Shown: positions 1 to 64,000 of the stretch, piece by piece | Layout of the letters: each line of letters begins with the position of its first letter | How positions within the stretch are numbered: the first letter of the stretch is position 1 | DNA from: an uncultured Pirellulales bacterium | GTDB taxonomy: Bacteria; Planctomycetota; Phycisphaerae; Sedimentisphaerales; CAYZTY01 | DNA: 64,000 nt | Assembly (NCBI GenBank): GCA_964444665.1 | Contig: CAYUIE010000003.1 | Coordinates: 110,280 to 174,279 of the forward strand | Direction: 5' to 3' | Notes under the pieces: model-generated | Seen by the model: the letters and a program-made list of their open reading frames with translations, nothing else | Told to the model about the DNA's origin: nothing | The model's database searches: none | Made by a program: the position numbers and the translations under genes

Positions 1-666
1 ATTATAGATAAGGCAACCACCAATGAAGCTAAAGGTAGGGAGTGGTCAACACCTGTAAAACTGGTAATTATCTTCTCCGGACTGGCAATTCTACCAAGTC
101 TTCTGGTAATGATGACATCTTTTACAAGGATAGTCATAGTCCTGGCTTTTATTCGCCGGGCATTAACCACACAAACTATTCCGCCTACTATTGCCATCAT
201 AGGTTTGGCCTTGTTTCTTACGCTTTATACAATGGCACCTACATTTGCCAAAATCAACGCTAATTCCATTCAGCCGTATCTTGAAGATAAAGTTGATTTT
301 CAAACGGCAACATCTCAAGCCAGTAGCTGCATAAAAGGATTTATGCTTCGGCAAAGCCGACAGTCTGATTTGGCTCTTTTTGTTCAAATGGCCAAAATAG
401 AGCCGCCCAACCGTCCTATGGACATCGATATGCATATAGTTATTCCGGCATTTATAATCAGTGAATTCAGGACCGCATTCGAGATAGGTTGTCTTCTGTT
501 TATTCCATTCCTGCTGATAGATATGGTTATTGCCAGCGTTTTACTTAGTGCCGGTATGATGCTTCTGCCACCAGTAATGATTTCTCTGCCCTTTAAGTTG
601 ATACTGTTCATCCTTGTCGACGGGTGGGGATTATTAGCGAAGTGCCTTAGTTTAAGTTTTAAATGA
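1..666 (+). CDS. fliP: Flagellar export gate protein FliP (5' end lies outside the window)
   Basis: The frame is open from nt 1. It contains the LLVMMTSFTRIVIVLAFIRRALTTQ and GMMLLPPVMISLPFKLILFILVDGW strings typical of FliP. fliQ and fliR follow. Confidence 0.9.
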   Translation: MIDKATTNEAKGREWSTPVKLVIIFSGLAILPSLLVMMTSFTRIVIVLAFIRRALTTQTIPPTIAIIGLALFLTLYTMAPTFAKINANSIQPYLEDKVDFQTATSQASSCIKGFMLRQSRQSDLALFVQMAKIEPPNRPMDIDMHIVIPAFIISEFRTAFEIGCLLFIPFLLIDMVIASVLLSAGMMLLPPVMISLPFKLILFILVDGWGLLAKCLSLSFK

Positions 667-770
667 ATAGAGAATTATAACTGCCATTATGAGCAAAGCA
701 TAAGGCTCATCGTATTAAAAAACTTTGTTTGGTTCGAAATGAAATTTCTACTCTATGCGGAGTTTAACGA

Positions 771-1040
771 ATGGAAAGTAGCTTCGTTTTATACCTTGGC
801 AGACACACTCTTGAGACGGCCTTACTTTTATCAGCACCCATCCTGCTAACGTGTATGATTGTCGGCGTAGTAGTAACACTCCTGCAAGCAGTTACCTCAA
901 TACGCGATATGACCTTAACATTAGTTCCCAAACTCTTGGCCGTTGGAGTAGTAACCTTGATTTGCAGTGGATGGGCACTTCAAGTTATCCTTCGTTTCAC
1001 CAACGAAATTTTCAGCTATATCCAAAATATTGGGCACTAA
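771..1040 (+). CDS. fliQ: Flagellar export gate protein FliQ
   Basis: 89-aa protein with two TM segments and the LLQAVTSI..MTLTLVPKLLAV pattern. It lies between fliP and fliR. Confidence 0.9.
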   Translation: MESSFVLYLGRHTLETALLLSAPILLTCMIVGVVVTLLQAVTSIRDMTLTLVPKLLAVGVVTLICSGWALQVILRFTNEIFSYIQNIGH

Positions 1041-1043
1041 TAA

Positions 1044-1796
1044 ATGGAGCTGATGATAGAAAAATTGATCGGCTTCATAATGGTGCTGACACGGGTATCG
1101 GCTTTTTTTTTGATTATTCCGGTTTTTGGTTGGCGAAGCATACCGATTAGAATCAAAGTTGGATTAGTTTTCTTGATTTCAATCTTCTTTTCATTGATAA
1201 CACCTCTGGCTATCGAACCCAAAGAAGTTTCTATCATTGAAGCAATATTGCTGATTACCAATGAAGCCACTTACGGTTTAGCCATGGGATTAATCGCTAT
1301 TGTGATTTTTTCAGCAATTAAGCTCTGTGGACGTATAATCGAAAGAGAAATGGGTTTAGCAATGGCCGGGATTTTAGACCCTATGACCGGTGAAATGGCT
1401 CAGCCGGTTGGAACACTGTTGGAGATGATATTCATAATACTGTTTCTCAGTGCTAACGGTCACCACTTGTTTCTGCTAATTATCTCAAGAAGCTACGAAG
1501 CATTTCCGGCAGGAAGTATTCCGTCAATATCAATCCTTACGGGTGGAGTAATTAAAGCCGGTTCAGCAATGTTCATCACTGGTCTTAAACTAGTAGCACC
1601 GCTACTGGCAGCTTTTTTGCTTTTGATGGTAGTATTAGCTGTGTTGGCACGTATAGTGCCGGAAATGAACATTTTGTTTATCAGTTTTCCAATACGAGTA
1701 GGTCTTGGGCTACTAATGATAATGGTGTTTCTTCCGTTTATAAACAGCTTTGTTGCAGAATTTGCCGACTTGATGGGCAAATTTCTGCCTTATTAA
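1044..1796 (+). CDS. fliR: Flagellar export gate protein FliR
   Basis: 250-aa polytopic membrane protein starting 4 nt after fliQ, in the conserved fliPQR-flhB order. Confidence 0.88.
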   Translation: MELMIEKLIGFIMVLTRVSAFFLIIPVFGWRSIPIRIKVGLVFLISIFFSLITPLAIEPKEVSIIEAILLITNEATYGLAMGLIAIVIFSAIKLCGRIIEREMGLAMAGILDPMTGEMAQPVGTLLEMIFIILFLSANGHHLFLLIISRSYEAFPAGSIPSISILTGGVIKAGSAMFITGLKLVAPLLAAFLLLMVVLAVLARIVPEMNILFISFPIRVGLGLLMIMVFLPFINSFVAEFADLMGKFLPY

Positions 1797-1871
1797 ACGG
1801 GAAATGTAAAGCTAAAAGTCCAAAAATCGTTGTCAAAAACCAGAGTTAATTGGACTGTTCAGGTCTAAAGC

Positions 1872-2939
1872 ATGGCAGAAAAACCGGCAGCAGAAAAAAC
1901 AGAACAACCAACAGCGAAAAAAATAGAGAAAGCCAGAAAAAAGGGGATGGTGCCACAAAGTCAGGAACTCACATCGGCAGTGAATCTTCTGGTGTTGGTA
2001 GCAATGGTAACCCTACTGGGTCCAAGTCTGGTACAATGGTTTATAGAGCAACTTCAAACCACATTCAGCGAATACAATACGAGTGTCTTTGCCAACGGTA
2101 AATCATTTCTGAATTTTGTGAATGCGAAAACAATAGATGCAATACTTATTGTCTGCCCCATTTTCGCAGCTCTTCTCGCAGGTTCTGCTTTAGCTTCCAT
2201 AGCAATCGGTGGTCTGAATTTCGCGCCAGAATCCATAAGTCCGAAATTTAGCCAGATAAGTCCTGCAACAGGTCTTGGAAAACTGGTAAACGAGAGTTCT
2301 TTTATAAAACTCTTATTATCCATAATAAAATTGCTCTTTGTGAGTTTGATTGTCTGGTTTTACCTACACAACAAACTTTACTTTCTTGCCGAGCTTCGAT
2401 GGGCCTGGTCTGCACAAATACTTGCAGCTATTGCAAAGATAGTTCTTGGCTTAGTAATACGTATTTGCATTGCACTGATAGTAATAGGACTCGCGGACGC
2501 TTTTTATCAAAAATGGAAATACATCCGAGACCTTAAGATGACGCGTCAGGAAGTAAAACAAGAGCGCAGGGATTGGGAAGGCTCGCCGGAAGTAAAAGGC
2601 CGGGTTCGCAGGATTCAAATCGAAATGGCACTAAGGCGTATCTCAGCAGAAGTACCCAAAGCCACCGTGGTTCTTGTCAATCCCACACACGTAGCCGTTG
2701 CGCTTCGGTATGATGCCAAAACAATGGAAGCACCTATCCTGGTGGTCAAAGGGGCGGAACACCTTGCAGAAAAGATAAGAGAAATTGCGCGCGCCTATGG
2801 AGTACCCATCATAACAAAACCCGAATTAGCCAGGGCCATATATTCAACGGTTAAACCAGGCAGTCCAATCCCGGAAAGTTTATATGTAGCAGTAGCAGAA
2901 GTATTAGCTATGATTTATCGACTGCGGCATAAAAAGTAA
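1872..2939 (+). CDS. flhB: Flagellar export switch protein FlhB
   Basis: The N-terminus EKTEQPTAKKIEKARKKGMVPQSQEL and the autocleavage motif NPTH (VLVNPTHVAVALRY) are both present. Length is 355 aa. Confidence 0.93.
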   Translation: MAEKPAAEKTEQPTAKKIEKARKKGMVPQSQELTSAVNLLVLVAMVTLLGPSLVQWFIEQLQTTFSEYNTSVFANGKSFLNFVNAKTIDAILIVCPIFAALLAGSALASIAIGGLNFAPESISPKFSQISPATGLGKLVNESSFIKLLLSIIKLLFVSLIVWFYLHNKLYFLAELRWAWSAQILAAIAKIVLGLVIRICIALIVIGLADAFYQKWKYIRDLKMTRQEVKQERRDWEGSPEVKGRVRRIQIEMALRRISAEVPKATVVLVNPTHVAVALRYDAKTMEAPILVVKGAEHLAEKIREIARAYGVPIITKPELARAIYSTVKPGSPIPESLYVAVAEVLAMIYRLRHKK

Positions 2940-3011
2940 TGCGTTATAAGTGGTTAACGATGGATTGTAGTTGATCTGAGACAACAACTTATTGCAGTTC
3001 ACATCATAATA

Positions 3012-5372
3012 CTAAAAACCCAAGGCACTCATTTGTTGTTGTATCAATGCCAAGGTCCTTTCCAGGCGAGCAAATTGGGCCACCAGCCTGGCCTCTCTTT
3101 GACTCAAACGGTTTTCTTCTGTTTCAATCCTTTGTTGAATTCCTTCTATGGTATCATCGACATGCTCCTGGTCGATTTGGAGCGAGCCGGTCGTTACTTT
3201 AAGCATTCCATCCAGGACATCTTCAATTGCACCTGCAAAACCCTGTTTTACCCAGACAGTAGCAGTAAAAGTGCCATTCTGACTCAAATCGACACTAAGC
3301 TGAAGACCATTCTCAGGATATACAGGATAGCCATTTTCATCGAAGGAACTATCCCCGATGATAACATTACCGCTAAATGCAGCATCGCGATATGTGGATT
3401 CGGTTGAAAGTTTAATCTTGGCACTGGTGATTGCACCACTACCAACAATTACTTCAACGTCATAGCTGCCGGCAGTTGTGTAATTGCTGCTCGCACCATA
3501 AAATTTGATGGTATTACTATCACTGCTTCCGGTTTTGTCCGCTCCAATTAAAGGCAAAACCGCCATATAATCTTCAGCTACAGCCTCATTAAATACGCTC
3601 GTGTTCAGACTCAATACCCCATTTCTGTCAATTTCAAGGCCGATTTGGGCCGGCATCAAAAAGGTATCAGAGCCTTCTACAAATCCACCCGTTGGACTTA
3701 TAAGATAAGTGCTAAGTTGTGAGGTTATAATCGAGACGACATAGTCCCCCATCAATACACCGGCATCTTCCAATGTATCATCGTAGCTAGTCTTTTCCTG
3801 AATATAGCTGATGGCGGTATTATAAGCAGCAATCATAGTATCAAGCTTTTCTTTAACCGATTCAATATCTCTGGTTAGTGTTATTTGCTCTCCATTTGCG
3901 TCAGTTGTATCATGTAAATGCAGTGTTATTCCACTAATAACATCATCTACAGTATTAGAGCTTCTACTTATCCAGCCATCCGAGCCTTTTGTATCTTCCG
4001 CGATGACATAATTCGAAGGTTCTGAAGGAACGAGACCAGTACCAACATTAAATACAATCATATTTACGTCGCCGGCAGAATCAGAAAATGTAAATGTCAA
4101 CGGTCCACCCACATCCAGAGTTGTGCCCCCAACTGAGACTCCACCGACAGCTATAATACTATCCAAGGTATTAAGAGCATCTTCAATTGCTGTTGTGCCG
4201 GTGTTATAGTCAATTTCTGCGGTTGTCTGTCCATCAAAAGTCAAGGTAAACTTACCGGCGGTTGGGGCTGTAGTTGGAGTCAGGCTTTGTATCTCTGCAA
4301 CTGCTGTAGTAGAGGGGAAACCGTCCACCTTGATTTTGGAATCCTGGGCAGTTTGGCTGAGTGTAAAGTCTGCCGGTTCAAAATTGTCGTTAAGGCCCGA
4401 TGCATCCGTGCTTCCACCCACTGTCTCGACCATATTTGGCAATGTCAGCATTGCTCCTGTGCCATTGTCATCCCAATTCAATTCGATGAATAGACTGCTT
4501 GAGCCGGAGGTATTATCCGTGAGGATAATCTCCCCGTTTTCAAGAGTCGCTTTAGCGATTCCATCGAAAGCATCGTTAATCTCCGAAATTAGATGCCCAA
4601 CCGTTGTATTCTCAGTAACAGGAAGGTCCACCTGGGCTATATCAGCGCCATTATGGTCTGTTCCGATTATCTCAATATGTTCACCGCTCCCAAGCGTTCC
4701 ACTGAACTGATCCAGTTCTGTAATCTTAGTACTCAATGTGGCGTTATCGCCGTTGTCGGTAAACGCGATGTCCGCCTGCCAGAATTCGGTACTGCTTTCA
4801 TTGACGAAGATTTTATAATCAGTACCGGCATCATTGCCGTTCAGGACCAGATGATAGGCCTTGTTATAGTACAACAGACTTGCTGTAACTCCTGGATTGT
4901 CCGCATCGTTATTGATTAAGCCAACCAAGTCTTGCAGCGTTGTCTCATCAGTAGTCGTTATAATTGTTTCGTGGTGGTCATACGAATAAATAAAGGTGCC
5001 GGCACCTACATAATCTTCGGTATATTCGAGGCCGTTTGTATGAACCCATCGCTCGGCGTTAGCCAACTGGTTAATTACCACTGTATGATTACCTTCAAAA
5101 GCATTATATGAGGCTTCGGCAGTCAATTTATCACTATCACTCGAAGCGATGCTATAAGCGCGAAGCTCGTTGGCATCAGACAAAGCTCTAACCGCGCTTC
5201 TTAAGGTCTCGAGCCTGGTTTCTAATGTACTGAGCGCATCCTTTCTGTCTTCCCAGAGACTCTTACGCTGCTCGTAAACATTAAGCGTACGGCGTTCTAC
5301 AGCCATCAGTTGAGCAATGAGTGCCTTTGTATCAATTCCCGTTAAAAGACCTGGAAGCTGTATAGTTGACAT
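3012..5372 (-). CDS. fliD: Flagellar filament cap protein FliD (long form, 786 aa)
   Basis: FliD-type N-terminus (QLPGLLTGIDTKALIAQLMAVERRTLNVYEQRK) and C-terminal coiled coil (IDQEHVDDTIEGIQQRIETEENRLSQREARLVAQFARLE). The central region is very large and rich in T, S, G and D. Confidence 0.85.
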   Translation of the reverse strand: MSTIQLPGLLTGIDTKALIAQLMAVERRTLNVYEQRKSLWEDRKDALSTLETRLETLRSAVRALSDANELRAYSIASSDSDKLTAEASYNAFEGNHTVVINQLANAERWVHTNGLEYTEDYVGAGTFIYSYDHHETIITTTDETTLQDLVGLINNDADNPGVTASLLYYNKAYHLVLNGNDAGTDYKIFVNESSTEFWQADIAFTDNGDNATLSTKITELDQFSGTLGSGEHIEIIGTDHNGADIAQVDLPVTENTTVGHLISEINDAFDGIAKATLENGEIILTDNTSGSSSLFIELNWDDNGTGAMLTLPNMVETVGGSTDASGLNDNFEPADFTLSQTAQDSKIKVDGFPSTTAVAEIQSLTPTTAPTAGKFTLTFDGQTTAEIDYNTGTTAIEDALNTLDSIIAVGGVSVGGTTLDVGGPLTFTFSDSAGDVNMIVFNVGTGLVPSEPSNYVIAEDTKGSDGWISRSSNTVDDVISGITLHLHDTTDANGEQITLTRDIESVKEKLDTMIAAYNTAISYIQEKTSYDDTLEDAGVLMGDYVVSIITSQLSTYLISPTGGFVEGSDTFLMPAQIGLEIDRNGVLSLNTSVFNEAVAEDYMAVLPLIGADKTGSSDSNTIKFYGASSNYTTAGSYDVEVIVGSGAITSAKIKLSTESTYRDAAFSGNVIIGDSSFDENGYPVYPENGLQLSVDLSQNGTFTATVWVKQGFAGAIEDVLDGMLKVTTGSLQIDQEHVDDTIEGIQQRIETEENRLSQREARLVAQFARLERTLALIQQQMSALGF

Positions 5373-5434
5373 CTTCAGGCTACCTCTTTTCTGACAGTGT
5401 TAAACTCTCAGGAAAACGAAACTTTCCAACTCTA

Positions 5435-5462
5435 TTATCGGATTAAAACCATAATATCTTAA
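5435..5462 (-). promoter_or_regulatory. Sigma-28 (FliA)-type promoter candidate upstream of fliD
   Basis: The minus strand reads TAAGATAT-N11-TCCGATAA against the consensus TAAAGTTT-N11-GCCGATAA (5/8 and 7/8). It lies about 65-90 nt upstream of the fliD ATG. Confidence 0.45.
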
Positions 5463-5495
5463 GCAACTATTTCATAAATTAAGTCTAAACAGAAG

Positions 5496-8400
5496 CTAAC
5501 GAATCGCCTGTAGTGTTGGCTGCCTGCATTGAGTCTGCAAAAGGATAGTATTTTGCAAAAGCCGCTGGGCAAATTCATTATTCGGGTTCACTTTCAGATA
5601 ATCTTTTAACTCCAAATGGGCCAAGTCAAAAGCCGTCCGAGCACAAACACTCGAGTTTGATTTTATATAAGACTGACCTATTTTAAGATAAGTTACAGCA
5701 GCAAGACATTTAGCATGAGATTTTCTTGTCTCAGGAGCTATTTTGTCCCACCCAACATCAGGAAATAATTCGTCATATGAGAAGGTTTCCGTAAACCGCC
5801 TGACAACTTCAAAATGGCTCCTGGCTTTATCAATGTTCGTAGATCCTGACAGGTTTTTCAGATACATTCGTCGCAAATGCAAGGTCTCCTGTAAATGATG
5901 TTCTTTAAGACCGGCCTTTACGAAACGTCTCATCATATCATAGTCTTCACCTACCAAAAGTGTTTCATCATAAAGACCGATTCTATCGAAGACGCTCCTT
6001 CTTATGCCGAATCTAAAGGGTATTACAGGGTGTCCTTGTCGGAACAGGTCTCTGATGAGTAACTTGCGATTCTGATATTCGGGCTTTTTCATTATCCTTA
6101 TCGGTTCACCATCGGCGTCAATCAATAAGACATCGCAATAAATAAGGTCGGCCTGTGGATGCTTATCAAATTCCTGCAGGTGCAAAGTTATGAAATGCGG
6201 AGCCATCACATCATCGGCGTCCAAAGGCATGATATATTGTCCCCGGGACCGGATAATTGCATGGTTTCTCGCGCTAGACACACCACCATTTTGCTTAAAA
6301 ATATATTTAATACGATCATCATTGTATTTTAGTACCACCTTTTTGGTATTATCGGTGGAGCCGTCGTCAACAATTAACAACTCAAAGTTTTTATAGTTCT
6401 GGCTCAGGACACTTTCAATTGCCTGGCCAATATAATCGGCACCATTGTAAACAGGTGTTATTATGCTAACCATTGGTTTACTTGAGCTGTTCCGGCGACA
6501 TAGGCTCTGTTTATCATTTACTAATTGTTGGGAGACAAGGTCAACCGCTGAATCCGAATGCGTGATAAGAGCATTAATTTCCCCAAGCATATTAAGCACC
6601 CGGGCATCTTTACCAACATTTGCCAAATAATTAAAAAGAAGTGTTTGGGCTTTCTTATATTCACCGGAAGTTTTCATAATTGCATAGCAATTAGTGATAG
6701 TATCCCTGTTCCATGGATTGAATTTGTATGCCTTAGTAAAGTAGCTTAAAGCTTTTTTTATATCTCCTGCTTCCATCGCCACCAATCCAAAGTCATTCAG
6801 TGCCCTGATGTGGTTGGGAAATTTTTCCAGCAGTTCATCGACTTGTGCATTAGCTTTTAGCCAGTTTCCCTGCTGATTCATAATCAGTGCCCGCAATAAC
6901 AGCACATCAGGATGATTCGGGTGTTTCTGCAATAACTGCCCGCATTTAAGGTCAGCTTGTTGAATATCATTATCATGGAGTAATGTCCGGATATCGTTAA
7001 CCTCCCTGGCGATACTGATTCTGTCCCAGAGCTTTGAAATATATTTCCCAGCTATGTCTGTACTGAAATTCTCTCGCACAAAATCAACCGCTTTACAGCG
7101 AATAGAAGGGTTGTTGTCGACCCTATTTAAGCAAGCGATTATTGCCTCTGCCAGTTTTTCAGGTGTATTATGTGAATATATCAGGCCTGTACATCCATCA
7201 GCTATAGTAGCAGCCGTACCTCCAGCATTATGAGCAACAGGAATACACCCGCATGCCTGTGATTCCAGTGTAACCATCGGAAAAGTTTCAAGCTTAGAGG
7301 GCAGGACAAGTAAGCTGTGCCTGGAATATATTTCCGGCATATCTTTATTGTTAGCATAGCCGTGAAAATACGTGCCTTCCGGTTTTGTGCCTTTGAGTTT
7401 ATCTCCATAGGCATCTCCACCACGCCACATTGAACCATCCCCATAAATGTGCAGTTCGGCATCACTTATCTGCCGGCGGACCAATCGGAAGGCATCTATG
7501 AGAATATGAACACATTTATGCTCATGTAATGCACCAGCATACATTATAGAGTGGCCATTTCTGCTAACATCTTTTGGCGAATATACATCGGTATTAATAA
7601 GATTAGGAATAATCATTAGCTTTTCATCACCGATGACATCATTGTGCAGCGATACCCTGTGTAAATCCGACAAACAAATCACTATGTCGAAATCGCTCAT
7701 ATGTGATAACGATACGAAGTCTTTGGCCTGCCAACAGTGCTGCCACAGTACCCAAATTTGTCCTCTGGGCTTGGTCAAACCTTTGAAGTAGCGAACGTGG
7801 GTTGCGAAGAAAACCATATCAAAGTTTGCAAGGAACTCTGCTCTTTCATTTGGTTTCGGCAACGGAATAATTTTTAAGGATTCATATCGCTCAGGATGAC
7901 ATACGAGATCCCCGGTTATATGAACCTCTATATCGGGGTTTTTTTGAAGCATTTTTGCAATATTCAGTACAGCTATTACCGTTCCTGCAGGACTAGTTTC
8001 ACTGATGTTGCCTATTCTATCATAATAGAATAGTATCTTTTGCTGACCAACTACCGGTGATAAAAGATCTTGCGCCCAATCAAAATCAGGCCTGATGCTT
8101 AAGAGCTTCTCCAAACTGTCACGTGCTCCAGCAAGGTCATCTTGATTTTTCTGTAACATCATCAAGGCAAAGGATGGCTGCCAATCACCTTCTTTAGCCC
8201 GTTCAGCAGCTACCTGATAATCTTCCAATGCTTCATGGATTTGCCCCATACATCTCTTTTTTAATCCCCGCCAAAAGTACGCCAGGCCACATTCAGGATA
8301 CTTCTCAATTGCCTTGTTTATTTTCTCGTATAAATCATCCGGACAAGTTGCAATCTCCTGCCAAGCCCGAACCAAATGCGAAGCCGGAAACAAATCAGGA

Positions 8401-11400
8401 TGACAAGTAGCAATAAATGCCCAGGCTAACTTTAAGTTACCCTTAATTGTCTTATGATACATACTCTGAGGATTTACCCGGTAGAGGAAAAGAGGTTCGC
8501 TTATCCGCCTGACAACGGGATTGTGCTTGGAACAGCTTATCCAGAAATTCCAGTCTTCCGGCTGAACAATAACGTTTAACAAATTATCATATCCACCAAC
8601 TTTGCGCCAAAGATGTTTTCTATAAAGGGACGCGTAAGGCATGGTATTCTTAACCATAACCTGTGAACGGGAATACTCTTCAGGCGCCCATATCTTATTT
8701 GAAGCCCCAAACTCCTGCAGGTTAGCAAAAACTATATCCACATTCTGTTCCTGCTGAATAATATCCACAGCCTTTTTCATAAATGTCGGTTCAAACATAT
8801 CGTCACTATCCAGCGGTAAAATCCACTCATTCGCAGCAGCCAATATCGCTGTATTTCTCGCATCCGCCAATCCGGTATTTTGCGGCTTGTCGATAAGCCG
8901 AATCTTATGATTTGGATACTTTTCTATTAACTGCCTTGTGACCTCAACAGTATTATCAGTACTGCCATCATTGACAATAACGCATTCCCAATTTTTATAC
9001 GTTTGATTTATAATAGACTCAACCGCATCAGGAAGATGATGAGAATGGTTGTAGCACGGGATAACTACAGATATTCCAACCGCGTTGTCATCAGCTTGGT
9101 TGAAATAAAAGCTGACTTCCTGATGAGCTGCATTGCTGACAAATCCAGAATATTTGCTTACGTCAATAACCGCTCCCCGCTGATAAATTTGCGCTAATCT
9201 TTGAGAGCTATAGTTAACATTCACGCCCGACCTGTTCTGCTCATATACATTTTGAACTATATTGGCAGGATTGCAGAAAGTTACACTTTTACGGTAGCAA
9301 AGCAGCATTGACCGGTTATTCCTGAACTGTCTGTTTAAAGCCAACTGTGATTCCAGCAAGTTTGGATTTGAAAAACATCGTCCTGACAAAAAACCTAACA
9401 TTTCCTGCGAGCGGTAAATCGAACTTGAGACCTCCAGCGGATAACCATAATCATGCTCGGCTGTTGTCCAATTAAACTTTAGTATGGAATCTGTTACACG
9501 TTCAAACTGTGGGCGTTTCTGTTCGGTATTAAGTGAGTAACAATAAGTTGTGTTTTCTCCCAAACGAAGTGAAAACCCAATCGCGTCAGTCTCACGCTTC
9601 AATGAGTCCACCACATCTCTGATGGAAAAGTCGCAGGTATATATGTTATCATCCACCATAAACACAATATATTTAGACGCCCCTATTACCTGTAGTGTCT
9701 GCTGTCTAAAATTCCGCTCTTCAATAAAGTCAATATTCTTGAAACATTTTTTCAAATCTTCATATTGGCCTTTATGCAATGGGGAAGTGGTTTTGTAAAG
9801 TACTGTAATATCGAAATTGTTACTGTCTTTACAATGCAACAGAAAAGATTCTATTGTTGCTCTAAGTTGCATTGCCCTATCCTTACTGAAGACCAGAACG
9901 GCAGTATTCTTTTCGGGCTGTTGTTCACTCTCCTTCTGAACATCCTGTGCCCCATCGGCTTGCGGTATTTGTACCAGGCTTGGGGTACTCGATACGCTCT
10001 TATTACGTCGCAACTGCAGGTAAAGCTCCTCATACCTGTCAGCCACAGCTTCCCAAGTAAGGTTTTCCTTCCACTCCTTCCATCCGTCTTCCGCGAGACT
10101 CTTACGGATAATCTCGTCATTCAGTATTTTGTTCGCATACAACGGCATTTTATCAGGCGCACATACAACGCCGCCTTTCCACTCGCGCACATTCCCGCAA
10201 TCAGTGGAAACAAAAGGAGTTCGTGACGCCTTTGCTTCAATAATTACCAGAGGTGAACATTCCTTATCAGAGCCAAATAAGAATATATCCGCCTGACAAT
10301 ACGCCGCTAAAGTAACTTCCCGCGGAACATCGACCAAGAATCTTACATTCAATCCCCTCGCTTTTGCCTTAAGCCCATTGAGTAAAACACCCTGCCGGCC
10401 AATAAATACCATCGTAAGGTCAGGCCTGTTCATTTTCCGCAGGCACTCTATAACTCTGTCCTGCCCTTTGCCTGGAAAAAAGTTAGCAACACATAAACCT
10501 AAATACTTAGTCTTAATTTTATATTTCATGCGAAAGTCAAATGTCGGCATCTGTGAGAATTCTTCTTCGCACACACCATTTGGAATTATTACGCTATTAT
10601 TAAACCCATAATTCTGAGCAAATTCGTAATCCTGATATTGTTTCGAGTGATAAACAGCCGCATCATATTTAGGCAAATATATTGGTATCACTCTGTTGAA
10701 ATAATCCGCGAATTCCGGTAACTGCAGTGTATTATTGTCGCTAAGTGCTGAATAACCGCAAGGCGCTATTATATTAATCCTCCTTTTGCTTGTTTGTTCC
10801 AATGTACCAAGCGCCAGGTCTGTGGCCCACTGCTGAGCTGCGTAATTAAACACAACATCAGCCTGATGATTAAGGAGAAATTGCTGGTAGCGGTCAACGT
10901 CATTTCCACTGAATCCTTTTGCAAACGCCCCGCTAATATTAAATTCTTCTATACGCACCCCATTTAATTCTTTAAATGTCCGCTCAGCCAGCTTTGTTGT
11001 TGCAACTGTCACCTCGTGCCCGCGTTTAACCAGCCATTCTGACAGTTGCTGGACCACCTTTTCAGAGCCACCAATATGTGGTTCGTAAAACTCCACTGTA
11101 TTGAGTATTGACAGTTTATCTCTCGGTTTGGAGCCGCTTTTGGTCGGACGTGATTTATATAATTGTCTCCCTTCTCGTTTGTGTAATCTGTAATTCTCTC
11201 GAATTCTATCAGCAGCTTCCATAACTTCGCTCGCATGTGTGTTGCCGATACTTTTCGGATGTAAACGAATTCTGTGTAAAACTTCAGGGATATTTGCCAA
11301 CTCAAAGTCGGCCAATAACGCCCGGGCAAAAAAATCATAATCCTGTGCAACTGGGTATTCTTTGCGGTAACTTCCAATTCTTTTAAATACGTCCCTACGT

Positions 11401-14400
11401 ATCAATGATGCACTATGAATCATCGAATTTAATTTGTCGAACGTCTCACGAATTCGTTCGGGCTGCCATTCTATGGTGGGTTGTCCCTTACTGTTACCTT
11501 CATCATCAAAATATTCGGCGAAACAACCAACTACTGCTATTTCAGGACGAGTTTCAAGATACCCAACCAATCTTTCAAGTTTTGTCGGCAGGGATATATC
11601 ATCACTATCGTGGTTCATCAAATATTTGGAGTTGGGACTGCAATTTCTAATAGCTTCATTTCTTGCTTTAACAACCCCGACGTGAGACAGTTCTATTATT
11701 TTAATCCTACCATCATTTTTTTTATAGCTCTTTAAGATATCTATTGTTCCATCTTCAGAACCGTCATCAGATACGACTATTTCATAGTTCTTAAAGGTTT
11801 GATTCAAAATAGAATCAAGTGTCTTGGCCAGATATTTTTCTGAATTATACACCGCCATATAAATCGAGACGGCTGGAGAATTGTATCCAAGACCTGATGA
11901 ATAAGAATTTGATTTAATAAATTTAAATTGTACTTCCTGATGGCACGATGAAGGGATGAAGTTAAGAAATTTGTTTATGTCGATTCCGTGCCCGTCATCA
12001 TACATCCTGGCAAGATTATTAGAGGAATATTCTCTCTTGTTTCCGCTTCGATTATCAGGAAAAACATCCTGCACAACATTAACTGGATTACAAAAAGCAA
12101 CAGAGCACGGGAAACAAAGAAGATTTTTCCTGCTATCAGCAAAAGTGTCTTTACTTAGAGCAATTTCAGCTTCTAAGGTGTTTGGGTTTTGAAAATCCAA
12201 TTTAGTTAATAAAGGCAAAATATCATGAATTCTATAAATAGAACTGGATACTTCTAACGGATAACCAAAATAACCATTTGCACCTGTCCAGTCATATTTT
12301 AATACTCTTCCTCCTACATTTATAAAAGATGGTATTATCTGCTCTGAGGAGGATGGGTAATGGTAGTTGATATTCTTTCCCAAGCGTAAAGAGAAACCAA
12401 GAGTATCCGAATTTTTTTGTAATGCTTCGATTATTTCCGACAAACAGAAATCTTTAACAAAAATGTTATCATCCACCAGGAAAAGTACATATTGGAAATG
12501 CTTGAGATTAGATAACAATTGCTTTCTAAAATCATTTTCCTCAATAAACTCAATGAATTTGTATTCCCTAATTAGTTTATTATAAGATTCTTTATGATAG
12601 TTATTGGAAACTTTATAAATCACCTTCAAATTCACATTCTGCAGGTCTTTGCAATTCAATAGAAAAGACCGTATTGTAACATCCAACTGCATGGCCCTGT
12701 CTTTACTGAAAATTACACCATTAACCAAACCTGATGAGCAGGTCGTACCAGATTCATCATTATCCGGTCTGGTGAGAGGCAGCGATTTTTTGTATCCAAT
12801 CAAGTAATGGTTATCGGGAAGATGTGCGATTGGATAGCTTTCCCAGGCAAGATCAATTTTGCTCTTAGCCAAGCGGCGAAAATAATGAATATTGTTAATC
12901 TGGCCAAACTGGTTCTGATATGCAATTAGATAATAATCGGCCCTTGAAACAAGTTCGAATACGCGGTCTCTGATTTCCACAGGTGCCTCGCTCATCGACC
13001 ACAATGCAATAAAAGCACAATCTGCAGCTTTGTGATTTAGCTGCTCAGACAATTTGTTCATATCAGAAATCAAAACTATTCTGGTGGGGGCATCAGAGAC
13101 ATCACCATAGCTAATGTACCGCTGAAAACCTACGCAACTAAGAAAGTATTCCTGCAGTGCGCTTAACTCCGGCAGGTCATAAATAATGTAACGTCCTTTA
13201 AAACCCAGCTGATAAGCCAGTCTGCACATGCTTCCATAGCCGCCGCCAAATTCCACAATTTCAGCCAACTGATCTACCTGACATTCAGCTTTTTGCTCCA
13301 GTTGCGCAAGACTATACGCGTGATGTATCAGGTTACCACTGCTTTCAAGATATGGCCCATATAGCTTTGGATTACCAATCTGGGACTCTCGAATGGCCCT
13401 GTGCCATCTGTCCCAATCAGGCAGACTCTGTAAAAACTGCAACTCTTCAATTTTAGCTTCATGGAACATCGTTGCTACAATGGGCTGCCAATTGAGAAAA
13501 TTGCTGAGGTCATCATTCAATATCATTTGACGAATACTATTTCTACGTTCAATCCATTTAGCCTCAATCCTGGAGCTGTTCACATCAGTGGAAACAGAAC
13601 AATCAATTTGCTTTATTCTTTTTCTAAGTAACTGGGCATGCTGCTGAGACTTAGTTTTACGAGTCTGTTGCAAAGCAGCAAAAAGTTTTCGTATCAGTTC
13701 GTTTTGTGGATGTGCCCGAATAACTTCACGCTTTATTTCTTCGGCGATTTGAGTATTACCCTTAGCGTACTCGGAGCGGGCAAGATAGAATTTAATTCGC
13801 CAGCGATCGAGCCCAAGGTTAATAGCTCTTCTGTATTCATCCGATGCCTGCCGGTAACGTCCCTGTGCCTCCAGCGATAATCCATTCCAAAACATATATT
13901 TCTGCTCTGCATAAAATGCTCGTCTTTTAGCGCTCAAATCAGCAAATTTTTCATGCCCAAGTTTTTGTAATGTTTCTTCCGCCTGCAGTACTTCCTGGAT
14001 AGTTCTTTCGTTACAACCCCCAAAATCTGAGGCGCTTATCAAACACAGTTTAAAAACGTCAGTATATTTACTGGGATGCGCAATTGCGGTCATCGTATTT
14101 CTATCAAAGTTTTTATTAACTTTTTTCTCGCAAACGTTAAAAAGAACACTATAAGGATTAAACTTTATTTTGAAACCTGCCCGCTGAACTCTTCGGCACC
14201 ATTCAACATCTTCACCTTCGCGATGGAAAAGCTCCTCATCTAAATTATATTTCAGAAACAACGCTTTTTTCGTAATAATCTGTGCACCATCGACCCACAT
14301 TGTAAGGTCCCAATCGTTGTGGTCTAAATTACAGCCCACGTATTTACCGTTGATTGCAGTTGCAACCAGCGCATCGTTGTGCTTTTCTCTGCCGTCAGGT

Positions 14401-17400
14401 GAAAATACTCCGCAATACTGAATCACCCAGTCATCGCCAAACTTTCTCATTCCTTCGTACCAGCCGGCAGCTAACCTGATGCGGTCATGGAGAATACACA
14501 TGTTTTCATAAGTGGCATTGGCTGCAACGATATTCTTTTTCTTAGTCAACCATCCCTTATCATCATTTTCACTAAACTTGATGTATCTTACAGGATATCC
14601 GGATGGATTAGCATAAGTGCCGCAGACGATAATCTCGTACTGTGGTATGTTCTGGGCGATAATGCTTTCGATAAGTTCATTTACCCATGCATCACGTTTG
14701 CCATTTGTAATAATTCCAAAACTCCATCGGCCTGTTTTGGTGTTCTGATGTGGATATAAATCTGAATGTTCTTCAACGCAATTATAGTATTGATGAATAT
14801 ATCTTTGTTCTAACTGTCTTCCGGTAATACCATTGTGTTTCTGCTCATAAACGGTGTTATAAAATGAATGAATTCCTAAAGAGTTATTAAGAAAAAGAAT
14901 ATTTTTACCTGTATTTTGCGAATAGCGGTTCAGAGGTACCTCATCAAAAGAATCGTAACTAAGTGATCTGTCATTTATTATTTCCTGGTAAGTTGGCAAT
15001 TTAATGGCAAAAAAACTATTGCAAAAATATGGCCTGTTTTCTTGCATCGGCTTGAAAGATGAGCCGCTTATGCTGTTGAAAAATAAGTTATAAAGCCGGG
15101 CAATTTCCTGATTAATATACACTTGGAACTTTATATTCACCCTGAATGGGTGTATTCCTTTATAGACACATTTGAGCTTTCTGACTTCGTTCCAGTAATT
15201 ATCTTCGTCCCATTCAGGATTTTTATCCAAATAACTGTTTAAGTTAGAATAGTTTGTTCCCCACAAACAATCAGGGACATTTATTCCTTTCAACATATCA
15301 TACAATAAACTTATTTTTTCTTTAGGAAACAGTAAGTTTATAAATTCAAAGGCTGAAGGGATGCCTGTGCTTAGGTTAACAGTAGTGGCTAAGGAATTAT
15401 CCTGTTCCAAAACGTCGGGAGAATGCTTTATGAACTTGCGCCAGGAGTCAGGTGATATAAAAATATCCTCATCTGCCTTTATTAAATACTCAAAGTTATT
15501 ATATTCAGTAAGAACAACCTTGATTTTGTCCAGATAACTGAGTCCGTTAAAGTATCCTGTATGAATGTCAAAGATTGTGGAAAAGGGTTTAATGAACTCC
15601 TCAAATTCATCGGAATTTTTGTCATTGGAAAATGCGAAGATTATCCGTCCGGGGAATTTTTCATTTTTGAAGGCAGCGTAGAAGTGCAAAAAAGCGGTTT
15701 TAATACTTTCTATGGTTCTAAGATGCGGCAAAAACAACAGCAAATATTTGCTGTTCGGCTCTTCGAGAGCTGAATTAGTATTAGCAGTAGAACTATCTGT
15801 ATTGGCTAATTCAGAAATCAAATTTTTACCCTTTATACTTGAAGTAGATAACTCCTGCCTCGGAAGTTTCTTACTCAAGTATTCATTGCCCGCGTTCTCA
15901 TATTCCGACCTCTTGAACGTTTGCATGTGCCTCTTATATTGGTTGATTCCGCAATCAAACAGGGACTTAGGCTTTACCGAACTGTTCATCCCAATCCAAA
16001 ATTCAGCGTTGTGTCTCAGCGACAAAACATGGTTAGCGTCAGGATTGGTAATATCTTCTATCTTAGGTAACTTTCTTATATAATCTGACTTTGACCACCA
16101 AAAATTTCCGGAAAAATGCGGGACAGGTTCGGTTCGCCAATCAACACCGCAGGTATCATAATCGTTTAAGTTCCTTAAACAGTCTTCATATCTTTCAACA
16201 TTGAAATAAGTCATATATTCTCGCCAATCAGTGATGGCTTCAATATATTGTTTGTCGGCTGATACACCTTTGGTATGGATATAGAGTATTTTGTAGCATG
16301 GATTCTCAACTGCAAATCGTCGTAATTCCTTTAATGTATCGAATTCAAATCTACTTAAATCTCCGTTTTGGTACAGAATTTTAACCTTATTTAAATTCAA
16401 GTTGTTTACCGGCCGATTGCCGACTATTCCGACAAATAGTCCGTATAGTAAATCATATAGTCCGCTCTTTTGTATGGCGGTTATAAGTTCGTCAACTACG
16501 TCTTGATAGTTCCCAACGGTTGCGACATGAAGAAAGACAACACACTTATCAATGGAGCTTGTTTTTGGCAACTTCATCAGGTTTATATTGAAGTTCTTTT
16601 TCTCAACCTCCACATATTTTTCCGCGATTTTTACACTCTTGTCGTAAATTAAGCCATGAAAAGGTTCCAGATCTCTAATGATATTTTTTTTACCGATGAA
16701 CGGGAAAGGCGAATAGATATCATATTTGTCTAAATCACTACCTTTGTCCAAAGCTTCCATTAGTATTTGATCTAAATGTGCTGTCTCAGATTCTGTAAAC
16801 TTTTTTGTCAGGTGGTCTGTGCCAAAAATTTTAGATTCGAACAGGCTGTTTATGGCTGTCCCATCATTTTCCAAACAGTCGTATGCGAATGAAATCTTAT
16901 TACCTATTTGAACACCCCAAAAGCCCTTCTCAAGGAACTGGTCTGCTAACTTCATCTCTCCATCATGATCATCGTTAAACTGCCAGTCAATGGTTCCTAA
17001 AGTACTTGTTTTTGCGAACCATATAGGCGCTCTTGAATGACTGGGTGCAAAATACTTGGTTCCACTCAGATTGTTCATTATTTGAGGGCTGACGAAACCA
17101 ATTCTCTCATGGTGGTCCAATAGTGTAACAGCCTTTAAAAGCCAATTATCGGATTTAATAAACACGTCATCGGAGATAAAGGCGAAATATTCGTACAGGT
17201 GCTTATATTTGTTAAAATAAAATCTATAAGCCCCAAAGGCTTTATGAGGGATGTCATTGCCATTTATGTCTATTTTGTTCTCATAAATAATTCTTCCATA
17301 TTTATTAAAAACATTATCCTTATTTACGCCCTGGAAATTTCGATGAACGAATATTATGTCATGATGAATGCCTGGCTCGCAGTTATGGTACGTTGGCCAA

Positions 17401-17459
17401 AAACATGAATTTTGTTTTTCGCTGCCTCCTAAGAAGATTATCGCAGTGTTGTTTTTCAC
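5496..17459 (-). CDS. Giant multi-module glycosyltransferase / methyltransferase / TPR fusion protein (3,987 aa)
   Basis: Uninterrupted ORF. Motifs read by eye: three classical GT2 N-termini (SIYMAVYNSEKYL..VVSDDGSEDGT; VVIPCYNHSHHL..IVNDGSTDNT; SIITPVYNGADYI..IVDDGSTDNT); one GT-A-like block (FGIITNGKRD..YEIIVCG); two GT-B/GT4-like blocks (FYEPHIGGSEKV.. and ..ETFPMVTLESQACGCIPVAHNAGG); a class-I SAM methyltransferase motif (IVEFGGGYGSMCRLA); a duplicated FSKDRAMQL module; three further N-terminal DxD-type modules; and several TPR-like stretches. Confidence 0.85.
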   Translation of the reverse strand: MKNNTAIIFLGGSEKQNSCFWPTYHNCEPGIHHDIIFVHRNFQGVNKDNVFNKYGRIIYENKIDINGNDIPHKAFGAYRFYFNKYKHLYEYFAFISDDVFIKSDNWLLKAVTLLDHHERIGFVSPQIMNNLSGTKYFAPSHSRAPIWFAKTSTLGTIDWQFNDDHDGEMKLADQFLEKGFWGVQIGNKISFAYDCLENDGTAINSLFESKIFGTDHLTKKFTESETAHLDQILMEALDKGSDLDKYDIYSPFPFIGKKNIIRDLEPFHGLIYDKSVKIAEKYVEVEKKNFNINLMKLPKTSSIDKCVVFLHVATVGNYQDVVDELITAIQKSGLYDLLYGLFVGIVGNRPVNNLNLNKVKILYQNGDLSRFEFDTLKELRRFAVENPCYKILYIHTKGVSADKQYIEAITDWREYMTYFNVERYEDCLRNLNDYDTCGVDWRTEPVPHFSGNFWWSKSDYIRKLPKIEDITNPDANHVLSLRHNAEFWIGMNSSVKPKSLFDCGINQYKRHMQTFKRSEYENAGNEYLSKKLPRQELSTSSIKGKNLISELANTDSSTANTNSALEEPNSKYLLLFLPHLRTIESIKTAFLHFYAAFKNEKFPGRIIFAFSNDKNSDEFEEFIKPFSTIFDIHTGYFNGLSYLDKIKVVLTEYNNFEYLIKADEDIFISPDSWRKFIKHSPDVLEQDNSLATTVNLSTGIPSAFEFINLLFPKEKISLLYDMLKGINVPDCLWGTNYSNLNSYLDKNPEWDEDNYWNEVRKLKCVYKGIHPFRVNIKFQVYINQEIARLYNLFFNSISGSSFKPMQENRPYFCNSFFAIKLPTYQEIINDRSLSYDSFDEVPLNRYSQNTGKNILFLNNSLGIHSFYNTVYEQKHNGITGRQLEQRYIHQYYNCVEEHSDLYPHQNTKTGRWSFGIITNGKRDAWVNELIESIIAQNIPQYEIIVCGTYANPSGYPVRYIKFSENDDKGWLTKKKNIVAANATYENMCILHDRIRLAAGWYEGMRKFGDDWVIQYCGVFSPDGREKHNDALVATAINGKYVGCNLDHNDWDLTMWVDGAQIITKKALFLKYNLDEELFHREGEDVEWCRRVQRAGFKIKFNPYSVLFNVCEKKVNKNFDRNTMTAIAHPSKYTDVFKLCLISASDFGGCNERTIQEVLQAEETLQKLGHEKFADLSAKRRAFYAEQKYMFWNGLSLEAQGRYRQASDEYRRAINLGLDRWRIKFYLARSEYAKGNTQIAEEIKREVIRAHPQNELIRKLFAALQQTRKTKSQQHAQLLRKRIKQIDCSVSTDVNSSRIEAKWIERRNSIRQMILNDDLSNFLNWQPIVATMFHEAKIEELQFLQSLPDWDRWHRAIRESQIGNPKLYGPYLESSGNLIHHAYSLAQLEQKAECQVDQLAEIVEFGGGYGSMCRLAYQLGFKGRYIIYDLPELSALQEYFLSCVGFQRYISYGDVSDAPTRIVLISDMNKLSEQLNHKAADCAFIALWSMSEAPVEIRDRVFELVSRADYYLIAYQNQFGQINNIHYFRRLAKSKIDLAWESYPIAHLPDNHYLIGYKKSLPLTRPDNDESGTTCSSGLVNGVIFSKDRAMQLDVTIRSFLLNCKDLQNVNLKVIYKVSNNYHKESYNKLIREYKFIEFIEENDFRKQLLSNLKHFQYVLFLVDDNIFVKDFCLSEIIEALQKNSDTLGFSLRLGKNINYHYPSSSEQIIPSFINVGGRVLKYDWTGANGYFGYPLEVSSSIYRIHDILPLLTKLDFQNPNTLEAEIALSKDTFADSRKNLLCFPCSVAFCNPVNVVQDVFPDNRSGNKREYSSNNLARMYDDGHGIDINKFLNFIPSSCHQEVQFKFIKSNSYSSGLGYNSPAVSIYMAVYNSEKYLAKTLDSILNQTFKNYEIVVSDDGSEDGTIDILKSYKKNDGRIKIIELSHVGVVKARNEAIRNCSPNSKYLMNHDSDDISLPTKLERLVGYLETRPEIAVVGCFAEYFDDEGNSKGQPTIEWQPERIRETFDKLNSMIHSASLIRRDVFKRIGSYRKEYPVAQDYDFFARALLADFELANIPEVLHRIRLHPKSIGNTHASEVMEAADRIRENYRLHKREGRQLYKSRPTKSGSKPRDKLSILNTVEFYEPHIGGSEKVVQQLSEWLVKRGHEVTVATTKLAERTFKELNGVRIEEFNISGAFAKGFSGNDVDRYQQFLLNHQADVVFNYAAQQWATDLALGTLEQTSKRRINIIAPCGYSALSDNNTLQLPEFADYFNRVIPIYLPKYDAAVYHSKQYQDYEFAQNYGFNNSVIIPNGVCEEEFSQMPTFDFRMKYKIKTKYLGLCVANFFPGKGQDRVIECLRKMNRPDLTMVFIGRQGVLLNGLKAKARGLNVRFLVDVPREVTLAAYCQADIFLFGSDKECSPLVIIEAKASRTPFVSTDCGNVREWKGGVVCAPDKMPLYANKILNDEIIRKSLAEDGWKEWKENLTWEAVADRYEELYLQLRRNKSVSSTPSLVQIPQADGAQDVQKESEQQPEKNTAVLVFSKDRAMQLRATIESFLLHCKDSNNFDITVLYKTTSPLHKGQYEDLKKCFKNIDFIEERNFRQQTLQVIGASKYIVFMVDDNIYTCDFSIRDVVDSLKRETDAIGFSLRLGENTTYCYSLNTEQKRPQFERVTDSILKFNWTTAEHDYGYPLEVSSSIYRSQEMLGFLSGRCFSNPNLLESQLALNRQFRNNRSMLLCYRKSVTFCNPANIVQNVYEQNRSGVNVNYSSQRLAQIYQRGAVIDVSKYSGFVSNAAHQEVSFYFNQADDNAVGISVVIPCYNHSHHLPDAVESIINQTYKNWECVIVNDGSTDNTVEVTRQLIEKYPNHKIRLIDKPQNTGLADARNTAILAAANEWILPLDSDDMFEPTFMKKAVDIIQQEQNVDIVFANLQEFGASNKIWAPEEYSRSQVMVKNTMPYASLYRKHLWRKVGGYDNLLNVIVQPEDWNFWISCSKHNPVVRRISEPLFLYRVNPQSMYHKTIKGNLKLAWAFIATCHPDLFPASHLVRAWQEIATCPDDLYEKINKAIEKYPECGLAYFWRGLKKRCMGQIHEALEDYQVAAERAKEGDWQPSFALMMLQKNQDDLAGARDSLEKLLSIRPDFDWAQDLLSPVVGQQKILFYYDRIGNISETSPAGTVIAVLNIAKMLQKNPDIEVHITGDLVCHPERYESLKIIPLPKPNERAEFLANFDMVFFATHVRYFKGLTKPRGQIWVLWQHCWQAKDFVSLSHMSDFDIVICLSDLHRVSLHNDVIGDEKLMIIPNLINTDVYSPKDVSRNGHSIMYAGALHEHKCVHILIDAFRLVRRQISDAELHIYGDGSMWRGGDAYGDKLKGTKPEGTYFHGYANNKDMPEIYSRHSLLVLPSKLETFPMVTLESQACGCIPVAHNAGGTAATIADGCTGLIYSHNTPEKLAEAIIACLNRVDNNPSIRCKAVDFVRENFSTDIAGKYISKLWDRISIAREVNDIRTLLHDNDIQQADLKCGQLLQKHPNHPDVLLLRALIMNQQGNWLKANAQVDELLEKFPNHIRALNDFGLVAMEAGDIKKALSYFTKAYKFNPWNRDTITNCYAIMKTSGEYKKAQTLLFNYLANVGKDARVLNMLGEINALITHSDSAVDLVSQQLVNDKQSLCRRNSSSKPMVSIITPVYNGADYIGQAIESVLSQNYKNFELLIVDDGSTDNTKKVVLKYNDDRIKYIFKQNGGVSSARNHAIIRSRGQYIMPLDADDVMAPHFITLHLQEFDKHPQADLIYCDVLLIDADGEPIRIMKKPEYQNRKLLIRDLFRQGHPVIPFRFGIRRSVFDRIGLYDETLLVGEDYDMMRRFVKAGLKEHHLQETLHLRRMYLKNLSGSTNIDKARSHFEVVRRFTETFSYDELFPDVGWDKIAPETRKSHAKCLAAVTYLKIGQSYIKSNSSVCARTAFDLAHLELKDYLKVNPNNEFAQRLLQNTILLQTQCRQPTLQAIR

Positions 17460-17544
17460 GAATTTTCGCCTTATTGATTAGGAAAAAAGAAGAATTTAAC
17501 TGTTACGTATTTGCCATTTGACAATACGTCTGTGGCGATTGTGC

Positions 17545-18336
17545 CTATCCTGCAATATTAGAATTACATAAAATCTTCTCGGTAAACGAACGTGTAGCTT
17601 TTTCTGATACAGGCAATTTCTCGAACTTTTTCAAATCCGACGGAGTACCTAATCCATACATTCCATCAGCTTCCCGGCCGATGTTGTAATAGATAATTTC
17701 CATTCCATCTGCAATCATCTCATTATAAGCCGGAGCTACATAAAACTCGTTGTTCACCCTTAAATTTTTAGCAATCATCCTTTCAGCCGCATGGACAAAA
17801 TCAGCGCCTCGGCGATAATTGTAAATTCCAACCGTAGCTTCATTAGATACAACCTGTTTTTCAACAACAGCACGAATTTCCCCTGATTCATCAAAACAAA
17901 GATACGACCATTTAGAGTCATTCGCCCACATAGTCATGATAAGTCCGTCAGCATTGCCAGGTTCTATAACTTCCAAATATCGGTTAATATCAATGTCCAC
18001 CCATTGGTCACTATTAGCAATCATCAAAGGAGTATCGTTATCGATAAAACTCTTTGCCAGCAACAGGGTACATGCGGCACCTTCAGTCACACCATCCGTT
18101 AAAACAATTTTGCAATTGGGCGCCCAAGCTTCGAGTTTTTCATCAATATGATATTTTTGCAAATGCTCGCTCAAACATATGAAAATGAACCTGTGTTCCT
18201 GCACAGGACACAAATTTTTAATTACAAGACGCACCATAGGAATACCTCTGACCGGAATCAAAGGTTTGGGCAGAGTGTATCCGGCACTTAGAAAGCGGCT
18301 GCCCCTGCCGGCCATAGGGATAACGATATTCAGCAT
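17545..18336 (-). CDS. Sugar- or alcohol-phosphate nucleotidyltransferase (NTP-transferase fold)
   Basis: N-terminus MLNIVIPMAGRGSRF..LPKPLIPVRGIPM matches the G-x-G-x-R nucleotide-binding signature. I prefer the ATG at 18336, 1 nt after the cupin stop codon, over the longer ORF start at 18402. Confidence 0.7.
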   Translation of the reverse strand: MLNIVIPMAGRGSRFLSAGYTLPKPLIPVRGIPMVRLVIKNLCPVQEHRFIFICLSEHLQKYHIDEKLEAWAPNCKIVLTDGVTEGAACTLLLAKSFIDNDTPLMIANSDQWVDIDINRYLEVIEPGNADGLIMTMWANDSKWSYLCFDESGEIRAVVEKQVVSNEATVGIYNYRRGADFVHAAERMIAKNLRVNNEFYVAPAYNEMIADGMEIIYYNIGREADGMYGLGTPSDLKKFEKLPVSEKATRSFTEKILCNSNIAG

Positions 18337-18337
18337 G

Positions 18338-18664
18338 CTATTGACCTCTCTGATATTTGTCGTTATTGGCACCAGGAATTTTAACAACAACATTAACCGC
18401 ATCTTCCAGCGCTTTGAAATCTGTGGCTTCGCCCGGCTCCATCACGATAATATCACCTTCTTTGTGGACAATCCCATTCATTTCAACGGTACCACAAATC
18501 ATCACCGTTATTTCAGTAGCGATTTTGTGATGATGTCTTTCTTCCCCATCGCCTGCTTTATAGCTTTTAACCGCAACTTCCACATCATTGGTTTTATAAA
18601 GAGACGGCTCAAAATTCCCTACAAACCAGCCGTTCACCATATCTTTTAGTTTTGCCGTCTTCAC
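18338..18664 (-). CDS. Small cupin-fold protein
   Basis: 108 aa with a His-rich metal-site-like string (GEERHHHKIATEITVMICGTVEM) and PGE..F, typical of the cupin_2 barrel. The substrate is unknown. Confidence 0.55.
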   Translation of the reverse strand: MKTAKLKDMVNGWFVGNFEPSLYKTNDVEVAVKSYKAGDGEERHHHKIATEITVMICGTVEMNGIVHKEGDIIVMEPGEATDFKALEDAVNVVVKIPGANNDKYQRGQ

Positions 18665-18705
18665 AATTATCCTTTAGTGATATCCGAATAAGTTATTCAT
18701 GAGAA

Positions 18706-19440
18706 TTACAACCTGATACGCTGTTCGTACTCTTTGATTTTTTGAGGCATATAGAACGTATGGTAATTCTCATTGCAAATAATGTATGTCTCAAGGTTCA
18801 TATTCTTTAATATCATTTCATTGAGTGTCGGGGCTATATAAAACATCCCATCGAAGCTGGCGTTTTTCTTTATGTTTTCCATCGCAGCACTGACGAAATA
18901 ATGACCCTTTTTGAAGTAGTAGAAGCCGGCTATCGCAAGTTTGCTCAGGGGTTTCTTTTCGGCAGATTCGACAATCTTGCCGTTGCTATCCAGTCTTACA
19001 TAAGACCACCGAGGATGTATGGTTTCAAAACATATCACAGCCGCATCCAGATCTCTGAGCTCGAAGTGATTAATAATATGATTAAGGTCCTCCTCAATAA
19101 TCTGGTCACTATTTGATATCACCAGCGGCTGGTCATTATCAATGTGCTCTATTGCCATCAATGCACTGCATACCGCCCCTGCCGTATTGCCCCGTAAACG
19201 TACGATTTCGCAGTTCCCATCGGTTATCAGCCTCAAAACATTATCCAGATGATACTTCGAACAGTCTTCTATCCTGACCACAAAGATAAACTTCTTTTCC
19301 CTGTCGATAGTATTAAGGTTTTCGACCGCCAATTGAACCATCGACTTGCCGCCAATCTCAATCAATGGTTTTGCGAACGGATATTCAGACGAGTCAAAAA
19401 ACGTTGACTTCGCTCCTATGGGCATTAATATATTCAACAT
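18706..19440 (-). CDS. NTP-transferase-like protein with degenerate nucleotide-binding loop
   Basis: Its layout parallels the 17545-18336 product (MLNILMPIGAKSTFF..AKPLIEIGGKSMV..ISNSDQ). The G-x-G-x-R loop is replaced by IGAKSTFF. Confidence 0.5.
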   Translation of the reverse strand: MLNILMPIGAKSTFFDSSEYPFAKPLIEIGGKSMVQLAVENLNTIDREKKFIFVVRIEDCSKYHLDNVLRLITDGNCEIVRLRGNTAGAVCSALMAIEHIDNDQPLVISNSDQIIEEDLNHIINHFELRDLDAAVICFETIHPRWSYVRLDSNGKIVESAEKKPLSKLAIAGFYYFKKGHYFVSAAMENIKKNASFDGMFYIAPTLNEMILKNMNLETYIICNENYHTFYMPQKIKEYEQRIRL

Positions 19441-20071
19441 CAGTCCCGTCCTCTATTTCATGAATCCGATTCATGATATTAACATAATTAACATCTTCGA
19501 CGTCATTAACCTGCAAAAGATGCGCACCGCTGGACAGTGCTGCCTTGATACCTTTTTCATTATCTTCCACTATAAGGCACTCATCAGGCCCCAGACCAAG
19601 CCGTTCAATCGCTGCAATGTACATCTCAGGGTCTGGCTTTGGCTTTGAGATGTCCTGGTTTGAAAGATAAAAGTCCAGATATTGAATCAGGTTGGCCTTC
19701 GTTACCATTGTTTCAACGCTTTTCCTTACCGAGTTCGAGCAGACAACCAGCCGATATCCTTCATTATGCAATTTACTCAAAGCATATTCATGATAGAATG
19801 CCGGCTTGCACCGCGTATAAGCCATCTCCATTGTGTATTTTTGTTTTAGGTCATTAATGAAATTATGAAGCTTATTCGGAAGTCCCTGCTCCAGCGACAG
19901 CATTTTCAGTTTTTTTCGCGTCGGCAATCCATCATATGTAACCAAATGGTCATATCTGCTTATACCCATACCAAATGGCTTCAAGGCCTTATTTAACGCC
20001 TCGTAATGCCAATCTTTCGCGTCAATAAGCACTCCATCCATATCGAATATCACCGCTTTTATCTTACGCAT
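19394..20071 (-). CDS. HAD-superfamily phosphatase / phosphomutase-like hydrolase
   Basis: HAD motif I AVIFDMDGVLID, motif II VCSNS, and motif IV-like VEDNEKG. Its 3' end overlaps the next gene by 47 nt. Confidence 0.8.
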   Translation of the reverse strand: MRKIKAVIFDMDGVLIDAKDWHYEALNKALKPFGMGISRYDHLVTYDGLPTRKKLKMLSLEQGLPNKLHNFINDLKQKYTMEMAYTRCKPAFYHEYALSKLHNEGYRLVVCSNSVRKSVETMVTKANLIQYLDFYLSNQDISKPKPDPEMYIAAIERLGLGPDECLIVEDNEKGIKAALSSGAHLLQVNDVEDVNYVNIMNRIHEIEDGTDVEYINAHRSEVNVF

Positions 20072-20696
20072 CGAAATATTCCTTCGCTTTTTCAGGCTGG
20101 TCCGTGCAAATCATTAATTTCCCATTCTTTAGTTTTCCATCAATCGTTTTGTAATCATTCCATTCCGATTGATTCTCTCTGCCATGAATTTCCGGTGAAA
20201 CAATACACACTTTTTTACCCGTGTTTATATGCCCTGTTATCACGGACTCGTCAGACCAGTGCGCATGAAACTCATCCAACCATACTCCATCCGCATTTTT
20301 GTAAAAGCTCGGTTCATGTTCATACTCACTTTGTCTGGTAAAGACTTTAAATCCCTCCTGCAAGTAGCCCAATCCGTCTGGAACGGACATATCAAAAACA
20401 AAATAGTTTTTTATCTCATACTTTTCGAGCAAAGCCTTGAGCCTTTGCTGTAATCCGGCAGCTTTGATGTTAAGAGCCAAAGGCAACATCTTGCTAAATC
20501 CACGATACAGCCCAAAAAAGCTTTCGACTCTTATACAATCTCGGTTCGCAATGTTATGACTGATTACAAGTTCGTTCTCATAGTCCCTGATGTCGGTCTC
20601 GGTACCAAAACCCATATTAAAAGACCGCTCAAACGCAACAATCTGATTCTTCTCGGAAATATCTTTCCAATATCCTCTATGAGATATTATTATCAT
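20064..20696 (-). CDS. Glycerophosphodiester-phosphodiesterase-like (PLC-like TIM barrel) protein
   Basis: IISHRGYW..EKNQIVAFERSF..GFGTETDIRDY.NELVISHN resembles the HRG..EN..AF..E.D...D..VV.HD signature of the GDPD family. Confidence 0.5.
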   Translation of the reverse strand: MIIISHRGYWKDISEKNQIVAFERSFNMGFGTETDIRDYENELVISHNIANRDCIRVESFFGLYRGFSKMLPLALNIKAAGLQQRLKALLEKYEIKNYFVFDMSVPDGLGYLQEGFKVFTRQSEYEHEPSFYKNADGVWLDEFHAHWSDESVITGHINTGKKVCIVSPEIHGRENQSEWNDYKTIDGKLKNGKLMICTDQPEKAKEYFDA

Positions 20697-20762
20697 CCAA
20701 TTTATATTCCCGATTTAAGCCCAGACGTATAATCTAATTGCATTGCTCTTGTTTGCCTGGAG

Positions 20763-21095
20763 CTAAATATTGCCACGATAAGCCGCAACGGTTTTTTTGC
20801 CCTTACGAATTCGACTTAGTTGTCCACTCGTTTCGCTTTTCTTGGCAGATATGGTCACAGATAGCTGTTCATATAATTTTAACAATTTCTCCCGTTGTTT
20901 CTCAAAGCCGGTCTGTTTAAGAAGGTCTCCCTTTAAAATTAACTCTATTAGAGAACCTGCCTGCTCACCTAAAGATTCAACACCTGTCATGTCGCCCTTA
21001 TGGGCCAGTCTTATCTGCTTTTCCAGCAGCGTTTGCAAATCACGCAGCAAATCTCCATTTTTGTCCGGAATATTTTTAGCGTTGTCATTAGTCAT
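20763..21095 (-). CDS. Hypothetical small helical protein (possible chaperone-like, unassigned)
   Basis: 110-aa ORF in the same orientation, tightly packed between the TPR gene and the sugar-activation genes. I recognise no motif. Confidence 0.4.
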   Translation of the reverse strand: MTNDNAKNIPDKNGDLLRDLQTLLEKQIRLAHKGDMTGVESLGEQAGSLIELILKGDLLKQTGFEKQREKLLKLYEQLSVTISAKKSETSGQLSRIRKGKKTVAAYRGNI

Positions 21096-21101
21096 TCGTA
21101 T

Positions 21102-21773
21102 TTACATTACCGTTTGCTTTTGTTGAGCCAAATTATGTTCTACTTCTTCCAGCAAATTTGCTGCATCTTCGTTATCAGGGTCCAGAGTCAAAATACTCAT
21201 AAGGAGCTTCCTGGACCGCTCGAAACTGCCATCTCTCATATACAACGCCGCCAGAGGAAACATCACGGAGATGTCGCCGGGGTGCATATTTAAATATACC
21301 TCTAAATAGTGTATAACTTTCGAGAACGTACCCATCTGGCAGGACGTCTGAAATAAACCAAGAAGGGCTATCAGGTTATCACTATCCAGCTCCAAAGATT
21401 TCAGATACATTTTGAAGGCCTGCTCGTAATCAGCCCTCTGCTGAGCAATCATAGCCAGGCCGGCATAAGCTTTAGCGCAACTACCATCCAGCCGACAAGC
21501 AACTCTGAAAGCTATTTCAGCATCATCCAACAGATTTTTCTGCAAAGCTACTACTCCCAAACCGACATAAGGTCCAACCTCATCAGGTGCTAACGTAGCT
21601 GCTTTTTCGTAATATTGTTGTGCCTGTGTGTAGTTGCCAACGGAACTACAGCAGTCACCAAGTTCCTGCAGGACTAAGTAATGTTGGGTTACATCATTCT
21701 GCTGAATGGTTTCATTTTGTGATTCATTGCCAAATTTAGACGTGTGGTCAAAATTTTCTTGTGTTATATCCAT
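21102..21773 (-). CDS. TPR-repeat protein
   Basis: Repeated A/Y/G helical-pair pattern (YYEKAATLAPD.., AFRVACRLDGS.., AFKMYLKSLELDSDN..). It overlaps the upstream GT2 gene by 10 nt. Confidence 0.7.
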   Translation of the reverse strand: MDITQENFDHTSKFGNESQNETIQQNDVTQHYLVLQELGDCCSSVGNYTQAQQYYEKAATLAPDEVGPYVGLGVVALQKNLLDDAEIAFRVACRLDGSCAKAYAGLAMIAQQRADYEQAFKMYLKSLELDSDNLIALLGLFQTSCQMGTFSKVIHYLEVYLNMHPGDISVMFPLAALYMRDGSFERSRKLLMSILTLDPDNEDAANLLEEVEHNLAQQKQTVM

Positions 21774-23326
21774 AGTAATTCTTTTCCTTCAAGTATTTGC
21801 TCAGCTTGTTCGAGTAACTTAATAGCCTGAGTAAAATCCTTTCCTGTTCGCTTGATTTTTGCTTCTAATAAAAATGTGTCCACGGTAGGCCTTTGCCGGT
21901 TGATTTCGGAGCAAAGCTCCTGGGCTTTATTGATGTTATTAGCATTAAAAAAGGCTTTTGCCGCCAGAGTCTTCATCCATAGCTGATTTTGATAATGCTC
22001 GGCGATGTATTCAAACATCGGGGCTGCCTGCTGCCATTTGCCGTTTTTCTCTGCCAGCTTTGTCTTTTCGAGCAACTGGTCGAATTGAAAAGGAATTTCC
22101 TCGGCAAGTACACGCCTTACGAAAATATCGGCTGCTTTTAAAGACTCAAGAATTGCCAAAGAGGGAAACTCTCTGCGAGCATTTATCAAGTAGTCTTTTT
22201 TTAACACAACCGCCCACAGCTCATCTGTTGAACCCTCCAGCTCAAAAGCCTCCCTGTCAGATGAGTTATTAATCAAGGCATAAAGAGAATCCTCCACCCA
22301 AAAATTTCTTACAGGAAAACCGTTTGGTAATATTACAATGTATTCGCCGTCACATTTGGCAAGAGCTGCATCAATACGCTGGGACTGAGATGCAAATGAA
22401 TCCACAGACACATTAATTACGTTTGGCATACTTAAACTCTCACAATCGACCTGTGGCAGAGGTAAATAAATTTCATACGGATAAAAAGTATATTGCCGGA
22501 TAGAATTAAGGGTTTCCTTCGCCCGGTTATCCATCTGCTGCGTAATAAAAATAATTGATAAATCCTCGATTTTTGACCATGGTTTGGCGGGTCTTGTAGT
22601 TCGTATCGTAAAAACATTTTTTAGGTATTCGTCTTGGTCTTTACGTCGTTGTATTGATATCCTGTCACATTCGTCAATTGGATGACAATACTCACCTGTG
22701 ATTTCATATACATGTTGGAAATCAGAGAAAAAGGCCAACCTTCTGGCTATATCCCAATCAATCAGAACATTAAGCTGCTCATTATAAGGCCCTGTTTTTT
22801 CTATAAGGGTTCTGTAATGCATAAGTGACACATGCAGAACATGATTATAATACAACATAAAAAACCGGTCGAAGTCCCGAGTTACTTCGACAACTTTGCT
22901 GAGAATCTGCCTACTGCCATCCGGCATAATCCTGCAACACATCTTGTACAAGTCACTATATGCAACCTGGCAATCGGTTTGATTTTCAAGGACATCGACC
23001 AGTGTTTCGATATGATTGGGATAATATAAATCGTCATCATCAAGATAGGCGATATATTTACCCTCAGCTTTACTTAGGGCCTGGTTGAGAGAAAAAGCCT
23101 TTCCAAGGTTTTGCTTCCGGTTGATATATATCAACCGAGGGTCGTTAAAAGATGCAATTATATCTCCTATATCCCGGCCGCCATCATTTACTATAATAAC
23201 CTGTAAATTCGTGTAACTTTGCTGCAAAACACTGGACAGGGCCTCGGCTAAATATCGAGGTCGGTTAAAAGTCGGAATAAGCACACTGACGACCGGACCG
23301 ATTTTTCTTTCATAGTTTCCTGCCAT
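21764..23326 (-). CDS. Family-2 glycosyltransferase with C-terminal TPR-like extension
   Basis: VSVLIPTFNRPRYLAEALSSVLQQSYTNLQVIIVNDGGRD plus YLDDDD (DxD). The C-terminal ~120 aa are helical-repeat-like. Confidence 0.8.
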   Translation of the reverse strand: MAGNYERKIGPVVSVLIPTFNRPRYLAEALSSVLQQSYTNLQVIIVNDGGRDIGDIIASFNDPRLIYINRKQNLGKAFSLNQALSKAEGKYIAYLDDDDLYYPNHIETLVDVLENQTDCQVAYSDLYKMCCRIMPDGSRQILSKVVEVTRDFDRFFMLYYNHVLHVSLMHYRTLIEKTGPYNEQLNVLIDWDIARRLAFFSDFQHVYEITGEYCHPIDECDRISIQRRKDQDEYLKNVFTIRTTRPAKPWSKIEDLSIIFITQQMDNRAKETLNSIRQYTFYPYEIYLPLPQVDCESLSMPNVINVSVDSFASQSQRIDAALAKCDGEYIVILPNGFPVRNFWVEDSLYALINNSSDREAFELEGSTDELWAVVLKKDYLINARREFPSLAILESLKAADIFVRRVLAEEIPFQFDQLLEKTKLAEKNGKWQQAAPMFEYIAEHYQNQLWMKTLAAKAFFNANNINKAQELCSEINRQRPTVDTFLLEAKIKRTGKDFTQAIKLLEQAEQILEGKELLWI

Positions 23327-23341
23327 TGGGAAAAATCCACA

Positions 23342-24760
23342 TTAGTTTTCAACCAATATTTTATTTGAATCTATTTCAGCCTCGAATCGTGTGAAAAGTT
23401 CGTTAATTTTTACCAATTGATTTTTCAGTGAGTAGTTCTCTTCAATGAATCTGCGATACCTTTCGGGCTCGTATGTGTCGGAAATAATTTGCCGACAGAA
23501 TTCTTCAGATATATTGAACAAAAATTCAGATGGGAATATTTGGTCGGCCCCGGGGAAATTATGAATGACCGGCTTTAGGCCACAGGCCATCCCCTCCAGT
23601 ATTCCCATCCCCTGGCTCTCAATAATGCTTGTTGAAACAATATAGTGTTTATCCTCAAGCCAGCCGTTTATATCTTCCTGCCAGTTATCAAAAAACACCA
23701 CGTCGCGAATTTCAAGTGCGTTAACCATATGTTTTAGATACTGTTCCACAACAGCATCCACAAATTGCCCCGCGAAAAATAGACGATACTCAGGATCTGT
23801 GTAGTGCAGCTTTTGCATACACTGCAAAACGAAAGCCGGATTTTTTACCATTCTAAGGTCAGCCAAAAAAGCAATATTTTTACTGCTCTGTCGGTTTATA
23901 AAAGTGTATTTTTCAAGATTTACACCGTTAGGAATTGTAACTATCGATGTCTGATTTGTAAGGTTCGGCACTCTACTGATAAGTGCATCTTTAACAAAGC
24001 TGTTCCCGACATTAACAAGGACATCGACATTTTCCCAGTTAACCTGTTGGGGCCACGGCTCATAGGCTTCGTAGCGGTGCAGTCTTACAATGTTCTTACA
24101 AACTTTTGGCAACCTGGAAGCAATTACCGCTAAATCTGTGCACCACTCAAACCAGGAAATATCGCTCCATTTCATTAATTCATAGAGTTGTTCTTCAGTG
24201 TGGTCCTGAAAAACCTGCACCTGAAATCGTTGCTTCGTAAACTCGATAATTTCGTTGAGAAATTTGACACCATCGCCACCACAGAAGAAAGCTATCTTAG
24301 GCCTTTTGCAGCGAATTACATCAATCATAGGCTTGAGAACATCTTGCCCCGGCAGCACAAAAAGAGAACGAAGTAAAGTTTCGAGTGCGTCGGCTTTATT
24401 ATCCTGGTTTAAAAAAACATTGGCAGTTCTATTAAGCACATCCACGTTCAATATGCCCAAACGCTGCATCTGATCAAAAAGCTTCTTAGCTTCGCTTGCT
24501 CTACCGACCGTAAGATACGCTTCCACTAAATTCCAAATTATCTCGGTAGAATCACCCTGAAGCTTCCTCGCTTTAACAAAGTTCTCAATGGCCTTATTTG
24601 AATGTCCAAGGCAGAAAAGAATCGCCCCTGCATCATTTAGTGCCTGCGCATCATCAGGCACCATTTGAAGATGCTCCTGAATGGAAATAAGGGCCTGTTG
24701 ATATTGACCGGCTTCAGCCAATTTCTGAGCTCTTTGATAATTATTTATATTTGTTTCCAT
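23342..24760 (-). CDS. TPR (N-terminal) + GT-B/GT4-like glycosyltransferase (C-terminal) fusion, with FlmG-like domain order
   Basis: N-terminal TPRs (YQRAQKLAEAGQYQQA.., ALNDAGAILFCLGHSNKAIENFVKA..). The C-terminus has the GT-B signature ..STSIIESQGMGILEGMACGLKPVIHNFPGA. Confidence 0.75.
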   Translation of the reverse strand: METNINNYQRAQKLAEAGQYQQALISIQEHLQMVPDDAQALNDAGAILFCLGHSNKAIENFVKARKLQGDSTEIIWNLVEAYLTVGRASEAKKLFDQMQRLGILNVDVLNRTANVFLNQDNKADALETLLRSLFVLPGQDVLKPMIDVIRCKRPKIAFFCGGDGVKFLNEIIEFTKQRFQVQVFQDHTEEQLYELMKWSDISWFEWCTDLAVIASRLPKVCKNIVRLHRYEAYEPWPQQVNWENVDVLVNVGNSFVKDALISRVPNLTNQTSIVTIPNGVNLEKYTFINRQSSKNIAFLADLRMVKNPAFVLQCMQKLHYTDPEYRLFFAGQFVDAVVEQYLKHMVNALEIRDVVFFDNWQEDINGWLEDKHYIVSTSIIESQGMGILEGMACGLKPVIHNFPGADQIFPSEFLFNISEEFCRQIISDTYEPERYRRFIEENYSLKNQLVKINELFTRFEAEIDSNKILVEN

Positions 24761-24829
24761 TATTGACCTTCAATTTAATTGCCTTTTTAAAATTAACGAC
24801 CGGAAAAGTGAAAAAGCAGATAAGAACAG

Positions 24830-24845
24830 TGCAAATTCCGTACCT
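24830..24845 (-). promoter_or_regulatory. Weak sigma-54 promoter candidate upstream of the TPR-GT gene
   Basis: The minus strand reads AGGTAC-N5-TTGCA, with GG and GC at the canonical spacing. It lies about 70-85 nt upstream of the ATG at 24760, in the largest gap (207 nt) of the long minus-strand gene run. Confidence 0.35.
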
Positions 24846-24967
24846 TTTGCCCATATCAATATATATTTAATTTCCTGCGGTGTTGTCCCGAAAGACCGTA
24901 TAAAAATCAAACATTATGTTGTTCAAACAGCCCTTTCCCCACATTTTCAGATGCATATACTCAGCAG

Positions 24968-26155
24968 CTATGTGATGAAATCCAGCAGCGACATGGACAT
25001 AAGTCTTGCAGCCATTGATAACGACATCTGATACAAAACCTCATGACGAGATATATCTATAACAACCTGGGCAATGTCCGCCTCCTGCAGATAAGTCACT
25101 TCATCCTCAGCGTTATATTTCAGGTTTAACAGAGTATCTTTTAGATTATCCAGAAAGCCAATTTTCGCTCCAAAAGAGGCTTGTCCCTGGACCAAAAGAT
25201 TCGTAATTTCATCCAGCGAGTCTAATGAATTCATTTGCAGTTCATGCAATTGTGTCTCGGAAAGACCTCTCTCGTTTTCCAATATATCCCGGAAAGTTAT
25301 AAGCATGTTGAATATATCGTAAGTTCCTGGTATACGAACAAGTTCAACTCCCGTACTGCTTATTTCAGTAGTATCAACATATAGCACTTTGCCGGTTCTC
25401 GAATCCGTTACAGCTTGGTTTGTTCCCCCCCCTGGCGGGACAGTTACATAGCTTGCTCCGTCATCGATAGACAATTTATAATTAGAGCCATCGTGGATTA
25501 CCGTAAGCCATACATCACCCGTGACGCTCGATGTACCGGTGCCAGCTTTGGCGCCGGTCTCGCCCAGAAAAGCTGGTGTACCTCGATTATCAGAACGGAA
25601 AATATCGTCACCTGCGTAAAAAGCAACAGACTGAACACCGGGGGCTATTTCTGTATTTCTTTGCTCAAAACCACCTTGATAGGTTACGTTGGTGATTTTC
25701 CCATTAGTACGTTCAACAGCATAAGGAGCCGATGAGGTATTACTCCCCCCAAATAAATACTGATCCATATGCTCAGTATTAGCTAACAAAACTACTTGTT
25801 CAAGTGCATCATTGATTACAATTGCAACTCTTTTACGTCCCTCTTCGTCATAGGTTCCGCTGGCAATCTGAGTTAGATAATTTTTAGTATCTATCAAAAT
25901 TGTAACTATATCTCCAACAATCGTGGATGAAAGTTCAAGAGATGTAATAACGCTCGACAAGTTTTCCATATAATTTTCCAAAGACCTTTTCTGAGAGTTA
26001 AGCCCTAATATCTGGTATGCAGCAGACGGTTTATCAGATGGTCTATTTACATAGGAACCTGTTGCTGCCTGTTCTTGCAAGCGAGCCAAAGCTTTGGTGT
26101 GCAACTGCAATGCAAAGCTAATATCATTGTAAATACTATTTAACGACCCGCTCAT
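24968..26155 (-). CDS. flgL: Hook-filament junction protein FlgL
   Basis: Flagellin-like N-terminal and C-terminal helices (LARLQEQAATGSYVNRPSDKPSAAYQIL.. and ..EADIAQVVIDISRHEVLYQMSLSMAARLMSMSLLDF). It lies directly downstream of flgK. Confidence 0.85.
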   Translation of the reverse strand: MSGSLNSIYNDISFALQLHTKALARLQEQAATGSYVNRPSDKPSAAYQILGLNSQKRSLENYMENLSSVITSLELSSTIVGDIVTILIDTKNYLTQIASGTYDEEGRKRVAIVINDALEQVVLLANTEHMDQYLFGGSNTSSAPYAVERTNGKITNVTYQGGFEQRNTEIAPGVQSVAFYAGDDIFRSDNRGTPAFLGETGAKAGTGTSSVTGDVWLTVIHDGSNYKLSIDDGASYVTVPPGGGTNQAVTDSRTGKVLYVDTTEISSTGVELVRIPGTYDIFNMLITFRDILENERGLSETQLHELQMNSLDSLDEITNLLVQGQASFGAKIGFLDNLKDTLLNLKYNAEDEVTYLQEADIAQVVIDISRHEVLYQMSLSMAARLMSMSLLDFIT

Positions 26156-26191
26156 TATAATCCCATAAATAAATTCTAAAGTTATGACTGT

Positions 26192-28153
26192 TTATACTAT
26201 TTCCATAAAACTTAAAATTGCAGACTGAATGGTATTTAAATATTTGGCCATAGCCTGAAACATTTGCTCGTAAATCAACATCTGAGCAGCTTCATCGTTT
26301 ATATTGACTCCACTTATCTCACCCTGCTGACTGGCAAGGCTTTGAATTATCGCCTCAATATTGTCCTGCTGAATTTGTTTGTTAAAAATCTGCTGACCGA
26401 TGTCTGTAACCAACCGGTGATAAAACTGTGGCGGTGTCATTTCACTCAGGCTACTTAAAGATTCATCCTTTAATCCTGCTAACCGTAAGGCATTGGTATT
26501 ATCTGTCATATCCGGCCCCAGAGAAGTTGCTATCCGGCCGGGTGTAGCAGATACATCCGAACAAACGGCTATATCTATAGCGTTACTTCCGGAGAAAAAG
26601 GTATTAATCCCAACCGCCGCCAGCACACCCGAGGTATCACTACTGGAAAAGGCATCAACTTCGAAACTATCACCTGCGTTCAAATCGCCCATACTTAGAG
26701 ATATTTTGATTCCATTACCTATATCGAGTTTATCGCCGGCGGCATAACCGGCACCAACATTCAAATTTGCTACAACATCACCAACACCATTTCTCACTTC
26801 AAGCTGTAAACTGCCGTTGCCAACCGTATCTGTGCCTATTACCGTGAAGGTGAAAGTTTGATTGTCAGTTCCGTTATAAATACCTGAAACAGATACGTTT
26901 GGCGGCGAGGCGCCAGTAAGATTACTCACGGTAGGAACAGGCAGAACACATGGGATAAAGTCAAATGTATAATCCACACCTGCCTGTATATATAACCGAT
27001 TATCAGCAACCGATGCAGACAGACCGGTAATTGCTGAAATATCCGCAGCTATCGTCGTAAGCGAATCTGTTGAAACATTAATATCAATTTCATTTCGTGT
27101 TATTTGCCCCGTGCTTGTATCAGTAACTCTTATATATATTTTCCCATCGGACACAGGAGGGACAAAATCGGCTAAGTCTTCGCTAACCATTCGCCAGCCA
27201 TTCAATTGCGTAAAGGAACCTTCTGAACCCACTGCCTGGACATGGTACTGGTTTACTTGTTGTATAATTGCGGTTGCTAAACTGTCGAGGTTGCTGCTAA
27301 TATCCGCTACAATACTGTTCTTCAATGTTAATAATCCCCCAAGCTGGCCTCCTTGTACTTCAATGTCATAATTACTTGCCCCGGCAATCGAGATACCAAG
27401 CATGCCCTGCTCTTTCAAGCCTACTTCCAATTCAGACGAAGTTGTACCTACTACCGCAGGCAAACCAGCTATATAGACATCAACCACTCCATATTCCCTC
27501 TGTTGAGTCTCTACTGCAATTAATTCAGACAGATCATTTATGAGCTGGTCTCTTTGGTCTCGCAAATTATTTGCTACACTACCAACTATTTCCATTCTCT
27601 CTATATTGTCGTTAAGGCCGGCAATCCGACCTGTTATTGTATTAATTTGTTCGATTATGTTTTCGGCTTCCAATCTGATTTGCGTCTCCAACTTATTAAG
27701 AAACTCACTTAACGTTCTAAATTGATTAGCCATTGTCTCGGCGGCGCTTATAACTTGATTCTGCCATATGGCTTCAGCGGGATGGGTCGACAGGTCCTGA
27801 AATGCATTAAAAAACTCATCAATAGCTGTGCTCAATCCGCTACCAGATGAAAGCTCTCCGAACGCTGTTTCGATTGTTCGCAGTGCAGAGAATTCACGTG
27901 AGATTTGCCCCAATGATGACTGTTGCCTGAGAATCTCCTGCTCTAAAAGTAAGTCGATAACTCTTGTAACACCGGTAATATTGACGCCCCCTCCAATCAG
28001 TATCGGCCCCTGTTGTGATGAGTATGCAGGATTCAGTTTTATTCTTTGAAGGTGATATCCCTCAGTAGCCGCATTTGCAATATTGTTGCCGATTATATCA
28101 AGCGCTTTCTGAGCAGCATCGAGACCACTAAGTCCTATGGAAAAACCTTCCAT
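26192..28153 (-). CDS. flgK: Hook-filament junction protein FlgK
   Basis: N-terminus FSIGLSGLDAAQKALDIIGNNIANAATEGY and C-terminus GVNINDEAAQMLIYEQMFQAMAKYLNTIQ. Length is 653 aa. Confidence 0.9.
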   Translation of the reverse strand: MEGFSIGLSGLDAAQKALDIIGNNIANAATEGYHLQRIKLNPAYSSQQGPILIGGGVNITGVTRVIDLLLEQEILRQQSSLGQISREFSALRTIETAFGELSSGSGLSTAIDEFFNAFQDLSTHPAEAIWQNQVISAAETMANQFRTLSEFLNKLETQIRLEAENIIEQINTITGRIAGLNDNIERMEIVGSVANNLRDQRDQLINDLSELIAVETQQREYGVVDVYIAGLPAVVGTTSSELEVGLKEQGMLGISIAGASNYDIEVQGGQLGGLLTLKNSIVADISSNLDSLATAIIQQVNQYHVQAVGSEGSFTQLNGWRMVSEDLADFVPPVSDGKIYIRVTDTSTGQITRNEIDINVSTDSLTTIAADISAITGLSASVADNRLYIQAGVDYTFDFIPCVLPVPTVSNLTGASPPNVSVSGIYNGTDNQTFTFTVIGTDTVGNGSLQLEVRNGVGDVVANLNVGAGYAAGDKLDIGNGIKISLSMGDLNAGDSFEVDAFSSSDTSGVLAAVGINTFFSGSNAIDIAVCSDVSATPGRIATSLGPDMTDNTNALRLAGLKDESLSSLSEMTPPQFYHRLVTDIGQQIFNKQIQQDNIEAIIQSLASQQGEISGVNINDEAAQMLIYEQMFQAMAKYLNTIQSAILSFMEIV

Positions 28154-28223
28154 TTTTTAACCCACTTATCCTTTACAATTTAAATTCTGCCCAAACTCAA
28201 CCCATAGTTTAATCAAAACTGCA

Positions 28224-28745
28224 TCATAATCGCATATTAACAAGTACCGTGTCGGTTTGTCGTTTAGCTGTGCCATTAACCGTGTATGTAATCGTTCCAG
28301 GTTGACCAAGTCCAAAAATACTCTTCAAAAGAAGATTGTTAAACCTGGCACACTCCGCTAAAAGAAATGAGGTGCTTATATACTCTTCCTTAAGTCTTTT
28401 AACTAATTCTTTTAACCTTGTTTTTCTAACGGTTACGTCAGCTTGCTGTTCTTCCGGCAAATTAGCTTCAAGCATAGATAATGTCATTTCCTTTAAGTTA
28501 CAGCTCAAGACAACAGCTAATTCTTTCCGTATTGATTGCCGTTTCAATTCATGGTTTTTATATTTGTCAGACTCGGACTGTATACGCTCAAGTAATTTGC
28601 TTAAAGCCTTATTGTCATGTTTGATAGTCAGGCTGCGCAGCTCATTTAAATAAGATACACTCTGCTGTAGATGTTGGATGTCTTTATCTAAAACAGCCAA
28701 AAGCTTGTCAACTTTGTCTTTGATTTCGATTTCCGCTGTTTTCAT
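28224..28745 (-). CDS. flgN: FlgN-like export chaperone
   Basis: 173-aa all-helical protein directly upstream of flgK, the conserved FlgN position. The FlgN-like pattern is ..LLERIQSESDKYKNHELKRQSIRKELA... Confidence 0.6.
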   Translation of the reverse strand: MKTAEIEIKDKVDKLLAVLDKDIQHLQQSVSYLNELRSLTIKHDNKALSKLLERIQSESDKYKNHELKRQSIRKELAVVLSCNLKEMTLSMLEANLPEEQQADVTVRKTRLKELVKRLKEEYISTSFLLAECARFNNLLLKSIFGLGQPGTITYTVNGTAKRQTDTVLVNMRL

Positions 28746-29086
28746 ATGCTCCTATCCAGTAACTCTGTTTCTTGAGTTGTCTGTTTAAAACCATTTAAAG
28801 ATTGATATAAAGCTTTCCACAGTCCGAAACCACCGGTGTTTGCAAGTCCCTGGGCCAGGTAAAACCAAAACATCCCGTATACCTGCCTACAAGCCCCATC
28901 TTTGTCAAAGCCCCAGTCACCAATAGTGTCTTTCATCTGATCTAATACTTTATTGATTAAAAGCGATTCAAAATCTTTAGCTATTTGCTCTTTTCTTTGT
29001 TCTGAGACTTTATCACTGTTGCTTAATTGCTTCAGCTGCATCGGCCCTGTGAAGGGTTGGATTAGCATCAATTCAGCGTTATTCAT
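28742..29086 (-). CDS. flgJ: Rod-binding protein (single-domain FlgJ, no muramidase domain)
   Basis: 114 aa with the rod-binding pattern QIAKDFESLLINKVLDQMKDTI...GMFWFYLAQGLANTGGFGL. It lies downstream of flgI. Confidence 0.75.
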   Translation of the reverse strand: MNNAELMLIQPFTGPMQLKQLSNSDKVSEQRKEQIAKDFESLLINKVLDQMKDTIGDWGFDKDGACRQVYGMFWFYLAQGLANTGGFGLWKALYQSLNGFKQTTQETELLDRSI

Positions 29087-29137
29087 AAAATTAAATCCCG
29101 ATTTCCATTGTGTAATTAATTACAAAATGGGATTCTG

Positions 29138-30286
29138 TTACATTATCACCAGCTTAGCTTGAAGAGCACCGCTCTTTTTAAGGGCATTAAATATCGCTAT
29201 CATATCCCTCGGTGTTGCTCCTATTGCATTTAAAGTTTTAGCCAGCTCTGAAATAGTAACCGACCTGGATATAGGAATCAGATGTCCTTCTTTTTCTTCT
29301 ACTCCTATTATTGTTTCCGGAACTCGTTCCGTCGTGCCGGCATCAGAGAAAGGAGCGACTGGTTGAGAAACAATCTCGGTTTCCTTGATTTTTACAACAA
29401 GGCTGCCCTGAGAAATCGCCACTGCTGATATTCCGACATTTTCTCCAATTACAATGGTTCCGGTACGTTCGTTAATAACTACCACTGCGGGGGTATCAAC
29501 TTTCACTTCTTGCTGGGTAATATCATCTATAAAGCCAGCTATATCTGCCTGGCTAATCTCATTTGGGACTTTAACCCTAACAGTTCCCGCATCACTTACC
29601 AAAGCACAGTCAGAAAACACTCGGTTAATGGCCTCGCTTATTCGGTATGCAGTTGAAAAATCGCTGTTTCTAAGATTAAACGTAATAATTCTATAACCAG
29701 CAATATTCTCAACAAATACAGCTATCTCTTCCTTTTCAACAACCGCCCCATCAGGTATTCGTCCGACAGTCTGGTGGTTTTTTGTCACCGAAGCCTTGTT
29801 GCCAATAGCAGCCCACCCACCTATCGAGACTCCCCCCTGAGCTACTGCATAAATCTGACCATCAAGACCTTCTAAAGGAGTTGGCAGAAGCATCCCACCT
29901 TGAAGGCTTTTTGCATCCCCTATAGTAGATACATCAACATCAATTCTTGAGCCTTCTCTATTAAAAGGTCCCAATTCCGCCATAACCATTACCACAGCAA
30001 TATTGCCACCGGCTAAATCCGATGGACCCAGAACTATGCCTGAGTCACGAAGTATGCTTGTTAGTATTTGTCGCGACAGAATTGTTGTATCACCAGTTCC
30101 GGAAAGACCAATCACCAAACCAACGCCTTTAAGCGGATTACTGCGAACTCCCTGAATGTCCACAATGTCTTTTATTCGCTCACCGTAAACAACATTAGCA
30201 AAAATCAAGCAAATTATAATTAAATAATTTACAAGTTCCTTTGCGCTTTTATACTTTTGTGTTCTTGTAGTTCTTTGTGAATTCAT
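29138..30286 (-). CDS. flgI: Flagellar P-ring protein FlgI
   Basis: IKDIVDIQGVRSNPLKGVGLVIGLSGTGD and the C-terminal ..TPRDMIAIFNALKKSGALQAKLVIM are hallmark FlgI strings. Confidence 0.93.
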   Translation of the reverse strand: MNSQRTTRTQKYKSAKELVNYLIIICLIFANVVYGERIKDIVDIQGVRSNPLKGVGLVIGLSGTGDTTILSRQILTSILRDSGIVLGPSDLAGGNIAVVMVMAELGPFNREGSRIDVDVSTIGDAKSLQGGMLLPTPLEGLDGQIYAVAQGGVSIGGWAAIGNKASVTKNHQTVGRIPDGAVVEKEEIAVFVENIAGYRIITFNLRNSDFSTAYRISEAINRVFSDCALVSDAGTVRVKVPNEISQADIAGFIDDITQQEVKVDTPAVVVINERTGTIVIGENVGISAVAISQGSLVVKIKETEIVSQPVAPFSDAGTTERVPETIIGVEEKEGHLIPISRSVTISELAKTLNAIGATPRDMIAIFNALKKSGALQAKLVIM

Positions 30287-30327
30287 AAGTCAATTACCAC
30301 TGCATAAGAAAGGAAAAACTACCTGAC

Positions 30328-30957
30328 CTAAAATGGCCAGAGAATATCAAATATTCTCCCAAGCCAACCCGGTCTATTATATGGTTCAGATATGCCCGTG
30401 TTTTTGGTTAGTATCCGAAGGTCCGCAACTTGTTCACTCTTGACTGAATTATCAAATGCAATGTCACTCGGCTTCACTATTCCGCTTATCTCGATAATCT
30501 GCTTGTCACCTGCGATGTCTCGATTACGTGTCCCCATAACAACAAGATTACCATTAGGTAAGACATCCATAACAACTACAGCTATTCGGTCGACGAAACT
30601 GCGCTCATCTTTATAATCAGAATTGCTTTTCAGTTCATTAGAGGATTCGGCCGCCATAGTAAAGCCCGGCATATTGGGCAGTATACTGTGATTTTCAGTT
30701 TTGATTCCCAGTTCCCCATTAAAGCTCGATGACTTATCAACTTCTTTTTTCAGGTTTCTCTTGGTTTTGTTATCGACCTTGCTGTCTTCACTGATTTTAA
30801 TCGTCAGAATATCACCTATCTGGCGTGCTACATCGTCAGCATACTGCTCTTTCATATTCTTATCCCTTTTGGCCCAGATAGACCCTGCCTTCGAGCAATT
30901 GGTCGAACATAAAATAAAAAACATCAGGGTTAACATTGAAATTACTTTGTTACTCAT
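30328..30957 (-). CDS. flgH: Flagellar L-ring protein FlgH
   Basis: Signal peptide followed by GSIWAKRD..DDVARQIGDILTIKISEDS and ..ISGIVKPSDI..N.V.S..VADLRI. Confidence 0.9.
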   Translation of the reverse strand: MSNKVISMLTLMFFILCSTNCSKAGSIWAKRDKNMKEQYADDVARQIGDILTIKISEDSKVDNKTKRNLKKEVDKSSSFNGELGIKTENHSILPNMPGFTMAAESSNELKSNSDYKDERSFVDRIAVVVMDVLPNGNLVVMGTRNRDIAGDKQIIEISGIVKPSDIAFDNSVKSEQVADLRILTKNTGISEPYNRPGWLGRIFDILWPF

Positions 30958-30968
30958 CTTTCATCCTT

Positions 30969-31997
30969 TTAGAATATTGGTTCCACGGTTCCATCTTCAT
31001 TAACTCTTGCCAAAATTATCCGCTGTGAGTCTATATTTCGGACCTTTATATATTCGCCACCTCTGGCTTCCTGCAGAGCTTTTCCGATGGCCGTCACCAT
31101 AAGTTCCGGTCTATCGACGCGAATAACGACATTTTGATTTCGCTTAATAACAACTTTAGATTTGACTGGAGAGAGCATGTATGGGCGAAGAACAGTATTT
31201 GCCGGCAACTGACGTTTAGCAACAAGGCCATATGGTGGTTTCCACCCATCAGATCGCGGATAATTTGATATGGTGTTTTCTATTTTTATGTTCTCAGGAC
31301 TGATAATTGTTCCCGCTGGAATATCAACCATTGTTACTGCTTTGCGACGGTTGTACTTCAAACGAAATGTTACTTCTCGTAATCCTATTTGCCTGCCGTA
31401 TTGAGATACAAGAATTTGAACTTTAGCCAGATTCGCTGAAGTGCCTCCGACCAAAAGTGGGGTAAGCTTAACAGCTTCGTTCTCTTTAGGTATGATTAAA
31501 TCATCCGGTATCTGTACCGGGTCTATTTGACAGACAGAATCAGCAGGTAACTTTTCCTTCAAAAAAGCAATTGCCGGTTCAACAAATTCGCTACCTTTGA
31601 TAATTTGCTCTTGTCGTCTTATCGTTATCTTCTCTGCACCGCTTAACCGCACTTTCGATGCTGGAATTCCACTGCAAGCTAATCTGCTCAGAAGCAGAGA
31701 CCTGTCAATAACAATCTGTTGGCCAGGTATCGATATTCTTCCTAAGGCAGCCTCTCCTGCCTTAGATACAAGGGCCTCTTCACCCCGGATTATACTAATT
31801 CGGCCTAATTTTATATCACTACCTTTTACTGCAACTTCCCTCGGCAGATAAATCTGTAATATTGAACTGTCTTCTAATTCAGCTATTCCAATATCTGCAT
31901 ATACCCGGCAGAAAAATATACACGTCAAAAGTACACAAGCTAAAAGCATACTTGCGTTTTTGCACTTCGATATTCTTATGACTTTTTTTCTGCCCAT
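30969..31997 (-). CDS. flgA: P-ring assembly chaperone FlgA (long form)
   Basis: Signal peptide, a SAF-like segment and the FlgA-type C-terminus (GKALQEARGGEYIKVRNIDSQRIILARVNEDGTVE). It lies between flgG and flgH. Confidence 0.75.
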   Translation of the reverse strand: MGRKKVIRISKCKNASMLLACVLLTCIFFCRVYADIGIAELEDSSILQIYLPREVAVKGSDIKLGRISIIRGEEALVSKAGEAALGRISIPGQQIVIDRSLLLSRLACSGIPASKVRLSGAEKITIRRQEQIIKGSEFVEPAIAFLKEKLPADSVCQIDPVQIPDDLIIPKENEAVKLTPLLVGGTSANLAKVQILVSQYGRQIGLREVTFRLKYNRRKAVTMVDIPAGTIISPENIKIENTISNYPRSDGWKPPYGLVAKRQLPANTVLRPYMLSPVKSKVVIKRNQNVVIRVDRPELMVTAIGKALQEARGGEYIKVRNIDSQRIILARVNEDGTVEPIF

Positions 31998-32006
31998 AAA
32001 AATCCC

Positions 32007-32792
32007 TTAAATAACAATGCTGTTTGCCGTTTTCAGCATATCATCACCGGCCTTTATTGCACGTGAGTTTATTTCGTATGCTCGTTGGGCAGTGATAAGG
32101 CTAACTAATTCGTTTACCATCTGGACATTGGATTTCTCCAAAAATCCAGATTGGATAGTACCCAAACCTCCTACACCCGGCGTACCGGTTATAGATGTGC
32201 CGCTTGCCGCAGTTTCCGCAAATAAATTATCTCCTTCGCTGGAAAGGCCGGATGGATTTTGGAATTGAGCCAATTGTAGAGTACCAACTACCGACAATGT
32301 TCCATCAGCACCAGTAACATTAACACCTCCATCTTTTTCTATACTTACCGAGACAGCATCGGCCGGAACAGCAACTGCCGGCTCAATAGTGTAACCTGCG
32401 GTTGTAACTAATTCACCGTTGGCGTTTATTTGCAGTGAGCCATCACGGGTATATCTTGTATCGCCATTCGGTGTAGTTACCTGAAAAAAGCCGCCTCCAG
32501 TAATAGCTACATCAAGAGGTCGGCCCGTATTCTGAAACTCACCTGAAGTAAAAACTTTGGCTGTAGAAGCAGCGCGTACCCCACTGCCTATCTCTAAACC
32601 ACTTGGGCTGTTTATACCTGAAGCAACTTCCGTGCCCGGCTCTTTTAAATTGATATAAAGCAGATCCTGAAAATTTATCTGGCTTCGTTTAAAACCAGTG
32701 GTGTTAATATTAGCAAGGTTATTGGCAATAGTATCTACCATCATCTGTTGAGCAGTCATACCTGTCGCTGCTGTAGAAAATGCTCTTAACAT
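32007..32792 (-). CDS. flgG: Distal rod protein FlgG
   Basis: MLRAFSTAATGMTAQQMMVDTIANNLANINTTGFKRS and the C-terminal LEKSNVQMVNELVSLITAQRAYEINSRAIKAGDDML. Confidence 0.93.
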   Translation of the reverse strand: MLRAFSTAATGMTAQQMMVDTIANNLANINTTGFKRSQINFQDLLYINLKEPGTEVASGINSPSGLEIGSGVRAASTAKVFTSGEFQNTGRPLDVAITGGGFFQVTTPNGDTRYTRDGSLQINANGELVTTAGYTIEPAVAVPADAVSVSIEKDGGVNVTGADGTLSVVGTLQLAQFQNPSGLSSEGDNLFAETAASGTSITGTPGVGGLGTIQSGFLEKSNVQMVNELVSLITAQRAYEINSRAIKAGDDMLKTANSIVI

Positions 32793-32820
32793 TTTATCTT
32801 TCTCCTTATCTTAGAGAGAT

Positions 32821-33570
32821 TTAAGCCATAGCTACACTCATAATGCTGTTGGAGGCTTGCTGCTGGGCCCTAATGAAATCCATATTTGCTTCATAGAGCC
32901 TGGTTACCATTATCATATCAACAAGCTCATCAATAATTTTAACGTTTGATGCCTCCTGGTAGCCCTGTTTTATAATAACGTTATCCGCAGGAAGAGGTGT
33001 TATATCCTGCTCAGGCATTCGGTAACAATTCAGGCCGACCGGCACGAGCCTGCCCTCGTCGTCTTTGAAATCAACAAGCCTGAATTTTCCGATAACTACG
33101 CCGTTATTACTGATGCTTCCGTCGCTTGAAACGTTAAGTTTAGCAAGCTCTATACCACTCGGTATTGTGATTGGCCCAGCCTGGCCTGCCACAATTCTGC
33201 CATCAGAATCCACTATTTGACCATTTTGATTTACCCCGAATGTACCATTACGGCTGTATAGTGGTCCCTCAGATGTCTCTATTACAAAGAAACCTTTACC
33301 ATATAGAGCAAAATCCATTGGCCGGTCTGTTTCAGTAATACTGCCCTGGGAAAAATCAAGTGCCGAATTCAATTCAATAGTGCCGGGAGAATATGACTGC
33401 TGACTTTCTTCTTGCGCCTCAAGAGCTCTTGAAAACGCATTACAAATTCTCTTATATCCTGCCGTACTTACATTAGCCAGATTATGTGTTATTATTTCAA
33501 ATTCCTGTGTTAATGCATCAATGCTTGAACTAACCTGGGATATAATGTCTGACAATTTTAAACTCCTCAA
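32821..33570 (-). CDS. flgF: Proximal rod protein FlgF
   Basis: Rod-family termini (ITHNLANVSTAGYKR; QGYQEASNVKIIDELVDMIMVTRLYEANMDFI). It lies directly upstream of flgG. Confidence 0.85.
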   Translation of the reverse strand: MRSLKLSDIISQVSSSIDALTQEFEIITHNLANVSTAGYKRICNAFSRALEAQEESQQSYSPGTIELNSALDFSQGSITETDRPMDFALYGKGFFVIETSEGPLYSRNGTFGVNQNGQIVDSDGRIVAGQAGPITIPSGIELAKLNVSSDGSISNNGVVIGKFRLVDFKDDEGRLVPVGLNCYRMPEQDITPLPADNVIIKQGYQEASNVKIIDELVDMIMVTRLYEANMDFIRAQQQASNSIMSVAMA

Positions 33571-34385
33571 ACCGAAGCTGTTTCTACAACATCTTCCTTT
33601 GTGGTTTGCTCATCACCGGCAGAGAAAGAAATCTCCTTATCCGAACCATCAGCCTTCCAAAAAGCTTCTTTAGCGGCGTTCATCAGCTCATAAACATCGG
33701 AGTCGATAAATCCGGTTAATTCAACTGCGATTGAAAAACCGTCCCTCGCAGCTTCAACTTGCCTAACCTCACCTACAATTCCTACTGTTTTCAGCAGTGT
33801 TTTTTTTGAATCCCCACGGTCTGGCAGCTTGTCCTGTCGCTGTTCTTCACCCAACTTAAGCACTACCAATACTCTCTCACCTTTTTTTACCTCTGATGGC
33901 ACATCTGCACATAAACCCAAACCCGCCAGCTCAGTAACAACGCCGGGAACAAACTCCGGAGGTCCCCACTCTCCCTTTGAGGCCTTGTCTGGGCTACCGC
34001 CGGGATTAGCTTTCATATTATCTTTGTCTGTAACAATCTCTTTTGAGGAAGGGAAAGGAGCAACAAAAGCCGGATAATTTACTCCAACTCGCAAAAAACG
34101 CCGGTTTTCAATAATCTTCAAATCATCATTATATACTTCTAATATTTTTTTTCCCGAATCCTTGTTAGGATTACTCTTAGTTTGCTTATTTTTCGTTTGA
34201 CGTAAACTCACTATTACCAATAAAACAATCAATATAATTAAAGTAATAAACGCAACAACGACAAACACGCTTTCTGATGTATCATTTCCACTTAAGCTCT
34301 TACTCGCAGCCCTCCACCTTTCCGTCGGCGTAAGAGCCGAAATATAAGCATTCAACACTGTTGCTATAATGGGCACTGTCATCAT
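33567..34385 (-). CDS. Membrane-anchored protein with a degenerate PilZ-like C-terminal domain
   Basis: N-terminal TM segment (VVVAFITLIILIVLLVIVSL). Downstream are NRRFLRVGV (RxxxR-like), TELAGLGLCADV (D/N-x-S-x-x-G-like, with E and A substitutions), and the beta-barrel-like GERVLVVLKL...GIVGEVRQVE..DGFSIAVELTGF. Confidence 0.4.
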   Translation of the reverse strand: MMTVPIIATVLNAYISALTPTERWRAASKSLSGNDTSESVFVVVAFITLIILIVLLVIVSLRQTKNKQTKSNPNKDSGKKILEVYNDDLKIIENRRFLRVGVNYPAFVAPFPSSKEIVTDKDNMKANPGGSPDKASKGEWGPPEFVPGVVTELAGLGLCADVPSEVKKGERVLVVLKLGEEQRQDKLPDRGDSKKTLLKTVGIVGEVRQVEAARDGFSIAVELTGFIDSDVYELMNAAKEAFWKADGSDKEISFSAGDEQTTKEDVVETASV

Positions 34386-34407
34386 CTTAGCTTTCTACAG
34401 TCAGTTT

Positions 34408-36099
34408 CTACCTGATAAGATTGCTTAACTCTCGCAGTATTTCATTAGCAACTCTAATAGTCCTCGCATTTGCCTGGAAACCGTTCTGAGCCTGTATCAT
34501 ATTCACAAACTCTGTTGCCACATCAGCATTAGACTTTTCCAATGCACCGCCATGAATAGTACCGGCACCGGCGGTCATACCTTGTGTAGCTACAGCCTCT
34601 CCCGAATTAGCCGAAGGAATGAAGTATCCACTGCCAACACTTTCAAGACCTGCCGTGTTCTGGAACAGCGATACCTGAAGAGTCGCAATGTTTCTCTTAA
34701 TGCCGTTAGAGAAAGCACCAATAAGTATGCCTTCATTATTAACTGAAACAGTTGATAGCCTACCTGCCTCATATCCATCCTGCTCTCTCGCTACTGCCGT
34801 AGAATTGCCGGCAAATTGTGTCAAGCCGTCCAACTTGCCTACCGTTCCCAGCTCTAACTGCATTGTTTGGGGATTTGATGGGTCATGGGCAAAGGTTATT
34901 ACAAATTCAGGCGAATCGATACCCGACAAACCAGCATAAGAACCATCATTAGCATCGAATGTTATATCCTCAATACGTCTATCTGCCATAGTGATGTCAT
35001 AAATGTTTCCGGTTACTGAGGTCAGTACCATATCCCAGGTATTGGTAGTATCTGTTCTGACAAATGCGCCTGAAAGAACGTGCTTACCTCCCAATGTGTC
35101 ATATACAGTAATATTGATATTCTTAACTTCTTCTCCTCCAACAGCTTGTATCTCAAAATATGCGGGAGTTGTAAGTACACCATCACCCGTGTATGACAGT
35201 TCAACATCCGACCTGCTATAACCACCGACATCATCAGTTATTCTGATTTGACCATTAAACAAGGCAGCAGTGGTGCCGCTTAGAACATTAGTATTCAAAT
35301 GGTCTATAAGGTCACCAAGTGTTGTAGTCGGATCAACCGTAAAGCTAAGACCGCTGGTAAAACCGATGCCATTCTGATGATACCCGGAAATATTAATTGT
35401 CCCCGAGTTACCAACGCTTAATTGGCCATCGGCTTCTCCACCACCGCTAAACTGGTCAAGTTGGTCAATTTCTGTAGTCAGGCTGGCCGCATTACCACTA
35501 TCTTTTGTATAAGAGATGTTTGAAGCTATAATTTGCCTTCGAGGTGTTGAAAACGCTGCATCAGAGCTGAGATTTCCAGAGATAACCATTTGTGACGTAG
35601 CGCTTGCAGGCATTGCCACATCATAAGGCACACGAATATTGCTATCTCCAGGAGTCTGAAAACCGTCTATTTCTCCCTCCGAACCGATACGCTGCACTCG
35701 AAAACCCGTTGAGGGGTCAACCAAATTCGATTCTGCATCAACCGCAAATGTACCTGCTCGTGTATAGACGTTTTGTTGTCCATCGCTGAGAACAAAATAG
35801 CCTTCTCCCTCAAGTGCCAAATCCAAAGGATTTCCCGTATTGATGATATTGCCCTGTATTGTATTGGGGCTTATACCTGATATTCCAACGCCGCTGCCCA
35901 TTTGCATAGGATTGGTACCGCCGACGTTTGTGGTTGGCTGTGATGCCTTTTTTATGGTCTCACTGAGCAATTCCAAAAAAGTTATTCTGCTTGCCTTAAA
36001 CGCGGTTGTGTTAACATTCGCCAGGTTATTACCTGCTACATCCAACATTTTCTGATGAGCCTGCAGGCCACTTACTCCGGCTGAAAGTGCAAAAGTCAT
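34408..36099 (-). CDS. flgE: Flagellar hook protein FlgE
   Basis: N-terminus FALSAGVSGLQAHQKMLDVAGNNLANVNTTAFK and C-terminus LEKSNADVATEFVNMIQAQNGFQANARTIRVANEIL. Length is 563 aa. Confidence 0.9.
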   Translation of the reverse strand: MTFALSAGVSGLQAHQKMLDVAGNNLANVNTTAFKASRITFLELLSETIKKASQPTTNVGGTNPMQMGSGVGISGISPNTIQGNIINTGNPLDLALEGEGYFVLSDGQQNVYTRAGTFAVDAESNLVDPSTGFRVQRIGSEGEIDGFQTPGDSNIRVPYDVAMPASATSQMVISGNLSSDAAFSTPRRQIIASNISYTKDSGNAASLTTEIDQLDQFSGGGEADGQLSVGNSGTINISGYHQNGIGFTSGLSFTVDPTTTLGDLIDHLNTNVLSGTTAALFNGQIRITDDVGGYSRSDVELSYTGDGVLTTPAYFEIQAVGGEEVKNINITVYDTLGGKHVLSGAFVRTDTTNTWDMVLTSVTGNIYDITMADRRIEDITFDANDGSYAGLSGIDSPEFVITFAHDPSNPQTMQLELGTVGKLDGLTQFAGNSTAVAREQDGYEAGRLSTVSVNNEGILIGAFSNGIKRNIATLQVSLFQNTAGLESVGSGYFIPSANSGEAVATQGMTAGAGTIHGGALEKSNADVATEFVNMIQAQNGFQANARTIRVANEILRELSNLIR

Positions 36100-36137
36100 T
36101 TTTATTTCTCCTTATACAATAATAGAATATCAATCTA

Positions 36138-36827
36138 TTAGTTTTTAACTGATATTACATCTTCCAAACTTAGAGCACGACTTACGACCAAATAATTCTG
36201 TCCATCTTTTTCGTAAATATTCTCAATTTCTCCACCCCGAGTCTCTATAACACCGGTTTCTGTATTTTCCACAAGGAATGAAACATTTTTACCTACTAAT
36301 GAGTCGGCGACGTCCTTAAAATTAACTTGGTGACCGTCCACTATCAAAAAGCTATCTCCATTAGCATCTTCATAAACCTGATTAATTATACCTGTTGTAA
36401 TTTCCGTTGTGCCGCTTTGTGTTTCCCTGAGATATGTAACTTCCTGCCCTATCAACGAATCAGCCACATCCGCCCAATTAAAAGTACGCTTACCTACTAT
36501 CAAAAAGTATTCCCCCTCAATGTTATAAATTTCATTAACCGTTTCGCTCAACTTCCTGAAGCTGCCCATCCCTGTTCCTTCTAAGAATGAAACATCCTTA
36601 CCTAACAGTGAATTAGCATAACCTAACTCAGCAGCTGAAAGAAACTTTCCAAAGTTTGAATTAATTGACTCAAGCTGCTCCAGTTCTGAGAATTGCGCCA
36701 ACTGTGAGGCCATCTCATTGTTATCCATTGGTTCAAGTGGATTCTGGTATTGCAGCTGAGCTATCAGAAGTCTCATGTAGTCCATTCGTATGTCAGTCGC
36801 TGCTGTTGTTGCTGTTATTGAGCTCAT
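36138..36827 (-). CDS. flgD: Hook capping / assembly protein FlgD
   Basis: DYMRLLIAQLQYQNPLEPMDNNEMASQLAQFSELEQL is the FlgD signature. It lies directly upstream of flgE. Confidence 0.88.
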   Translation of the reverse strand: MSSITATTAATDIRMDYMRLLIAQLQYQNPLEPMDNNEMASQLAQFSELEQLESINSNFGKFLSAAELGYANSLLGKDVSFLEGTGMGSFRKLSETVNEIYNIEGEYFLIVGKRTFNWADVADSLIGQEVTYLRETQSGTTEITTGIINQVYEDANGDSFLIVDGHQVNFKDVADSLVGKNVSFLVENTETGVIETRGGEIENIYEKDGQNYLVVSRALSLEDVISVKN

Positions 36828-36915
36828 ATATTCGTCTTCTTCCTAAAAAATCCGATGATTAAACAAATCTTCTTTTTTAAATTGTTCGCGACAATAATAG
36901 TCCGGGCAAATCTTG

Positions 36916-36931
36916 TGCAATCGGTATGCCA
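36916..36931 (-). promoter_or_regulatory. Sigma-54 promoter for the flgD-led gene run
   Basis: The minus strand reads TGGCAT-ACCGA-TTGCA against the consensus TGGCAC-N5-TTGCW. It lies about 90-105 nt upstream of the flgD ATG. Confidence 0.6.
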
Positions 36932-37024
36932 TATTTAAATCATCGTAATTTATATGTTATGTAACGTCTTGTCATAAAAGACCTTAAGTGTATTGTAAAT
37001 TTGTACAAATATAGAAATCTGTCT

Positions 37025-37042
37025 TATGAAAAGCCTTTCATA
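37025..37042. promoter_or_regulatory. Perfect palindrome TATGAAA-AGCC-TTTCATA, a candidate activator (UAS) site
   Basis: 7-bp arms with a 4-bp spacer, read directly. It is centred about 110 bp upstream of the sigma-54 promoter at 36916-36931, the usual distance for enhancer-binding-protein sites. Confidence 0.3.
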
Positions 37043-37148
37043 GGATAAACCTTCCTACACCCCAGAAAATTCTGCCGATTTTGAAAGTTTTTAACTCATA
37101 TGTGTAAAAAGACGCATTTTCATTACTCTACATATTTTTTAAACGATA

Positions 37149-37278
37149 CAAGAAAGTCCTATAAGAAATAGTAGTTTTATCTTTAAAAGAGAAGCTTGTT
37201 TACTTTGTTGCTAACTTACTTATGATAACTGATTGACATATCAACTATAATTTTGCTTATATCAAGAAAGTCCTATAA
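37149..37278. repeat. Pair of identical 16-bp direct repeats CAAGAAAGTCCTATAA (37149-37164 and 37263-37278)
   Basis: Exact 16/16 match, 114 bp apart, in the 680-bp ORF-free divergent region between flgD and the sigma-54 activator gene. Confidence 0.6.
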
Positions 37279-37506
37279 TTAAATTAAAACGTCCGATAAG
37301 GTTATTAATCATTCGATTACTTCTTTTAAGCAAAAAAATTGTAAGATTATTGGCCCGTCCCATAAAAAATTAAAGTAGCTTTCAATAGTCTGTCGATTTA
37401 CTTATCTGTATATTTGCAAATATTTATTTCATTTATCTACGAATTATGATCATCCATATAAATTGAGATAATAAGTGGGGGATAACATTTATGGCTCCAT
37501 AGTAAA

Positions 37507-38943
37507 ATGAATTTACGTATAGTCGTTGCGGTAACTAAGGAAACGCACATCCAGCAGTTAGCCCGACGTATTGGCCAAGACATATTTGTAGCCGATAACA
37601 TAGCTGAAGCTATAGACATTATTCAGACTGTCAGCCCGGATTTAATCCTATTTGATTATCATTTTACTCCAAGACATATCCACGAATTTCTCAATACGAC
37701 CTATAATAATTCGATAAATGTCCCCGTTGTGGTTGTTGGCAGTGATGAAACTAATGCAGGCTTGGTCAACGAATTCAAACAGATGGGTATTATCGACTAT
37801 GTGAACGGGAAACAAGAATACGGCCGACTGGAGCAAATCGCACAACGGATAAAACAACAACGCAAGATTCCCAGCGACAAAAATATCAACGACTTTTTCT
37901 TTGAAGACTTCGCAGCTTCTATTTCTATGGTCGGTAAAAGTTGCGCAATCCAAAATACTTTAAAGATGATTAAACTTGTCGCCGCCAGTAGATGTAACCC
38001 GGTTCTGATAGTTGGTGAAACAGGTACCGGCAAAGAATTAGCTGCTAAGGCGGTACACATTTTAAGGTGCCCAAATGAGCCCTTTGTAGCTGTAAATTGT
38101 GCTGCCCTTACAGCAAATTTGCTTGAAAGTGAACTTTTCGGCCACGTCAAAGGCTCCTTCACCGGTGCTGACCGTGATAAAACAGGTCTTCTTGAACTGG
38201 CTGGTAAAGGTACCCTCCTGCTTGATGAAATCTCTGAAATGCCAATGGAACTACAGGCAAAGCTGTTACGGATTATTCAAGAAAAAAACTTTCGAAAAGT
38301 AGGAGGTACTAAAACTATCACCTGTGACGCTACAATAATAGTCACCAGCAACCGTGATTTACACAAGGAAATCCAAAATAATCACTTTCGCCGTGACCTA
38401 TACCATCGCCTAAATATCAGCCCCATAGCTATCGCTCCTCTCAAAGTACTCCAGAGAAAAGAGGATATCCCCCTTCTGGCTGAGTATTTTCTGAGGACAT
38501 CGACAATTTGTCCTGAAAAACAGAATAAAATAAAATCATTAACCAAGATGGCTATGGAAGCTTTGGAAAAATACGACTGGCCTGGCAATGTCCGAGAACT
38601 TCATAATGTTATTGAAAGAGCGATACTGATAGAAACAACAGACAAAATCGGTCTTAGAAGTATTGTAATTAATCCTATGGAATACGCACTTAACACTAAT
38701 AAACCGACAAGAAGCTACATAAATAATTTTTCATTGGCAAAGGCTGAACGAGAGTTAATTTGCCGGGCTTTGCGAGAAACCAGCTGGCAAAAAACAAAAG
38801 CAGCCGCCCTTCTCGGAATAACCAGAGCGACCCTATACGCAAAGGTCAAGCAATACAACATTAAAAAGGGCATATTTGTCGAAAAAGAGCCGCAATATGA
38901 GGAACCAGCCTCCCTGCTGTCTGAGCCAATATCTGCTGCATAG
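37507..38943 (+). CDS. Sigma-54-dependent transcriptional activator (FleQ/FlrA-like: atypical receiver + AAA+ + Fis-type HTH)
   Basis: Walker A GETGTGKELAAKAVH, GAFTGA-type loop KGSFTGAD, Walker B LLLDEI, and C-terminal HTH AAALLGITRATLYAKVKQY. The N-terminal receiver-like domain lacks the acidic pair after beta-1 (VVAVTKE). Confidence 0.85.
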   Translation: MNLRIVVAVTKETHIQQLARRIGQDIFVADNIAEAIDIIQTVSPDLILFDYHFTPRHIHEFLNTTYNNSINVPVVVVGSDETNAGLVNEFKQMGIIDYVNGKQEYGRLEQIAQRIKQQRKIPSDKNINDFFFEDFAASISMVGKSCAIQNTLKMIKLVAASRCNPVLIVGETGTGKELAAKAVHILRCPNEPFVAVNCAALTANLLESELFGHVKGSFTGADRDKTGLLELAGKGTLLLDEISEMPMELQAKLLRIIQEKNFRKVGGTKTITCDATIIVTSNRDLHKEIQNNHFRRDLYHRLNISPIAIAPLKVLQRKEDIPLLAEYFLRTSTICPEKQNKIKSLTKMAMEALEKYDWPGNVRELHNVIERAILIETTDKIGLRSIVINPMEYALNTNKPTRSYINNFSLAKAERELICRALRETSWQKTKAAALLGITRATLYAKVKQYNIKKGIFVEKEPQYEEPASLLSEPISAA

Positions 38944-38967
38944 TTTCACGTCCTTAATTAAAAGCCA

Positions 38968-39006
38968 ATGTCAGAAAATCTATCGGCTCGTATAGAATCC
39001 TGACAT
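38968..39006. promoter_or_regulatory. Imperfect inverted repeat ATGTCAG-N25-CTGACAT with inner CTAT/ATAG pairing
   Basis: Read directly. It lies 25 nt after the activator stop codon and about 100-135 bp upstream of the sigma-54 promoter at 39103. No U-tract follows, so it could be either a UAS or a weak terminator. Confidence 0.25.
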
Positions 39007-39102
39007 ACCTGCGAAATACAACTTGTCTAATATAAAACGACTAAGCGATTTTCCTGTTAAAAGCCCAGTAATTACACCAACAACAACGCCTTCACCCAAG
39101 TT

Positions 39103-39118
39103 TGGCACATTTATTGCT
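39103..39118 (+). promoter_or_regulatory. Sigma-54 promoter for the + strand regulatory/flagellar gene run
   Basis: TGGCAC-ATTTA-TTGCT is a full match to TGGCAC-N5-TTGCW. It lies about 92-107 nt upstream of the ATG at 39210. Confidence 0.7.
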
Positions 39119-39209
39119 CAAATACACAAACAGGTAGTGAAATATGCTCTAATTTTAGGTTAATCTGTCCCGATTTATCGAAACTAAGCCGAGAGCAGAA
39201 TAAAAACTT

Positions 39210-42140
39210 ATGGCTAAGAAAAAGCCAAAAAAAATTCCCGAAAAAGGTCCTTTAAAGAAGCCACCAAAACAGGAACCTTCAGTCGAACCTCAGGATAAGC
39301 CATCGAAACAGGAACCTTCAGTCGAAGCTCATGAGAAGCCACCAAAACAGGAACCTTTAGTCGAAACTAATGAGAAGCCATCAAAACAGGAAACTTCAGT
39401 CGAAACTCATGAGAAGCCACCCAAACAGGGAGCTTCGGTCGAAGCTCAGGATAAGCCATCGAAACAGGAACCTTCAGACAAAGCTCATGAGAGGCCACCC
39501 AAACAGGAACCTTCAGACAAAGCTCATGGGAAGCCATCAAAACAGGAACCTTCAGTCAAAGCTCATGAGAGGCCACCCAAACAGGAACCTTCAGACAAAG
39601 CTCATGGGAAGCCATCAAAACAGGAACCTTCAGACAAAGCTCATGAGAAGCCGAAAAAACGCAATATATCCACAAAAATATCCACAAATGATAAAAAGGT
39701 TGTCGAGTCTACAGCCCAAAAGAAGCGAGCCCAGGTCACCCAGGAACATCCTTCCAAGATAAGAAACCTATTACGGTTATGGGCTGTGCTTAAGCATCTT
39801 TCGATCCTTCAGAAAGTCCTTGCTTTTAGTATTATCATTATTACAGCAATGCTCCTGTATGCTCTACTGAAACCACCAAAGAGAATTGCATCTCATACCG
39901 GCACAAGGCTTATTACCCCACAAAGAACTTCGCCGAAAGCTTTAACTACGCATGATTTGACAAAAATTCTGCCTACGCAAGTACAAAAACAACAACTTAA
40001 AAATACTCCGGTACAACCATTATCTATAAAAGTAGCTCAAGATTTCTATCTCCAAAAAAATTACAGCATGGCCTACGATATATACAACCAACTCGAGCAG
40101 GATCTTGTGGCAGGCAATGAAGCGGATCTGCTAAGAGATTTTCTTCAGTTTAAAATGGCCTTGTGCATAAAGAAAATAGGAGATGATAAACAGGCAAATC
40201 GTTTACTCAAGTTAATTTCAGAAAGCAATTCACCTATTTTAAGAATATTAGCCAATTATCATATAAGTCTTATCGAGATTCAAAATGAGCAATACTTAAA
40301 AGCAAGAACAAGAGCTTATAAGACACTTGCTCTGATAGGTGCGGTGGATTTGGGCCCAAACATGGCTTTATTACTGCAGCGTAATTGTCACTTTACGATT
40401 GCTGAATCCGTTACCAGATATGTTCTTTCATTATGCGATATTGATAAAGAAATTCCCGACCAAATGTGGAGCCAGCCGGAAGATATCGATCCTTTCTATA
40501 GCATCTACGATACCTATGTTTTAAATGAGCTTTTGAATTCCGGCTCAGAGCAATTAAGCAAAGGATTGCTTTCTCCACAAATTCAAAAAATCGAGCATCC
40601 GGATGCTCCAATACGCTGGTCTCTCACTTGTCACTGGACATCAATTGAAGAGGTCTTGGCCAGATTTGCCGCAAATGCAGAACTTGAAATTATCTGGACT
40701 TCCAGTAAGGATGTGATTGATAAAGTAATTAAAGACGCTATTCGCAACCGAGCGTTAAGTCTATATCTGCCGGCAGCAACAACGCGGCAAACTGTTACTA
40801 CAGCAGCCGGTTGTGTCGGTTTGTTGGCCCAATTAGATGAACAGGGACGAGTAAATATCCATAATCCGGACGAATATAGCTCGTTAACGGAATTCACATC
40901 CTTACTTTCCCGGGAGGCCATATCACTGTGGCAGAGATTTTTACTTTCCTTTTACGATGACCGGTGTGTTCCCAACGCTCATTTTGCCCTGGGACTTCTA
41001 AAAGCAAAGAGAGGTCAATTTATCGAATCAATCGCGGAATATAAACTAGTAGCAAATCGCTATTCACAAACACATTTAGCACCGTTTGCCCTTTTACAAT
41101 CCAGCAAGATAAAATCTAATCTTCGCGACTACCTTGGTGCAGGGCAGGACTTAAAACATCTTATTGAACAATATCCTGATAGTGAGCTTTCCGGCCAAGC
41201 CTGTTTATATCTTGCCGAGACTTCTATGAAGGGCGGACTTTTATATGAGGCCGCACGGCTTTACCGTAAAGTATATAACCTCGGATTATCACGACAATCA
41301 CAGACTGTTTCCGCCTTTGGAGCAGCTAAATGCTTCTACGAAATAGAAGATTATGAAGCCGCAGCCAAATGGTTAAACCGATACATCAACCTTTCCAAAT
41401 ACCAAACAAACAGAGAGCGATATTTGATTTATCTCCTTCTCGGTAAAACAAATTTAAATTTAGAAAATTTGCAGCAAGCCTGCAATGCTTTCCAATATGC
41501 ACTGACAGGCGAACTCTCTAAAGAAGAGTATATAGAAACTGTCTCTGCATTGATAGAAGCACAAATAAAACAGGAACATTTCATCGAGGCCCTTACGCTG
41601 ATAGACAGCGTACATCCCTGGCAATTCTCACAGAAAGAATCTATAGAGATACTGCTGATAAAAAGTAAAATCCTTCGAACTATGGGGCTGGTTAACAAAG
41701 CTGTCTATGTACTTGGCGAAAGAGTTGAATATATCCAGGACACACAATTAAAGACAAAACTCTATTTCGAATTATCTAAATGTTATATTGCACAAGACAA
41801 TCTTGAGCTTGCTCTTAGAGCCCTGTCGGAAACCCTCATCTTCGTAGAACCGGGACCTCTATCGCACGAAATTGCACTTGAGTTGGCCGATGTTTGCTTA
41901 AAACTCGGCGAACACTCGCAAACCATCACCTTATGCCTGCAGCTTTTAGATTCAAACCCCTCATCACAAATAAAACAAAAGGCTTTAAGCACTCTTGCAG
42001 CGGCCTATTACCAGCAAAAAAAATATGATAAGGCAACTCTTGCCTTCTTAGGCAGGTACAATGAACTTGAACCCGAAAATGAAAAAGGAATCTTTGTTAG
42101 TCCGGATGCCCCCAGCCAATTACTAAACATAGTTCAATAA
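39210..42140 (+). CDS. Large single-pass membrane protein: Lys/Pro/Glu tandem-repeat N-terminus, TM helix, ~750-aa TPR-rich domain
   Basis: Ten 13-aa repeats KP(P/S)KQEPSVEAHE, a TM segment VLAFSIIIITAMLLYALL, then many TPR-like pairs (YSMAYDIYNQL.., ESIAEYKLVANRYSQ.., YEAARLYRKVYNL.., YEAAAKWLNRYI.., YDKATLAFLGRY..). Confidence 0.7.
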   Translation: MAKKKPKKIPEKGPLKKPPKQEPSVEPQDKPSKQEPSVEAHEKPPKQEPLVETNEKPSKQETSVETHEKPPKQGASVEAQDKPSKQEPSDKAHERPPKQEPSDKAHGKPSKQEPSVKAHERPPKQEPSDKAHGKPSKQEPSDKAHEKPKKRNISTKISTNDKKVVESTAQKKRAQVTQEHPSKIRNLLRLWAVLKHLSILQKVLAFSIIIITAMLLYALLKPPKRIASHTGTRLITPQRTSPKALTTHDLTKILPTQVQKQQLKNTPVQPLSIKVAQDFYLQKNYSMAYDIYNQLEQDLVAGNEADLLRDFLQFKMALCIKKIGDDKQANRLLKLISESNSPILRILANYHISLIEIQNEQYLKARTRAYKTLALIGAVDLGPNMALLLQRNCHFTIAESVTRYVLSLCDIDKEIPDQMWSQPEDIDPFYSIYDTYVLNELLNSGSEQLSKGLLSPQIQKIEHPDAPIRWSLTCHWTSIEEVLARFAANAELEIIWTSSKDVIDKVIKDAIRNRALSLYLPAATTRQTVTTAAGCVGLLAQLDEQGRVNIHNPDEYSSLTEFTSLLSREAISLWQRFLLSFYDDRCVPNAHFALGLLKAKRGQFIESIAEYKLVANRYSQTHLAPFALLQSSKIKSNLRDYLGAGQDLKHLIEQYPDSELSGQACLYLAETSMKGGLLYEAARLYRKVYNLGLSRQSQTVSAFGAAKCFYEIEDYEAAAKWLNRYINLSKYQTNRERYLIYLLLGKTNLNLENLQQACNAFQYALTGELSKEEYIETVSALIEAQIKQEHFIEALTLIDSVHPWQFSQKESIEILLIKSKILRTMGLVNKAVYVLGERVEYIQDTQLKTKLYFELSKCYIAQDNLELALRALSETLIFVEPGPLSHEIALELADVCLKLGEHSQTITLCLQLLDSNPSSQIKQKALSTLAAAYYQQKKYDKATLAFLGRYNELEPENEKGIFVSPDAPSQLLNIVQ
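39258..39647 (+). repeat. In-frame tandem repeat, 10 x 39 bp (alternating into a 78-bp super-unit)
   Basis: Read directly: AAGCCA(CCA/TCR)AAACAGGAACCTTCAGTCGAAGCTCATGAG and variants. The last four units are nearly identical pairwise. Confidence 0.95.
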
Positions 42141-42141
42141 A

Positions 42142-43083
42142 ATGAAGAGTAAAAATTTACAGCCAACTATGATTGCAGATATTCAATTCAAGACGACTGG
42201 TAAGTGGGATTTAGAACATAAACATAAAGCATCAATCACCGAACACCGAGTCTCAGGCTTTTGGGCTTACTTGTGCTACTCAGCATTGCTAATCATCTGC
42301 TTGTTGTTAAATCCTGTAATCGCTAAACAACAATTGTCCAAAAGCTCAGAAAAACCAAATGAAAAACTACAAGAAGAAAACCTAACAAATCTTACAGGTT
42401 TAGAGGCGAAAGTAACCAGTGGATTACTAAGACATCAACTACAGCAGTCCAGAATTAGTATTTATCAAGTCGAGAAAGATAGCAAAAACAAAAAAGAACT
42501 TAAGCAAAGGATTGAGCAAATTCGCTCTGTTGTATTTAAGTCACAAAATCAGCCCCCCAAATCTAAACCTGTTACCGAGTTAATACCAGCAGTTGAGCCG
42601 AACAAAGTCGATACAACAATGCCTGAAAAATCCAAGAAAACAACATCGCCACCAAAATCTCAAGAACCGGTTAAATCCGGGTATCAATATGAGCCGGTAA
42701 GTGAGCATACTCTACAAATACTCGAAAAGATAATGCAAAATCCCAACGAGCTTAAAAACCCCTTCGAGTTGGCAGAAGTTTTATTCCTTAATGGTCATAC
42801 AAAAAAAGCAACAATTCTTTATCAGGAAGCTCTTAATCGCAAAGACCCGAATGATCTCAACTCAGTTCAGGAAAAAGCCTGGATATTATTTCAAATGGGC
42901 AACTGCCTACGAAGTTATGACCTTCAAGCGGCAAGAAAAACTTACAGACAGCTTATTGCAGAATATGCCGACTATCCCTGGATCGACATTGCCAAAGTTC
43001 AGGAAAAGATGATCCACTGGTATATAGAAGAAAAGCCGTATACGTTAATTAAAGAGTGTAAAGAATTAGTGGAAGGAATATAA
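42142..43083 (+). CDS. Membrane-anchored protein with C-terminal TPR-like module
   Basis: Starts 1 nt after the previous stop codon. It has a TM segment FWAYLCYSALLIICLLLNPVIA and a C-terminal helical repeat (KKATILYQEALNRKDPND..AWILFQMGNCLRSYDLQAARKTYRQLIAEY). Confidence 0.5.
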   Translation: MKSKNLQPTMIADIQFKTTGKWDLEHKHKASITEHRVSGFWAYLCYSALLIICLLLNPVIAKQQLSKSSEKPNEKLQEENLTNLTGLEAKVTSGLLRHQLQQSRISIYQVEKDSKNKKELKQRIEQIRSVVFKSQNQPPKSKPVTELIPAVEPNKVDTTMPEKSKKTTSPPKSQEPVKSGYQYEPVSEHTLQILEKIMQNPNELKNPFELAEVLFLNGHTKKATILYQEALNRKDPNDLNSVQEKAWILFQMGNCLRSYDLQAARKTYRQLIAEYADYPWIDIAKVQEKMIHWYIEEKPYTLIKECKELVEGI

Positions 43084-43120
43084 AAATTACAACAAAAAGA
43101 ATTAATGGAGCATCTCTAAC

Positions 43121-44626
43121 GTGAACAGCATTGAAACAAAAAACTTAGGCACAGACCTGTCAAAAGAAAATATTTTGAATATAATGATAGTCGGCAGCGA
43201 CCCTAATATGTCTCGATTTTTACTTGAGATTTTTGCCCACAAAGGGATTCGTGGTCATCTTGCCAATGATAGAAAAAGTGCGCTTAAATTCCTCGAGAAA
43301 AACAGCTGCGATCTCATATTTACCACCGACAAATTCAGCCAAAGTGCCGGCCATTCTTCTCAATCACATGATGGTTTCGAACTGCTTGCCGGAATTAATG
43401 CAAATTCACCGGAGCTTCCGGTGGTTATGATAACAAAGGCCCAAAACGGACAAACACAACAACAAAAAACAGTTGAAACAGCCGTTAGCGCAATTAAGCA
43501 AGGCTGTTGTGATTTTCTCATCGAGCCGCTCGACCGCAGGAAAATAGAAAATATTCTGGACAGCCTCTTGCCTAATCATAATGTTTCAACGATAGCCTTT
43601 GCCTACGAAGGTCCAAACTGCCTATACAGAATCGTAGGCAGAAGCTCAAAACTAATTCAAACTGTAGAATTGGCCAAAAGAATAGCACCAACCTCAGCAC
43701 CGGTTCTGGTAAGCGGTGAAAGTGGAACAGGCAAAGAGTTAATCTCTTTTCTTACCCATCACAAAAGTAAAAGAGCCCAGGGACCATACATTAAAGTTAA
43801 CTGCGCAGCATTAAGTGATTCCCTTCTTGAAAGCGAGCTGTTTGGGCACGAGAAAGGAGCCTTTACTGGTGCCTATTTTCAGCGTAAGGGCCGGTTTGAG
43901 ATGGCACATGGTGGAACTCTGCTGCTGGACGAAATTACCGAAACACCCCTCAAATTTCAGGCCAAACTTTTACGAGTACTTGAACAGCAGGATTTCGAGC
44001 GTGTCGGCGGCACCGAAAATGTTAAAGTCGACGTCAGAGTAATAAGCACAACCAATAAAGACTTGTTAGATGAAGTTCAAAAAGGCAGATTCCGCAAAGA
44101 CCTCTACTATCGGCTAAGCGGAATAAGATTGGTCATACCCCCTTTAAGAAAACGAAATGAAGATTTATATGACCTGGTTTGGTATTTCGTCAACATTTAT
44201 GCTCGTGAGTCTAATCGCCATATCGCTAAATTAGACTCTGCAATGATGGATATATTCGATAAGTATGACTGGCCCGGCAATGTTCGCCAATTACGAAATG
44301 TTGTACGAACATCATTGATTTTGGGAACAGACCATACTCTCTCACTGGCTGATGTCTCATGGCTTTTTGATGAATTACAACCGCTGCCGCAGGAAAAAGT
44401 AAGTGTATCCGAAGAAGTATACCAAAGCGGACAACCAAATAATCTTCAAAAGACGGGAATAGGGGGAATGCCTCTTAAGCAAGTAGAGCGAAGGGCAATT
44501 TTAGAGACATTACGTCAAACAGCAGGGAATCAAATCAAAGCTGCAAAGGTATTAGGCATTAGTGACAGGACTTTACGAGAAAAGATACATCGATATCGGC
44601 GCGAAGGTTGCTTACAGTTAACCTGA
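43121..44626 (+). CDS. Second sigma-54-dependent transcriptional activator (FlrC/FleR-like position, atypical receiver)
   Basis: Walker A GESGTGKELISFLTH, intact GAFTGA (EKGAFTGAY), LLLDEI, and C-terminal HTH AAKVLGISDRTLREKIHRY. The receiver-like N-terminus has an ambiguous phospho-acceptor context (CDLIFTTDKF). GTG start. Confidence 0.85.
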   Translation: MNSIETKNLGTDLSKENILNIMIVGSDPNMSRFLLEIFAHKGIRGHLANDRKSALKFLEKNSCDLIFTTDKFSQSAGHSSQSHDGFELLAGINANSPELPVVMITKAQNGQTQQQKTVETAVSAIKQGCCDFLIEPLDRRKIENILDSLLPNHNVSTIAFAYEGPNCLYRIVGRSSKLIQTVELAKRIAPTSAPVLVSGESGTGKELISFLTHHKSKRAQGPYIKVNCAALSDSLLESELFGHEKGAFTGAYFQRKGRFEMAHGGTLLLDEITETPLKFQAKLLRVLEQQDFERVGGTENVKVDVRVISTTNKDLLDEVQKGRFRKDLYYRLSGIRLVIPPLRKRNEDLYDLVWYFVNIYARESNRHIAKLDSAMMDIFDKYDWPGNVRQLRNVVRTSLILGTDHTLSLADVSWLFDELQPLPQEKVSVSEEVYQSGQPNNLQKTGIGGMPLKQVERRAILETLRQTAGNQIKAAKVLGISDRTLREKIHRYRREGCLQLT

Positions 44627-44663
44627 TGAAAATGTACCTAAAAGATAATGATGAGGTAAATAA

Positions 44664-45296
44664 ATGGCAGATACGGACGAGGAAAAAGAGCAAAAGGACG
44701 ACGTAAAAAAACAAGAAGAGCCCAAAGAAAAGTCTGAGGCTCCAAAGGAAAATCAGGATGATAAAAAGGCAGCCAAAAGTGGCTCCTTACAGTGGATAAT
44801 ATTGGCTGCCGTGGTTGCTTTCTGCGCTGGTTCAGGCTTCGGACTTGGCAGATTACTTGCTGGTTCCGTTAAAAACGAACCAGCCCAAGCTCCTCAAACC
44901 ACTACGGAAGAACTCAATCAGGCAAAAGATATAAAATCGGATGCACCTGATTTAAGCGGAGGAGAATCTCAAAAAACCTGGTATTATGATTTAGAACCGG
45001 TTGTCGCAAATCTCGATGAACCCGGTGTAACAAGATACATCAGGGCCGCCTTAACACTTCAAATCAACTCCGAGGTAGATCAAAAGAAAGGTGTCGCCTT
45101 TTTTGAAGAGAAAATGCCGCTCTTAACAGACTGGCTTACCATCTATTTTGCAGGTCTAAGCATAGAAGATATCAGAGGTGACAAAAATCTCAAGCGTATT
45201 AAGTCGCAAATACTCGACATTTTTAACGAAAAGCTTTTTCCTGACGTTAAACCTCAAATAAAAAACATCCTTTTTAAGGAATTAGCTATACAATGA
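44664..45296 (+). CDS. fliL: Flagellar basal-body-associated protein FliL
   Basis: Charged N-terminus, one TM segment, then YYDLEPVVANLDEPGVTRYIRAALTLQI...LKRIKSQILDIFNEKLF. It lies directly upstream of fliM. Confidence 0.8.
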   Translation: MADTDEEKEQKDDVKKQEEPKEKSEAPKENQDDKKAAKSGSLQWIILAAVVAFCAGSGFGLGRLLAGSVKNEPAQAPQTTTEELNQAKDIKSDAPDLSGGESQKTWYYDLEPVVANLDEPGVTRYIRAALTLQINSEVDQKKGVAFFEEKMPLLTDWLTIYFAGLSIEDIRGDKNLKRIKSQILDIFNEKLFPDVKPQIKNILFKELAIQ

Positions 45297-46243
45297 ATAA
45301 TGCAGACGCTAATAACTTAAGCAGACAGAAGATTCAACAACTCCTCGCCGCCGTCGGAACCGGTTCTGCAGAATATAATACACAGATACAAGCCACCGAG
45401 TATAATTGGCATCAACCTCATTACTTCGGTACTCAGCAGCTTAAAAAAATTGATGAAGTAGTCAAAAAATTTGCAACAGCTACAGCTGATAAATTCACTT
45501 CTCTTTGCCAAAAAGAATTTAATGCTACAATCGCCTCCGTTACACAGCATTATGCTTCGGAATTTTATGAACAACAGTCAGATAATCAGCTCGAACTTTT
45601 TCAGCCATTTGGCACCAACACAACTAACATATGTGGATTGGTCGCTGTACCCCACCCAACAGCAATTGCCTGGACAAGGCTTTTACTCGGCGACTCCGAA
45701 ACCGAAGACGATTCAGGCAAAGATTTATCGCAACTGGAAGTGTCACTTTTATCAGATATTTGTTCGAGCATCATTGATGCTTTCTCCAGCTCTTATGAAT
45801 CTTTCGATTTTCATCCGGTACAAGGTTTTATTAAAGGACAATTTCCCTTAAAATTGAAAAGCTCGGAGGAACTTTTTAAAATCACATTTAATGTAAACTT
45901 AGCTGATTCAGAAAAAGCATCTGATGCTTACCTTTTAATATTATGCAGCAAATTAGCACCTGTGGCAGAAAAAACGGCACCGATTGGTGAAAATAAAGAA
46001 CTTTCAAAACAAGAAACTTCAAAAGCTATTGTACGGTACATAGAGCAAATATACGTCTATGTTAAAGCCCAACTTTCTTCAACTTCACTTACTCTTGACC
46101 AGATATTAAATCTCCAGGTCGACGACATATTAGTTCTTGATAAAAGAGTTGATGAGCCAATCGAATTGATAGTTAACGGCCAAAGAATTTGTCGCGGCTG
46201 GCCTGCGAAATCAGCCGGCCAGTATGCCGTAGTAATCAAATAG
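45293..46243 (+). CDS. fliM: Flagellar motor switch protein FliM
   Basis: N-terminal LSRQKIQQLL (resembling the LSQxEIDxLL CheY-P-binding motif) and a C-terminal SpoA-type domain (LNLQVDDILVLDKRVDEPIELIVNGQRICRG). It overlaps fliL by 4 nt. Confidence 0.85.
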   Translation: MNNADANNLSRQKIQQLLAAVGTGSAEYNTQIQATEYNWHQPHYFGTQQLKKIDEVVKKFATATADKFTSLCQKEFNATIASVTQHYASEFYEQQSDNQLELFQPFGTNTTNICGLVAVPHPTAIAWTRLLLGDSETEDDSGKDLSQLEVSLLSDICSSIIDAFSSSYESFDFHPVQGFIKGQFPLKLKSSEELFKITFNVNLADSEKASDAYLLILCSKLAPVAEKTAPIGENKELSKQETSKAIVRYIEQIYVYVKAQLSSTSLTLDQILNLQVDDILVLDKRVDEPIELIVNGQRICRGWPAKSAGQYAVVIK

Positions 46244-46292
46244 AATCCATAAATGAATTAACCATCTTTAGAAAGAAATACAGGAGTATCTT

Positions 46293-46670
46293 ATGGCAAA
46301 AACAGATACAGCAGTTAAAGAAAAAGAGGGCGAGGCCGCTGATGATTCAAAAAAACAGGCGCAATCTGTTGAACTCACCGAGGCTACCGAAGGTCAAGCT
46401 ACTGGTCCCGGTGGTAGCATAGATATCCTACTTGATATGAACATACCGGTCACTGTTTCTATTGGCCAAACAGAAATTTCGGTAAAACGACTCCTGCAAC
46501 TTGGTTCCGGCTCAGTCTTGAAGCTTGATAAACCTATTGATGAGCCGGTAGACCTCTACCTAAAGGACACAAAGTTCGCCACTGGAAGTGTAGTGGTAGT
46601 GGACGGTTGGTTCGCCGTAAAGATAAACCAGATTTTGGGTACCGGGCCGCAAAAAGCAGATGTGACATAA
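46293..46670 (+). CDS. fliN: Flagellar motor switch protein FliN
   Basis: SpoA domain IDILLDMNIPVTVSIGQTEISVKRLLQLGSGSVLKLDKPIDEPVDLYL. Confidence 0.9.
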   Translation: MAKTDTAVKEKEGEAADDSKKQAQSVELTEATEGQATGPGGSIDILLDMNIPVTVSIGQTEISVKRLLQLGSGSVLKLDKPIDEPVDLYLKDTKFATGSVVVVDGWFAVKINQILGTGPQKADVT

Positions 46671-46709
46671 GTTAAATTCTCAGAATACTTTGTTCTAAAA
46701 GAAACTATT

Positions 46710-48875
46710 ATGGCAAATTCTGCACAAGTAAGTTCATTAAAATTATCAGGTATACATCCTCAAAGCAAGGCAGATGAAAAACTCCCTCTCACAACCCTGG
46801 TTTCCCACAGCAATATCATTTTTGCTATAGGATTGGTTTTCATCCTGGCAACTTTGATAGTACCATTACCTACCCCTATACTGGACATGCTCCTTGCCTG
46901 CAGTATATCTCTGGCTGTAGCTGTTTTAATTGTAACTTTATCATCGAAAGAGGCTCTCGAACTATCCTCGTTTCCTTCGTTGCTGCTTTTCGTAACACTG
47001 TTCCGTCTCTCACTCAATGTGGCCTCAACTCGATTGATACTTCTACAGGCTAACGCGGGAAAAATAATCCAGACTTTCGGTGATTTTGTTGCCGGCGGCA
47101 GTTTAGTGGTCGGACTTGTAATCTTCTTAATCCTCGTTGTCATACAGTTTGTAGTAATCACAAAAGGTGCCGAGCGAATAAGCGAAGTCTCTGCACGTTT
47201 CACCCTGGATGCAATGCCTGGCAAGCAAATGGCTATCGATGCCGACCTCAACGCCGGACTTATTACTGAAACCCAAGCTAACGAACGCAGAACAAAAATC
47301 GTTAAGGAAAGCGAGTTCTATGGCGCAATGGACGGTGCCAGCAAATTCATTCGCGGCGACGCTAAGGCCGGGCTTGTAATTACTGCGGTTAACATTATCG
47401 GCGGTATAGTTATGGGTTACACACGCGGTATGACAATTGCAAATGCTATAAGAACTTATTCCATACTTTCTATCGGCGATGGACTCATCAGCCAGATACC
47501 ATCGGTAATAATCTCAGTAAGTTCGGGATTTCTGGTGACCAAAATATCATCCCAACACAGCGTTAGCCAGGATCTGTCCAGACAGTTTCTTAAGTCAAGC
47601 CAACCACTAAAAACAGCTTCTTTCATTATTGCAGCTATGGCCCTGGTGCCGGGTCTGCCAAAGATACCTTTCATTTTGCTGGCTATTGGCGCTTTTTCAA
47701 TCGGACGAGTCGCAGCTCAAACCGAAAAAGAACTGCAAAAAAGCACCACCCATCCGAAAGAAAAAACTGAGAAACAGCCAGTTGAAGAATTGTTGGATAT
47801 CGACAGAATCTCCGTACAGGTCGGCGTACGATTAATAAGTATGGTTGACCCTCGTAAAAACAGTACCATTTTTGAGCGTATTGGAGCACTACGAAGAAAA
47901 TTCGCACAGGAACTCGGCATTATCATTCCGCTGGTTCGCCTACAAGACAATATTACTCTCGAACCAACTGCTTATATAATTAGACTATATAACCATATAG
48001 TTGCAAAAGGACACCTGGAACCTGATATGTTCCTCGCTATGGATTCCGGTAGTGTCCAGTCTACAGTCCAAGGTATAAAAACTGTTGAACCTGTTTACGG
48101 CTTACCAGCCTTATGGATTAAACAAGCTGATAAAGAAAAGGCTGAATTAAGCGGATACACGGTAATTGATCCTGAATCTGTCTTTATTACCCATTTATCC
48201 GAAACATTGCGCAATCATGCCGATGATTTGCTAACCCGTGAAGACGTGCAGCTTCTCACAGACCGACTCCGAAAGACTCAACCGTCATTAGTGGGAGAAG
48301 TTGTCGGCCCGGATAAAAATGTATCCATTGGACTACTACAACGCGTGCTAAAAAATCTCCTAAAGGATGGAATACCGATTCGTGAATTAACCACTATAAT
48401 TGAATCGTTAGGAGAAAACGCCACAAAAACCAAAAATCCTGCTGCCTTAACAGAACTGGTTCGAAAGCCACTAAGCAGGACAATCACAGAGCTATTTCAA
48501 AATGATAATGGCAAGATTTTTGCCATAACGCTGGAACCTGCTCTCGAACATCAGATGACTTCTACTTTACGACAGGAACTGGACACAATAATGCTTGCTC
48601 TGCCAACCGACATGATAATGGATATTGGCAGGAAAATAGCACAGGCCTGGAAAGCAACAATGGACAAAGGCATCGACAAAGTAGTACTACTGTGCGATTC
48701 GAGATTACGCCTGCCTCTATCAGCAATGTTATCACGAACTGTACCACTACTATCGGTGATAGCTTACGATGAAATTCTGCTCGGAACCGAAGTAGAACCA
48801 ATAGAAGCTATATCAATACAGCAACCCGACTCAACAGTACAAGAAGGAAAAGAACTTATGGGAGCTACAACTTGA
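46710..48875 (+). CDS. flhA: Flagellar export apparatus protein FlhA
   Basis: 721 aa with FPSLLLFVTLFRLSLNVASTRLIL, AERISEVSARFTLDAMPGKQMAIDADLNAGLI and FYGAMDGASKFIRGDA. Confidence 0.95.
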   Translation: MANSAQVSSLKLSGIHPQSKADEKLPLTTLVSHSNIIFAIGLVFILATLIVPLPTPILDMLLACSISLAVAVLIVTLSSKEALELSSFPSLLLFVTLFRLSLNVASTRLILLQANAGKIIQTFGDFVAGGSLVVGLVIFLILVVIQFVVITKGAERISEVSARFTLDAMPGKQMAIDADLNAGLITETQANERRTKIVKESEFYGAMDGASKFIRGDAKAGLVITAVNIIGGIVMGYTRGMTIANAIRTYSILSIGDGLISQIPSVIISVSSGFLVTKISSQHSVSQDLSRQFLKSSQPLKTASFIIAAMALVPGLPKIPFILLAIGAFSIGRVAAQTEKELQKSTTHPKEKTEKQPVEELLDIDRISVQVGVRLISMVDPRKNSTIFERIGALRRKFAQELGIIIPLVRLQDNITLEPTAYIIRLYNHIVAKGHLEPDMFLAMDSGSVQSTVQGIKTVEPVYGLPALWIKQADKEKAELSGYTVIDPESVFITHLSETLRNHADDLLTREDVQLLTDRLRKTQPSLVGEVVGPDKNVSIGLLQRVLKNLLKDGIPIRELTTIIESLGENATKTKNPAALTELVRKPLSRTITELFQNDNGKIFAITLEPALEHQMTSTLRQELDTIMLALPTDMIMDIGRKIAQAWKATMDKGIDKVVLLCDSRLRLPLSAMLSRTVPLLSVIAYDEILLGTEVEPIEAISIQQPDSTVQEGKELMGATT

Positions 48876-48913
48876 GATTCAAAATTTGATAACTGAAAAT
48901 TCGGAAACTTACT

Positions 48914-49159
48914 ATGCCATTCAATGTCCGGTCAATCGCGGTAGGTATTGCAGTAATATGCTTTTTCAGCCTGAGTTTTATCGGCTGGATTAGCGGCCTA
49001 TCTCCATTCATTTGCTGCAAAAGAGCATTGGCAGGTACAGTACTTGCCTATATAGCAGGTAACTGGGCGGTCAAAGCCATTAATGCTATCTTGATTAACG
49101 CGATTATTACTAACCATATAAGTAAACAAAAGGAACAAGGAATTGGCGGTAAAGACTAA
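48914..49159 (+). CDS. Hypothetical small two-TM membrane protein
   Basis: 81-aa ORF with two hydrophobic segments and no obvious Shine-Dalgarno sequence. It sits where flhF/flhG are found in many sigma-54-tiered systems. Confidence 0.35.
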   Translation: MPFNVRSIAVGIAVICFFSLSFIGWISGLSPFICCKRALAGTVLAYIAGNWAVKAINAILINAIITNHISKQKEQGIGGKD

Positions 49160-49952
49160 GGAAAATCCTGAGAAGCAGACAGTTGAAGACCCTAAAAAGC
49201 ACCTAAATTCCGCTGCTATGCGCGCTTATTCCGGACAAAAGAAATCCACACAATTCATCGAAGATGAGCAGATAGTACAATTTCTCCCTATGGTTCATAA
49301 AATAGCCCGAAAGGTAATAAAATATCTGAAGCCACCATTAGTATTTGAAGATTTGGTTTCAGCTGGAACTGTTGGGCTGGTAAAAGCGGCTCGTGATTTC
49401 GACCCCTCTCATCACGCTGAATTCAAAACCTACGCCTACATCAGGATAAAAGGAGCCATTCTTGATGAACTAAGAGGTTGGTCTTTTATACCTGCGAATC
49501 TAAAAAAACAGGTTCGCAAGGCCATGCAACTCAGCCAGAAAATCACTGAGGAAACCGGTTCTGTCCCCAGTGATGCTGAATTAGCTGAAAAGCTTGGAAT
49601 AACTGTCGACGAGCTCTACAAGATGCTTGAAAATGCTCGTGCCCAGCATTTTATCTCTATAGATGACTCTACAGAAAACTCCCCTGCATTGGGAAATTTT
49701 TTGTCAGCAAGAAACACAACTACTCCTGCCCAGCAAATTGAAAAAGCTGAGCTTATAGATAAGTTAGCCAAGGCGATTCAAACATTGCCTAAAAAACAAC
49801 AGCAAATTATTGTGCTTTATTACCAGCAACATCTAACGATGAAACAAATTGCTGAAATTCTCGAAATAACCGAGTCATGTATCAGCCAACTGCACGCAAG
49901 TGCAATATTTAATTTGTCCGTAAAATTAAGGCAGTGGAAAGATGGTAGATAA
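49143..49952 (+). CDS. fliA: Flagellar sigma factor FliA (sigma-28)
   Basis: Region 2 DLVSAGTVGLVKAARDFDPSHHAEFKTYAYIRIKGAILDELR and region 4 LTMKQIAEILEITESCISQLHASAI. The ORF-track start is TTG at 49143; an ATG at 49218 is an alternative start. Confidence 0.88.
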   Translation: MAVKTKENPEKQTVEDPKKHLNSAAMRAYSGQKKSTQFIEDEQIVQFLPMVHKIARKVIKYLKPPLVFEDLVSAGTVGLVKAARDFDPSHHAEFKTYAYIRIKGAILDELRGWSFIPANLKKQVRKAMQLSQKITEETGSVPSDAELAEKLGITVDELYKMLENARAQHFISIDDSTENSPALGNFLSARNTTTPAQQIEKAELIDKLAKAIQTLPKKQQQIIVLYYQQHLTMKQIAEILEITESCISQLHASAIFNLSVKLRQWKDGR

Positions 49953-50184
49953 TAATTCTAACGTAATAAAGCCAGTTGAAGGGTTACAAAATATAGCAGG
50001 CTTAACTCCCACCGAACGACGTAAAGACAGAAAACGACGGCAGCAGTTAAATCAGGAAAGCAAGCAAAACTTGGATACTGAAAACCAACCAGATAATCCT
50101 ATTGATGAGCAGTATTCACTCATTGACCAGACCGAGAACGAAAATGAACAATCTAATTCCGGCGGAATTGACTACCGTGCTTGA
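49942..50184 (+). CDS. Hypothetical low-complexity acidic protein
   Basis: 80-aa ORF whose ATG overlaps the fliA stop region. It is rich in Q, N and E and has no motif I recognise. Confidence 0.3.
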   Translation: MVDNNSNVIKPVEGLQNIAGLTPTERRKDRKRRQQLNQESKQNLDTENQPDNPIDEQYSLIDQTENENEQSNSGGIDYRA

Positions 50185-50229
50185 CAAAAATTGTAAACCC
50201 AAAAAATTAATGAAAGGTTGGTAGAATAA

Positions 50230-50472
50230 ATGCCGCAATCAACCAGACGTATCCTAAAGGCAGACGATATTGAACTCGAAGGACAATTCCATTTAGACAT
50301 ATCGCAGTCTGGACCAACGCCGCAAAACAATAATAACACAGCTTTATCTGAGCCAAAAGCTCATATTGTCGAAAAACAATCCGAATTCGTTGTTATAGAA
50401 GTAACCTGTAGTTGCGGCATAAAAACTTATTTAAGATGTGAATACGTTAAAGACCAAGCTCCCGAAGGCTAA
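50230..50472 (+). CDS. Hypothetical small Cys-containing protein
   Basis: 80 aa with the C-terminal string FVVIEVTCSCGIKTYLRCEY. The GGTTGG upstream of the ATG is purine-rich. Confidence 0.35.
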   Translation: MPQSTRRILKADDIELEGQFHLDISQSGPTPQNNNNTALSEPKAHIVEKQSEFVVIEVTCSCGIKTYLRCEYVKDQAPEG

Positions 50473-50538
50473 CGAACATAAAGCAGTACATTTATGATTC
50501 CTAAGCACATTTATGACAAAACAAATGGAGAAAACAAA

Positions 50539-51117
50539 ATGAAAGACAAAAAAATTACATTTTTCTTGAGTTCAACGGCTCTAATATTCCTTGCAGGCTG
50601 TTTAAGCCCTCAAGATAGCTCGAAAACTGCTATCTTATCTGGTCTTGTTGATAAATCTGTTTCTCCTGGAGACGAGGTTATTGTGCAAAGATTTCAGCAA
50701 GCTGCCCCACAAAATCCCACCGCAATAGAAACCGCGATAGAATTGTCGGGAAAATATGCCAAACTTTCCGAAGATGCGGCCATATTACGACAGAAAAATC
50801 AACATCTTATCAATGAAAACCAACAACTCAATGACGAAAACACAACTCTTGAGATTCAATTGCAACAAACACAAAAGGAGCTAACTGAAGCAAACAACCT
50901 TTTGATTGATTTACGTATCGAATTAAACAACTGGAAAACTGATATCATGGGCTTTCGAGAAGAATTGCGGCAAGCCGACATAGAGCAGCTGCAGGCACTC
51001 ATCAAAATATTGGAAGTTCTCGGCGGCGAATTAAAGACAAAGTCCGAGGGAAATTTTAAAACGTCAAGAATAAAAGAAACGAACACAGAAAATGCAAACT
51101 CGACGATACAATGCTAA
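50539..51117 (+). CDS. Putative lipoprotein with coiled-coil region
   Basis: I prefer the ATG at 50539, preceded by GGAG. It has a signal peptide with lipobox FLAGC and a heptad-like Q/N/L/E-rich segment. Confidence 0.45.
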   Translation: MKDKKITFFLSSTALIFLAGCLSPQDSSKTAILSGLVDKSVSPGDEVIVQRFQQAAPQNPTAIETAIELSGKYAKLSEDAAILRQKNQHLINENQQLNDENTTLEIQLQQTQKELTEANNLLIDLRIELNNWKTDIMGFREELRQADIEQLQALIKILEVLGGELKTKSEGNFKTSRIKETNTENANSTIQC

Positions 51118-51169
51118 AGTCTACCTAATCAACTTGGGCTTTTGAAAGAACAGGAATCTTTAATTTTAG

Positions 51170-51898
51170 GTGAGAACAATGAATAAATTGAGAACAACGT
51201 CATCCTTTATACGAACCCAAATTCTTCTAACCATTATTTATGGCTTGAAGAATGCTTTACAAATTTCGATCTACAAGTCACGCTTTTTCATTTATCTATC
51301 ACTCACTACTCTATTACTTACTTTCGGCTGTCAGTTCAACAAAACCACTGCATCGAAACAGATTGGTTACTACTATCTAAACCCAAATAAAGACCTGGCC
51401 CGTATGAGCAGGATAGCTTTAGTTGAACTTAATAACGATTCCAGCTACCCTCAAATCTCTGTAGATATAACAGAATCGCTTTTTCAGGCATTGCAGAAAA
51501 GGCAGATTTTCGGTTTAACCATTGTCCGTCAAAACGACCCCGCATGGCGCAGTCTGCAGGTAAACCTTAATTCCACATACGATTTAGGCCAATTAGTAGC
51601 AATCCATAACACATTAAAATGCAATGCTGTATTGACAGGAACTATTACTGAATTTAGACCTCATCCACATATGATTATCGGCCTTCGTTTAAAGCTCGTG
51701 GACCTGAGGGATGGACAGTTAATATGGGCGGTTGAGCAAATATGGGACACAGCCGACAAAACTATAGAAAGTCGAATGAAAAAGTACTTTCAAACACAGA
51801 TAAGAGCTGGTTATGCTTCTTTACAAGAACAACTGATAACCATTAGTTCATTAAATTTCATTAAGTTTATAACTTATGAGGTAGCTGCCACAATGTAA
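51170..51898 (+). CDS. Putative lipoprotein (LpoB/CsgG/FlgO-like pattern, unassigned)
   Basis: Lipobox-like LLTFGC. The pattern ..AVLTGTITEFRPHPHMIIGLRLKLVDLRDGQLIWA recalls periplasmic lipoproteins of the LpoB/CsgG-type fold. Confidence 0.4.
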   Translation: MRTMNKLRTTSSFIRTQILLTIIYGLKNALQISIYKSRFFIYLSLTTLLLTFGCQFNKTTASKQIGYYYLNPNKDLARMSRIALVELNNDSSYPQISVDITESLFQALQKRQIFGLTIVRQNDPAWRSLQVNLNSTYDLGQLVAIHNTLKCNAVLTGTITEFRPHPHMIIGLRLKLVDLRDGQLIWAVEQIWDTADKTIESRMKKYFQTQIRAGYASLQEQLITISSLNFIKFITYEVAATM

Positions 51899-52007
51899 TT
51901 CAGGACATTAAAGGTATAGTTGTAAATATGGGTAAAATTCAAAAAATACTATTTTCGTTCAAAAATGGCATCGACTTTAGAAAAAAAGAAAATACGAAAA
52001 AAATTTT

Positions 52008-52034
52008 TAAAGTTTTATAAAAACCTTACGAAAA
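52008..52034 (+). promoter_or_regulatory. Sigma-28-type promoter candidate upstream of flgM
   Basis: TAAAGTTT-N11-TACGAAAA: the -35 element is 8/8 and the -10 element 5/8 against GCCGATAA. It lies 36-62 nt upstream of the flgM ATG. Confidence 0.45.
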
Positions 52035-52069
52035 GGATTTTAGATTAGGAATTTTAAAAAAGCAATACA

Positions 52070-52339
52070 ATGATAGAAAAAATCGACAATAGTAAAATTC
52101 AAGAAACCTTGGAGAAGGCATCTCCCAGGCAGCCCGGCCCTATGAAATCCGTTCAAAAGGACAATGCGGATGTTTCTGTCCAGGTTAACTATGCTTCCCT
52201 AATTGAACAGGCAACAAAGCCCTTACAGACAGACGCTGAAGTGATTTCGCAGGTCAAAAAACTTCTAACGTCTGGTCAACTTTTAAGTTCTGAAAAAGTA
52301 CAAGAAGCAGCAAAAAACATAGTAAGCTGTGGCATATAA
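52070..52339 (+). CDS. flgM: Anti-sigma-28 factor FlgM
   Basis: 89 aa with a C-terminal FlgM-like segment (AEVISQVKKLLTSGQLLSSEKVQEAAKNIV). A sigma-28-like promoter lies upstream. Confidence 0.7.
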   Translation: MIEKIDNSKIQETLEKASPRQPGPMKSVQKDNADVSVQVNYASLIEQATKPLQTDAEVISQVKKLLTSGQLLSSEKVQEAAKNIVSCGI

Positions 52340-52535
52340 AAAACTCCAAACAAAAAAGTATTTATTGTCAAGGAAGACCCAACTAAAAGCCTGATTAGAA
52401 TTTAAGAAAACGAGACAGAACACCTTATTCAAGGGACAAGGTCTTTGGGGTATGGCGAAGCAAATTCGAACCATTTATATGCAAGAATTTGCGTTAAAAA
52501 GTCCCGAACTTTTTTGTCTGGATGTTTCACTAACT

Positions 52536-52589
52536 CGGCGAGGAAATGTGTAATTTTAGCCCCCAAAGTTGCCCATCCTCGCCGTTTTT
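52536..52589 (+). terminator. Stem-loop with U-tract (CGGCGAGGA-N31-TCCTCGCCG-TTTTT): terminator or attenuator
   Basis: The 9-bp GC-rich arms and the run of five T residues were read directly. It lies 32 nt upstream of the HPP-family ATG and about 200 nt downstream of flgM. Confidence 0.45.
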
Positions 52590-52621
52590 AATAACCTAAG
52601 TTATATTATATTAAACCCTCA

Positions 52622-53107
52622 ATGGATTTCCTGAAAGTGGAATCGCAGACTACAATTAGTGGCAAATTCAAAAGGTTTTGGAAACATTATCTCCTGCAGA
52701 GCCTCTTAGCAGCTGCTACCTTGTCCATAATCGTTCTTATCCTCGGTAAAGACAAAGTGGTCGTAATCAGTGCGATGGGTGCTACCAGCTTTATCCTATT
52801 TGCAATGCCTAAATCCATCTCTGCACAAACAAAAAACGTTGTTGGCGGCCATTTGGTCGGCCTTTTATGCGGAACAGTTTTCTATTTCACCAGTTTGCCA
52901 TATTTTATTGAGTATCCCTGCGCAGTCGGAATCGCTATTTGCCTTATGGTAGCTTTGGGCTTCGAGCACCCTCCCGCCGCAGGTACTGCTCTGGCCGTCG
53001 TGATAAATGAAGTCTCATCTGATGTTTTCATCACTATAATGGCATCTGCATTGGTATTATCTCAATGTAAGTATTTCTTAAGAAACCACTTAAAAGACTT
53101 GATATAA
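52622..53107 (+). CDS. HPP-family integral membrane protein
   Basis: 161 aa with four hydrophobic segments. The conserved-looking FEHPPAAGTALAV (HPP motif) follows GATSFILFAMP. Confidence 0.7.
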   Translation: MDFLKVESQTTISGKFKRFWKHYLLQSLLAAATLSIIVLILGKDKVVVISAMGATSFILFAMPKSISAQTKNVVGGHLVGLLCGTVFYFTSLPYFIEYPCAVGIAICLMVALGFEHPPAAGTALAVVINEVSSDVFITIMASALVLSQCKYFLRNHLKDLI

Positions 53108-53584
53108 CCCATATATATGACTTTGAAAACTACAAAACCGATTGTTAAGCATAACAATCAAGAAGTTGTCCGATTAGTCCATAGTCGACATACTCTTGAA
53201 CTATGTTTAATGAGTTTGAATAGGTAAACAAATTGCGAATGCGATCTATTTGTAGATTTCCACCGAAAGCTCCGTGGCGATTATTATTTAGCTTGTCGAT
53301 GTGTAGAAACACATTTGTCCTATTGCTAAGAGGTTCGGAGCTAATTACCCTACACGGAATTCTCTTTATCATCTCATCACACTCCCGACAAAACTATGTT
53401 AGCGAATCCAAACAGCTAAATCAAGGTAAATCACACTATACAAGATTGTCAGGGGCTCCTTATTTTTCTGAAAAGTAATTCCACTTAGAGCAAAGTGATA
53501 TTATAAGACGAAAAGTAGAAAATTAGCAAAAGATATTCACCGAATATATGTCTAAAATGCCCAACAATAATTTCACAATAGCCC

Positions 53585-53824
53585 ATGTTTCCTGATTTAG
53601 TCTCCGGTACAGGAATTTTATCGATGCAGATTATCGCTCGATGTCCAAAATGCGGCAGCCCCTGGCTACTTGACCAAAGCGTGGTTGACCGACGGATAAA
53701 ATGCCGAAAGTGCAGAAAATTATTTAAAGTCCCGAAGCTGGAGGAGGTCCCAAAAGCAGTCAGCGTAATAAAACAGGCAAAAGGTATCATTTATGTGAAT
53801 GAGGAGGGTAAAACATACGGCTAA
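53585..53824 (+). CDS. Small zinc-ribbon protein (MJ0042-type CxxC...CxxC)
   Basis: IARCPKCGSPWLLD....IKCRKCRKLFKVP. An alternative ATG lies at 53624. Confidence 0.45.
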   Translation: MFPDLVSGTGILSMQIIARCPKCGSPWLLDQSVVDRRIKCRKCRKLFKVPKLEEVPKAVSVIKQAKGIIYVNEEGKTYG

Positions 53825-53911
53825 CACTTATTCCTCGCTAATTATCGTCTGTCAAATCTCAAATCACAAAAATTGATTTTAAGATTATGGTTGCCAGTCG
53901 TACCGGATAAG

Positions 53912-54325
53912 TTAAGGTCCACGGTTCGATGATTTCTCGTGGACTTTGATATCATGAGCTTTTCGCTGCGACTTTTTTTCGACCGACGGTTTGGGCCGTT
54001 CGATACCCATTGCTTTTTCAATATTTGCTATTCTTGCAGATATTTCATTTAATCTGCTGTCGATAGAATCTAATTTTCTCACTACGACTCTAATTTCCGC
54101 TCCGATTTCGAACAAATTCCTTTCAGTTAAATCCATATACCTTTGCATTAGCTGCTCATAAGCGTCTATAGCTCGTGCCGTGTCGGTTCTATATTCGGGT
54201 ATGGTAATCTGCGGTTTAACTTCATAAGTTTTCTGGCCGCCCTGTAACGACGGTGGATACAATACTATGACTGCGCAAACAACGAGACCCACAATAATAA
54301 ACAATAACTGTGTGCTTGGTCGCAT
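53912..54325 (-). CDS. Hypothetical single-TM coiled-coil protein
   Basis: Strong GGAGG Shine-Dalgarno sequence upstream of the ATG. It has an N-terminal TM segment (LLFIIVGLVVCAVIVLY) and a helical remainder, and lies downstream of fliS in the same orientation. Confidence 0.5.
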   Translation of the reverse strand: MRPSTQLLFIIVGLVVCAVIVLYPPSLQGGQKTYEVKPQITIPEYRTDTARAIDAYEQLMQRYMDLTERNLFEIGAEIRVVVRKLDSIDSRLNEISARIANIEKAMGIERPKPSVEKKSQRKAHDIKVHEKSSNRGP

Positions 54326-54451
54326 CCACTACCTCCTTCATCGCTTATTTACAATCAGAAACCGCTTTCCCCCAAATCACAGAATAAGTGTCGTGTCAAA
54401 AAGAATTGCAAAGATTATTTGTATTGTTGTTTCAGCCTCTAATTGCAACGA

Positions 54452-54808
54452 TTAAGCGATAGTCTTCCAGCCTTGATTAAGCTCTTCCATTATCGATATA
54501 ACTTCGCGAATCATCTGTGGATCACGTTTCACATTGGCCTCTGATAAGCGATTACTCATAAAGCAATAGAGCTTACAAAGATTGTCGGCTATTTCGCCTC
54601 CATCATTTCTATCCAGTACAGCATTTAGCTCGTTGATGATATCCTGGGCCCTGTTTATATACTGCCCTTTTTTCTCGTAATCGCCGGCTTCCAACTCCTT
54701 AACAGCCAGCTTCATAAACTTAATCGCACCTTCATATAGCAAGACGATAAGACGTCCCTTGCTCTGTGTTGTAACTGCCGTATCCCTATATGTTTTCACT
54801 TCATTCAT
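54452..54808 (-). CDS. fliS: Flagellin-specific export chaperone FliS
   Basis: YRDTAVTTQSKGRLIVLLYEGAIKFMKLA...INRAQDIINEL...L..GGEIADNLCKLYCFM is the FliS four-helix pattern. Confidence 0.88.
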   Translation of the reverse strand: MNEVKTYRDTAVTTQSKGRLIVLLYEGAIKFMKLAVKELEAGDYEKKGQYINRAQDIINELNAVLDRNDGGEIADNLCKLYCFMSNRLSEANVKRDPQMIREVISIMEELNQGWKTIA

Positions 54809-54908
54809 AAATTCGCTTCCTGCTTATTATGTATTAAGTCCCAAAGACAATTTGTTAATCCATTAAACGACCAATAATCTATCCCTTTGTGGCTTAAGTG
54901 ATTAATCC

Positions 54909-54949
54909 AGAAGAAGGGAGATGACCGAGATTTACATCAGTCATCTCCC
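54909..54949 (-). terminator. Intrinsic terminator candidate after the flagellin gene
   Basis: A 10-bp perfect stem GGGAGATGAC/GTCATCTCCC (54916-54925 and 54940-54949). On the minus strand it is followed by UUCUUCU, 47 nt past the flagellin stop codon. Confidence 0.5.
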
Positions 54950-54995
54950 CCAAAAATTCATCCATTTTACCTGTCGAGGTCAAGTATGTTTCTTT

Positions 54996-55811
54996 TCATA
55001 CAAGCAGACTCAACGCCATTTGAGGCATCATATTGGCCTGTGCAAGCATGGCGACACCGGCTTGAGCCAAGACCTGGTTTCTGGTCATCTGAGACATTTC
55101 GGTAGCTACGTCCACGTCTGAAATACGTGATTCGGACGCCTTAAGGTTCTCTGCCTGCACATTAAGGACGCCGACCGTGTTTTCCAGACGATTCATTTTC
55201 GCTCCGAAATCTGCACGCGCAGTAGTTGCCGAATCGATAGCTGTATCCAAAGTAGTCAGAGCAGTCGAGGCACTACTTGTCGTGCTGAGACCCAGAGCAT
55301 TAATACTAAGACCACTCTTGGACACATCAGTCTTATCCAGGGTTATGTTATCGTTTGTCCCACTTCCAAAAACAATTGATACACTGCCATTTGCGCTATT
55401 GAGCATACTAATACCATTAAACTGCTCAGCTTCTGCAATACGCTCAATTTCGTTGGCTAATTCTTTAAACTCGTTGCTCATAATAGTTCGCTGAGTTGAA
55501 GAATAAGACCCTGTGGCTGCCTGCTGAGCTAACTGTTTCATACGCACAAGCAGGTCATCGATTGTCTGCATAGAACCTTCCGTTGTTTGCAACAGGCTAA
55601 TGCCATCCTGTGCATTACGAGCACCCTGTTGCAACACAGCGGTATCTGCACGCAACAACTCACGAACAGCCAGACCGGCTGCATCGTCTTTTGCGGTGTT
55701 GATGCGCAGTCCCGAAGCCAGCCTTTCGACCGACTGTGCCAAAGCATCATAGCTTCTCCCCAAATGCCGGGCAGCATTTTCCGCCATAATGTTGTTCTTA
55801 ATTGCTAACAT
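54996..55811 (-). CDS. fliC: Flagellin (short, 271 aa, lacking large outer domains)
   Basis: N-terminus NAARHLGRSYDALAQSVERLASGLRINTAKDDAAGLAV and C-terminus DVDVATEMSQMTRNQVLAQAGVAMLAQANMMPQMALSLL. The middle is rich in S and T. Confidence 0.93.
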   Translation of the reverse strand: MLAIKNNIMAENAARHLGRSYDALAQSVERLASGLRINTAKDDAAGLAVRELLRADTAVLQQGARNAQDGISLLQTTEGSMQTIDDLLVRMKQLAQQAATGSYSSTQRTIMSNEFKELANEIERIAEAEQFNGISMLNSANGSVSIVFGSGTNDNITLDKTDVSKSGLSINALGLSTTSSASTALTTLDTAIDSATTARADFGAKMNRLENTVGVLNVQAENLKASESRISDVDVATEMSQMTRNQVLAQAGVAMLAQANMMPQMALSLLV

Positions 55812-55922
55812 ATTGCTAACTCCTTATTAAATAGTAAACTTGTCGATATATTGAAGCCCCAATTGTTGAATTCAAAAAATACATTTAGATAGCATCCCAT
55901 AAAGACACTCTTTCAAAAAGCA

Positions 55923-55949
55923 TTATCGATTAAGTTAAGAGGGACTTAA
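55923..55949 (-). promoter_or_regulatory. Sigma-28-type promoter candidate upstream of the flagellin gene
   Basis: The minus strand reads TTAAGTCC-N11-ATCGATAA (5/8 and 6/8 against TAAAGTTT-N11-GCCGATAA). It lies about 110-140 nt upstream of the ATG. The TTAAG...CGATAA shape is shared with the fliD candidate. Confidence 0.5.
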
Positions 55950-56237
55950 GGAATTATTTACAGAAATTAATGACAGAATTGATAGACCTGTAATATTGAT
56001 GTTATATATACTGATAAGAGCTTCGCGTGTTTGGTTATTCTTGCAATGTAGATGCGGCCACTCTGTTTTATATGACTTAAGTTAAGTTGAAAAACTGAAT
56101 TACGGTTATTTCAGCTTTCATGAATTTCTTTTCCTACGCAGAAAATCCACGTTCTCAGACAAGAGAACTCAAAATTAAGACACTAAACCAGATTATAGTG
56201 ACACATAGGATAACGCCAAACCGGCTAACATCTTCGT

Positions 56238-56542
56238 TTAAAAAGGAGAAACGTCAATATAATCTTTCTCTGATTTATCGGCAATAAACTCCGGATTATC
56301 GTCACTGCGAATAAACTTCGGTATCCCGCGAACTATAAACAGATACTCCAAAACTGCGATCACGGCTCTGGCTTTTATCGAACGGTCCACCTCAATCACC
56401 AGTGATTCACGTGTGTATTCATCAAGCACCGTCAGCAACTTTAGCTTTCTGTCGTCTTCGGCCCTGTCATCATACATCCAGACGTGATTGATGAACTTAA
56501 CTTCTTAACGATTTGTTCTGGGGTGTAGTTTGGAGTATTCAT
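56238..56542 (-). pseudogene. Degraded IS3-type transposase remnant (OrfA N-terminus fused out of frame to an internal integrase-core fragment)
   Basis: MNTPNYTPEQIVKKL resembles the HTH OrfA start. In another frame, NHVWMYDDRAEDDRKLKLLTVLDEYTRESLVIEV...RGIPKFIRSDDNPEFIA matches the rve-core pattern (..VW..D......G.KL.LL.V.DE.TRE.L...V......RG.P..IRSDNGPEF). It is truncated at both ends and I found no terminal repeats. Confidence 0.6.
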
Positions 56543-56641
56543 TTCAATAAAAAAACCACCACTGTACCTGTGGCATAAATTATCAGATGCCTTCTAATCT
56601 GCAATGGTACACACTCTTAGGGGGGCACTTCACAGTTTCAA

Positions 56642-58324
56642 CTACTTTGGACCAATTATTTTATATAGTCCATATTTATAATTTCTATAACGATATTCTT
56701 TTATCATTTCATAATTATATCTATTAAAAATATTTTCTGTAAACATTCTTTGTGCCGGATCTTCTACATTAGACCAATAATTAAAATGAACATATACGCC
56801 CCCTTTAAATCTCCCAAGATTTCGTTCAACTGTTCCTGGATTATAAGTTTCGCTTGAGCTCTGGATAGCACTTTTTTTATTTAACAAAAATATATTTGGA
56901 TTATGAGTAAAAACTATCGAATTATCAGGCAACAATTCTGCAAACTCTACTGTATATTTATGATCCCTTCTGGCAGCCCACGCCTCTTCGCCTTCTGCAC
57001 TGATAAACGGTAAAAACCAGGTGAAGTTAAATAAAATAAGAAATACTGCGATTATTTTTACAGCTCTTATTTTATCTTCCAAAAGACTTATAATAAAATT
57101 AACACCTAATCCAATAAAAATCGAAATTGGAACATATGACAATATTGAGAAACGAACATCCTGTCCAAATTGATAACTTCCAGCATAGAAAAACAAGAAT
57201 ACTCCCCAAAATGCTAAAAACCAAATCAGTACTATAATTTTTTCTCTTATAAAACTTTTATTTCCATAAAAAAACAATCCTGTAATTGCAAATATCGTAA
57301 ATAACAAAGGGAATTCCTTGTTTCTAAAATAAAAAATAGAATTCGTAAAAAAATTACGAAAGAAATAATCTAATGAGAATTTAGTTCCTGTTGCTCCCCA
57401 GCTCTGACCCCGCACCGAGAACAAATGAATTAGAATCCCCGTAGACAACAAAAATAAAAGGACTCCAAAAAAATAAAGCTCTTTTTTTTTAAATATTTCA
57501 ACATCTTTTAATAAAAATAAACAACCTATTACAAAAACCATCAAAAAACATTCCGGCCTGAAATTGAAAAAAAAAGCCAAAGAAGACGTAAGAAAAAACA
57601 AATTAACCGCCTTTTTATTCCTTAAATAAATTAAAGAAGCCAGCATAACCATACTCGCAAAAAAAGCTGTCGATGGTTCTGCTGCGCACGTATTAAACCA
57701 ATGAAGATTAATCGGGATAAGAGCATAAGACAGAGATGCTATCAGAGCAGCATAAACATTTTTAAAAAGAAAAAAAGAAATTAAAAATATGACAATTACT
57801 GCTAATCCAAAAATAAGATTATTTAAAATAAAAATATACAACTCATTTGTACCAAATATTCTAAATACAACACTCGTTAAATACGGATAACCCGGGGGTT
57901 GTTTATTATATCCTTCAGCAATAACCTTTAACTCGTTACTCTCATAATATCCTTCATTGCAAACTACAACACGTCTGTGGTCCGATATGCATTGTCCAAT
58001 ATTATTATAAATATCTTCATCATAATATATTCTATGAACCCTTGGGGCTATGAATGAAGTAGTAAATACCCCAGCTATTGAGATTAATATTAAAACAAGA
58101 AAAGACTTTTTACCAATTTCTACAAATATCTCTTTGATATACTTGTAATTTAATATAAACGCCATAATTAAAAGAAAGAAGTTAACTTCAAGCATGTAGA
58201 CGTAATATATAGACAAAAACGTGTGTAATTGTTGCATCTGCGCATCTGATGTAACAATCAGAAGAAATAATGCAATTAACAAATAACCTATTATCATAAA
58301 AATATACTGTAGAGATTTATGCAT
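56642..58324 (-). CDS. GT-C-type polytopic membrane glycosyltransferase (ArnT/PMT-like), copy 1
   Basis: 560 aa with at least 11 hydrophobic segments. An acidic motif sits in the first predicted external loop (RIYYDEDIYN), and the soluble C-terminal domain is about 130 aa. A polyprenol-phosphate-sugar-synthase-like GT2 gene is adjacent. Confidence 0.65.
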   Translation of the reverse strand: MHKSLQYIFMIIGYLLIALFLLIVTSDAQMQQLHTFLSIYYVYMLEVNFFLLIMAFILNYKYIKEIFVEIGKKSFLVLILISIAGVFTTSFIAPRVHRIYYDEDIYNNIGQCISDHRRVVVCNEGYYESNELKVIAEGYNKQPPGYPYLTSVVFRIFGTNELYIFILNNLIFGLAVIVIFLISFFLFKNVYAALIASLSYALIPINLHWFNTCAAEPSTAFFASMVMLASLIYLRNKKAVNLFFLTSSLAFFFNFRPECFLMVFVIGCLFLLKDVEIFKKKELYFFGVLLFLLSTGILIHLFSVRGQSWGATGTKFSLDYFFRNFFTNSIFYFRNKEFPLLFTIFAITGLFFYGNKSFIREKIIVLIWFLAFWGVFLFFYAGSYQFGQDVRFSILSYVPISIFIGLGVNFIISLLEDKIRAVKIIAVFLILFNFTWFLPFISAEGEEAWAARRDHKYTVEFAELLPDNSIVFTHNPNIFLLNKKSAIQSSSETYNPGTVERNLGRFKGGVYVHFNYWSNVEDPAQRMFTENIFNRYNYEMIKEYRYRNYKYGLYKIIGPK

Positions 58325-58339
58325 AAAGCCTTTCTCTTT

Positions 58340-59026
58340 TTAAAAATATAAGTATTTAATGAAACTATAAACGTACTTAAAAAATACCTTACGCATTTTA
58401 ATACTCGACTCCCCGTACTTCCTTTTGTACTCATGAGTTGGAACTTCAGCCATTCTGTATTTTTTTTTCAAAGTCTTAATAATCATTTCCTGCTCAATCG
58501 TTGTTATATTCTCCTTCAGATTCAGATCTTTTAACACTGCACCTCGAATAGCTCTAAAACCATTTTGGCTATCGCTTAACCTTATTTTAAATCTATGATT
58601 AATACAGAAAGTTATAAACGAACTTCCTGTCAGTCTCATAAATTCATCGAAGCCACCATGAAGTTCACTCGAACCGCCAAGCAATCGTGAACCTGTAACG
58701 TGATCGGCCTGTCCATCTTGAATTGGCTTTATTAACTTTGGGATATCATTGGCTTCATGAGAACCATCTGCATCAATGAAAACTACAATATCTTCATCAG
58801 ACACATGCTCTACAGAAGCTCTTATACCACTGCCTTTGCCTTTCCCCGGGTCTATAATTACTTTTGCCTTGAGATTCTCGGCAATATCTCTTGTTTTATC
58901 TATTGAATTACCGTCAACAACAATAATATTTTCTGTAAACTGCTTACAGCTATTTATTATCTCTCCAATAGTTTTTTCTTCATCTTTTGCTGGTATTACT
59001 ACACATAAATTTTCAATCAACTGCAT
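58340..59026 (-). CDS. Family-2 glycosyltransferase, polyprenol/dolichol-phosphate sugar synthase-like
   Basis: LCVVIPAKDEEKTIGEIINS..IIVVDGNSIDKTRDIA...VVFIDADGSH (DxD). Length is 228 aa with no TM tail. Confidence 0.8.
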   Translation of the reverse strand: MQLIENLCVVIPAKDEEKTIGEIINSCKQFTENIIVVDGNSIDKTRDIAENLKAKVIIDPGKGKGSGIRASVEHVSDEDIVVFIDADGSHEANDIPKLIKPIQDGQADHVTGSRLLGGSSELHGGFDEFMRLTGSSFITFCINHRFKIRLSDSQNGFRAIRGAVLKDLNLKENITTIEQEMIIKTLKKKYRMAEVPTHEYKRKYGESSIKMRKVFFKYVYSFIKYLYF

Positions 59027-60083
59027 TTATCTTTCTCCTAATAAACAAATTACTTAAAATACTTTGATAAGCCTCACAAGGTGTCCAGCACTGTGGGCAC
59101 TTGCCATTTCTTATTTTTTCACACAAAAGCAAAGCATCTCTATTTGAAAGGATTTTTAACAAGTCGTAATTATTTTCCCTCAGATTTCCCATAATTACAT
59201 TATAGCCTGTACAAGGATAAACATTGCCAAGCGGGTCTATAAAACAGGATATCTTCCCGGATTTGCACTTAAAGGGGGACTGATTATTTAACAGATAATT
59301 TTTAACATTCTTAAGATAAATATATTCCAGTAACACTATAGGATTCGCAAAAACAAAACCCTTTCTTTTAATAAAATCACTAACAGCATCAACAAATTTG
59401 TCCTTATCAAAAGAAACAGGTTCATTTGAGTACAAACTTTCCGAGTAATGATAAACATTCAAATGTATGTCCGAGTATTCTAAGTCGGGTATATAATCTT
59501 TCAAATCTGTAAAAAAATTGCCAAATTGGTCTATATTGAACGGAGATAGCGTGCAACCTATATATACTTTAAGATGCTTATTCTTTTTTAATTCTTTATA
59601 AGTTTCAATACACCTTTGAAAAGAATTCTCATTGTTCCTCATTTCATTATGAATATCCTTGTTTCCGTCGACGCTTACTGAAATAACTAAATTAGGGAAA
59701 TCCAGTGAGACTATCTTCTCAGTAACTTCAACAATTCGCTCGGTTAAAAAACCATTAGTTGGATAATGCAGCATAACTACATTCTTAACGTTCTTTTTTA
59801 TACTTTTTGTAATATCCAGTAAATCCTTCCTTAAAAATATTTCACCACCCGTAAGGTCTATCCAATTTAAATAATTATTTATTGTAAAAAACCTGTCTAT
59901 TTCCTCATATGACAATTCATTGACCGGCTTTCTTCGCCAGACACTACATGTTTTACACCTTAGATTACACTTACTGGTAATTGCAAAAGTAAGCTTATAC
60001 GGGTACTTCAACATATCGAAAGCAGATAACAAGATATTTTTGGAAAAGGTTGAATATGTTCTTATTTTTTTATATAGGCTCAT
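59013..60083 (-). CDS. Radical SAM enzyme with C-terminal SPASM-like Cys-rich domain
   Basis: CxxxCxxC cluster motif SKCNLRCKTCSVW. The C-terminal cysteines are CKSGKISCFIDPLGNVYPC...CEKIRNGKCPQCWTPCEAY. Confidence 0.85.
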   Translation of the reverse strand: MSLYKKIRTYSTFSKNILLSAFDMLKYPYKLTFAITSKCNLRCKTCSVWRRKPVNELSYEEIDRFFTINNYLNWIDLTGGEIFLRKDLLDITKSIKKNVKNVVMLHYPTNGFLTERIVEVTEKIVSLDFPNLVISVSVDGNKDIHNEMRNNENSFQRCIETYKELKKNKHLKVYIGCTLSPFNIDQFGNFFTDLKDYIPDLEYSDIHLNVYHYSESLYSNEPVSFDKDKFVDAVSDFIKRKGFVFANPIVLLEYIYLKNVKNYLLNNQSPFKCKSGKISCFIDPLGNVYPCTGYNVIMGNLRENNYDLLKILSNRDALLLCEKIRNGKCPQCWTPCEAYQSILSNLFIRRKINAVD

Positions 60084-60097
60084 ACTTACTATCTTTT

Positions 60098-61705
60098 CTA
60101 ATCTATTATCTTATACAATCCGTATTTGTAATTTCTGTAATGATATTCCTTTATTATTTCATAATCATATTTATTTAAAATATTATCTGTAAATTCCCTT
60201 TGTATTTTATTATAACTTACACCAGACCAATAATTGTAATGAACATACACACCTCCTTTAAAGCGATTAAGATGCCGTCTGATTGTTCCCGGATTATAAG
60301 TTTCAGTTGATGTCTGAATTGCACTCTGCCCGCTTGTTAAAAACATATTCGGATTATGAGTAAAAATTATAGAATCTTCAGGTAGCAACTTTCTAAACTC
60401 CATTGCATATTTATGGTCCATTCTGCACGCAGCGCTCTCGCCTTTGGATTGTGACCTGATAAACGGTAAAAACCAGGTAAAGTTAAATATAATGAGCAAT
60501 ATTACAATTAATTCTATAGACCCTACTTTATTTTTTAAAAGACTTCTGATAGAAGCAACGCCTAATCCAATAAAAATTGCAAATGGAATATATGACAATA
60601 AAGAAAAACGGGTGCTTAAGCCCTCGTCATGCTTATAAGTACCGGCATAGAAAAACAGAAACATGCCCCAAAATGCCAAAAACCAACTCAATAATATTGT
60701 TTTTTCTTTTATATACTCTTTATTTTTATAAAAGAGAAAGCCGGCAATTCCAAATATTGAAAACAGCAATGGAAATTCTTCGTTCTTTAAATAAAACATG
60801 GAATTCGTACGAAAATTACGAGGAAAATAGTCTAAGGAGAATTTTGCTCCTGGAGCTCCCCAGCTTTGACTCCGCATAGCGTATAAATGAAGTACAATTC
60901 CCGTCGATAAAAGAAATAAAAGAGCCCCGTAAAAATAAAATTCTCTTCTCCTGAATATTTCAAAATCCTTCAGTAAAAATACTATTCCAACCACGAAAGC
61001 TATGAGGAAACTTTCCGGCCTGAAATTTAAAGAAAATGCCAAAGCGGTTGTAAAAAAGAACAGATTGACAGGCTTTTTATTTCTTAAATAAATTAACGAA
61101 GACAGTATCGACATACCTGCAAAAAAAACCGTTGATGGTTCCGCTGCGCAAGTATTAAACCACTGGAGGTTTACCGGAATAAGTATATAAGAAAAGCATG
61201 CCAGCAGACTTGCATAAATATCTTTAAAAAGTAAAAATGAAATTAGAAAAATGACTACCGCTGTTAATCCAAAAATAATATTATTAAAGATGAAAATGTA
61301 TAATTCATTTGTTCCGAATGTACGAAATATAACACTTATCAAATACGGATAGGCCGCAGGCTGCTTATTATACTCTTCAGCAGCAACTTTTAACTCCTTA
61401 TTTTCATAATATCCTTCATTACACATTACCGCTCGTTTATGATATGCTATGCATTGCCCAATACTATTATAAATATTTTCATCATAATATATTCTATGAT
61501 TTCTTGGATTTATAAGTGAGACAGAAGACATCCCGATTATTGAAATTAACACCACAATCAATAAATTTTTATTTCCGATTTCTTCAAATATTTCTTTAAT
61601 GTGTTTAAAATTGAAAATAAAAGCGATGATTAAGAGAAAGAAGTTAAATTCAAGCAGGTAGACATAATATATGGACAAAAATTTCTGCATTGTATGTGCT
61701 TGCAT
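60098..61705 (-). CDS. GT-C-type polytopic membrane glycosyltransferase (ArnT/PMT-like), copy 2
   Basis: Paralog of 56642-58324. I counted 59 mismatches and no gaps over a 210-aa stretch aligned by eye (about 72% identity). It has the same RIYYDENIYN loop motif. Confidence 0.65.
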   Translation of the reverse strand: MQAHTMQKFLSIYYVYLLEFNFFLLIIAFIFNFKHIKEIFEEIGNKNLLIVVLISIIGMSSVSLINPRNHRIYYDENIYNSIGQCIAYHKRAVMCNEGYYENKELKVAAEEYNKQPAAYPYLISVIFRTFGTNELYIFIFNNIIFGLTAVVIFLISFLLFKDIYASLLACFSYILIPVNLQWFNTCAAEPSTVFFAGMSILSSLIYLRNKKPVNLFFFTTALAFSLNFRPESFLIAFVVGIVFLLKDFEIFRRREFYFYGALLFLLSTGIVLHLYAMRSQSWGAPGAKFSLDYFPRNFRTNSMFYLKNEEFPLLFSIFGIAGFLFYKNKEYIKEKTILLSWFLAFWGMFLFFYAGTYKHDEGLSTRFSLLSYIPFAIFIGLGVASIRSLLKNKVGSIELIVILLIIFNFTWFLPFIRSQSKGESAACRMDHKYAMEFRKLLPEDSIIFTHNPNMFLTSGQSAIQTSTETYNPGTIRRHLNRFKGGVYVHYNYWSGVSYNKIQREFTDNILNKYDYEIIKEYHYRNYKYGLYKIID

Positions 61706-61812
61706 ATATGTGGCCTATGGCTCTTAAGAAGTACCTTGGAATTATCTGCACAATCTTAAAAACAAACTATACCTCACTTAAAAGACATTCCTTAAGAGCT
61801 TTCGTTTCTTCT

Positions 61813-63513
61813 TTACTTTTTTCTCAATAGGTAATTTTCCAATACTAAGTATTTTGCCGGAGTTCTCGAAAAGGTATTCAAAGCATCCTCCGGTGAACAA
61901 ACAAGCGGTTCACCATGTAAATTAAAACTCGTATTTAGAATAACCCCAATACCAGAAAGTTTTTTGTATTCTAAAAGTAACCTGGCATATCTTGAACCAT
62001 AGTCGGTTATGATTTGCGGCCTGCAGGAGCCGTCGATATTTATTACTCCTTTCACTAATTTTTGTTTTTCTCTTTCTACCATATATCCCATTGTCATAAA
62101 TTCATTCGGAGTTCCTTTTAAGTCTTCCAGTAACACTTTTGCATCATCCAAAAGCATTGTCGGACAAAATGGCTGATACCATACTCTTTTTTTCTGTATT
62201 AAGTTTAGTTCAGTTTTTATTTCTTCTGAGTGAGGTGGAGCAAGTATACTTCGATTTCCAAGTGCCCTTGGACCGTATTCCATTCTTCCTTGAAACCATA
62301 ATACTATATTTCCCTCAGAAAGAATCTTTGCTATTTCTTTTTCGATATCATTTATGTATTCATACTTCACATTATTTAATTCGCCCTTTTTTAATACTGT
62401 TTTTATATAATCATTTGAATACCGTGGCCCTAAAAATACATTGTTAAAATCGTATTTATAAATACCGTTCAACTCAAAATTGGCAAGCATGGCGCTACCC
62501 ATTGCAAGGCCGCCATCGCCCATATGAGGAAAGACATAAATATCATCGACTTGGGGCAGATTTTTCAAAAGCATATTGACTTTTATATTTGAACAAGTGC
62601 CTCCAGTTAAACATATATTTCTGATAGCTGTTTCTTTTATGGCGTTTTTCACCAGCTCAGTAATCTTTACTTCCAATGTTCTTTGTGCCATATATGCAAA
62701 CTGTTCGGACGGATATTTCCACAGTATTTTCTTTAATTCCTTATATGTTCTTAAACTGCCGTATTTCGCCTTTACATTCAGCCCTTCAACTTTAAAAAAA
62801 TCCAGCAAAGGATTTTTTTCGTCTTCAATTTGTAAGGCGTAATTGGCAAGCGCCATTACCTTGCCTTCATCCTCTAACTCCCTCATATTCATAAGATTAG
62901 TTACATGCTCAAAAAAGATACCAAAAGAATCACTGCCGGAAATAGTTTTTATTCTTTCCAATTTTCCATTTTCGAATTTGTTTATAGTCCCCGACAAAGA
63001 ATCTCCGATTCCATCAATTGTAATAACCAGGGATTTGTCAAATCCGCTTGTAAAAGCGGCGCTGACGGCATGACATAGGTGATGGTCGTACGCTAATAAT
63101 TTAAAATCCCGAAAACCCAGCTTTTTTAATTCTTTTTTTAATATTGTTTTACTGATAAATCTCGATAGTGGATCAAGCTGCAGCTCGGTTATTTTATACT
63201 TCAATTTCTTCTTGATAGAATTTAAACTCGAATAATCTTTCTTCTTTCGACGTATTAAATAATAACTCTCTTTCAGAAATGGAAATACTCTCCACAGAGT
63301 TTTAGCAAACTCTGTCGTTGAAAAAGCTATTACTCCTACATCTTCTTTTTTAAGGCCCAAATACCTTAGAGAGTACTCTATTGACCTGGCCGGGAATGAG
63401 ATTTCTAACTTTCTTCTTGAAAGTCTTTCTTCATTGATAGAAAAAAGAACTTCACTATCCTTAAGCAGAACAATGCCGGAATCATGCCCGTCCCATATTC
63501 CCAGTACTAACAT
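61813..63513 (-). CDS. NodU/CmcH-family carbamoyltransferase
   Basis: N-terminus LGIWDGHDSGIVLLKDSEVLFSINEERLSRRK, then DHHLCHAVSAAFTSGF and the C-terminal YmcB-like NTSFNLHGEPLVCSPEDAL. Length is 566 aa. Confidence 0.88.
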   Translation of the reverse strand: MLVLGIWDGHDSGIVLLKDSEVLFSINEERLSRRKLEISFPARSIEYSLRYLGLKKEDVGVIAFSTTEFAKTLWRVFPFLKESYYLIRRKKKDYSSLNSIKKKLKYKITELQLDPLSRFISKTILKKELKKLGFRDFKLLAYDHHLCHAVSAAFTSGFDKSLVITIDGIGDSLSGTINKFENGKLERIKTISGSDSFGIFFEHVTNLMNMRELEDEGKVMALANYALQIEDEKNPLLDFFKVEGLNVKAKYGSLRTYKELKKILWKYPSEQFAYMAQRTLEVKITELVKNAIKETAIRNICLTGGTCSNIKVNMLLKNLPQVDDIYVFPHMGDGGLAMGSAMLANFELNGIYKYDFNNVFLGPRYSNDYIKTVLKKGELNNVKYEYINDIEKEIAKILSEGNIVLWFQGRMEYGPRALGNRSILAPPHSEEIKTELNLIQKKRVWYQPFCPTMLLDDAKVLLEDLKGTPNEFMTMGYMVEREKQKLVKGVINIDGSCRPQIITDYGSRYARLLLEYKKLSGIGVILNTSFNLHGEPLVCSPEDALNTFSRTPAKYLVLENYLLRKK

Positions 63514-64000
63514 TATATGTCCCCATTATTAGATTTTAAAAATAAAGGTATAACATATCCGTTAATATTTGTCAATATGGTATTAAAACACTAATAACTG
63601 TCATATTAATTTTACGATAATTCGGTATTTTTCTTTTTGGCTAAACCACTCGTTACAAATCTATGGCTCAAAAAGAGCCGGTAATCCCCCTGAGATGTAA
63701 TTAATACTCTAAATATCCCGAACTACACTCTCAAATCCTCAATCCTAACTCTTATCTTGCAATTCTCGCCGATTTAGCGTCAAGATGCATTATTGTACCA
63801 AACCATATCATCATTCCGTCCGTAATGAAATGTCAGGCCTGTTTCCCCCTTTCCGAACCTCTGAATTTCATGCTCATTTAAGCAAATCCATCTACCCGTT
63901 TTAGCCTGATATGATTGGCTGTTTCCAGGAAATTAAGAAGTGCCCTAAAGTTGAGTTTCAAGCCTTTTTTATTAGGCAAGGTTTTATCAAACAAATGGCA

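Follow-up and report, generated by a model that had tools for sequence, protein, structure and literature searches.

The flagellin O-glycosyltransferase FlmG of Caulobacter crescentus, a soluble cytoplasmic protein encoded among flagellar genes, combines a TPR part that binds flagellin with one GT-B-type glycosyltransferase (GT) in a chain of 596 aa, and transfers a single pseudaminic acid (PMC7591256). In Clostridioides difficile type B, GT1, GT2 and GT3 act in that order in the cytoplasm to lengthen the flagellin O-glycan step by step; GT2 adds two rhamnoses and is also responsible for their methylation (PMC5207246). Hypervariable flagellin glycosylation islands of Geobacillus, Enterobacteriaceae and Aeromonas are described as blocks of strain-variable GT, methyltransferase and sugar-activation genes amid late flagellar genes (PMC5109656, PMC4875605, PMC7874193).

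Fusion of several transferases in one protein is described from other systems. The chlorovirus PBCV-1 proteins A064R and A111/114R are three-domain enzymes of 638-860 aa that act on the viral capsid N-glycan; the second domain of A064R (A064R-D2) is an inverting, cation-independent alpha-L-rhamnosyltransferase of a new family, and a homologue has been reported in the planctomycete Lacipirellula (PMC9614988). Capsule and O-antigen synthesis offers well-known examples of TPR-bearing multidomain GT polymerases; K4CP and the WbbM/WbbB-type and Cps1B/Cps7D enzymes are fusions of GT-A and/or GT-B domains, often with TPR, in which 2-3 catalytic modules make repeat-unit polymers on lipid acceptors, and ABC-transporter export genes lie nearby (PMC5974469, PMC11231755). 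The GT-fused TPR domains of capsule polymerases mediate oligomerisation, not substrate capture (PMC5974469).

The gene reported here elaborates on both the flagellin glycosylation islands and the multidomain GTs. It lies in a stretch of 64,000 nt from an uncultured Pirellulales bacterium (hereafter the window), within one co-directional run of genes from flgD to fliD that also holds sugar-activation genes. This placement had been proposed from the sequence, and Pfam matches confirmed the neighbours:

3012..5372, minus strand: fliD (filament cap; 786 aa), lying 123 nt beyond the 3' end of the giant ORF
5496..17459, minus strand: giant ORF, 3,987 codons, GTG start, soluble product
17545-18402 and 18706-19440, minus strand: two sugar-1-phosphate nucleotidyltransferase-like genes, upstream of the giant ORF
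19394-20071, minus strand: beta-phosphoglucomutase-family HAD gene, upstream of the giant ORF
20064-20696, minus strand: 210-aa ORF with no assigned function, specific to the window
20763-21095, minus strand: 110-aa ORF with no assigned function, kept in relatives
21102-21773, minus strand: 223-aa TPR protein, SycD/LcrH-like, kept in relatives
21764-23326, minus strand: 520-aa GT2-TPR protein, kept in relatives
23342-24760, minus strand: 472-aa TPR-GT4 protein (TPR plus Glycos_transf_1) of FlmG-like architecture, kept in relatives
24968..28153, minus strand: flgL-like gene (395 aa) and flgK (653 aa), immediately upstream of the run of glycosyltransferase genes
54452-54808, minus strand: fliS
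54996-55811, minus strand: short 271-aa flagellin with a Ser/Thr-rich central segment, the candidate acceptor

The giant ORF encodes one genuine polypeptide. Its reading frame is open across 11,964 nt, and the uninterrupted ORF recognized by the sequence-only reading recurs as an identical 3,987-residue gene call on a 335,869-bp JGI contig (Ga0307443_1000005) found in two samples. The GTG start aligns with the N-termini of stand-alone proteins related to the first module, and modules are joined by low-complexity stretches that make plausible linkers. The longest direct repeat within the ORF is 31 nt, which makes repeat-driven mis-assembly unlikely and led us to reject a chimera formed through internal repeats. 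No membrane segment was found in the protein (no 19-residue window exceeds 1.16 on the Kyte-Doolittle scale), and without a hydrophobic segment a membrane-bound synthase is ruled out. A promoter and terminator scan gave counts no different from shuffled sequence; Sigma-54-like motifs precede the gene at 39210 and also stand at the start of the flgD array, and none was found upstream of the giant ORF.

Pfam, hhalign and Foldseek together indicate that the protein has about eleven transferase-like modules, along with three TPR blocks and a single SAM methyltransferase-like module, in agreement with the earlier estimate of at least ten transferase-type modules with a methyltransferase and TPR blocks. 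From the N- to the C-terminus, the modules are:

16575..17459, minus strand: N1 (aa 1-295), from a rare family, unmatched in Pfam, whose stand-alone members have ~290 aa
15870..16562, minus strand: N2 (aa 300-530), DUF8361 (PF27674), with a predicted nucleotide-sugar-transferase-like fold
14760..15752, minus strand: N3 (aa 570-900), GT-A-like, of an undescribed family with an invariant D663-x-D665 ('ADEDIF')
14145..14729, minus strand: divergent GT-A module of GT2-like type (aa 911-1105); H991-D992 and E1083-D1084 are conserved
13695..13901, minus strand: TPR block 1 (aa ~1187-1255), TPR_16 at E 3.8e-6, with a weak LcrH/SycD-like match
12780..13652, minus strand: SAM-dependent, sugar O-methyltransferase-like module (aa 1270-1560), with motif I 'VEFGGGYG' and D1428
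11895..12737, minus strand: X1 (aa 1575-1855), predicted GT-A fold, of a large family without a Pfam match
11190..11876, minus strand: GT2a (aa 1862-2090), PF00535 at E 3.5e-37, 'DSDD'
10020..11114, minus strand: GT4a (aa 2116-2480), GT-B fold, Glyco_transf_4 plus Glycos_transf_1, EX7E motif ECSPLVIIE
9084..9917, minus strand: X2 (aa 2515-2792), predicted GT-A fold, X1 paralogue (47% identity), first module of the conserved core
8430..9077, minus strand: GT2b (aa 2795-3010), PF00535 at E 1e-36
8070..8327, minus strand: TPR block 2 (aa ~3045-3130), weak TPR_2 match (E 0.004), kept in relatives at 51-75% identity
7005..8045, minus strand: GT4b (aa 3139-3485), GT-B fold, Glycos_transf_1 at E 2.5e-28, EX7E motif ETFPMVTLE
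6540..6977, minus strand: TPR block 3 (aa ~3495-3640), TPR_19 at E 1e-13 and other TPR models
5820..6482, minus strand: GT2c (aa 3660-3880), PF00535 at E 1.7e-37
5499..5762, minus strand: C-terminal tail (aa 3900-3987), no family match, 47-61% identity among relatives

Most of the module boundaries first drawn by eye held to within about 10-40 residues, but the methyltransferase starts ~50 residues upstream, and N3 ends ~77 residues downstream, of where they had been placed. The profile and structure searches suggested for each segment recovered the three GT2 and two GT4 modules, X1 and X2, and the GT2-like module, with weak matches for N1 and TPR block 2 and no family for the tail. The idea that TPR and GT units are concatenated many times proved too strong: there are three TPR blocks, and TPR flanks a GT in the C-terminal core only.

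The canonical GTs are firmly assigned. The three GT2 modules score 126.8-129.4 bits against a PF00535 cut-off of 23.3, with DXD motifs DSDD, DSDD and DADD, and both GT4 modules exceed the gathering scores (GT4a, 58.1 bits for PF00534 and 44.1 for PF13439; GT4b, 94.2 for PF00534 and 99.6 for PF13692). Their catalytic motifs, DXD in GT2 and EX7E in GT4, are intact. X1 and X2 are confidently predicted to adopt a GT-A fold. The X1 model (pLDDT 89.8) matched GnT-I, TarP, SpsA and POMGNT1 by Foldseek (E 3e-8 to 1e-6, TM about 0.5). X1 additionally gave a match to SpsA at the DXD motif, and D1663-D1664 is invariant; X1 also carries the motifs FSKDRAMQL, VDDN and YPLEVSSS. The X family has >1,200 homologues, usually fused to GT2.

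The module at residues 911-1105, with 25 homologues, matches Glyco_tranf_2_3 in Pfam at E 3e-4 and a GT2 profile at an hhalign probability of 91%. The methyltransferase module scores 35.5 bits (E 7.6e-9) against TIGR04371, 'putative sugar O-methyltransferase', below the cut-off of 44; motif I (GxGxG type) and D1428 are kept across its homologues, the stand-alone ones of which are ~316 aa at ~50% identity, and JGI names one homologue 'putative sugar O-methyltransferase'. Single-sequence PDB searches with the family-less segments returned nothing useful, and an N3 family profile found no meaningful match among PDB sequences.

N2 and N3 were modelled as a tandem GT-A pair whose fold matches include LH3, CHSY3, K4CP, COLGALT1 and WbbM, with LH3 and COLGALT1 on top. 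PF27674 is recorded for the giant gene product and for nearly all homologues that align to residues 300-530, and DUF8361 homologues are often fused to Methyltransf_24 domains. The N2 model (pLDDT >90) gives strong matches to giant-virus and phage proteins, among them viral proteins of 204-234 aa at TM 0.77-0.89 and the 638-aa viral protein M1IF74, its third-best match against BFVD (E 3.5e-23). N2 has H395-x-K397 at the location of the DXD, lacks a DXD motif itself, and keeps an invariant G451-N452-F-W-W455. The first ~130 residues of N3 are modelled as a Rossmann-like beta/alpha domain, and the N2-N3 pairing is also present in P0001 and in viral contigs. N1 is probably a DXD-type GT-A domain, a weakly founded assignment that draws on a near-invariant D97 within 'FISDDV' (27 family representatives at E<1e-10), an hhalign probability of 41% to X and 24% to N2, a profile match to the GT-A domain of CHSY3 at the DXD motif (E 0.046) and weak Glyco_tranf_2_5 matches in 9 of 32 family members. 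Its AF2 model is poor (pLDDT <50) because the alignment for residues 1-900, built without N1 homologues, gave this segment zero depth. Given the weak fold support for N1 and the missing DXD in N2, active transferase sites may number fewer than eleven.

Comparison with relatives shows that the giant gene is the largest known in a series of genes that share a conserved core. Its closest relatives are in metagenome-assembled genomes of Pirellulales (Planctomycetota), to which all eight genome loci matching at 57-74% identity belong. The core of ~1,470 aa, from X2 to the C-terminus, has the order X-GT2-TPR-GT4-TPR-GT2; ten related contigs carry part of it at 52-84% identity, and dN/dS is about 0.15-0.20 against four orthologues. 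The core is under purifying selection. A search for similar giant ORFs beside fliD, as the sequence-only reading had proposed, found smaller versions on related contigs, with fliD downstream of the core in all seven that extend far enough (directly in five, past one ORF of 317-338 aa in two). Relatives whose contigs include the upstream flank have flgKL and TPR-GT genes ahead of the core (L003, L006, L008), or the GT2-TPR gene and the gene for the 223-aa TPR protein (L014, L015). The conserved order is flgI, flgN, flgK, flgL, TPR-GT4, GT2-TPR, TPR, 110-aa ORF, variable region, core, fliD, flhB and fliR.

Variation is concentrated ahead of the core. ORFs at the locus measure 1,490, 1,558, 2,022, 2,567, 3,178 and 3,987 aa, the equivalent region is split into about 2-4 ORFs in some relatives (L005, L009), and the variable parts in relatives include radical SAM, FkbM and class I methyltransferase, deacetylase and GT9 domains. 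GC content is mosaic along the giant ORF, and some of its extra, N-terminal modules are lower in GC. The variable extension looks horizontally acquired. The two nucleotidyltransferase genes and the HAD gene occur at this position in the window only, being absent there in L003, L006, L008 and L009. We suggest that a strain-specific build-up of modules produced the first ~2,500 residues, and that these modules arrived together with the extra sugar-activation genes, the HAD protein being a mutase or phosphatase.

Taken with the gene context, these data lead us to propose, with a probability of roughly 0.6, that the giant ORF is a genuine soluble, cytoplasmic multi-enzyme protein of a Pirellulales planctomycete, a conserved core with accreted modules, that extends a glycan on a flagellar export substrate. 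Most likely it builds a strain-specific sugar chain on flagellar proteins, a role for which gene context is the guide. From that context we infer the flagellar substrate and the 'methylated hetero-oligosaccharide' product of the sequence-only reading; the order in which the modules would act, and catalysis by the non-canonical ones, are likewise proposals. Either a module of the giant protein itself or the TPR-GT4 and/or GT2-TPR proteins encoded nearby would begin the glycan in the cytoplasm, with a flagellar export substrate as acceptor (most likely flagellin, possibly FliD or hook-associated proteins). The fused modules would then lengthen the glycan sugar by sugar and O-methylate it ahead of type III export, with the TPR blocks either holding the protein substrate or oligomerising the enzyme. 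Differences in module content among relatives would yield strain-specific flagellar glycans.

Viewed against known systems, the C. difficile type B pathway, as described, is the closest match to the proposed mechanism, although it uses separate enzymes of normal size and here there is one 3,987-aa chain (PMC5207246). The likeness to FlmG is one of architecture: the core contains TPR-GT4-TPR (TPR block 2, GT4b and TPR block 3), and the 472-aa neighbour, with N-terminal TPR and C-terminal GT-B, is by layout the closer match. Unlike FlmG with its one GT, the giant protein has about eleven GT-like modules and a methyltransferase, and nonulosonic-acid pathway genes (NeuB/PseI-type) were not seen among its Pfam-scanned neighbours. 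NCBIfam gave no FlmG-specific match; searches of PDB sequences with the 520-aa and 472-aa neighbours returned just generic GT2, TPR and OGT-TPR matches, with generic GT2 only and no GmaR chain for the 520-aa protein. Pfam likewise detected no Maf/DUF115 domain in any segment of the giant protein or in 40 scanned neighbouring ORFs. In the chlorovirus enzymes, too, one soluble chain carries consecutive GTs plus a methyltransferase, which together build part of a protein-linked glycan; A064R-D2 is metal-independent (PMC9614988), and the DXD-less N2 may possibly belong to its family. In the glycosylation islands, the variable content is many separate genes, whereas here most of it continues in frame into a conserved core gene. 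A literature search found no published account of such an architecture in a flagellar locus, consistent with the earlier statement that no described flagellar glycosylation system has it.

A multi-module synthase for a non-flagellar glycan (cell-envelope, capsule-like or holdfast-type, on a lipid or other acceptor), placed here by swarmer-stage co-regulation or by chance, is unlikely. The prominence of TPR-bearing multidomain polymerases in capsule and O-antigen synthesis (PMC5974469, PMC11231755) lends it some weight, as do the chondroitin polymerases and WbbM among the best PDB folds for N2-N3. Units of the core (X-GT2-TPR, GT4 and GT2) are also encoded unfused in another locus, where the neighbours are not flagellar, and X-GT2 homologues in the Firmicutes Pelosinus and Desulfotomaculum belong to sugar clusters around which a 10-kb search found no flagellar gene. 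However, a Pfam scan of ORFs 109 to 46243, several of which had no match, found no ABC transporter (including Wzm/Wzt- or KpsMT-type export genes), flippase, polymerase, chain-length regulator or initiating phosphoglycosyltransferase, so that in export genes as well as in flagellar context the locus is unlike those of capsule and O-antigen polymerases. The window also has a PMT_2/GT2 cluster at 56.6-61.7 kb, which is separate and 39 kb distant. The lack of a membrane segment, fliD downstream in seven of seven informative contigs, and the flgKL, TPR-GT or GT2-TPR genes ahead of the core in five also argue against this interpretation.

We also think it unlikely that the protein has a flagellar role in which only some modules are catalytic, with N1, N2/DUF8361, N3 and possibly X1 and X2 serving as degenerate scaffolds or as carbohydrate- or nucleotide-binding domains and the glycan much shorter than the module count implies. 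In LH3 and COLGALT1, the top fold matches of N2-N3, one of each tandem pair of GT-A-like domains is non-catalytic, and the missing DXD of N2 and the poor model of N1 point the same way. Against this, invariant polar residues of active-site type are kept in X (D1663-D1664), N3 (D663, D665), N2 (E372, H395, K397) and N1 (D97), and a 638-aa viral protein is among the best folds for N2. Additionally, the rhamnosyltransferase A064R-D2, with its reported planctomycete homologues, is metal-independent and inverting (PMC9614988).

More speculative, and in our view improbable, is an extension of the favoured reading in which the protein would work as a true assembly line for a protein-templated glycan. 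A flagellar export substrate would be held by the TPR blocks while the growing O-glycan passes between fused active sites, and, much as in PKS/NRPS systems, the sequence of the glycan would be encoded in which modules are present and perhaps in their order. The series from 1,490 to 3,987 aa would then record module gain that reprogrammed the flagellar surface, with some modules, namely DUF8361-N3, exchanged with phages and giant viruses.

That the giant ORF is an artefact, either an assembly chimera or adjacent separate genes merged by sequencing errors, is very improbable: the contig is metagenomic, some relatives have the equivalent region in 2-4 ORFs, and the full 3,987-aa architecture was found on one contig only, but the frame is open throughout, internal repeats are all <=31 nt, the same contig and gene call come from two samples, the junctions have plausible linkers, and independent assemblies of relatives have ORFs of 2,022, 2,567 and 3,178 aa at the same position.

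If our inference of a multi-enzyme protein acting on a flagellar substrate is correct, the protein would far exceed every known fusion of GT modules for a protein-linked glycan, having about eleven GT-like modules compared with two or three in characterised multidomain enzymes. The locus also gives functional context to four domain families outside the Pfam families of known function (X, DUF8361, N3 and N1). Relatives have the locus in core-only, intermediate-fusion or split-gene form, which amounts to a natural experiment, and this series permits a direct test of module content against glycan structure and of fusion against channelling or processivity, which would be useful for glycoengineering. 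For the Planctomycetota, the giant gene would, on the same condition, be the first indication of elaborate flagellar glycosylation.

The giant open reading frame (ORF) is embedded in a flagellar gene cluster. The sequence-only reading had placed it between sugar-activation genes and fliD, within a flagellar run, and our gene calls bear this out: on the minus strand, the genes from flgD through fliD form a single run, all read in one direction.

Co-directional gene run, in order, with window coordinates where given
Minus strand: flgD, flgE, an unassigned 272-aa ORF, flgF, flgG, flgA, flgH, flgI
Minus strand: FlgJ-like fragment, flgN, flgK, flgL-like gene
Minus strand: 472-aa TPR + GT-B (GT4) protein
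Minus strand: 520-aa GT2 + TPR protein
21102-21773, minus strand: 223-aa TPR protein, SycD/LcrH chaperone-like
20064-21095, minus strand: two small ORFs (210 aa and 110 aa) without family matches
Minus strand: HAD protein of the beta-phosphoglucomutase family
Minus strand: two proteins resembling sugar-1-phosphate nucleotidyltransferases
5496..17459, minus strand: giant ORF
Minus strand: fliD

The pair of small ORFs separates the TPR protein from the HAD gene; its 110-aa member is kept in relatives (41-55% identity), and the 210-aa member is specific to the window. Past fliD, the opposite strand encodes fliP, fliR and flhB, and flagellin (271 aa) and fliS lie at 54.4-55.8 kb of the window. The flagellin (54996-55811, minus strand) is short and without large outer domains, and its short central segment is Ser/Thr-rich (…SGTNDNITLDKTDVSKSGLSINALGLSTTSSASTALTT…). 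FliD, at 786 aa, is unusually long. The conserved 223-aa TPR-only protein adjoins glycosyltransferase (GT) genes and looks like a class II type III secretion chaperone (SycD/LcrH, E 2.8e-13), and the first TPR block of the giant protein matches the same model less strongly (E 3e-5); this likeness could be a sign that export substrates are bound.

Sigma-54 promoter-like motifs (TGGCAC-N5-TTGC) occur at 36906-36931 (minus strand) and 39103-39117 (plus strand), with two overlapping sites of one mismatch each directly upstream of flgD and one perfect match upstream of a 976-aa TPR gene; the window holds 10 such matches against 3.6 expected. Two sigma-54 activator genes (37507-38943 and 43121-44626) flank a stretch inside the flagellar cluster (39210-43083, plus strand) that encodes this 976-aa TPR protein, parts of which are YbgF-like, and then a 313-aa ORF without a family match. 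A second, separate glycan-related cluster just past flagellin and fliS (56642-63513, minus strand) encodes two PMT_2 (GT-C-like) membrane proteins, a 228-aa GT2, a radical SAM protein and a carbamoyltransferase.

A genome scan recovered eight related loci, all in metagenome-assembled genomes (MAGs) of uncultured Pirellulales (Planctomycetota), with 57-74% identity over residues ~1580-3987, and a metagenome scan added two more. The shared order is flgI, flgN, flgK, flgL, TPR-GT4, GT2-TPR, TPR, 110-aa ORF, variable region, core and fliD; flhB and fliR come next, encoded on the opposite strand. The core, the ~1,470 C-terminal residues comprising X2, GT2b, TPR2, GT4b, TPR3, GT2c and the tail, is 52-84% identical among relatives and has a dN/dS of 0.15-0.20 against four orthologues; TPR3 was not matched significantly in L007 and L009. 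Several core loci are cut by contig ends, and on every contig reaching past the core fliD follows, either directly or behind one ORF of 317-338 aa. This intervening ORF is seen in two relatives (L003, 20309-21259; L009, 8511-9524).

The region preceding the core varies from genome to genome.

Forms of the core-bearing gene in the window and in related loci
L005: core alone, 1,490 aa; three separate large ORFs ahead
L009: core alone, 1,558 aa; one separate 781-aa ORF ahead
L014: 2,022 aa, methyltransferase + core
L003: 2,567 aa
L007: 3,178 aa
Window: 3,987 aa

Set against the 2,022-aa form, the gene in the window has acquired modules in two places: N1, N2, N3, a GT2-like module and TPR1 ahead of the methyltransferase, and X1, GT2a and GT4a between it and X2. 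Variable parts of the relatives encode other sugar-tailoring domains, including radical SAM/SPASM, FkbM and class I methyltransferases, polysaccharide deacetylase, GT9, GT4 and GT2. The HAD gene, both nucleotidyltransferase genes and the 210-aa ORF are not at the corresponding position in L003, L006, L008 and L009. GC content is a mosaic along the giant ORF (N1-N3 0.34-0.39, X1-GT2a 0.33-0.39, core 0.40-0.44). Single modules range from X1 (0.33) and N3 (0.34) to the methyltransferase (0.43) and GT4a (0.44), and the low-GC stretches are modules absent from relatives. At this locus a conserved glycosyltransferase gene linked to the flagellum carries, fused at its 5' end, a hypervariable set of modules that looks partly horizontally acquired.

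Flagellin glycosylation, as known, is cytoplasmic and takes place on the protein before export. No 19-residue stretch of the giant protein scores above 1.16 on the Kyte-Doolittle scale, and thus the protein is soluble; additionally, no glycan-export or lipid-priming genes were seen among the neighbours scanned with Pfam. Given these features, the late-flagellar location beside two TPR-GT proteins and the cytoplasmic precedents, we favour, at a probability of roughly 60%, a role in which the giant protein would extend an O-glycan stepwise on flagellin or another axial protein such as FliD. The fused methyltransferase-like module would O-methylate the growing glycan, and strain-specific module sets would yield strain-specific glycans. 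We infer which protein accepts the glycan, what is made, in which order the modules act and that the non-canonical ones are active. In type B Clostridioides difficile, GT1, GT2 and GT3 act sequentially and GT2 also methylates rhamnoses (PMC5207246), and in Caulobacter the TPR domain of FlmG binds flagellin (PMC7591256).

We consider it unlikely that the giant protein instead synthesizes a non-flagellar glycan and is merely co-located with flagellar genes. TPR-bearing multidomain polymerases for capsule and O-antigen exist, in which TPR domains mediate oligomerization (PMC5974469), and the cassette is also present outside flagellar loci. At the metagenomic locus of the homologue P0226, X-GT2-TPR (656 aa), GT4 (388 aa) and GT2 (750 aa) are encoded one after another as individual genes, and none of their neighbours is flagellar. 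The clusters around X-GT2 proteins of Pelosinus and Desulfotomaculum abound in GT2-TPR and sugar-nucleotide genes, with no flagellar genes within 10 kb. However, the synteny of the giant gene with flagellar genes is strict, and no export genes were seen among the neighbours scanned with Pfam.

The giant protein comprises five canonical GT modules, one methyltransferase-like module and three TPR blocks. Pfam identifies three GT2 modules strongly (E 1e-36 to 1e-37) and two GT-B/GT4 modules, GT4a through Glyco_transf_4 and Glycos_transf_1 and GT4b through Glycos_transf_1 (E 2.5e-28); the former carry DXD motifs and the latter, both of them, EX7E, and these five modules belong to the GT2 and GT4 families. 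Of the TPR blocks, those at aa ~1187-1255 and ~3495-3640 were matched, the one at 3045-3130 weakly. The methyltransferase module (aa 1270-1560) retains a GxGxG SAM-binding motif, has stand-alone homologues of ~316 aa (~50% identity) and matches TIGR04371, 'putative sugar O-methyltransferase', at E 7.6e-9 and 35.5 bits, under the model cut-off of 44.

The remaining modules, like the methyltransferase, had no firm match in the local Pfam scan. GT-A-like character is well supported for X1, X2, the GT2-like module and N2, moderately supported for N3 and weakly supported for N1. X1 and X2 are 47% identical and belong to a family of >1,200 proteins (~50% identity), mostly fused ahead of a GT2 domain, with some stand-alone members of ~316 aa. 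The X model, built from a 24-sequence alignment, is confident (pLDDT 89.8, pTM 0.89) and has a GT-A fold; its best solved-structure matches are the GT-A enzymes GnT-I, TarP, SpsA and POMGNT1 (E 3e-8 to 1e-6, TM ~0.5), and an invariant 'VDDN' aligns to the SpsA DXD motif. The GT2-like module (aa 911-1105) has 25 homologues, mostly unnamed, and its profile aligns to that of GT2 with an hhalign probability of 91%. N2 (aa 300-530) is a DUF8361 domain (PF27674), modelled at pLDDT >90; in the family alignment it lacks a DXD motif, with invariant E372, H395, K397 and G451-N452-F-W-W455 in place. N3 (aa 570-900) has an invariant D663-x-D665 and, over its first ~130 residues, a Rossmann-like domain of moderate model confidence, and the N2-N3 model matches the tandem GT-A proteins LH3, CHSY3-CHPF complex, K4CP and COLGALT1. 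The family of N1 (aa 1-295) is rare, with members of ~290 aa (27 representatives at E<1e-10), and has no Pfam match; the N1 model failed for want of alignment depth. Four weak lines point to a GT-A character for N1: a near-invariant Asp in 'FISDDV', a profile match to chondroitin synthase 3 around its DXD motif (E 0.046), Glyco_tranf_2_5 matches of distant family members, and hhalign probabilities of 24-41% to N2 and X. That the protein is a flagellar enzyme in which several domains are degenerate scaffolds seems to us less likely still than a non-flagellar role.

The giant ORF is a single open frame with a GTG start, a weak AAGG ~10 nt upstream and an N-terminus that aligns to the first residues of stand-alone N1-module homologues. 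An artefact of assembly or frameshift is highly improbable, since an identical 3,987-residue gene is called on Ga0307443_1000005 (JGI metagenome 3300031365; 335,869 bp; contig present in two samples), the longest internal direct DNA repeat is 31 nt, which makes a repeat-mediated mis-join unlikely, and relatives carry 2,022-, 2,567- and 3,178-aa ORFs in the corresponding place. Giant genes as such are an established planctomycete trait.

Pieces of the protein recur elsewhere in smaller proteins. The homologue P0119 spans X2, GT2, TPR and GT4 (61% identity), and P0190 spans GT4a and X2 (51% identity). A MAG labelled Desulfobacteraceae carries an X2-GT2-TPR-GT4 fragment, 61% identical. DUF8361 is abundant among viruses: its motif [YF][SA]GNFWW has at least 584 confirmed matches on viral contigs, giant-virus MAGs and phage-sized contigs included, and the N2-N3 pair (window 14760-16562) recurs in viral contigs at 38-44% identity; the best viral fold matches of N2 include small phage proteins (TM 0.77-0.89) and one 638-aa protein. 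This pattern suggests that N2-N3 glycosyltransferase modules may have been exchanged between viruses and bacteria. Chlorovirus A064R is described as having 638 aa and, as its second domain, an alpha-L-rhamnosyltransferase that is inverting and cation-independent, belongs to a new family and has a homologue in Lacipirellula, a planctomycete (PMC9614988). A DXD-less DUF8361 would fit this cation independence, which is a lead only; were DUF8361 the family of A064R domain 2, rhamnose would be the likely donor sugar.

Among known systems, the locus fits neither Maf nor GmaR nor the ABC-transporter-dependent polymerases: no Maf domain was found in the giant protein or in the neighbouring ORFs scanned with Pfam, a PDB sequence search with the 520-aa GT2-TPR neighbour found no GmaR match, and a Pfam scan of the ORFs from 109 to 46243 showed no export genes such as accompany those polymerases. 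FlmG resembles the locus in architecture alone. Our literature searches turned up no account of a similar megaprotein among flagellar genes, and none of flagellar glycosylation in planctomycetes. The locus joins two known things, a flagellin glycosylation island and a multidomain glycosyltransferase; its underlying logic extends known systems, and its function is one that we infer. What is remarkable is how far the fusion goes, along with the naturally occurring range of shorter and split versions; glycobiologists would find the system striking and open to experiment.

Follow-up and report, generated by a model that had tools for sequence, protein, structure and literature searches.

A conserved, mobile five-gene cassette in a flagellar gene cluster and its possible role in supplying an unusual nucleotide-activated sugar

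What do five tightly packed genes lodged between flgL and fliD make, and which glycan receives the product? The genes lie on the minus strand at 17545-20696 of the window (the whole stretch of 64,000 nucleotides that was analysed), directly upstream of a giant gene. They encode, in that order, a GDPD-like phosphodiesterase, a HAD-IA hydrolase, a nucleotidyltransferase-fold protein with an altered signature loop (NTP2), a cupin and a canonical sugar-phosphate nucleotidyltransferase (NTP1).

Layout and spread of the cassette

Gene calling by JGI, done independently on the source contig, gave the same five products. The GDPD-like gene shares 8 nt with the HAD gene, which in turn shares 47 nt with the NTP2 gene; the cupin and NTP1 genes are 1 nt apart, and 85 nt separate NTP1 from the giant gene. 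Coordinates, spacing and the second gene call thus bear out an earlier note, which had described tightly packed or overlapping genes directly upstream of the giant gene. The 47-nt overlap that it listed as an oddity is present in the ORF coordinates but is not local: four or more other lineages have it too, as seen in loci L007, L059, L068 and L073, together with a HAD protein of 224-225 aa. No promoter or terminator signal rose above chance.

Together the five genes make up a single module that is conserved and horizontally mobile. Their protein families are conserved at 60-78% identity over thousands of proteins, which shows that the genes are real and under selection. About 70 of the 80 species loci, spanning at least ten phyla, have the same gene order, at 40-88% identity. 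Contexts seeded with the cupin returned the same gene set as those seeded with the GDPD-like protein, so the choice of seed does not explain the pattern. A few loci lack the cupin (L032, L058, L080 and L082) or NTP2 (L083 and L044), suggesting that these two proteins may be accessory.

Most other loci that carry the cassette belong to O-antigen, capsule or LOS gene clusters, and its neighbours there include Wzx/Wzy, ABC-transporter, rml and waaL-type genes. In P. aeruginosa, a conjugative IncP-2 megaplasmid carries the cassette, and in Desulfuromonadaceae and Geobacter metagenome-assembled genomes (MAGs) and in Azospirillum it occurs with TPR-GT41 protein-glycosyltransferase genes. The flagellar setting is shared by only one of the 80 species loci, that of the closest relative, a Pirellulales MAG (L007). 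Co-conservation with flagellar glycosyltransferase genes, which the earlier note had tied to its proposal, is therefore not general, and the cassette is not peculiar to flagella.

The same cassette is present in the capsule locus of C. jejuni IA3902 (HS1/8) and HS65 as CJSA_1357-CJSA_1362, with its function listed as unknown (PMC7901785, Table 4). The products tabulated there are a 'dTDP-glucose pyrophosphorylase', a 109-aa unknown protein (the cupin), a 111-aa 'ketosteroid isomerase', a 241-aa 'glycosyl transferase' (NTP2), a 219-aa HAD protein and a 212-aa unknown protein (GDPD-like); a second capsule was not detected in IA3902 (PMC7901785). A locus of C. jejuni GP013 (L081) aligns with the window cassette at 43-68% identity. 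The C. jejuni version differs in its capsular rather than flagellar location, in an extra NTF2/SnoaL gene and in an adjoining BcbE/F-like module. In GP013, the GDPD-like gene is out of frame and carries a G9 tract, which fits on/off switching of a surface modification.

The nucleotidyltransferase pair and its relatives

NTP1 (263 aa; 17545..18336, minus strand) and NTP2 (244 aa; 18706..19440, minus strand) are 37% identical, and both match PF00483 (1.6e-12 and 47.9 bits for NTP1, 1.2e-11 and 45.1 bits for NTP2; cut-off 21.2). The G-x-G-x-R loop is intact in NTP1 (IPMAGRGSRF) and, as noted earlier, absent from NTP2 (MPIGAKSTFF). Its loss is, however, no local degeneration: P.AG.S.FF replaces GxGxR as the consensus of the NTP2 family, which keeps K24, N.DQ and EK.P. 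NTP1 and NTP2 alike retain the K, N.DQ and EK(P/Q)..S..A..G.Y.F, the last of which we take to be typical of sugar-1-phosphate enzymes.

Neither protein reached the curated cut-off of any NCBIfam equivalog examined (RmlA, GalU, GlmU, ManC, HddC, MurU, IspD/TarI and IPCT). The best score was 50 bits for rmlA_long (cut-off 320), and the mannose-1-phosphate guanylyltransferase, HddC and IspD models gave 19 (440), 17.5 (300) and 15.4 (181) bits. RmlA/GlmU/GalU-type models thus scored highest, with NTP_transf_3/IspD-type models under their cut-offs. The other cassette enzymes likewise reached no curated pathway model, which leaves the class of substrate loosely constrained. With HddC and all other equivalogs so far below threshold, the set agrees with the earlier proposal of a glycan-precursor cassette outside the Pse/Leg, GDP-heptose and CMP-Kdo pathways.

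On plasmids of Azospirillum lipoferum and Rhizobium rhizoryzae, NTP2 is fused in frame to NTP1, suggesting a two-subunit enzyme. Co-encoded paralogues of this fold, one with an altered loop, are familiar from GalU/GalF, GMPPB/GMPPA and the small and large subunits of ADP-glucose pyrophosphorylase. Compared with those heteromeric pyrophosphorylases, NTP2 keeps several catalytic-site residues and could act on another substrate, and its pairing with NTP1 is known at the level of genes. NCBI labels both proteins 'glycosyltransferase family 2 protein', a name that would suit a pathway to a free metabolite such as a glycosyl-glycerol-type solute: NTP1 would make an NDP-sugar, NTP2 would act as a GT-A-like transferase onto glycerol-3-phosphate that the GDPD-like enzyme has freed, and the HAD protein would dephosphorylate the result. 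GpgS/GpgP and GgpS/GgpP follow such a logic of synthase plus HAD phosphatase. We nevertheless regard this pathway as very improbable: the fusion suits a heteromeric enzyme more than two separate steps, glycan assembly loci and dedicated transferases surround the cassette in most genomes, and the out-of-frame first gene with its G9 tract in C. jejuni fits a surface antigen.

HHalign linked both proteins to the 4EVW/BcbE-like family at 99.8-99.9% probability (99.8% and E 1e-30 for NTP1), although the NTP1 and NTP2 families match one another far more closely (E 4.5e-95). PDB 4evw was the best PDB match of NTP1 (1e-16) and was matched by the NTP2 family profile at 1e-26; the loops differ, reading AGLSSRF in the 4EVW/BcbE-like family, AGRGSRF in NTP1 and AG.S.FF in NTP2. 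From these alignments, NTP1 and NTP2 appear to be sisters of the 4EVW/BcbE-like family. The 4EVW-like family is equated with BcbE on the strength of neighbouring genes and of names given by the sources ('capsular biosynthesis protein', for instance) rather than of a P. multocida sequence: 4evw matches, at 1.5e-68, a C. jejuni ORF near a bona fide BcbF-family HAD gene, with a 507-aa kinase-like ORF between them.

BcbE, the sole genetically studied member of the 4EVW/BcbE-like family, is needed in P. multocida for the fructofuranose side chains of the type B capsule; bcbE and bcbG mutants lose the fructose branch (PMC13552107). The BcbE/F/G module of P. multocida types B and E resembles the cassette in combining nucleotidyltransferase-fold and HAD proteins within a glycan locus. 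However, BcbF is a small phosphatase of the HAD-IIIC class, whose model, TIGR01689, the HAD-IA protein of the window did not match, and the module as listed (BcbE, BcbF and BcbG) has no GDPD-like protein, cupin or second NTP protein. P. multocida adds fructose through BcbE/F/G without this cassette. In C. jejuni L081, a BcbF-like gene is present, as it is not in the window, and the position of BcbE/F-like genes beside the cassette there suggests that the two modules may make different things.

The remaining enzymes and the likely product

The cupin gene (18338..18664, minus strand; GTG start) encodes 108 aa without a sequence match in Pfam, NCBIfam or the PDB, though PF07883 was found on two homologues. 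Its AlphaFold2 model (pLDDT 82) matched generic small cupins in Foldseek (TM1287, KdgF and TM1459), and the protein carries a perfect G-X5-H-X-H-X4-E-X6-G metal motif (GDGEERHHHKIATEITVMICG). H44, H46 and E51 are invariant among homologues, and the family has 2975 matches at 70-78% identity. Model and motif together identify a predicted small metal-binding monocupin with a double-stranded beta-helix.

The 225-aa HAD protein (19394..20071, minus strand) matches HAD_2 (1.5e-34, 120 bits), has an FDMDGV motif and falls in the beta-phosphoglucomutase/sugar-phosphatase clade of HAD-IA. It scored 109.5 bits against the beta-phosphoglucomutase (beta-PGM) model TIGR02009 (cut-off 153) and 88 against bPGM (cut-off 189). 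The best PDB matches were the sugar phosphatase TM_1254 and beta-PGMs, and its relatives extend to polyol phosphatases (HxpB and MtlD, for example). The enzyme may be a mutase or a phosphatase, activities that its sequence does not separate.

The first cassette gene (20064..20696, minus strand) encodes a 210-aa protein with no Pfam (including GDPD, PF03009) or NCBIfam match at E<=0.01. Its AlphaFold2 model (pLDDT 94) found glycerophosphodiester phosphodiesterases as top Foldseek PDB matches (2o55, 2pz0 and 1zcc; TM 0.64-0.76, E 1e-8), and the family profile aligned with the GDPD 3no3 (E 0.001) across the HRGYW, GxExD and xxHD motifs. H6, R7, E33, D35 and H47 are invariant (32 homologues), while N76-I-K78 stands where an E-x-K third-ligand motif is usual, as read from the sequence without superposition. 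The family has 3679 matches at 60-65% identity across phyla. By its model, the protein should be a PI-PLC-like, GDPD-type TIM-barrel phosphodiesterase in which the HRG...ExD...H(D/N) catalytic and metal motifs are present. The canonical GDPD product is glycerol-3-phosphate, which suits activation of an alcohol phosphate at least as well as activation of a sugar; on a sugar route, the role assigned to this enzyme is ad hoc.

We favour, with confidence that is about evenly balanced, a reading in which the cassette is the supply module for an unusual nucleotide-activated sugar that a dedicated transferase places in a flagellar glycan. The metal-binding cupin would isomerise a sugar phosphate, and the beta-phosphoglucomutase-like HAD protein would shift the phosphate to the anomeric position or, alternatively, act as a phosphatase. 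NTP1 would be the catalytic nucleotidyltransferase and NTP2 its obligate partner subunit, as in GalU/GalF or GMPPB/GMPPA, and the GDPD-like enzyme would cleave a phosphodiester, either feeding the pathway or recycling a by-product. By analogy with the related BcbE, which fructofuranose side chains require, the sugar may be a ketose such as fructose. The GDP-mannose pathway follows the same logic, with a cupin-fold isomerase, a phosphomutase (HAD-family in eukaryotes) and an NTP_transferase-fold enzyme, and ManC-type structures are among the PDB matches of the NTP proteins. The cassette differs in its beta-PGM-type HAD protein and in adding a GDPD-like enzyme and a second NTP paralogue.

The earlier note had instead seen LicC/TarI-type logic. 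Nucleotide activation as the central chemistry of the cassette is supported; activation of an alcohol phosphate is less favoured, and we consider it unlikely, if still deserving attention. The GDPD-like enzyme would free sn-glycerol-3-phosphate or a similar phosphate of a polyol or amino alcohol, the HAD protein would be a phosphatase, phosphotransferase or 3-to-2 phosphomutase, and NTP1 would make a CDP- or NDP-alcohol for a phosphodiester-linked product in the style of LicC/TarI/Gtp2 or of the CDP-threonine that has been proposed for the type A flagellin glycan of C. difficile. The intact GDPD fold and motifs and the polyol phosphatases among the HAD relatives speak for such a route, as do the GDPD-like and HAD genes, which overlap here and abut or overlap in most compared loci, suggesting consecutive steps. 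Against it, no TagF-, LicD- or CDP-alcohol-transferase-type domain was found in the window or among recurrent neighbours, the nucleotidyltransferase models of RmlA/GlmU/GalU type outscore those of IspD type, the shared motif is presumably of sugar type, and BcbE, from the nearest kin, is tied to a sugar.

A flagellar precedent comes from the C. difficile type A/P. aeruginosa type b flagellin glycan (CD0240-CD0244), in which a HAD-type phosphotransferase (CD0241) and a nucleotidyltransferase (CD0242) are modelled to act; like the cassette, this is a precursor set of HAD-superfamily and NTP-transferase proteins and not a nonulosonic-acid pathway (PMC10714395). Its HAD protein is phosphoserine-phosphatase/ThrH-like, however, and its phospho-linked N-methylthreonine product requires both a TagF-like phosphotransferase and a methyltransferase (PMC10714395). 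No TagF-like or methyltransferase domain was found in the cassette cluster, and what the two systems share is limited to the generic HAD and NTP-transferase superfamilies.

Flagellar surroundings and candidate transferases

The genes flanking the cassette encode FlgK, FlgL, a FliT-like protein, FliD and TPR-glycosyltransferases, an arrangement kept in L007. In 61 of 79 loci, the cassette has beside it a member of one of three transferase families (WavE-like, c11/14 or c19), and the recurrent adjoining transferases are GT-A-like or WavE-like rather than TagF/LicD-like. Transferase domains that stand alone beside the cassette in other genomes are fused here into the giant TPR/multi-glycosyltransferase protein, within its N-terminal third. 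The GT-A-like c19 domain (residues ~909-1117; 14109..14735, minus strand) was matched at 1.6e-63 by an HMM built from stand-alone cassette-neighbour proteins of other genomes. It shows 38-41% BLAST identity to cassette-adjacent ORFs of L012, L086 and L032 and a weak Glyco_tranf_2_3 signal, and is a candidate transferase for the cassette product.

Two further segments of the giant protein have cassette-linked relatives. The c75 domain (residues ~1258-1557; 12789..13688, minus strand) was matched at 2.7e-51 by an HMM from cassette-adjacent ORFs of L031 and L068, with 34-35% BLAST identity to the ORF directly after NTP1 in L031. Residues 571-891 (14787..15749, minus strand), for which a Pfam search returned no match, are 40% identical (E 1e-57) to a 368-aa ORF that lies just upstream of the cassette in L042, a Chitinophagaceae MAG.

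The position between flgL and fliD and the transferase domains fused in the giant protein therefore make a flagellar (flagellin) glycan the most likely destination, in keeping with the use first suggested for this locus. Alternatively, the cassette and glycosyltransferases could serve a non-flagellar glycoconjugate (LPS, capsule or another glycoprotein) and merely be sited in a flagellar cluster. This alternative is favoured by the company that the cassette keeps in nearly every other genome, where it lies among genes for O-antigen, capsule or LOS, and by a second glycan island with GT-C enzymes inside the window. Yet the flagellar flanks are retained in L007, and contexts with TPR-glycosyltransferases, a protein-glycosylation type, recur in Geobacter/Desulfuromonadaceae and Azospirillum; we hold a non-flagellar use to be quite doubtful.

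The earlier observation that Pse/Leg-type genes are missing from the window was confirmed by profile scans, which found no NeuB/PseI, PseB/PseC, aminotransferase, SDR, CMP-sugar synthetase or Maf domain in any of the window ORFs that they covered. On the preferred reading of a sugar destined for the flagellum, the presumed glycosylation target, judged by gene context and position, is a 271-aa flagellin (54996..55811, minus strand; Flagellin_N 5.7e-34, Flagellin_C 1.5e-25), whose gene adjoins that for FliS (54452-54808; FliS profile 1.9e-40).

The cassette and its encoded proteins

Rather than a flagellar invention found nowhere else, the region is one copy of a precursor cassette that is widespread, moves by horizontal transfer and is uncharacterised biochemically; here it has been recruited to a flagellar glycosylation island, where it is coupled to a giant, fused glycosyltransferase. 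As a system type it is a nucleotide-activated glycan precursor module, a known kind. All five genes are on the minus strand: NTP1, a canonical nucleotidyltransferase (17545–18336, 263 aa), a cupin (18338–18664, 108 aa), the NTP1 paralogue NTP2 (18706–19440, 244 aa), a HAD protein (19394–20071, 225 aa) and a glycerophosphodiester phosphodiesterase (GDPD)-like protein (20064–20696, 210 aa). Independent JGI gene calls on the 335-kb metagenome contig containing the window gave the same five products. Overlaps measure 8 nt between the GDPD-like and HAD genes and 47 nt between HAD and NTP2, 1 nt lies between the cupin gene and NTP1, and NTP1 is 85 nt upstream of a gene for a 3,987-aa multi-glycosyltransferase/TPR protein (5496–17459, minus strand). 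An earlier note had read these genes as a non-canonical precursor cassette following LicC/TarI-type logic; the observation was confirmed, with the gene content borne out by ORF coordinates and by domain and fold matches, and the interpretation was supported in part.

Both nucleotidyltransferases matched Pfam NTP_transferase (1.6e-12 and 1.2e-11). The HAD protein matched HAD_2 (1.5e-34) and resembles sugar phosphatases and mutases of the beta-phosphoglucomutase type, with a score under the TIGR02009 cut-off. Pfam and NCBIfam scans of the GDPD-like protein and the cupin gave no match, and PDB sequence searches with the two returned almost nothing. The AlphaFold2 model of the GDPD-like protein (pLDDT 94) had glycerophosphodiester phosphodiesterases as its best PDB matches (TM 0.64–0.76, 12–18% identity); its HRGYW, GxExD and xxHD motifs aligned to the GDPD 3NO3 in a family profile, and H6, R7, E33, D35 and H47 are invariant in the family. 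The cupin model (pLDDT 82) matched generic small monocupins only; the protein has a perfect metal-binding motif 1, with H44, H46 and E51 invariant. None of the curated models RmlA, GalU, GlmU, ManC, HddC, MurU, IspD and IPCT came near its cut-off for the cassette proteins. GDP-heptose, CMP-Kdo, dTDP-rhamnose, MurU/MupP recycling and IPCT were ruled out, with scores far under cut-off and SIS, kinase and SDR partners absent. The placement of the cassette outside the pseudaminic and legionaminic acid (Pse/Leg) pathways also held, with no NeuB, PseB/C-type, aminotransferase or SDR domain in the scanned window ORFs.

Two features had been singled out as oddities, and both are real. The altered NTP2 loop (IGAKSTFF where the GxGxR loop would be) is not local decay, since P.AG.S.FF is the consensus of the NTP2 family, in which K24 and the N.DQ, EK.P and AIAGFYYF segments are also conserved. 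The 47-nt overlap arises from a long form of the HAD protein (224–225 aa) and is not unique: it recurs exactly in Pirellulales, Bacillota and Elusimicrobia MAGs and in Sporomusa, a comparison restricted to exact 47-nt cases because automated values above 47 nt are unreliable (a stop-extension artefact).

NTP1 and NTP2 are paralogues with 37% identity, and their families align in HHalign at E 4.5e-95. The two are fused in frame on plasmid AZO_p6 of Azospirillum lipoferum 4B (locus L087, 10336–11949, 537 aa) and on a Rhizobium rhizoryzae plasmid (L094, 8396–9880, 494 aa); both loci lack the cupin, and a third, more distant NTP-like ORF follows each fusion. Because they occur as one protein, a Rosetta-stone pattern, NTP1 and NTP2 probably act together, and the simplest model would be a catalytic subunit paired with a degenerate one. 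A few loci have no NTP2 and a few no cupin, and the invariable core in the 80 best of 167 loci is GDPD-like, HAD and NTP1.

Distribution and partner transferases

Database relatives numbered 3,679 for the GDPD-like protein, most about 60–65% identical, and 2,975 for the cupin, at 70–78%. A one-genome-per-species scan yielded 167 loci, and gene order was compared in the 80 best, about 70 of which keep the order GDPD-like, HAD, NTP2, (optional NTF2/SnoaL), cupin, NTP1. Cupin-seeded contexts gave the same set as GDPD-like-seeded ones; the choice of seed gene therefore does not account for the pattern. The cassette occurs in, among others, Campylobacter, Helicobacter, Aliarcobacter, Sulfuricurvum, Pedobacter, Algibacter, Polaribacter, Chitinophagaceae, Nitrospira, Brocadiaceae, Gemmata, Nostoc, Sporomusa, Geobacter, Elusimicrobia, Verrucomicrobiota and Cloacimonadota. 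The cassette reaches both environmental phyla and pathogens (C. jejuni capsule loci, a P. aeruginosa megaplasmid, Aliarcobacter, Helicobacter); it is compact, strongly conserved and widely transferred, yet carries only generic annotations.

In other genomes the cassette sits in O-antigen, capsule or LOS loci, alongside rml, Wzx/Wzy, ABC exporter, glf and waaL-like genes. A conjugative IncP-2 megaplasmid from P. aeruginosa also carries it, as do Azospirillum, Rhizobium and Ruegeria plasmids. Among the loci compared, the flagellar setting is shared only with the nearest relative, an uncultured Pirellulales MAG (L007, 83–88% identity); across these loci the cassette is not in general co-conserved with flagellar glycosyltransferase genes. 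A planctomycete-like flagellar glycosylation island has borrowed an O-antigen/capsule precursor module, not a Pse/Leg pathway.

One of three nearly exclusive transferase families flanks the cassette in 61 of 79 loci: a WavE-like family (29), c11/14, an unnamed family with a weak DUF7796 match (22), and the GT-A-like c19 (11). The window has no stand-alone member of any of them. A c19 domain is found instead within the giant protein, at residues of about 909–1117 (1.6e-63), and segments 571–891 and about 1258–1557 are homologous to cassette-abutting ORFs of other genomes. These matches connect the function of the cassette with the giant protein's N-terminal third. The N-terminal ~1,860 aa are almost without Pfam annotation (DUF8361 according to JGI), and the C-terminal half holds three GT2 and two GT1/GT4 domains with TPR blocks. 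Since three N-terminal segments match stand-alone, cassette-abutting ORFs in other phyla, the protein looks like several once-separate transferases joined.

TPR-GT41 proteins, of the protein-glycosyltransferase type, flank the cassette in Desulfuromonadaceae and Geobacter MAGs and in Azospirillum. In a Nitrospirota MAG the cassette is followed by a TPR-repeat protein that also matches the WavE-like HMM and by a giant-like multi-domain protein. Two gut metagenome contigs (L090/L091) carry a 1,354-aa fusion of ferredoxin/FrhB-like, polysaccharide pyruvyl-transferase and WavE domains (8465–12529), with two small ORFs between it and the cassette and several phage-integrase genes beside it; this may be an invertible or mobile capsule locus. 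The cupin of L090/L091 is present in 240 blocks of the collection.

Predicted function and a proposed BcbE link

The best-supported reading of the sequences is that the cassette would be an NDP-sugar supply module. Taken together, its cupin, HAD and NTP proteins parallel the logic by which GDP-mannose is made, with an isomerase, a phosphomutase and a nucleotidyltransferase, and both NTPs have an EK(P/Q)..S..A..G.Y.F motif, which we take to be typical of sugar-1-phosphate enzymes. The recurrent partner enzymes are GT-A-like in appearance, not TagF- or LicD-like. Activation of an alcohol phosphate in the manner of LicC/TarI, as the earlier note proposed, stays a serious rival because the canonical GDPD product is glycerol-3-phosphate and because the GDPD-like gene is tightly coupled to the HAD gene; a flagellar precedent for this logic is the CDP-threonine route that has been proposed for the C. 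difficile type A flagellin glycan (PMC10714395).

The closest solved relative of both NTP1 and NTP2 is 4EVW, an uncharacterised V. cholerae protein, and the two are sister families of the 4EVW/BcbE-like group (HHalign 99.8–99.9%). Directly after the cassette of C. jejuni GP013 (L081, 4827–7476) lie a 132-aa HAD protein of the bona fide EcbF/BcbF phosphatase family (TIGR01689, over cut-off), a 507-aa kinase-like protein with a weak APH-type match and, separated from the HAD by this ORF, a 244-aa 4EVW/BcbE-like protein, the third NTP-like ORF of the locus, which 4EVW matches at 1.5e-68. Two nucleotidyltransferase-based modules therefore adjoin in one capsule locus. The equation of 4EVW-like with BcbE rests on adjacency and naming rather than direct alignment, and a homologue search with the C. 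jejuni ORF returned generic names only, with no explicit BcbE label. The InterPro family 'BcbE, predicted' comprises proteins of about 241 aa with a nucleotide-diphospho-sugar transferase fold (PMC11641403). When bcbE or bcbG is mutated in P. multocida type B, the capsule lacks its fructose side chain, and fructose addition had earlier been predicted for BcbE/F/G (PMC13552107), whose roles in it are themselves undefined.

Given the link to BcbE, fructofuranose or another ketose becomes a concrete candidate. For several rare constituents of bacterial glycans, fructofuranose and other ketoses among them, no activation route is to our knowledge established. We consider it improbable that the cassette provides a missing way of making a nucleotide-activated ketose such as NDP-beta-D-fructofuranose; if true, it would raise the significance of the cassette. 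On such a route, the beta-PGM-like HAD would turn fructose-6-phosphate, by way of the 2,6-bisphosphate, into the anomeric 2-phosphate, and NTP1 and NTP2 would form a heteromer that produces the labile NDP-ketose. A cyclic phosphodiester left by decomposition of this donor would be opened again by the GDPD/PI-PLC-like enzyme, and WavE-like, c11/14 or c19 transferases would attach the ketose branch, here to a planctomycete flagellar glycan. A 6-to-2 phosphomutase of beta-PGM type combined with GDPD/PI-PLC-type handling of a cyclic phosphodiester by-product would be chemically coherent. Naming the module connects the cassette to the 4EVW/BcbE-like family and to three candidate transferase families, and makes it a defined six-protein set that is directly assayable.

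Literature searches on 4EVW, the gene combination and the CJSA locus tags found no functional study and, within the library searched, a single paper naming the CJSA genes. In the capsule locus of C. jejuni IA3902 (HS1/8), common to HS65, the cassette corresponds to CJSA_1357–1362, annotated 'unknown' or generically, and a second capsule was not seen in this strain (PMC7901785). The HS65/HS4-complex literature offers no structure that accounts for the cassette. In C. jejuni GP013 the GDPD-like gene (L081, 1380–2041) carries a G9 homopolymer (atagggggggggtat) and is frameshifted in the assembly. A G tract with frame loss is the usual mark of phase-variable surface modification; the tract and the out-of-frame gene suggest that expression of the first cassette gene, and with it such a modification, may be phase-variable.

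Flagellar setting

One side of the cassette is occupied by genes for FlgF, G, A, H, I, N, K and L, then TPR-GT1, GT2-TPR, a TPR protein and a weak FliT-like protein, after which come the cassette, the giant gene and FliD. A scan for sigma-70 promoters and terminators over 16.5–25.2 kb found sites no more often than in shuffled controls, with no site at all between NTP1 and the giant gene; because it gave no signal, co-transcription of cassette and giant gene is inferred from strand and spacing only.

Gene position points to flagellin (54996–55811, minus strand, 271 aa, next to FliS at 54452–54808, minus strand) as the presumed target of the cassette product. The flagellin consists of N- and C-terminal helical domains essentially without a variable middle domain, and, being short, would expose little surface for a glycan as elaborate as so many glycosyltransferases imply. 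Just past the flagellin gene, 56642–63513 (minus strand) is a second, separate glycan-modification island of low GC (about 32%, against about 41% elsewhere), encoding two PMT_2/ArnT-like GT-C enzymes, a GT2, a radical SAM protein and a carbamoyltransferase. The plus strand of the window encodes two sigma-54 activators, of which one has a receiver domain, together with a FliA-like sigma factor (37507–38943, 43121–44626 and 49143–49952), and AT skew is mostly positive over about 38–52 kb, where the genes are on that strand.

What the first reader, a model, noticed from the sequence alone, without database searches (positions are those of the whole stretch)
37507..44626. Two sigma-54 activators with atypical receivers, no histidine kinase, sandwiching two membrane TPR proteins
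In the well-studied Vibrio and Pseudomonas hierarchies, the master activator FlrA/FleQ is followed by a two-component pair (FlrBC/FleSR). Here two AAA+/Fis-HTH activators are present, but no kinase gene lies in the window. Receiver 1 lacks the acidic pair after beta-1. Receiver 2 has a shifted acceptor context (DLIFTTD). The genes between them encode a 976-aa and a 313-aa single-pass membrane protein with TPR domains, and the whole block is preceded by a consensus sigma-54 promoter (39103-39118). I infer that the TPR membrane proteins may replace the kinase as the checkpoint input to the second activator. That would be an undescribed regulatory arrangement.
Basis: partly seen in the sequence, partly recalled or inferred. 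Interest (0 to 1): 0.6.

Follow-up and report, generated by a model that had tools for sequence, protein, structure and literature searches.

The report
Kinase-less two-activator flagellar switch module
A flagellar gene cluster of an uncultured planctomycete (Sedimentisphaerales) carries two sigma-54 activators whose receiver domains can no longer be phosphorylated in the usual way. The two TPR proteins between them face the periplasm and look like flagellum-specific envelope parts, not stand-ins for a kinase, so this is a conserved variant of known kinase-free flagellar cascades.

Summary
Two NtrC-type sigma-54 activators (ACT1 37507-38943, ACT2 43121-44626) flank a 976-aa and a 313-aa TPR protein. 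A perfect -24/-12 promoter lies at 39103-39118. No histidine kinase is encoded in the window or in 10 kb on either side.

The order ACT1 > TPR1-TPR2-ACT2-fliLMN-flhA-fliA, divergent from flgD-flgE, is kept in about 57 species-level Phycisphaerae genomes. Both sigma-54 promoters and two different upstream enhancer-like elements are conserved with it.

ACT1's receiver lacks the acidic pair, T87 and K109 in every ortholog. The window's ACT2 lacks D12, D13 and K109, and its Asp is shifted by one residue.

The family is not uniformly dead. Most ACT2 orthologs keep D12, the shifted Asp and K109. One distant relative (L081) is essentially canonical and still has TPR1-TPR2 upstream. So the TPR genes predate the loss of phospho-chemistry and did not arise as a kinase replacement.

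Both TPR proteins are predicted to be periplasmic. TPR1 has an N-in anchor and YbgF-like repeats; TPR2 has a signal peptide. They resemble the motor scaffolds PflA/PflB.

Kinase-free precedents exist (FleQ/FleT, FlbD/FliX). The verdict is a new variant of a known kind, of moderate interest. The TPR1-TPR2-activator triad never breaks up, and many TPR1 proteins carry a conserved cytoplasmic motif. This leaves a small chance of real coupling.

The parts
36138..36827 (-). flgD, the first gene of the divergent rod/hook/ring operon (flgD, flgE, unknown, flgF, flgG, flgA, flgH, flgI)
   Evidence: ORF list. Pfam families of the neighbouring genes. Synteny holds in about 55 loci.
36916..36931 (-). Sigma-54 promoter (TGGCATACCGATTGCA) 89 bp upstream of flgD
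   Evidence: A -24/-12 element is present at this place in 53 of 53 related loci.
37042..37076 (.). Conserved enhancer-like element of the flgD promoter. It consists of two AT-centred palindromes, CCAGAAAATTCTGCC and AGGATAAACCTTCCT, as read on the + strand.
   Evidence: Anchored comparison of 54 loci. The core GGCAGAATTTTCTGG has a single exact match in the window.
37156..37365 (+). Array of four same-strand GTCC[CTG]ATAA boxes upstream of ACT1, at 37156, 37270, 37291 and 37357. The proximal box lies inside a highly conserved GTGACATTATTGGCCSGTCCCATAAAAAA-type sequence.
   Evidence: These are the only four matches in the 64 kb. Two to five copies (mostly three or four) sit upstream of ACT1 in nearly all related loci. 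Their function is unknown; they may be the ACT1 promoter or sites for a regulator.
37507..38943 (+). ACT1: a sigma-54 activator (AAA+ domain with a GSFTGA loop, Fis-type HTH) with a pseudo-receiver. It is the probable top-tier regulator.
   Evidence: Pfam. In 55 orthologs the receiver residues are D12 to S/T/G, D13 to K/R, D57 kept, T87 to G, and K109 to G/S/T. No NCBIfam equivalog cut-off is reached.
38969..39005 (.). 37-bp imperfect palindrome TGTCAGAAAATCTATCGGCTCGTATAGAATCCTGACA, the enhancer-like element of the TPR1 promoter
   Evidence: It is unique in the window. It is nearly invariant in 36 of 58 loci, in most of them about 134 bp (133-136) upstream of the -24 element, even though the distance to the ACT1 stop codon varies from 99 to 382 bp.
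39103..39118 (+). Consensus sigma-54 promoter (TGGCACATTTATTGCT) 92 bp upstream of TPR1
   Evidence: It is conserved in 57 of 57 close loci and in 4 of 4 distant loci.
39210..42140 (+). TPR1: a disordered cytoplasmic N-terminus (residues 1-198, a K/P/E-rich repeat), one TM helix (199-220), and a periplasmic part with TPR-like helices, a low-confidence insert and a long TPR superhelix
   Evidence: AlphaFold2 model. Hydropathy. YbgF/CpoB-type TPR matches. 710 homologs with E <= 0.001, the 120 listed being 52% identical or more. 341 clusters at 50% identity with E <= 1e-30.
42142..43083 (+). TPR2: a signal peptide or anchor followed by a periplasmic protein with a conserved C-terminal TPR domain. 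Its start codon is 1 nt after the TPR1 stop codon.
   Evidence: It directly follows TPR1 in essentially every locus where that side is held.
43121..44626 (+). ACT2: a sigma-54 activator (GAFTGA loop, Fis-type HTH) with a degenerate receiver. It is the probable second-tier regulator.
   Evidence: Pfam. Receiver residues in the window protein are G25, S26, T69, D70, T105 and E135. HMMER alignments to NtrX and NtrC1. The AlphaFold2 model gives a receiver fold over residues 20-150 with beta3 at 65-69.
44664..49952 (+). The rest of the operon: fliL, fliM, fliN, flhA, an 81-aa FlgV-like protein with two TM helices, and fliA (sigma-28)
   Evidence: Pfam. The genes are tightly spaced or overlapping. 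The same order is kept in related loci.

Best explanation
This is the regulatory core of the flagellar regulon of Sedimentisphaerales and related Phycisphaerae. It is a two-tier sigma-54 cascade that, in this genome, runs without receiver phosphorylation.

**Tier 1.** ACT1 is an enhancer-binding protein whose N-terminal domain is a pseudo-receiver in every lineage examined. I infer that it binds the 37-bp palindrome at 38969-39005 and opens the sigma-54 promoter at 39103.

**Tier 2.** That promoter drives one operon: TPR1, TPR2, ACT2, fliL, fliM, fliN, flhA, a flgV-like gene and fliA. I infer that ACT2, made from this operon, then acts on the different enhancer-like element at 37042-37076. This would open the divergent sigma-54 promoter at 36916-36931 for the rod/hook/ring operon (flgD through flgI). 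FliA would take over for the late genes.

**The TPR proteins.** TPR1 and TPR2 are early-class, flagellum-specific envelope proteins whose TPR domains lie in the periplasm. Most likely they form a membrane-anchored scaffold or assembly factor around the basal body, near FliL and the stators. That would be functionally like PflA/PflB or the spirochaete collar protein. They are not kinase surrogates.

**What is shown.** Gene content, domains, the conserved promoters and upstream elements, the receiver residue states, and the conserved synteny.

**What is inferred.** Which activator binds which element, the periplasmic topology, and the scaffold role.
For: **Activators and promoters**
- Both activators have intact AAA+ domains, GAFTGA-type loops and Fis HTH domains.
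- Only two strong intergenic sigma-54 sites exist in the window. Each is about 90 bp from a flagellar operon start. They are conserved in 57/57 and 53/53 loci.
- Each promoter has its own conserved upstream element at enhancer distance, and the two elements differ.
- ACT2 lies inside the sigma-54-driven operon with small gaps and no intergenic terminator.

**Receivers**
- ACT1 lacks D12, D13, T87 and K109 in 55 orthologs and in two distant relatives.
- The window's ACT2 lacks D12, D13 and K109, and its Asp is shifted by one residue.

**No kinase nearby**
- None in about 84 kb of the source contig, or within 10 kb of TPR1 in 74 related loci.

**TPR proteins**
- TPR1 has a long, signal-less, disordered N-terminus, then one TM helix, then TPR repeats. 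Basic residues cluster on the N-side of the helix in orthologs.
- It matches YbgF/CpoB-type repeats.
- TPR2 orthologs begin with signal-peptide-like sequences.
- Every TPR1 homolog whose surroundings could be read sits among flagellar genes.

**Precedents**
- The FleQ to fleT-fliEFGHIJ cascade runs without a kinase (PMC7277832).
- FlbD has a divergent receiver and no kinase (PMC3096577).
- PflA/PflB are periplasmic TPR scaffolds that work with FliL and MotB (PMC12222027).
Against: - No experiment or expression data exist for this lineage.
- The assignment of each activator to an enhancer element is a guess. The two could act together, as FleQ and FleT do.
- TPR1 shows no detectable sequence or specific fold relationship to PflA, PflB or any other known motor protein. 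Foldseek returns only generic TPR superhelices.
- The topology is predicted, not measured.
- The TPR1-TPR2-activator triad stays together even where the downstream structural genes differ: fliLMN-flhA in some lineages, flgBC-fliEFG in others.
- Many TPR1 proteins carry a conserved cytoplasmic motif. Its loss tends to coincide with decay of the ACT2 receiver. Together with the triad, this hints at a closer functional tie than co-expression.
- Most ACT2 orthologs keep D12, the shifted Asp and K109. Phosphorylation cannot be excluded for the family as a whole.
Confidence: 0.5

Rival explanations
1. TPR1, with TPR2, is a trans-envelope checkpoint sensor. Its periplasmic TPR part would report the state of basal-body or envelope assembly. 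Its cytoplasmic tail would bind or sequester the receiver-like domain of ACT2, so setting ACT2 activity without a kinase.
For: - TPR1-TPR2-activator is an invariant triad across deep divergence, even though the genes downstream of it differ.
- Many TPR1 family members carry a conserved acidic/aromatic motif, core [DE][VIL]F[AVS]GD..FY, in an otherwise variable cytoplasmic tail.
- 12 of 14 loci that lack the motif also have a disrupted D12 / shifted-Asp / K109 triad in ACT2. Among loci that keep the motif the figure is 11 of 42.
- FlbD/FliX shows that a flagellar sigma-54 activator can be controlled by a protein partner instead of a kinase (PMC3096577).
Against: - The TPR domains themselves are predicted to be periplasmic and cannot touch ACT2.
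- The window's own TPR1 lacks the motif. A 39-bp tandem repeat array encodes its tail instead.
- The motif/receiver correlation is confounded by phylogeny. Most motif-less loci belong to two or three divergent clades.
- The sisters of the window lineage keep the motif but already have the degenerate receiver.
- TPR1-TPR2 co-occur with an essentially canonical ACT2 receiver in L081, so they did not evolve as a kinase substitute.
- Conserved gene order in flagellar operons often reflects co-expression only.
Confidence: 0.13
2. ACT2 is still a phosphorylated response regulator. The Asp one residue after the usual position (D70 in the window protein) would be the acceptor. An orphan histidine kinase encoded elsewhere, or acetyl phosphate, would serve it. 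The apparent absence of a kinase would then be only a matter of gene location.
For: - HMMER aligns D70 with the acceptor Asp of NtrX and NtrC1 by opening a one-residue gap.
- In the AlphaFold2 model D70 is the first residue after beta3, where an acceptor Asp would sit.
- Among 120 close orthologs, 104 keep D12, 95 keep the shifted Asp and 99 keep K109.
- A subset (L024, L026-L029, L035) has the full set D12, D13, shifted Asp, T87 and K109.
- The distant L081 is essentially canonical.
Against: - In the window protein and its subclade (L003, L004, L005, L066) the Mg-binding pair D12/D13 is G-S/A/G and K109 is E. That is hard to reconcile with phosphotransfer.
- The shifted Asp is replaced by E, N or S in 25 of 120 close orthologs. 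In the 56 genome-derived orthologs it is N, E, A, V or I in 14. Such variation is unusual for a true acceptor.
- No kinase is linked to the locus in any of 74 genomes.
Confidence: 0.12
3. ACT1 and ACT2 do not form a linear cascade. They would act as a hetero-oligomer, like FleQ/FleT of Rhodobacter sphaeroides. ACT1 alone would drive the TPR1 operon, and the ACT1/ACT2 complex would drive the flgD operon and later operons.
For: - The R. sphaeroides precedent has the same logic. The master activator drives an operon that holds the second activator plus early structural genes, and the two then activate the next class together (PMC7277832).
- Both proteins here are complete AAA+ activators, and neither appears to depend on a kinase.
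Against: - FleT lacks a DNA-binding domain (my own recollection of the primary literature; not stated in the review read). Here both activators keep a Fis-type HTH.
- The two promoters have clearly different conserved upstream elements. That fits two separate DNA-binding specificities better.
- In several relatives (L052, L060, L068, L077, L079) no ACT1 gene lies next to the module.
Confidence: 0.15

Closest known systems
FleQ / FleT cascade of the Fla1 flagellum of Rhodobacter (Cereibacter) sphaeroides
   Same: - Two sigma-54 enhancer-binding proteins are involved and no histidine kinase.
- The master activator drives a sigma-54 operon that encodes the second activator together with early flagellar structural genes.
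- The next class then follows, including fliA (PMC7277832).
   Different: - FleT has no DNA-binding domain and works only as a hetero-oligomer with FleQ (my own recollection, not checked here). Here both activators carry a Fis HTH and a receiver-like N-terminal domain.
- The two promoters here have different upstream elements.
- No TPR genes are described in the Rhodobacter operon.
- The lineage is a different phylum.
FlbD / FliX of Caulobacter crescentus
   Same: - A flagellar sigma-54 activator whose receiver diverges from the norm and lacks key phosphorylation residues.
- No cognate kinase is known.
- Its activity is tied to assembly through a protein partner (PMC3096577).
   Different: - No FliX-like family was found among the unassigned conserved ORFs of the cluster.
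- The NCBIfam FlbD model scores 282 and 338 bits against a cut-off of 750.
- The top regulator in Caulobacter is CtrA, not a second enhancer-binding protein.
FlrA-FlrBC (Vibrio) and FleQ-FleSR (Pseudomonas) hierarchies
   Same: - A two-tier sigma-54 cascade.
- The second-tier activator gene sits behind a sigma-54 promoter.
- FliA controls the late genes.
- From my own knowledge, not confirmed by the papers read here: the master activator's receiver domain cannot be phosphorylated.
   Different: - There is no FlrB/FleS kinase gene next to the second activator or anywhere in about 84 kb.
- The second-tier receiver lacks D12, D13 and K109.
- No FleQ-type N-terminal domain is detected in ACT1.
- There is no flhF/flhG between flhA and fliA.
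- By eye, the FleQ c-di-GMP-binding residues are not kept in ACT1. No alignment was run, so this is inference.
PflA / PflB of Campylobacter and Helicobacter (and, from my own knowledge, the TPR collar protein FlcA of Borrelia)
   Same: - Large, flagellum-specific proteins built of long TPR superhelices that act in the periplasm.
- PflA and PflB work with FliL and MotB.
- The PflB model is almost all alpha-helical with two short strands, as is the TPR1 model.
- A YbgF/Tol-Pal origin has been proposed for them, and TPR1's best specific matches are YbgF/CpoB (PMC12222027).
   Different: - There is no detectable sequence homology and no specific fold match.
- No imaging or genetic evidence exists for the planctomycete proteins.
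- TPR1-TPR2 are always encoded directly upstream of a sigma-54 activator, which is not described for pflA/pflB.

Membership tests
NtrC-type bacterial enhancer-binding protein (sigma-54 activator) | AAA+ sigma-54 interaction domain with Walker A/B motifs and a GAFTGA loop | tested here: met
   PF00158 scores 1.5e-60 for ACT1 and 1.3e-67 for ACT2. The sequences show GETGTGKE with GSFTGA in ACT1, and GESGTGKE with GAFTGA in ACT2.
NtrC-type bacterial enhancer-binding protein (sigma-54 activator) | C-terminal Fis-type HTH, and sigma-54 promoters with upstream enhancer sites in the regulon | tested here: met
   HTH_8 scores 7.7e-12 and 1.2e-12. -24/-12 promoters lie at 39103 and 36931 and are conserved in 57/57 and 53/53 loci. 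Conserved palindromic elements lie at enhancer distance.
Phosphorylatable two-component receiver (CheY-like REC): ACT1 | The catalytic quintet D12, D13, D57, T/S87 and K109 | tested here: not met
   The window ACT1 has T, K, D, G and G at these positions. In 55 orthologs D12 is S/T/G, D13 is K/R, T87 is G in 50, and K109 is K in only 2. Only D57 is kept. Pfam Response_reg scores 22.6 bits, below the 30.2 cut-off.
Phosphorylatable two-component receiver (CheY-like REC): ACT2 of this window | The catalytic quintet D12, D13, D57, T/S87 and K109 | tested here: not met
   The window ACT2 has G25, S26, T69 (with Asp at +1, D70), T105 and E135. The receiver fold itself is predicted with pLDDT 75-86.
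Phosphorylatable two-component receiver (CheY-like REC): the ACT2 family as a whole | The catalytic quintet conserved across orthologs | tested here: inconclusive
   In 120 orthologs D12 is kept in 104, D13 in 25, the canonical position 57 in none, Asp at +1 in 95, T87 in 54 and K109 in 99. HMMER places the +1 Asp on the acceptor by opening a gap. The distant L081 is essentially canonical; L077 and L079 are degenerate.
Two-component system (kinase plus regulator pair) | A cognate histidine kinase, usually adjacent | tested here: not met
   No HisKA or HATPase is found in the window ORFs that were scanned, in 10 kb beyond each end, or by motif scan. None is found within 10 kb of TPR1 in 70 plus 4 related loci. 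A kinase elsewhere in the genome could not be tested with these tools.
FleQ / FlrA master regulators | FleQ-type N-terminal domain (Pfam PF06490), and a FleN/FlhG partner encoded in the cluster | tested here: not met
   ACT1 gives no FleQ-domain hit at E <= 0.01. No flhF or flhG gene lies between flhA and fliA or elsewhere in the cluster.
FlbD / FliX system | FlbD equivalog score, and a FliX partner gene | tested here: not met
   NF050807 scores 281.6 bits for ACT1 and 338.2 bits for ACT2, against a cut-off of 750. None of the conserved unassigned ORFs matches a FliX family, even at E <= 1.
PflA / PflB-type periplasmic TPR motor scaffold | Homology to PflA or PflB | tested here: not met
   The TPR1 profile searched against all PDB sequences at E <= 1 returns CpoB, designed TPR proteins and MamA, but no flagellar protein. 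I did not confirm that PflA/PflB chains are in that PDB copy. Foldseek returns only generic TPR superhelices.
PflA / PflB-type periplasmic TPR motor scaffold | Periplasmic TPR superhelix, membrane or signal anchoring, flagellum-specific gene context | tested here: met
   The AlphaFold2 model and hydropathy. Signal-peptide-like N-termini in TPR2. Flagellar context in all readable loci. Topology rests on prediction only.
PflA / PflB-type periplasmic TPR motor scaffold | Physical location in the motor, and a requirement for stator occupancy | not testable with these tools
   This needs cryo-electron tomography and mutants.
YbgF / CpoB (Tol-Pal TPR protein) | Equivalog-level match, and a tol-pal gene context | tested here: not met
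   TIGR02795 scores 73.3 bits against a cut-off of 90.1, in three stretches. CpoB in the PDB scores 6.8e-05 over about 100 residues. The gene context is flagellar, not tol-pal.

The most novel reading that the evidence does not exclude
The invariant TPR1-TPR2-activator triad would be a trans-envelope assembly checkpoint of a new kind. A membrane-anchored periplasmic TPR scaffold would report basal-body or envelope assembly through a short conserved cytoplasmic motif ([DE][VIL]F[AVS]GD..FY). That motif would dock onto the receiver-like domain of a sigma-54 activator. The link would have worked alongside phosphorylation at first and would have replaced it as the receiver decayed in several lineages.
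Probability: 0.12. Interest if true: 0.75.

Novelty: new variant of a known kind. Interest (0 to 1): 0.4.

Why it matters
- **Flagellar regulation.** Flagellar gene control has been worked out almost entirely in Proteobacteria and a few Firmicutes and spirochaetes. This locus gives a clean, deeply conserved regulatory blueprint for a PVC lineage: two sigma-54 activators, two conserved promoters, two distinct enhancer-like elements, and fliA at the end of the operon.
- **Receiver decay.** The ACT2 family forms a natural series, from an essentially canonical receiver to heavily decayed ones, within one orthologous gene. That makes it a good system for asking how a response regulator becomes independent of phosphorylation.
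- **A candidate motor component.** TPR1 and TPR2 form a large, uncharacterised, flagellum-specific protein pair (341 clusters at 50% identity). They are a good candidate for a new periplasmic motor component, which bears on how motor accessory structures evolved repeatedly from TPR building blocks.
- **Limits.** None of this overturns current concepts, and nothing here has been tested experimentally.

Tried and rejected
1. **Receiver-only homolog search.** Searching with ACT2 residues 1-170 returned a single hit. It was useless. The full-length search was needed.
2. **Fold and sequence searches for TPR1.** Foldseek against the PDB gave only generic TPR proteins such as TTC7B, IFT-A, OGT and APC/C. 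The TPR1 profile against PDB sequences gave no flagellar protein. No specific structural relative can be claimed.
3. **A secretin/TonB-type domain in TPR1.** I suspected an STN-like beta-alpha domain in the middle of TPR1, at residues about 470-550. Support is weak: only a sub-threshold TcpQ hit (E = 0.007), and the model has low confidence there. I dropped it as a claim.
4. **GTCC[CTG]ATAA boxes as sigma-28 promoters.** I rejected this reading. The motif occurs nowhere else in the window, not even upstream of the flagellin gene or other late genes, and no suitably spaced -35 element is present.
5. **Apparent second activator after TPR2.** In L033 and L052 this turned out to be an ACT2 split by a frameshift.
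6. **Motif/receiver correlation.** I examined the link between the TPR1 cytoplasmic motif and the state of the ACT2 receiver on a similarity tree. It is suggestive but confounded by clade structure, so I do not use it as evidence of interaction.
7. **Taxonomy of distant TPR1 relatives.** The cluster-member look-up gave no organism names.
8. **Terminator and sigma-70 scans.** Scans over 36.7-52 kb found no more sites than in shuffled sequence.
9. **Asp position in the ACT2 model.** The AlphaFold2 output gives only secondary structure, so the exact position of D70 in the active-site pocket could not be measured. The AAA+ part of that model has low confidence.

Full report
**1. What is in the window**

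The 64-kb window is one large flagellar gene cluster.
- On the minus strand lie fliD, a 3987-aa multi-glycosyltransferase ORF, sugar-modification genes, flgL, flgK, flgN, flgI, flgH, flgA, flgG, flgF, an unknown membrane protein, flgE and flgD.
- On the plus strand, from 37.5 kb, lie ACT1, TPR1, TPR2, ACT2, fliL, fliM, fliN, flhA, an 81-aa protein with two TM helices, and fliA.

TPR1 homologs are annotated as coming from Sedimentisphaerales, Phycisphaerae or Planctomycetota metagenome-assembled genomes. The window lies on a 335,869-bp JGI metagenome contig.

**2.

- ACT1 (37507-38943, 478 aa) and ACT2 (43121-44626, 501 aa) both have a sigma-54 interaction domain, an AAA lid and a Fis-type HTH. 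Their N-terminal receiver matches are weak: 22.6 bits (below the Pfam cut-off of 30.2) and 34.8 bits.
- TPR1 (976 aa) and TPR2 (313 aa) give TPR matches and have one hydrophobic segment each.
- TGGCACATTTATTGC at 39103-39117 is the only perfect TGGCAC-N5-TTGC in the window. It sits 92 bp upstream of TPR1, after ACT1 rather than before it.
- A second strong site, TGGCATACCGATTGCA at 36916-36931 on the minus strand, sits 89 bp upstream of flgD.
- No kinase domain was found in any ORF of at least 120 aa that was scanned. The giant ORF and a few ORFs nested inside annotated genes were not scanned with Pfam. No kinase motif combination occurs in any open frame of at least 90 aa.
- The 10 kb to the left holds fliE, fliF, fliG, fliH, fliI, fliJ, an unknown gene, motA, two motB-like genes and fliO. 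The 10 kb to the right holds unrelated metabolic genes. Neither holds a kinase.

**3. The arrangement is an old, conserved module**

A profile of TPR1 retrieved 70 loci from one-genome-per-species collections, all from Phycisphaerae-type MAGs.
- In about 57 of them the order matches the window: flgH through flgD on one strand, then ACT1, TPR1, TPR2, ACT2, fliL, fliM, fliN, flhA, the small protein and fliA on the other.
- A -24/-12 element is present upstream of TPR1 in 57 of 57 loci and upstream of flgD in 53 of 53.
- No extra gene recurs in these loci, and none carries kinase motifs.
- In three more divergent genomes (L052, L060, L068) ACT1 is not upstream, but TPR1-TPR2-ACT2 stay together.

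An exhaustive profile search found 341 clusters at 50% identity with E <= 1e-30. I looked at four distant members.
- TPR1 is always followed by a TPR2-sized gene and then a sigma-54 activator.
- What follows the activator differs: fliL-fliM-fliN-flhA in L079, and flgB-flgC-fliE-fliF-fliG through motA in L077, L080 and L081.
- Two of the four also have an ACT1-like activator directly upstream.
- All four have a -24/-12 element 67-104 bp upstream of TPR1.

So the triad behind a sigma-54 promoter is the conserved unit.

**4. Cis elements**

- *Upstream of the TPR1 promoter.* A 37-bp imperfect palindrome, TGTCAGAAAATCTATCGGCTCGTATAGAATCCTGACA (38969-39005), is unique in the window. It is nearly invariant in 36 of 58 loci and, in most of them, lies about 134 bp (133-136) from the -24 element, while the distance to the ACT1 stop codon varies from 99 to 382 bp. 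It therefore belongs to the promoter, as an enhancer would.
- *Upstream of the flgD promoter.* A different conserved element lies at a similar distance (37042-37076). It is made of two AT-centred palindromes.
- *Reading.* Two promoters with two different elements and two activators with DNA-binding domains fit a two-step cascade best. Which protein binds which element is my inference.
- *Upstream of ACT1.* Four same-strand GTCC[CTG]ATAA boxes are the only four matches in the window. They recur upstream of ACT1, mostly in three or four copies, in nearly all related loci. Their role is unknown.

**5. The receivers**

*ACT1.* I aligned it with CheY, NtrC and Spo0F, whose sequences I wrote from memory. 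In the window protein, ACT1 has T-K for the acidic pair, keeps the Asp at position 57, and has G for both T87 and K109. The 55 orthologs show the same pattern, as do two distant ACT1-like proteins. ACT1 is a pseudo-receiver throughout. This recalls FleQ/FlrA-type masters, but it has no FleQ-type domain match.

*ACT2 is more nuanced.*
- The window protein has G25 and S26 for D12 and D13. T69 sits at the canonical acceptor position with an Asp one residue later (D70). T105 stands for T87 and E135 for K109.
- HMMER pairwise alignments to solved NtrX and NtrC1 receivers place D70 on the acceptor Asp by opening a one-residue gap.
- In the AlphaFold2 model the receiver fold is confident (pLDDT 75-86). 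Beta3 is residues 65-69, so D70 is the first residue after the strand.
- Among 120 close orthologs, D12 is kept in 104 and D13 in only 25. The canonical position 57 is never Asp. The +1 Asp is kept in 95, and K109 in 99.
- The window and its nearest relatives (L003, L004, L005, L066) form a subclade that has lost D12, D13 and K109 together.
- At the other extreme, the distant L081 activator has DD, DLVLVD, S and K at these positions, which is essentially a canonical receiver. L080 is intermediate. L077 and L079 are degenerate.

My reading is that ACT2 descends from a phosphorylatable regulator and has lost that chemistry repeatedly, including in the window lineage. For this genome, "no kinase needed" is well supported. 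For the family as a whole it is not.

**6. The TPR proteins**

*TPR1 structure and topology.*
- The AlphaFold2 model has a disordered N-terminus (1-198), a TM helix (199-220), a linker, a TPR-like helical domain (270-450), a low-confidence insert with two short strands, and a long TPR superhelix (559-946).
- A 190-residue charged N-terminus without a signal peptide must stay in the cytoplasm, so the 750-residue TPR part should be periplasmic.
- In orthologs the basic residues cluster on the N-side of the helix.

*Matches.* The only specific matches are to YbgF/CpoB-type repeats of the Tol-Pal system. Fold search gives generic TPR superhelices.

*TPR2.* Orthologs begin with a short basic stretch, a hydrophobic core and Ala-rich cleavage-like sites, which is a signal peptide. 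The conserved part is a C-terminal TPR domain.

*Context and precedent.* Every TPR1 homolog whose neighbours could be read is inside a flagellar cluster. Large periplasmic TPR proteins are known building blocks of flagellar motor scaffolds. PflA and PflB form the spoke-and-rim disk that holds stators together with FliL, and a Tol-Pal/YbgF origin has been proposed for them (PMC12222027). TPR1 and TPR2 fit that functional picture, but no homology to PflA or PflB is detectable.

**7. Can the TPR proteins be the input to ACT2?**

*Against.*
- Their TPR domains are on the wrong side of the membrane.
- They co-exist with a canonical receiver in L081, so they did not arise as a kinase substitute.
- The window's TPR1 lacks the family's only conserved cytoplasmic feature.

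*For.*
- Most orthologs carry that feature: an acidic/aromatic motif, LSEREVFAGDEDFYKLL, with core [DE][VIL]F[AVS]GD..FY. It lies in the cytoplasmic tail and is seen in many diverse family members.
- In the window protein the tail is instead encoded by 10.2 copies of a 39-bp tandem repeat.
- Loci without the motif tend to have a decayed ACT2 receiver: 12 of 14, against 11 of 42 with the motif.
- The motif-less loci fall mostly into a few divergent clades, however. The association may be phylogenetic.
- The invariance of the triad is real but does not prove physical coupling.

I put the checkpoint idea at roughly 0.12-0.13.

**8. Comparison with known systems**

- Kinase-free control of flagellar sigma-54 activators is established. 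In Rhodobacter sphaeroides, FleQ drives an operon that contains the second activator FleT plus fliEFGHIJ, and FleQ/FleT then activate the next class (PMC7277832).
- In Caulobacter, FlbD has a divergent receiver that lacks key residues, has no known kinase, and is controlled by FliX (PMC3096577).
- Sigma-54 promoters in front of motility genes have been predicted for Planctomycetia (PMC12316311).
- The present module combines features of these systems. What is new is the pairing of a universally dead receiver (ACT1) with a variably decaying one (ACT2), and an invariant pair of periplasmic TPR genes at the head of the operon.
- It fails the membership tests for FleQ/FlrA, FlbD/FliX, FlrBC/FleSR and PflA/PflB. 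It is best called a new variant of a known kind.

**9. Verdict**

Kinase independence in this genome is supported. TPR proteins as a kinase replacement are not.
- Interest is moderate (0.4). The locus offers a well-defined regulatory blueprint for an unstudied phylum, a natural series of receiver decay, and a candidate new motor component. All functional statements remain inference from sequence.

Noticed in passing
window 5496-17459 (-): A single 3987-aa ORF lies next to fliD. It carries DUF8361 and many glycosyltransferase domains (GT2, GT4, GT1). It is presumably a giant flagellin or filament glycosylation enzyme. Fragments of a similar protein lie next to fliD in L052.
   Followed up: partly
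window 48914-49159 (+): An 81-aa protein with two TM helices, an Arg at the start of the second helix and a polar tail lies between flhA and fliA. It is conserved in essentially all related loci. It fits the published description of FlgV, which is reported in the PVC clade including Phycisphaerae (PMC11607428). No HMM was available to confirm the assignment.
   Followed up: partly
window 39256-39652 (+), inside TPR1: 10.2 copies of a 39-bp tandem repeat (86% matches) encode a 13-residue K/P/E-rich repeat. This repeat replaces the conserved acidic cytoplasmic motif that most TPR1 orthologs carry. The closest relatives (68% identical) still have the motif.
   Followed up: yes
window 37156-37365 (+): Four GTCC[CTG]ATAA boxes are the only matches in the 64 kb. 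All are on the ACT1 strand upstream of ACT1, and the array is conserved in nearly all related genomes. The proximal box is embedded in a nearly invariant sequence of about 30 bp. This is a candidate control region for the top regulator; the binding factor is unknown.
   Followed up: partly
window 33567-34385 (-): A conserved single-pass membrane protein of unknown family lies between flgE and flgF. It is 272 aa here and 380-460 aa in distant relatives, and is present at that position in almost all loci, including distant ones. It contains an RxxxR stretch (RRFLR) that recalls a PilZ motif, but there is no Pfam support.
   Followed up: partly
L073 5909-8100 (left of the window on the source contig): motA is followed by two MotB-like genes. 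Both have the MotB plug, but only the second has a clear OmpA peptidoglycan-binding domain. The same motA plus MotB-plug pattern appears in the distant loci L080 and L081.
   Followed up: no
window 48875-49143: There is no flhF or flhG between flhA and fliA, nor anywhere in the roughly 84 kb examined, although these genes occupy that place in many polar flagellates. Control of flagellar number and placement must work differently or be encoded elsewhere.
   Followed up: no
window 56000-62000 (-): G+C content drops to about 0.32, against about 0.41 in the rest of the window. The drop covers a block of PMT-type glycosyltransferase, GT2, radical-SAM/SPASM and carbamoyltransferase genes next to the flagellin gene. 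A 79-aa integrase (rve) fragment lies between the block and the flagellin gene (L075 17037-17276). This may be an acquired glycosylation island.
   Followed up: no
L033 6767-8370 and L052 13404-14916: In these two genomes ACT2 is split into two ORFs by a frameshift. This is either an assembly error or a pseudogene.
   Followed up: partly
L081 14006-15439: A distant ortholog of ACT2 has an essentially canonical receiver (DD, DLVLVD, S, K) and is still preceded by TPR1-TPR2. No kinase lies within 10 kb. It is a useful comparator for tracing how the receiver decayed.
   Followed up: partly
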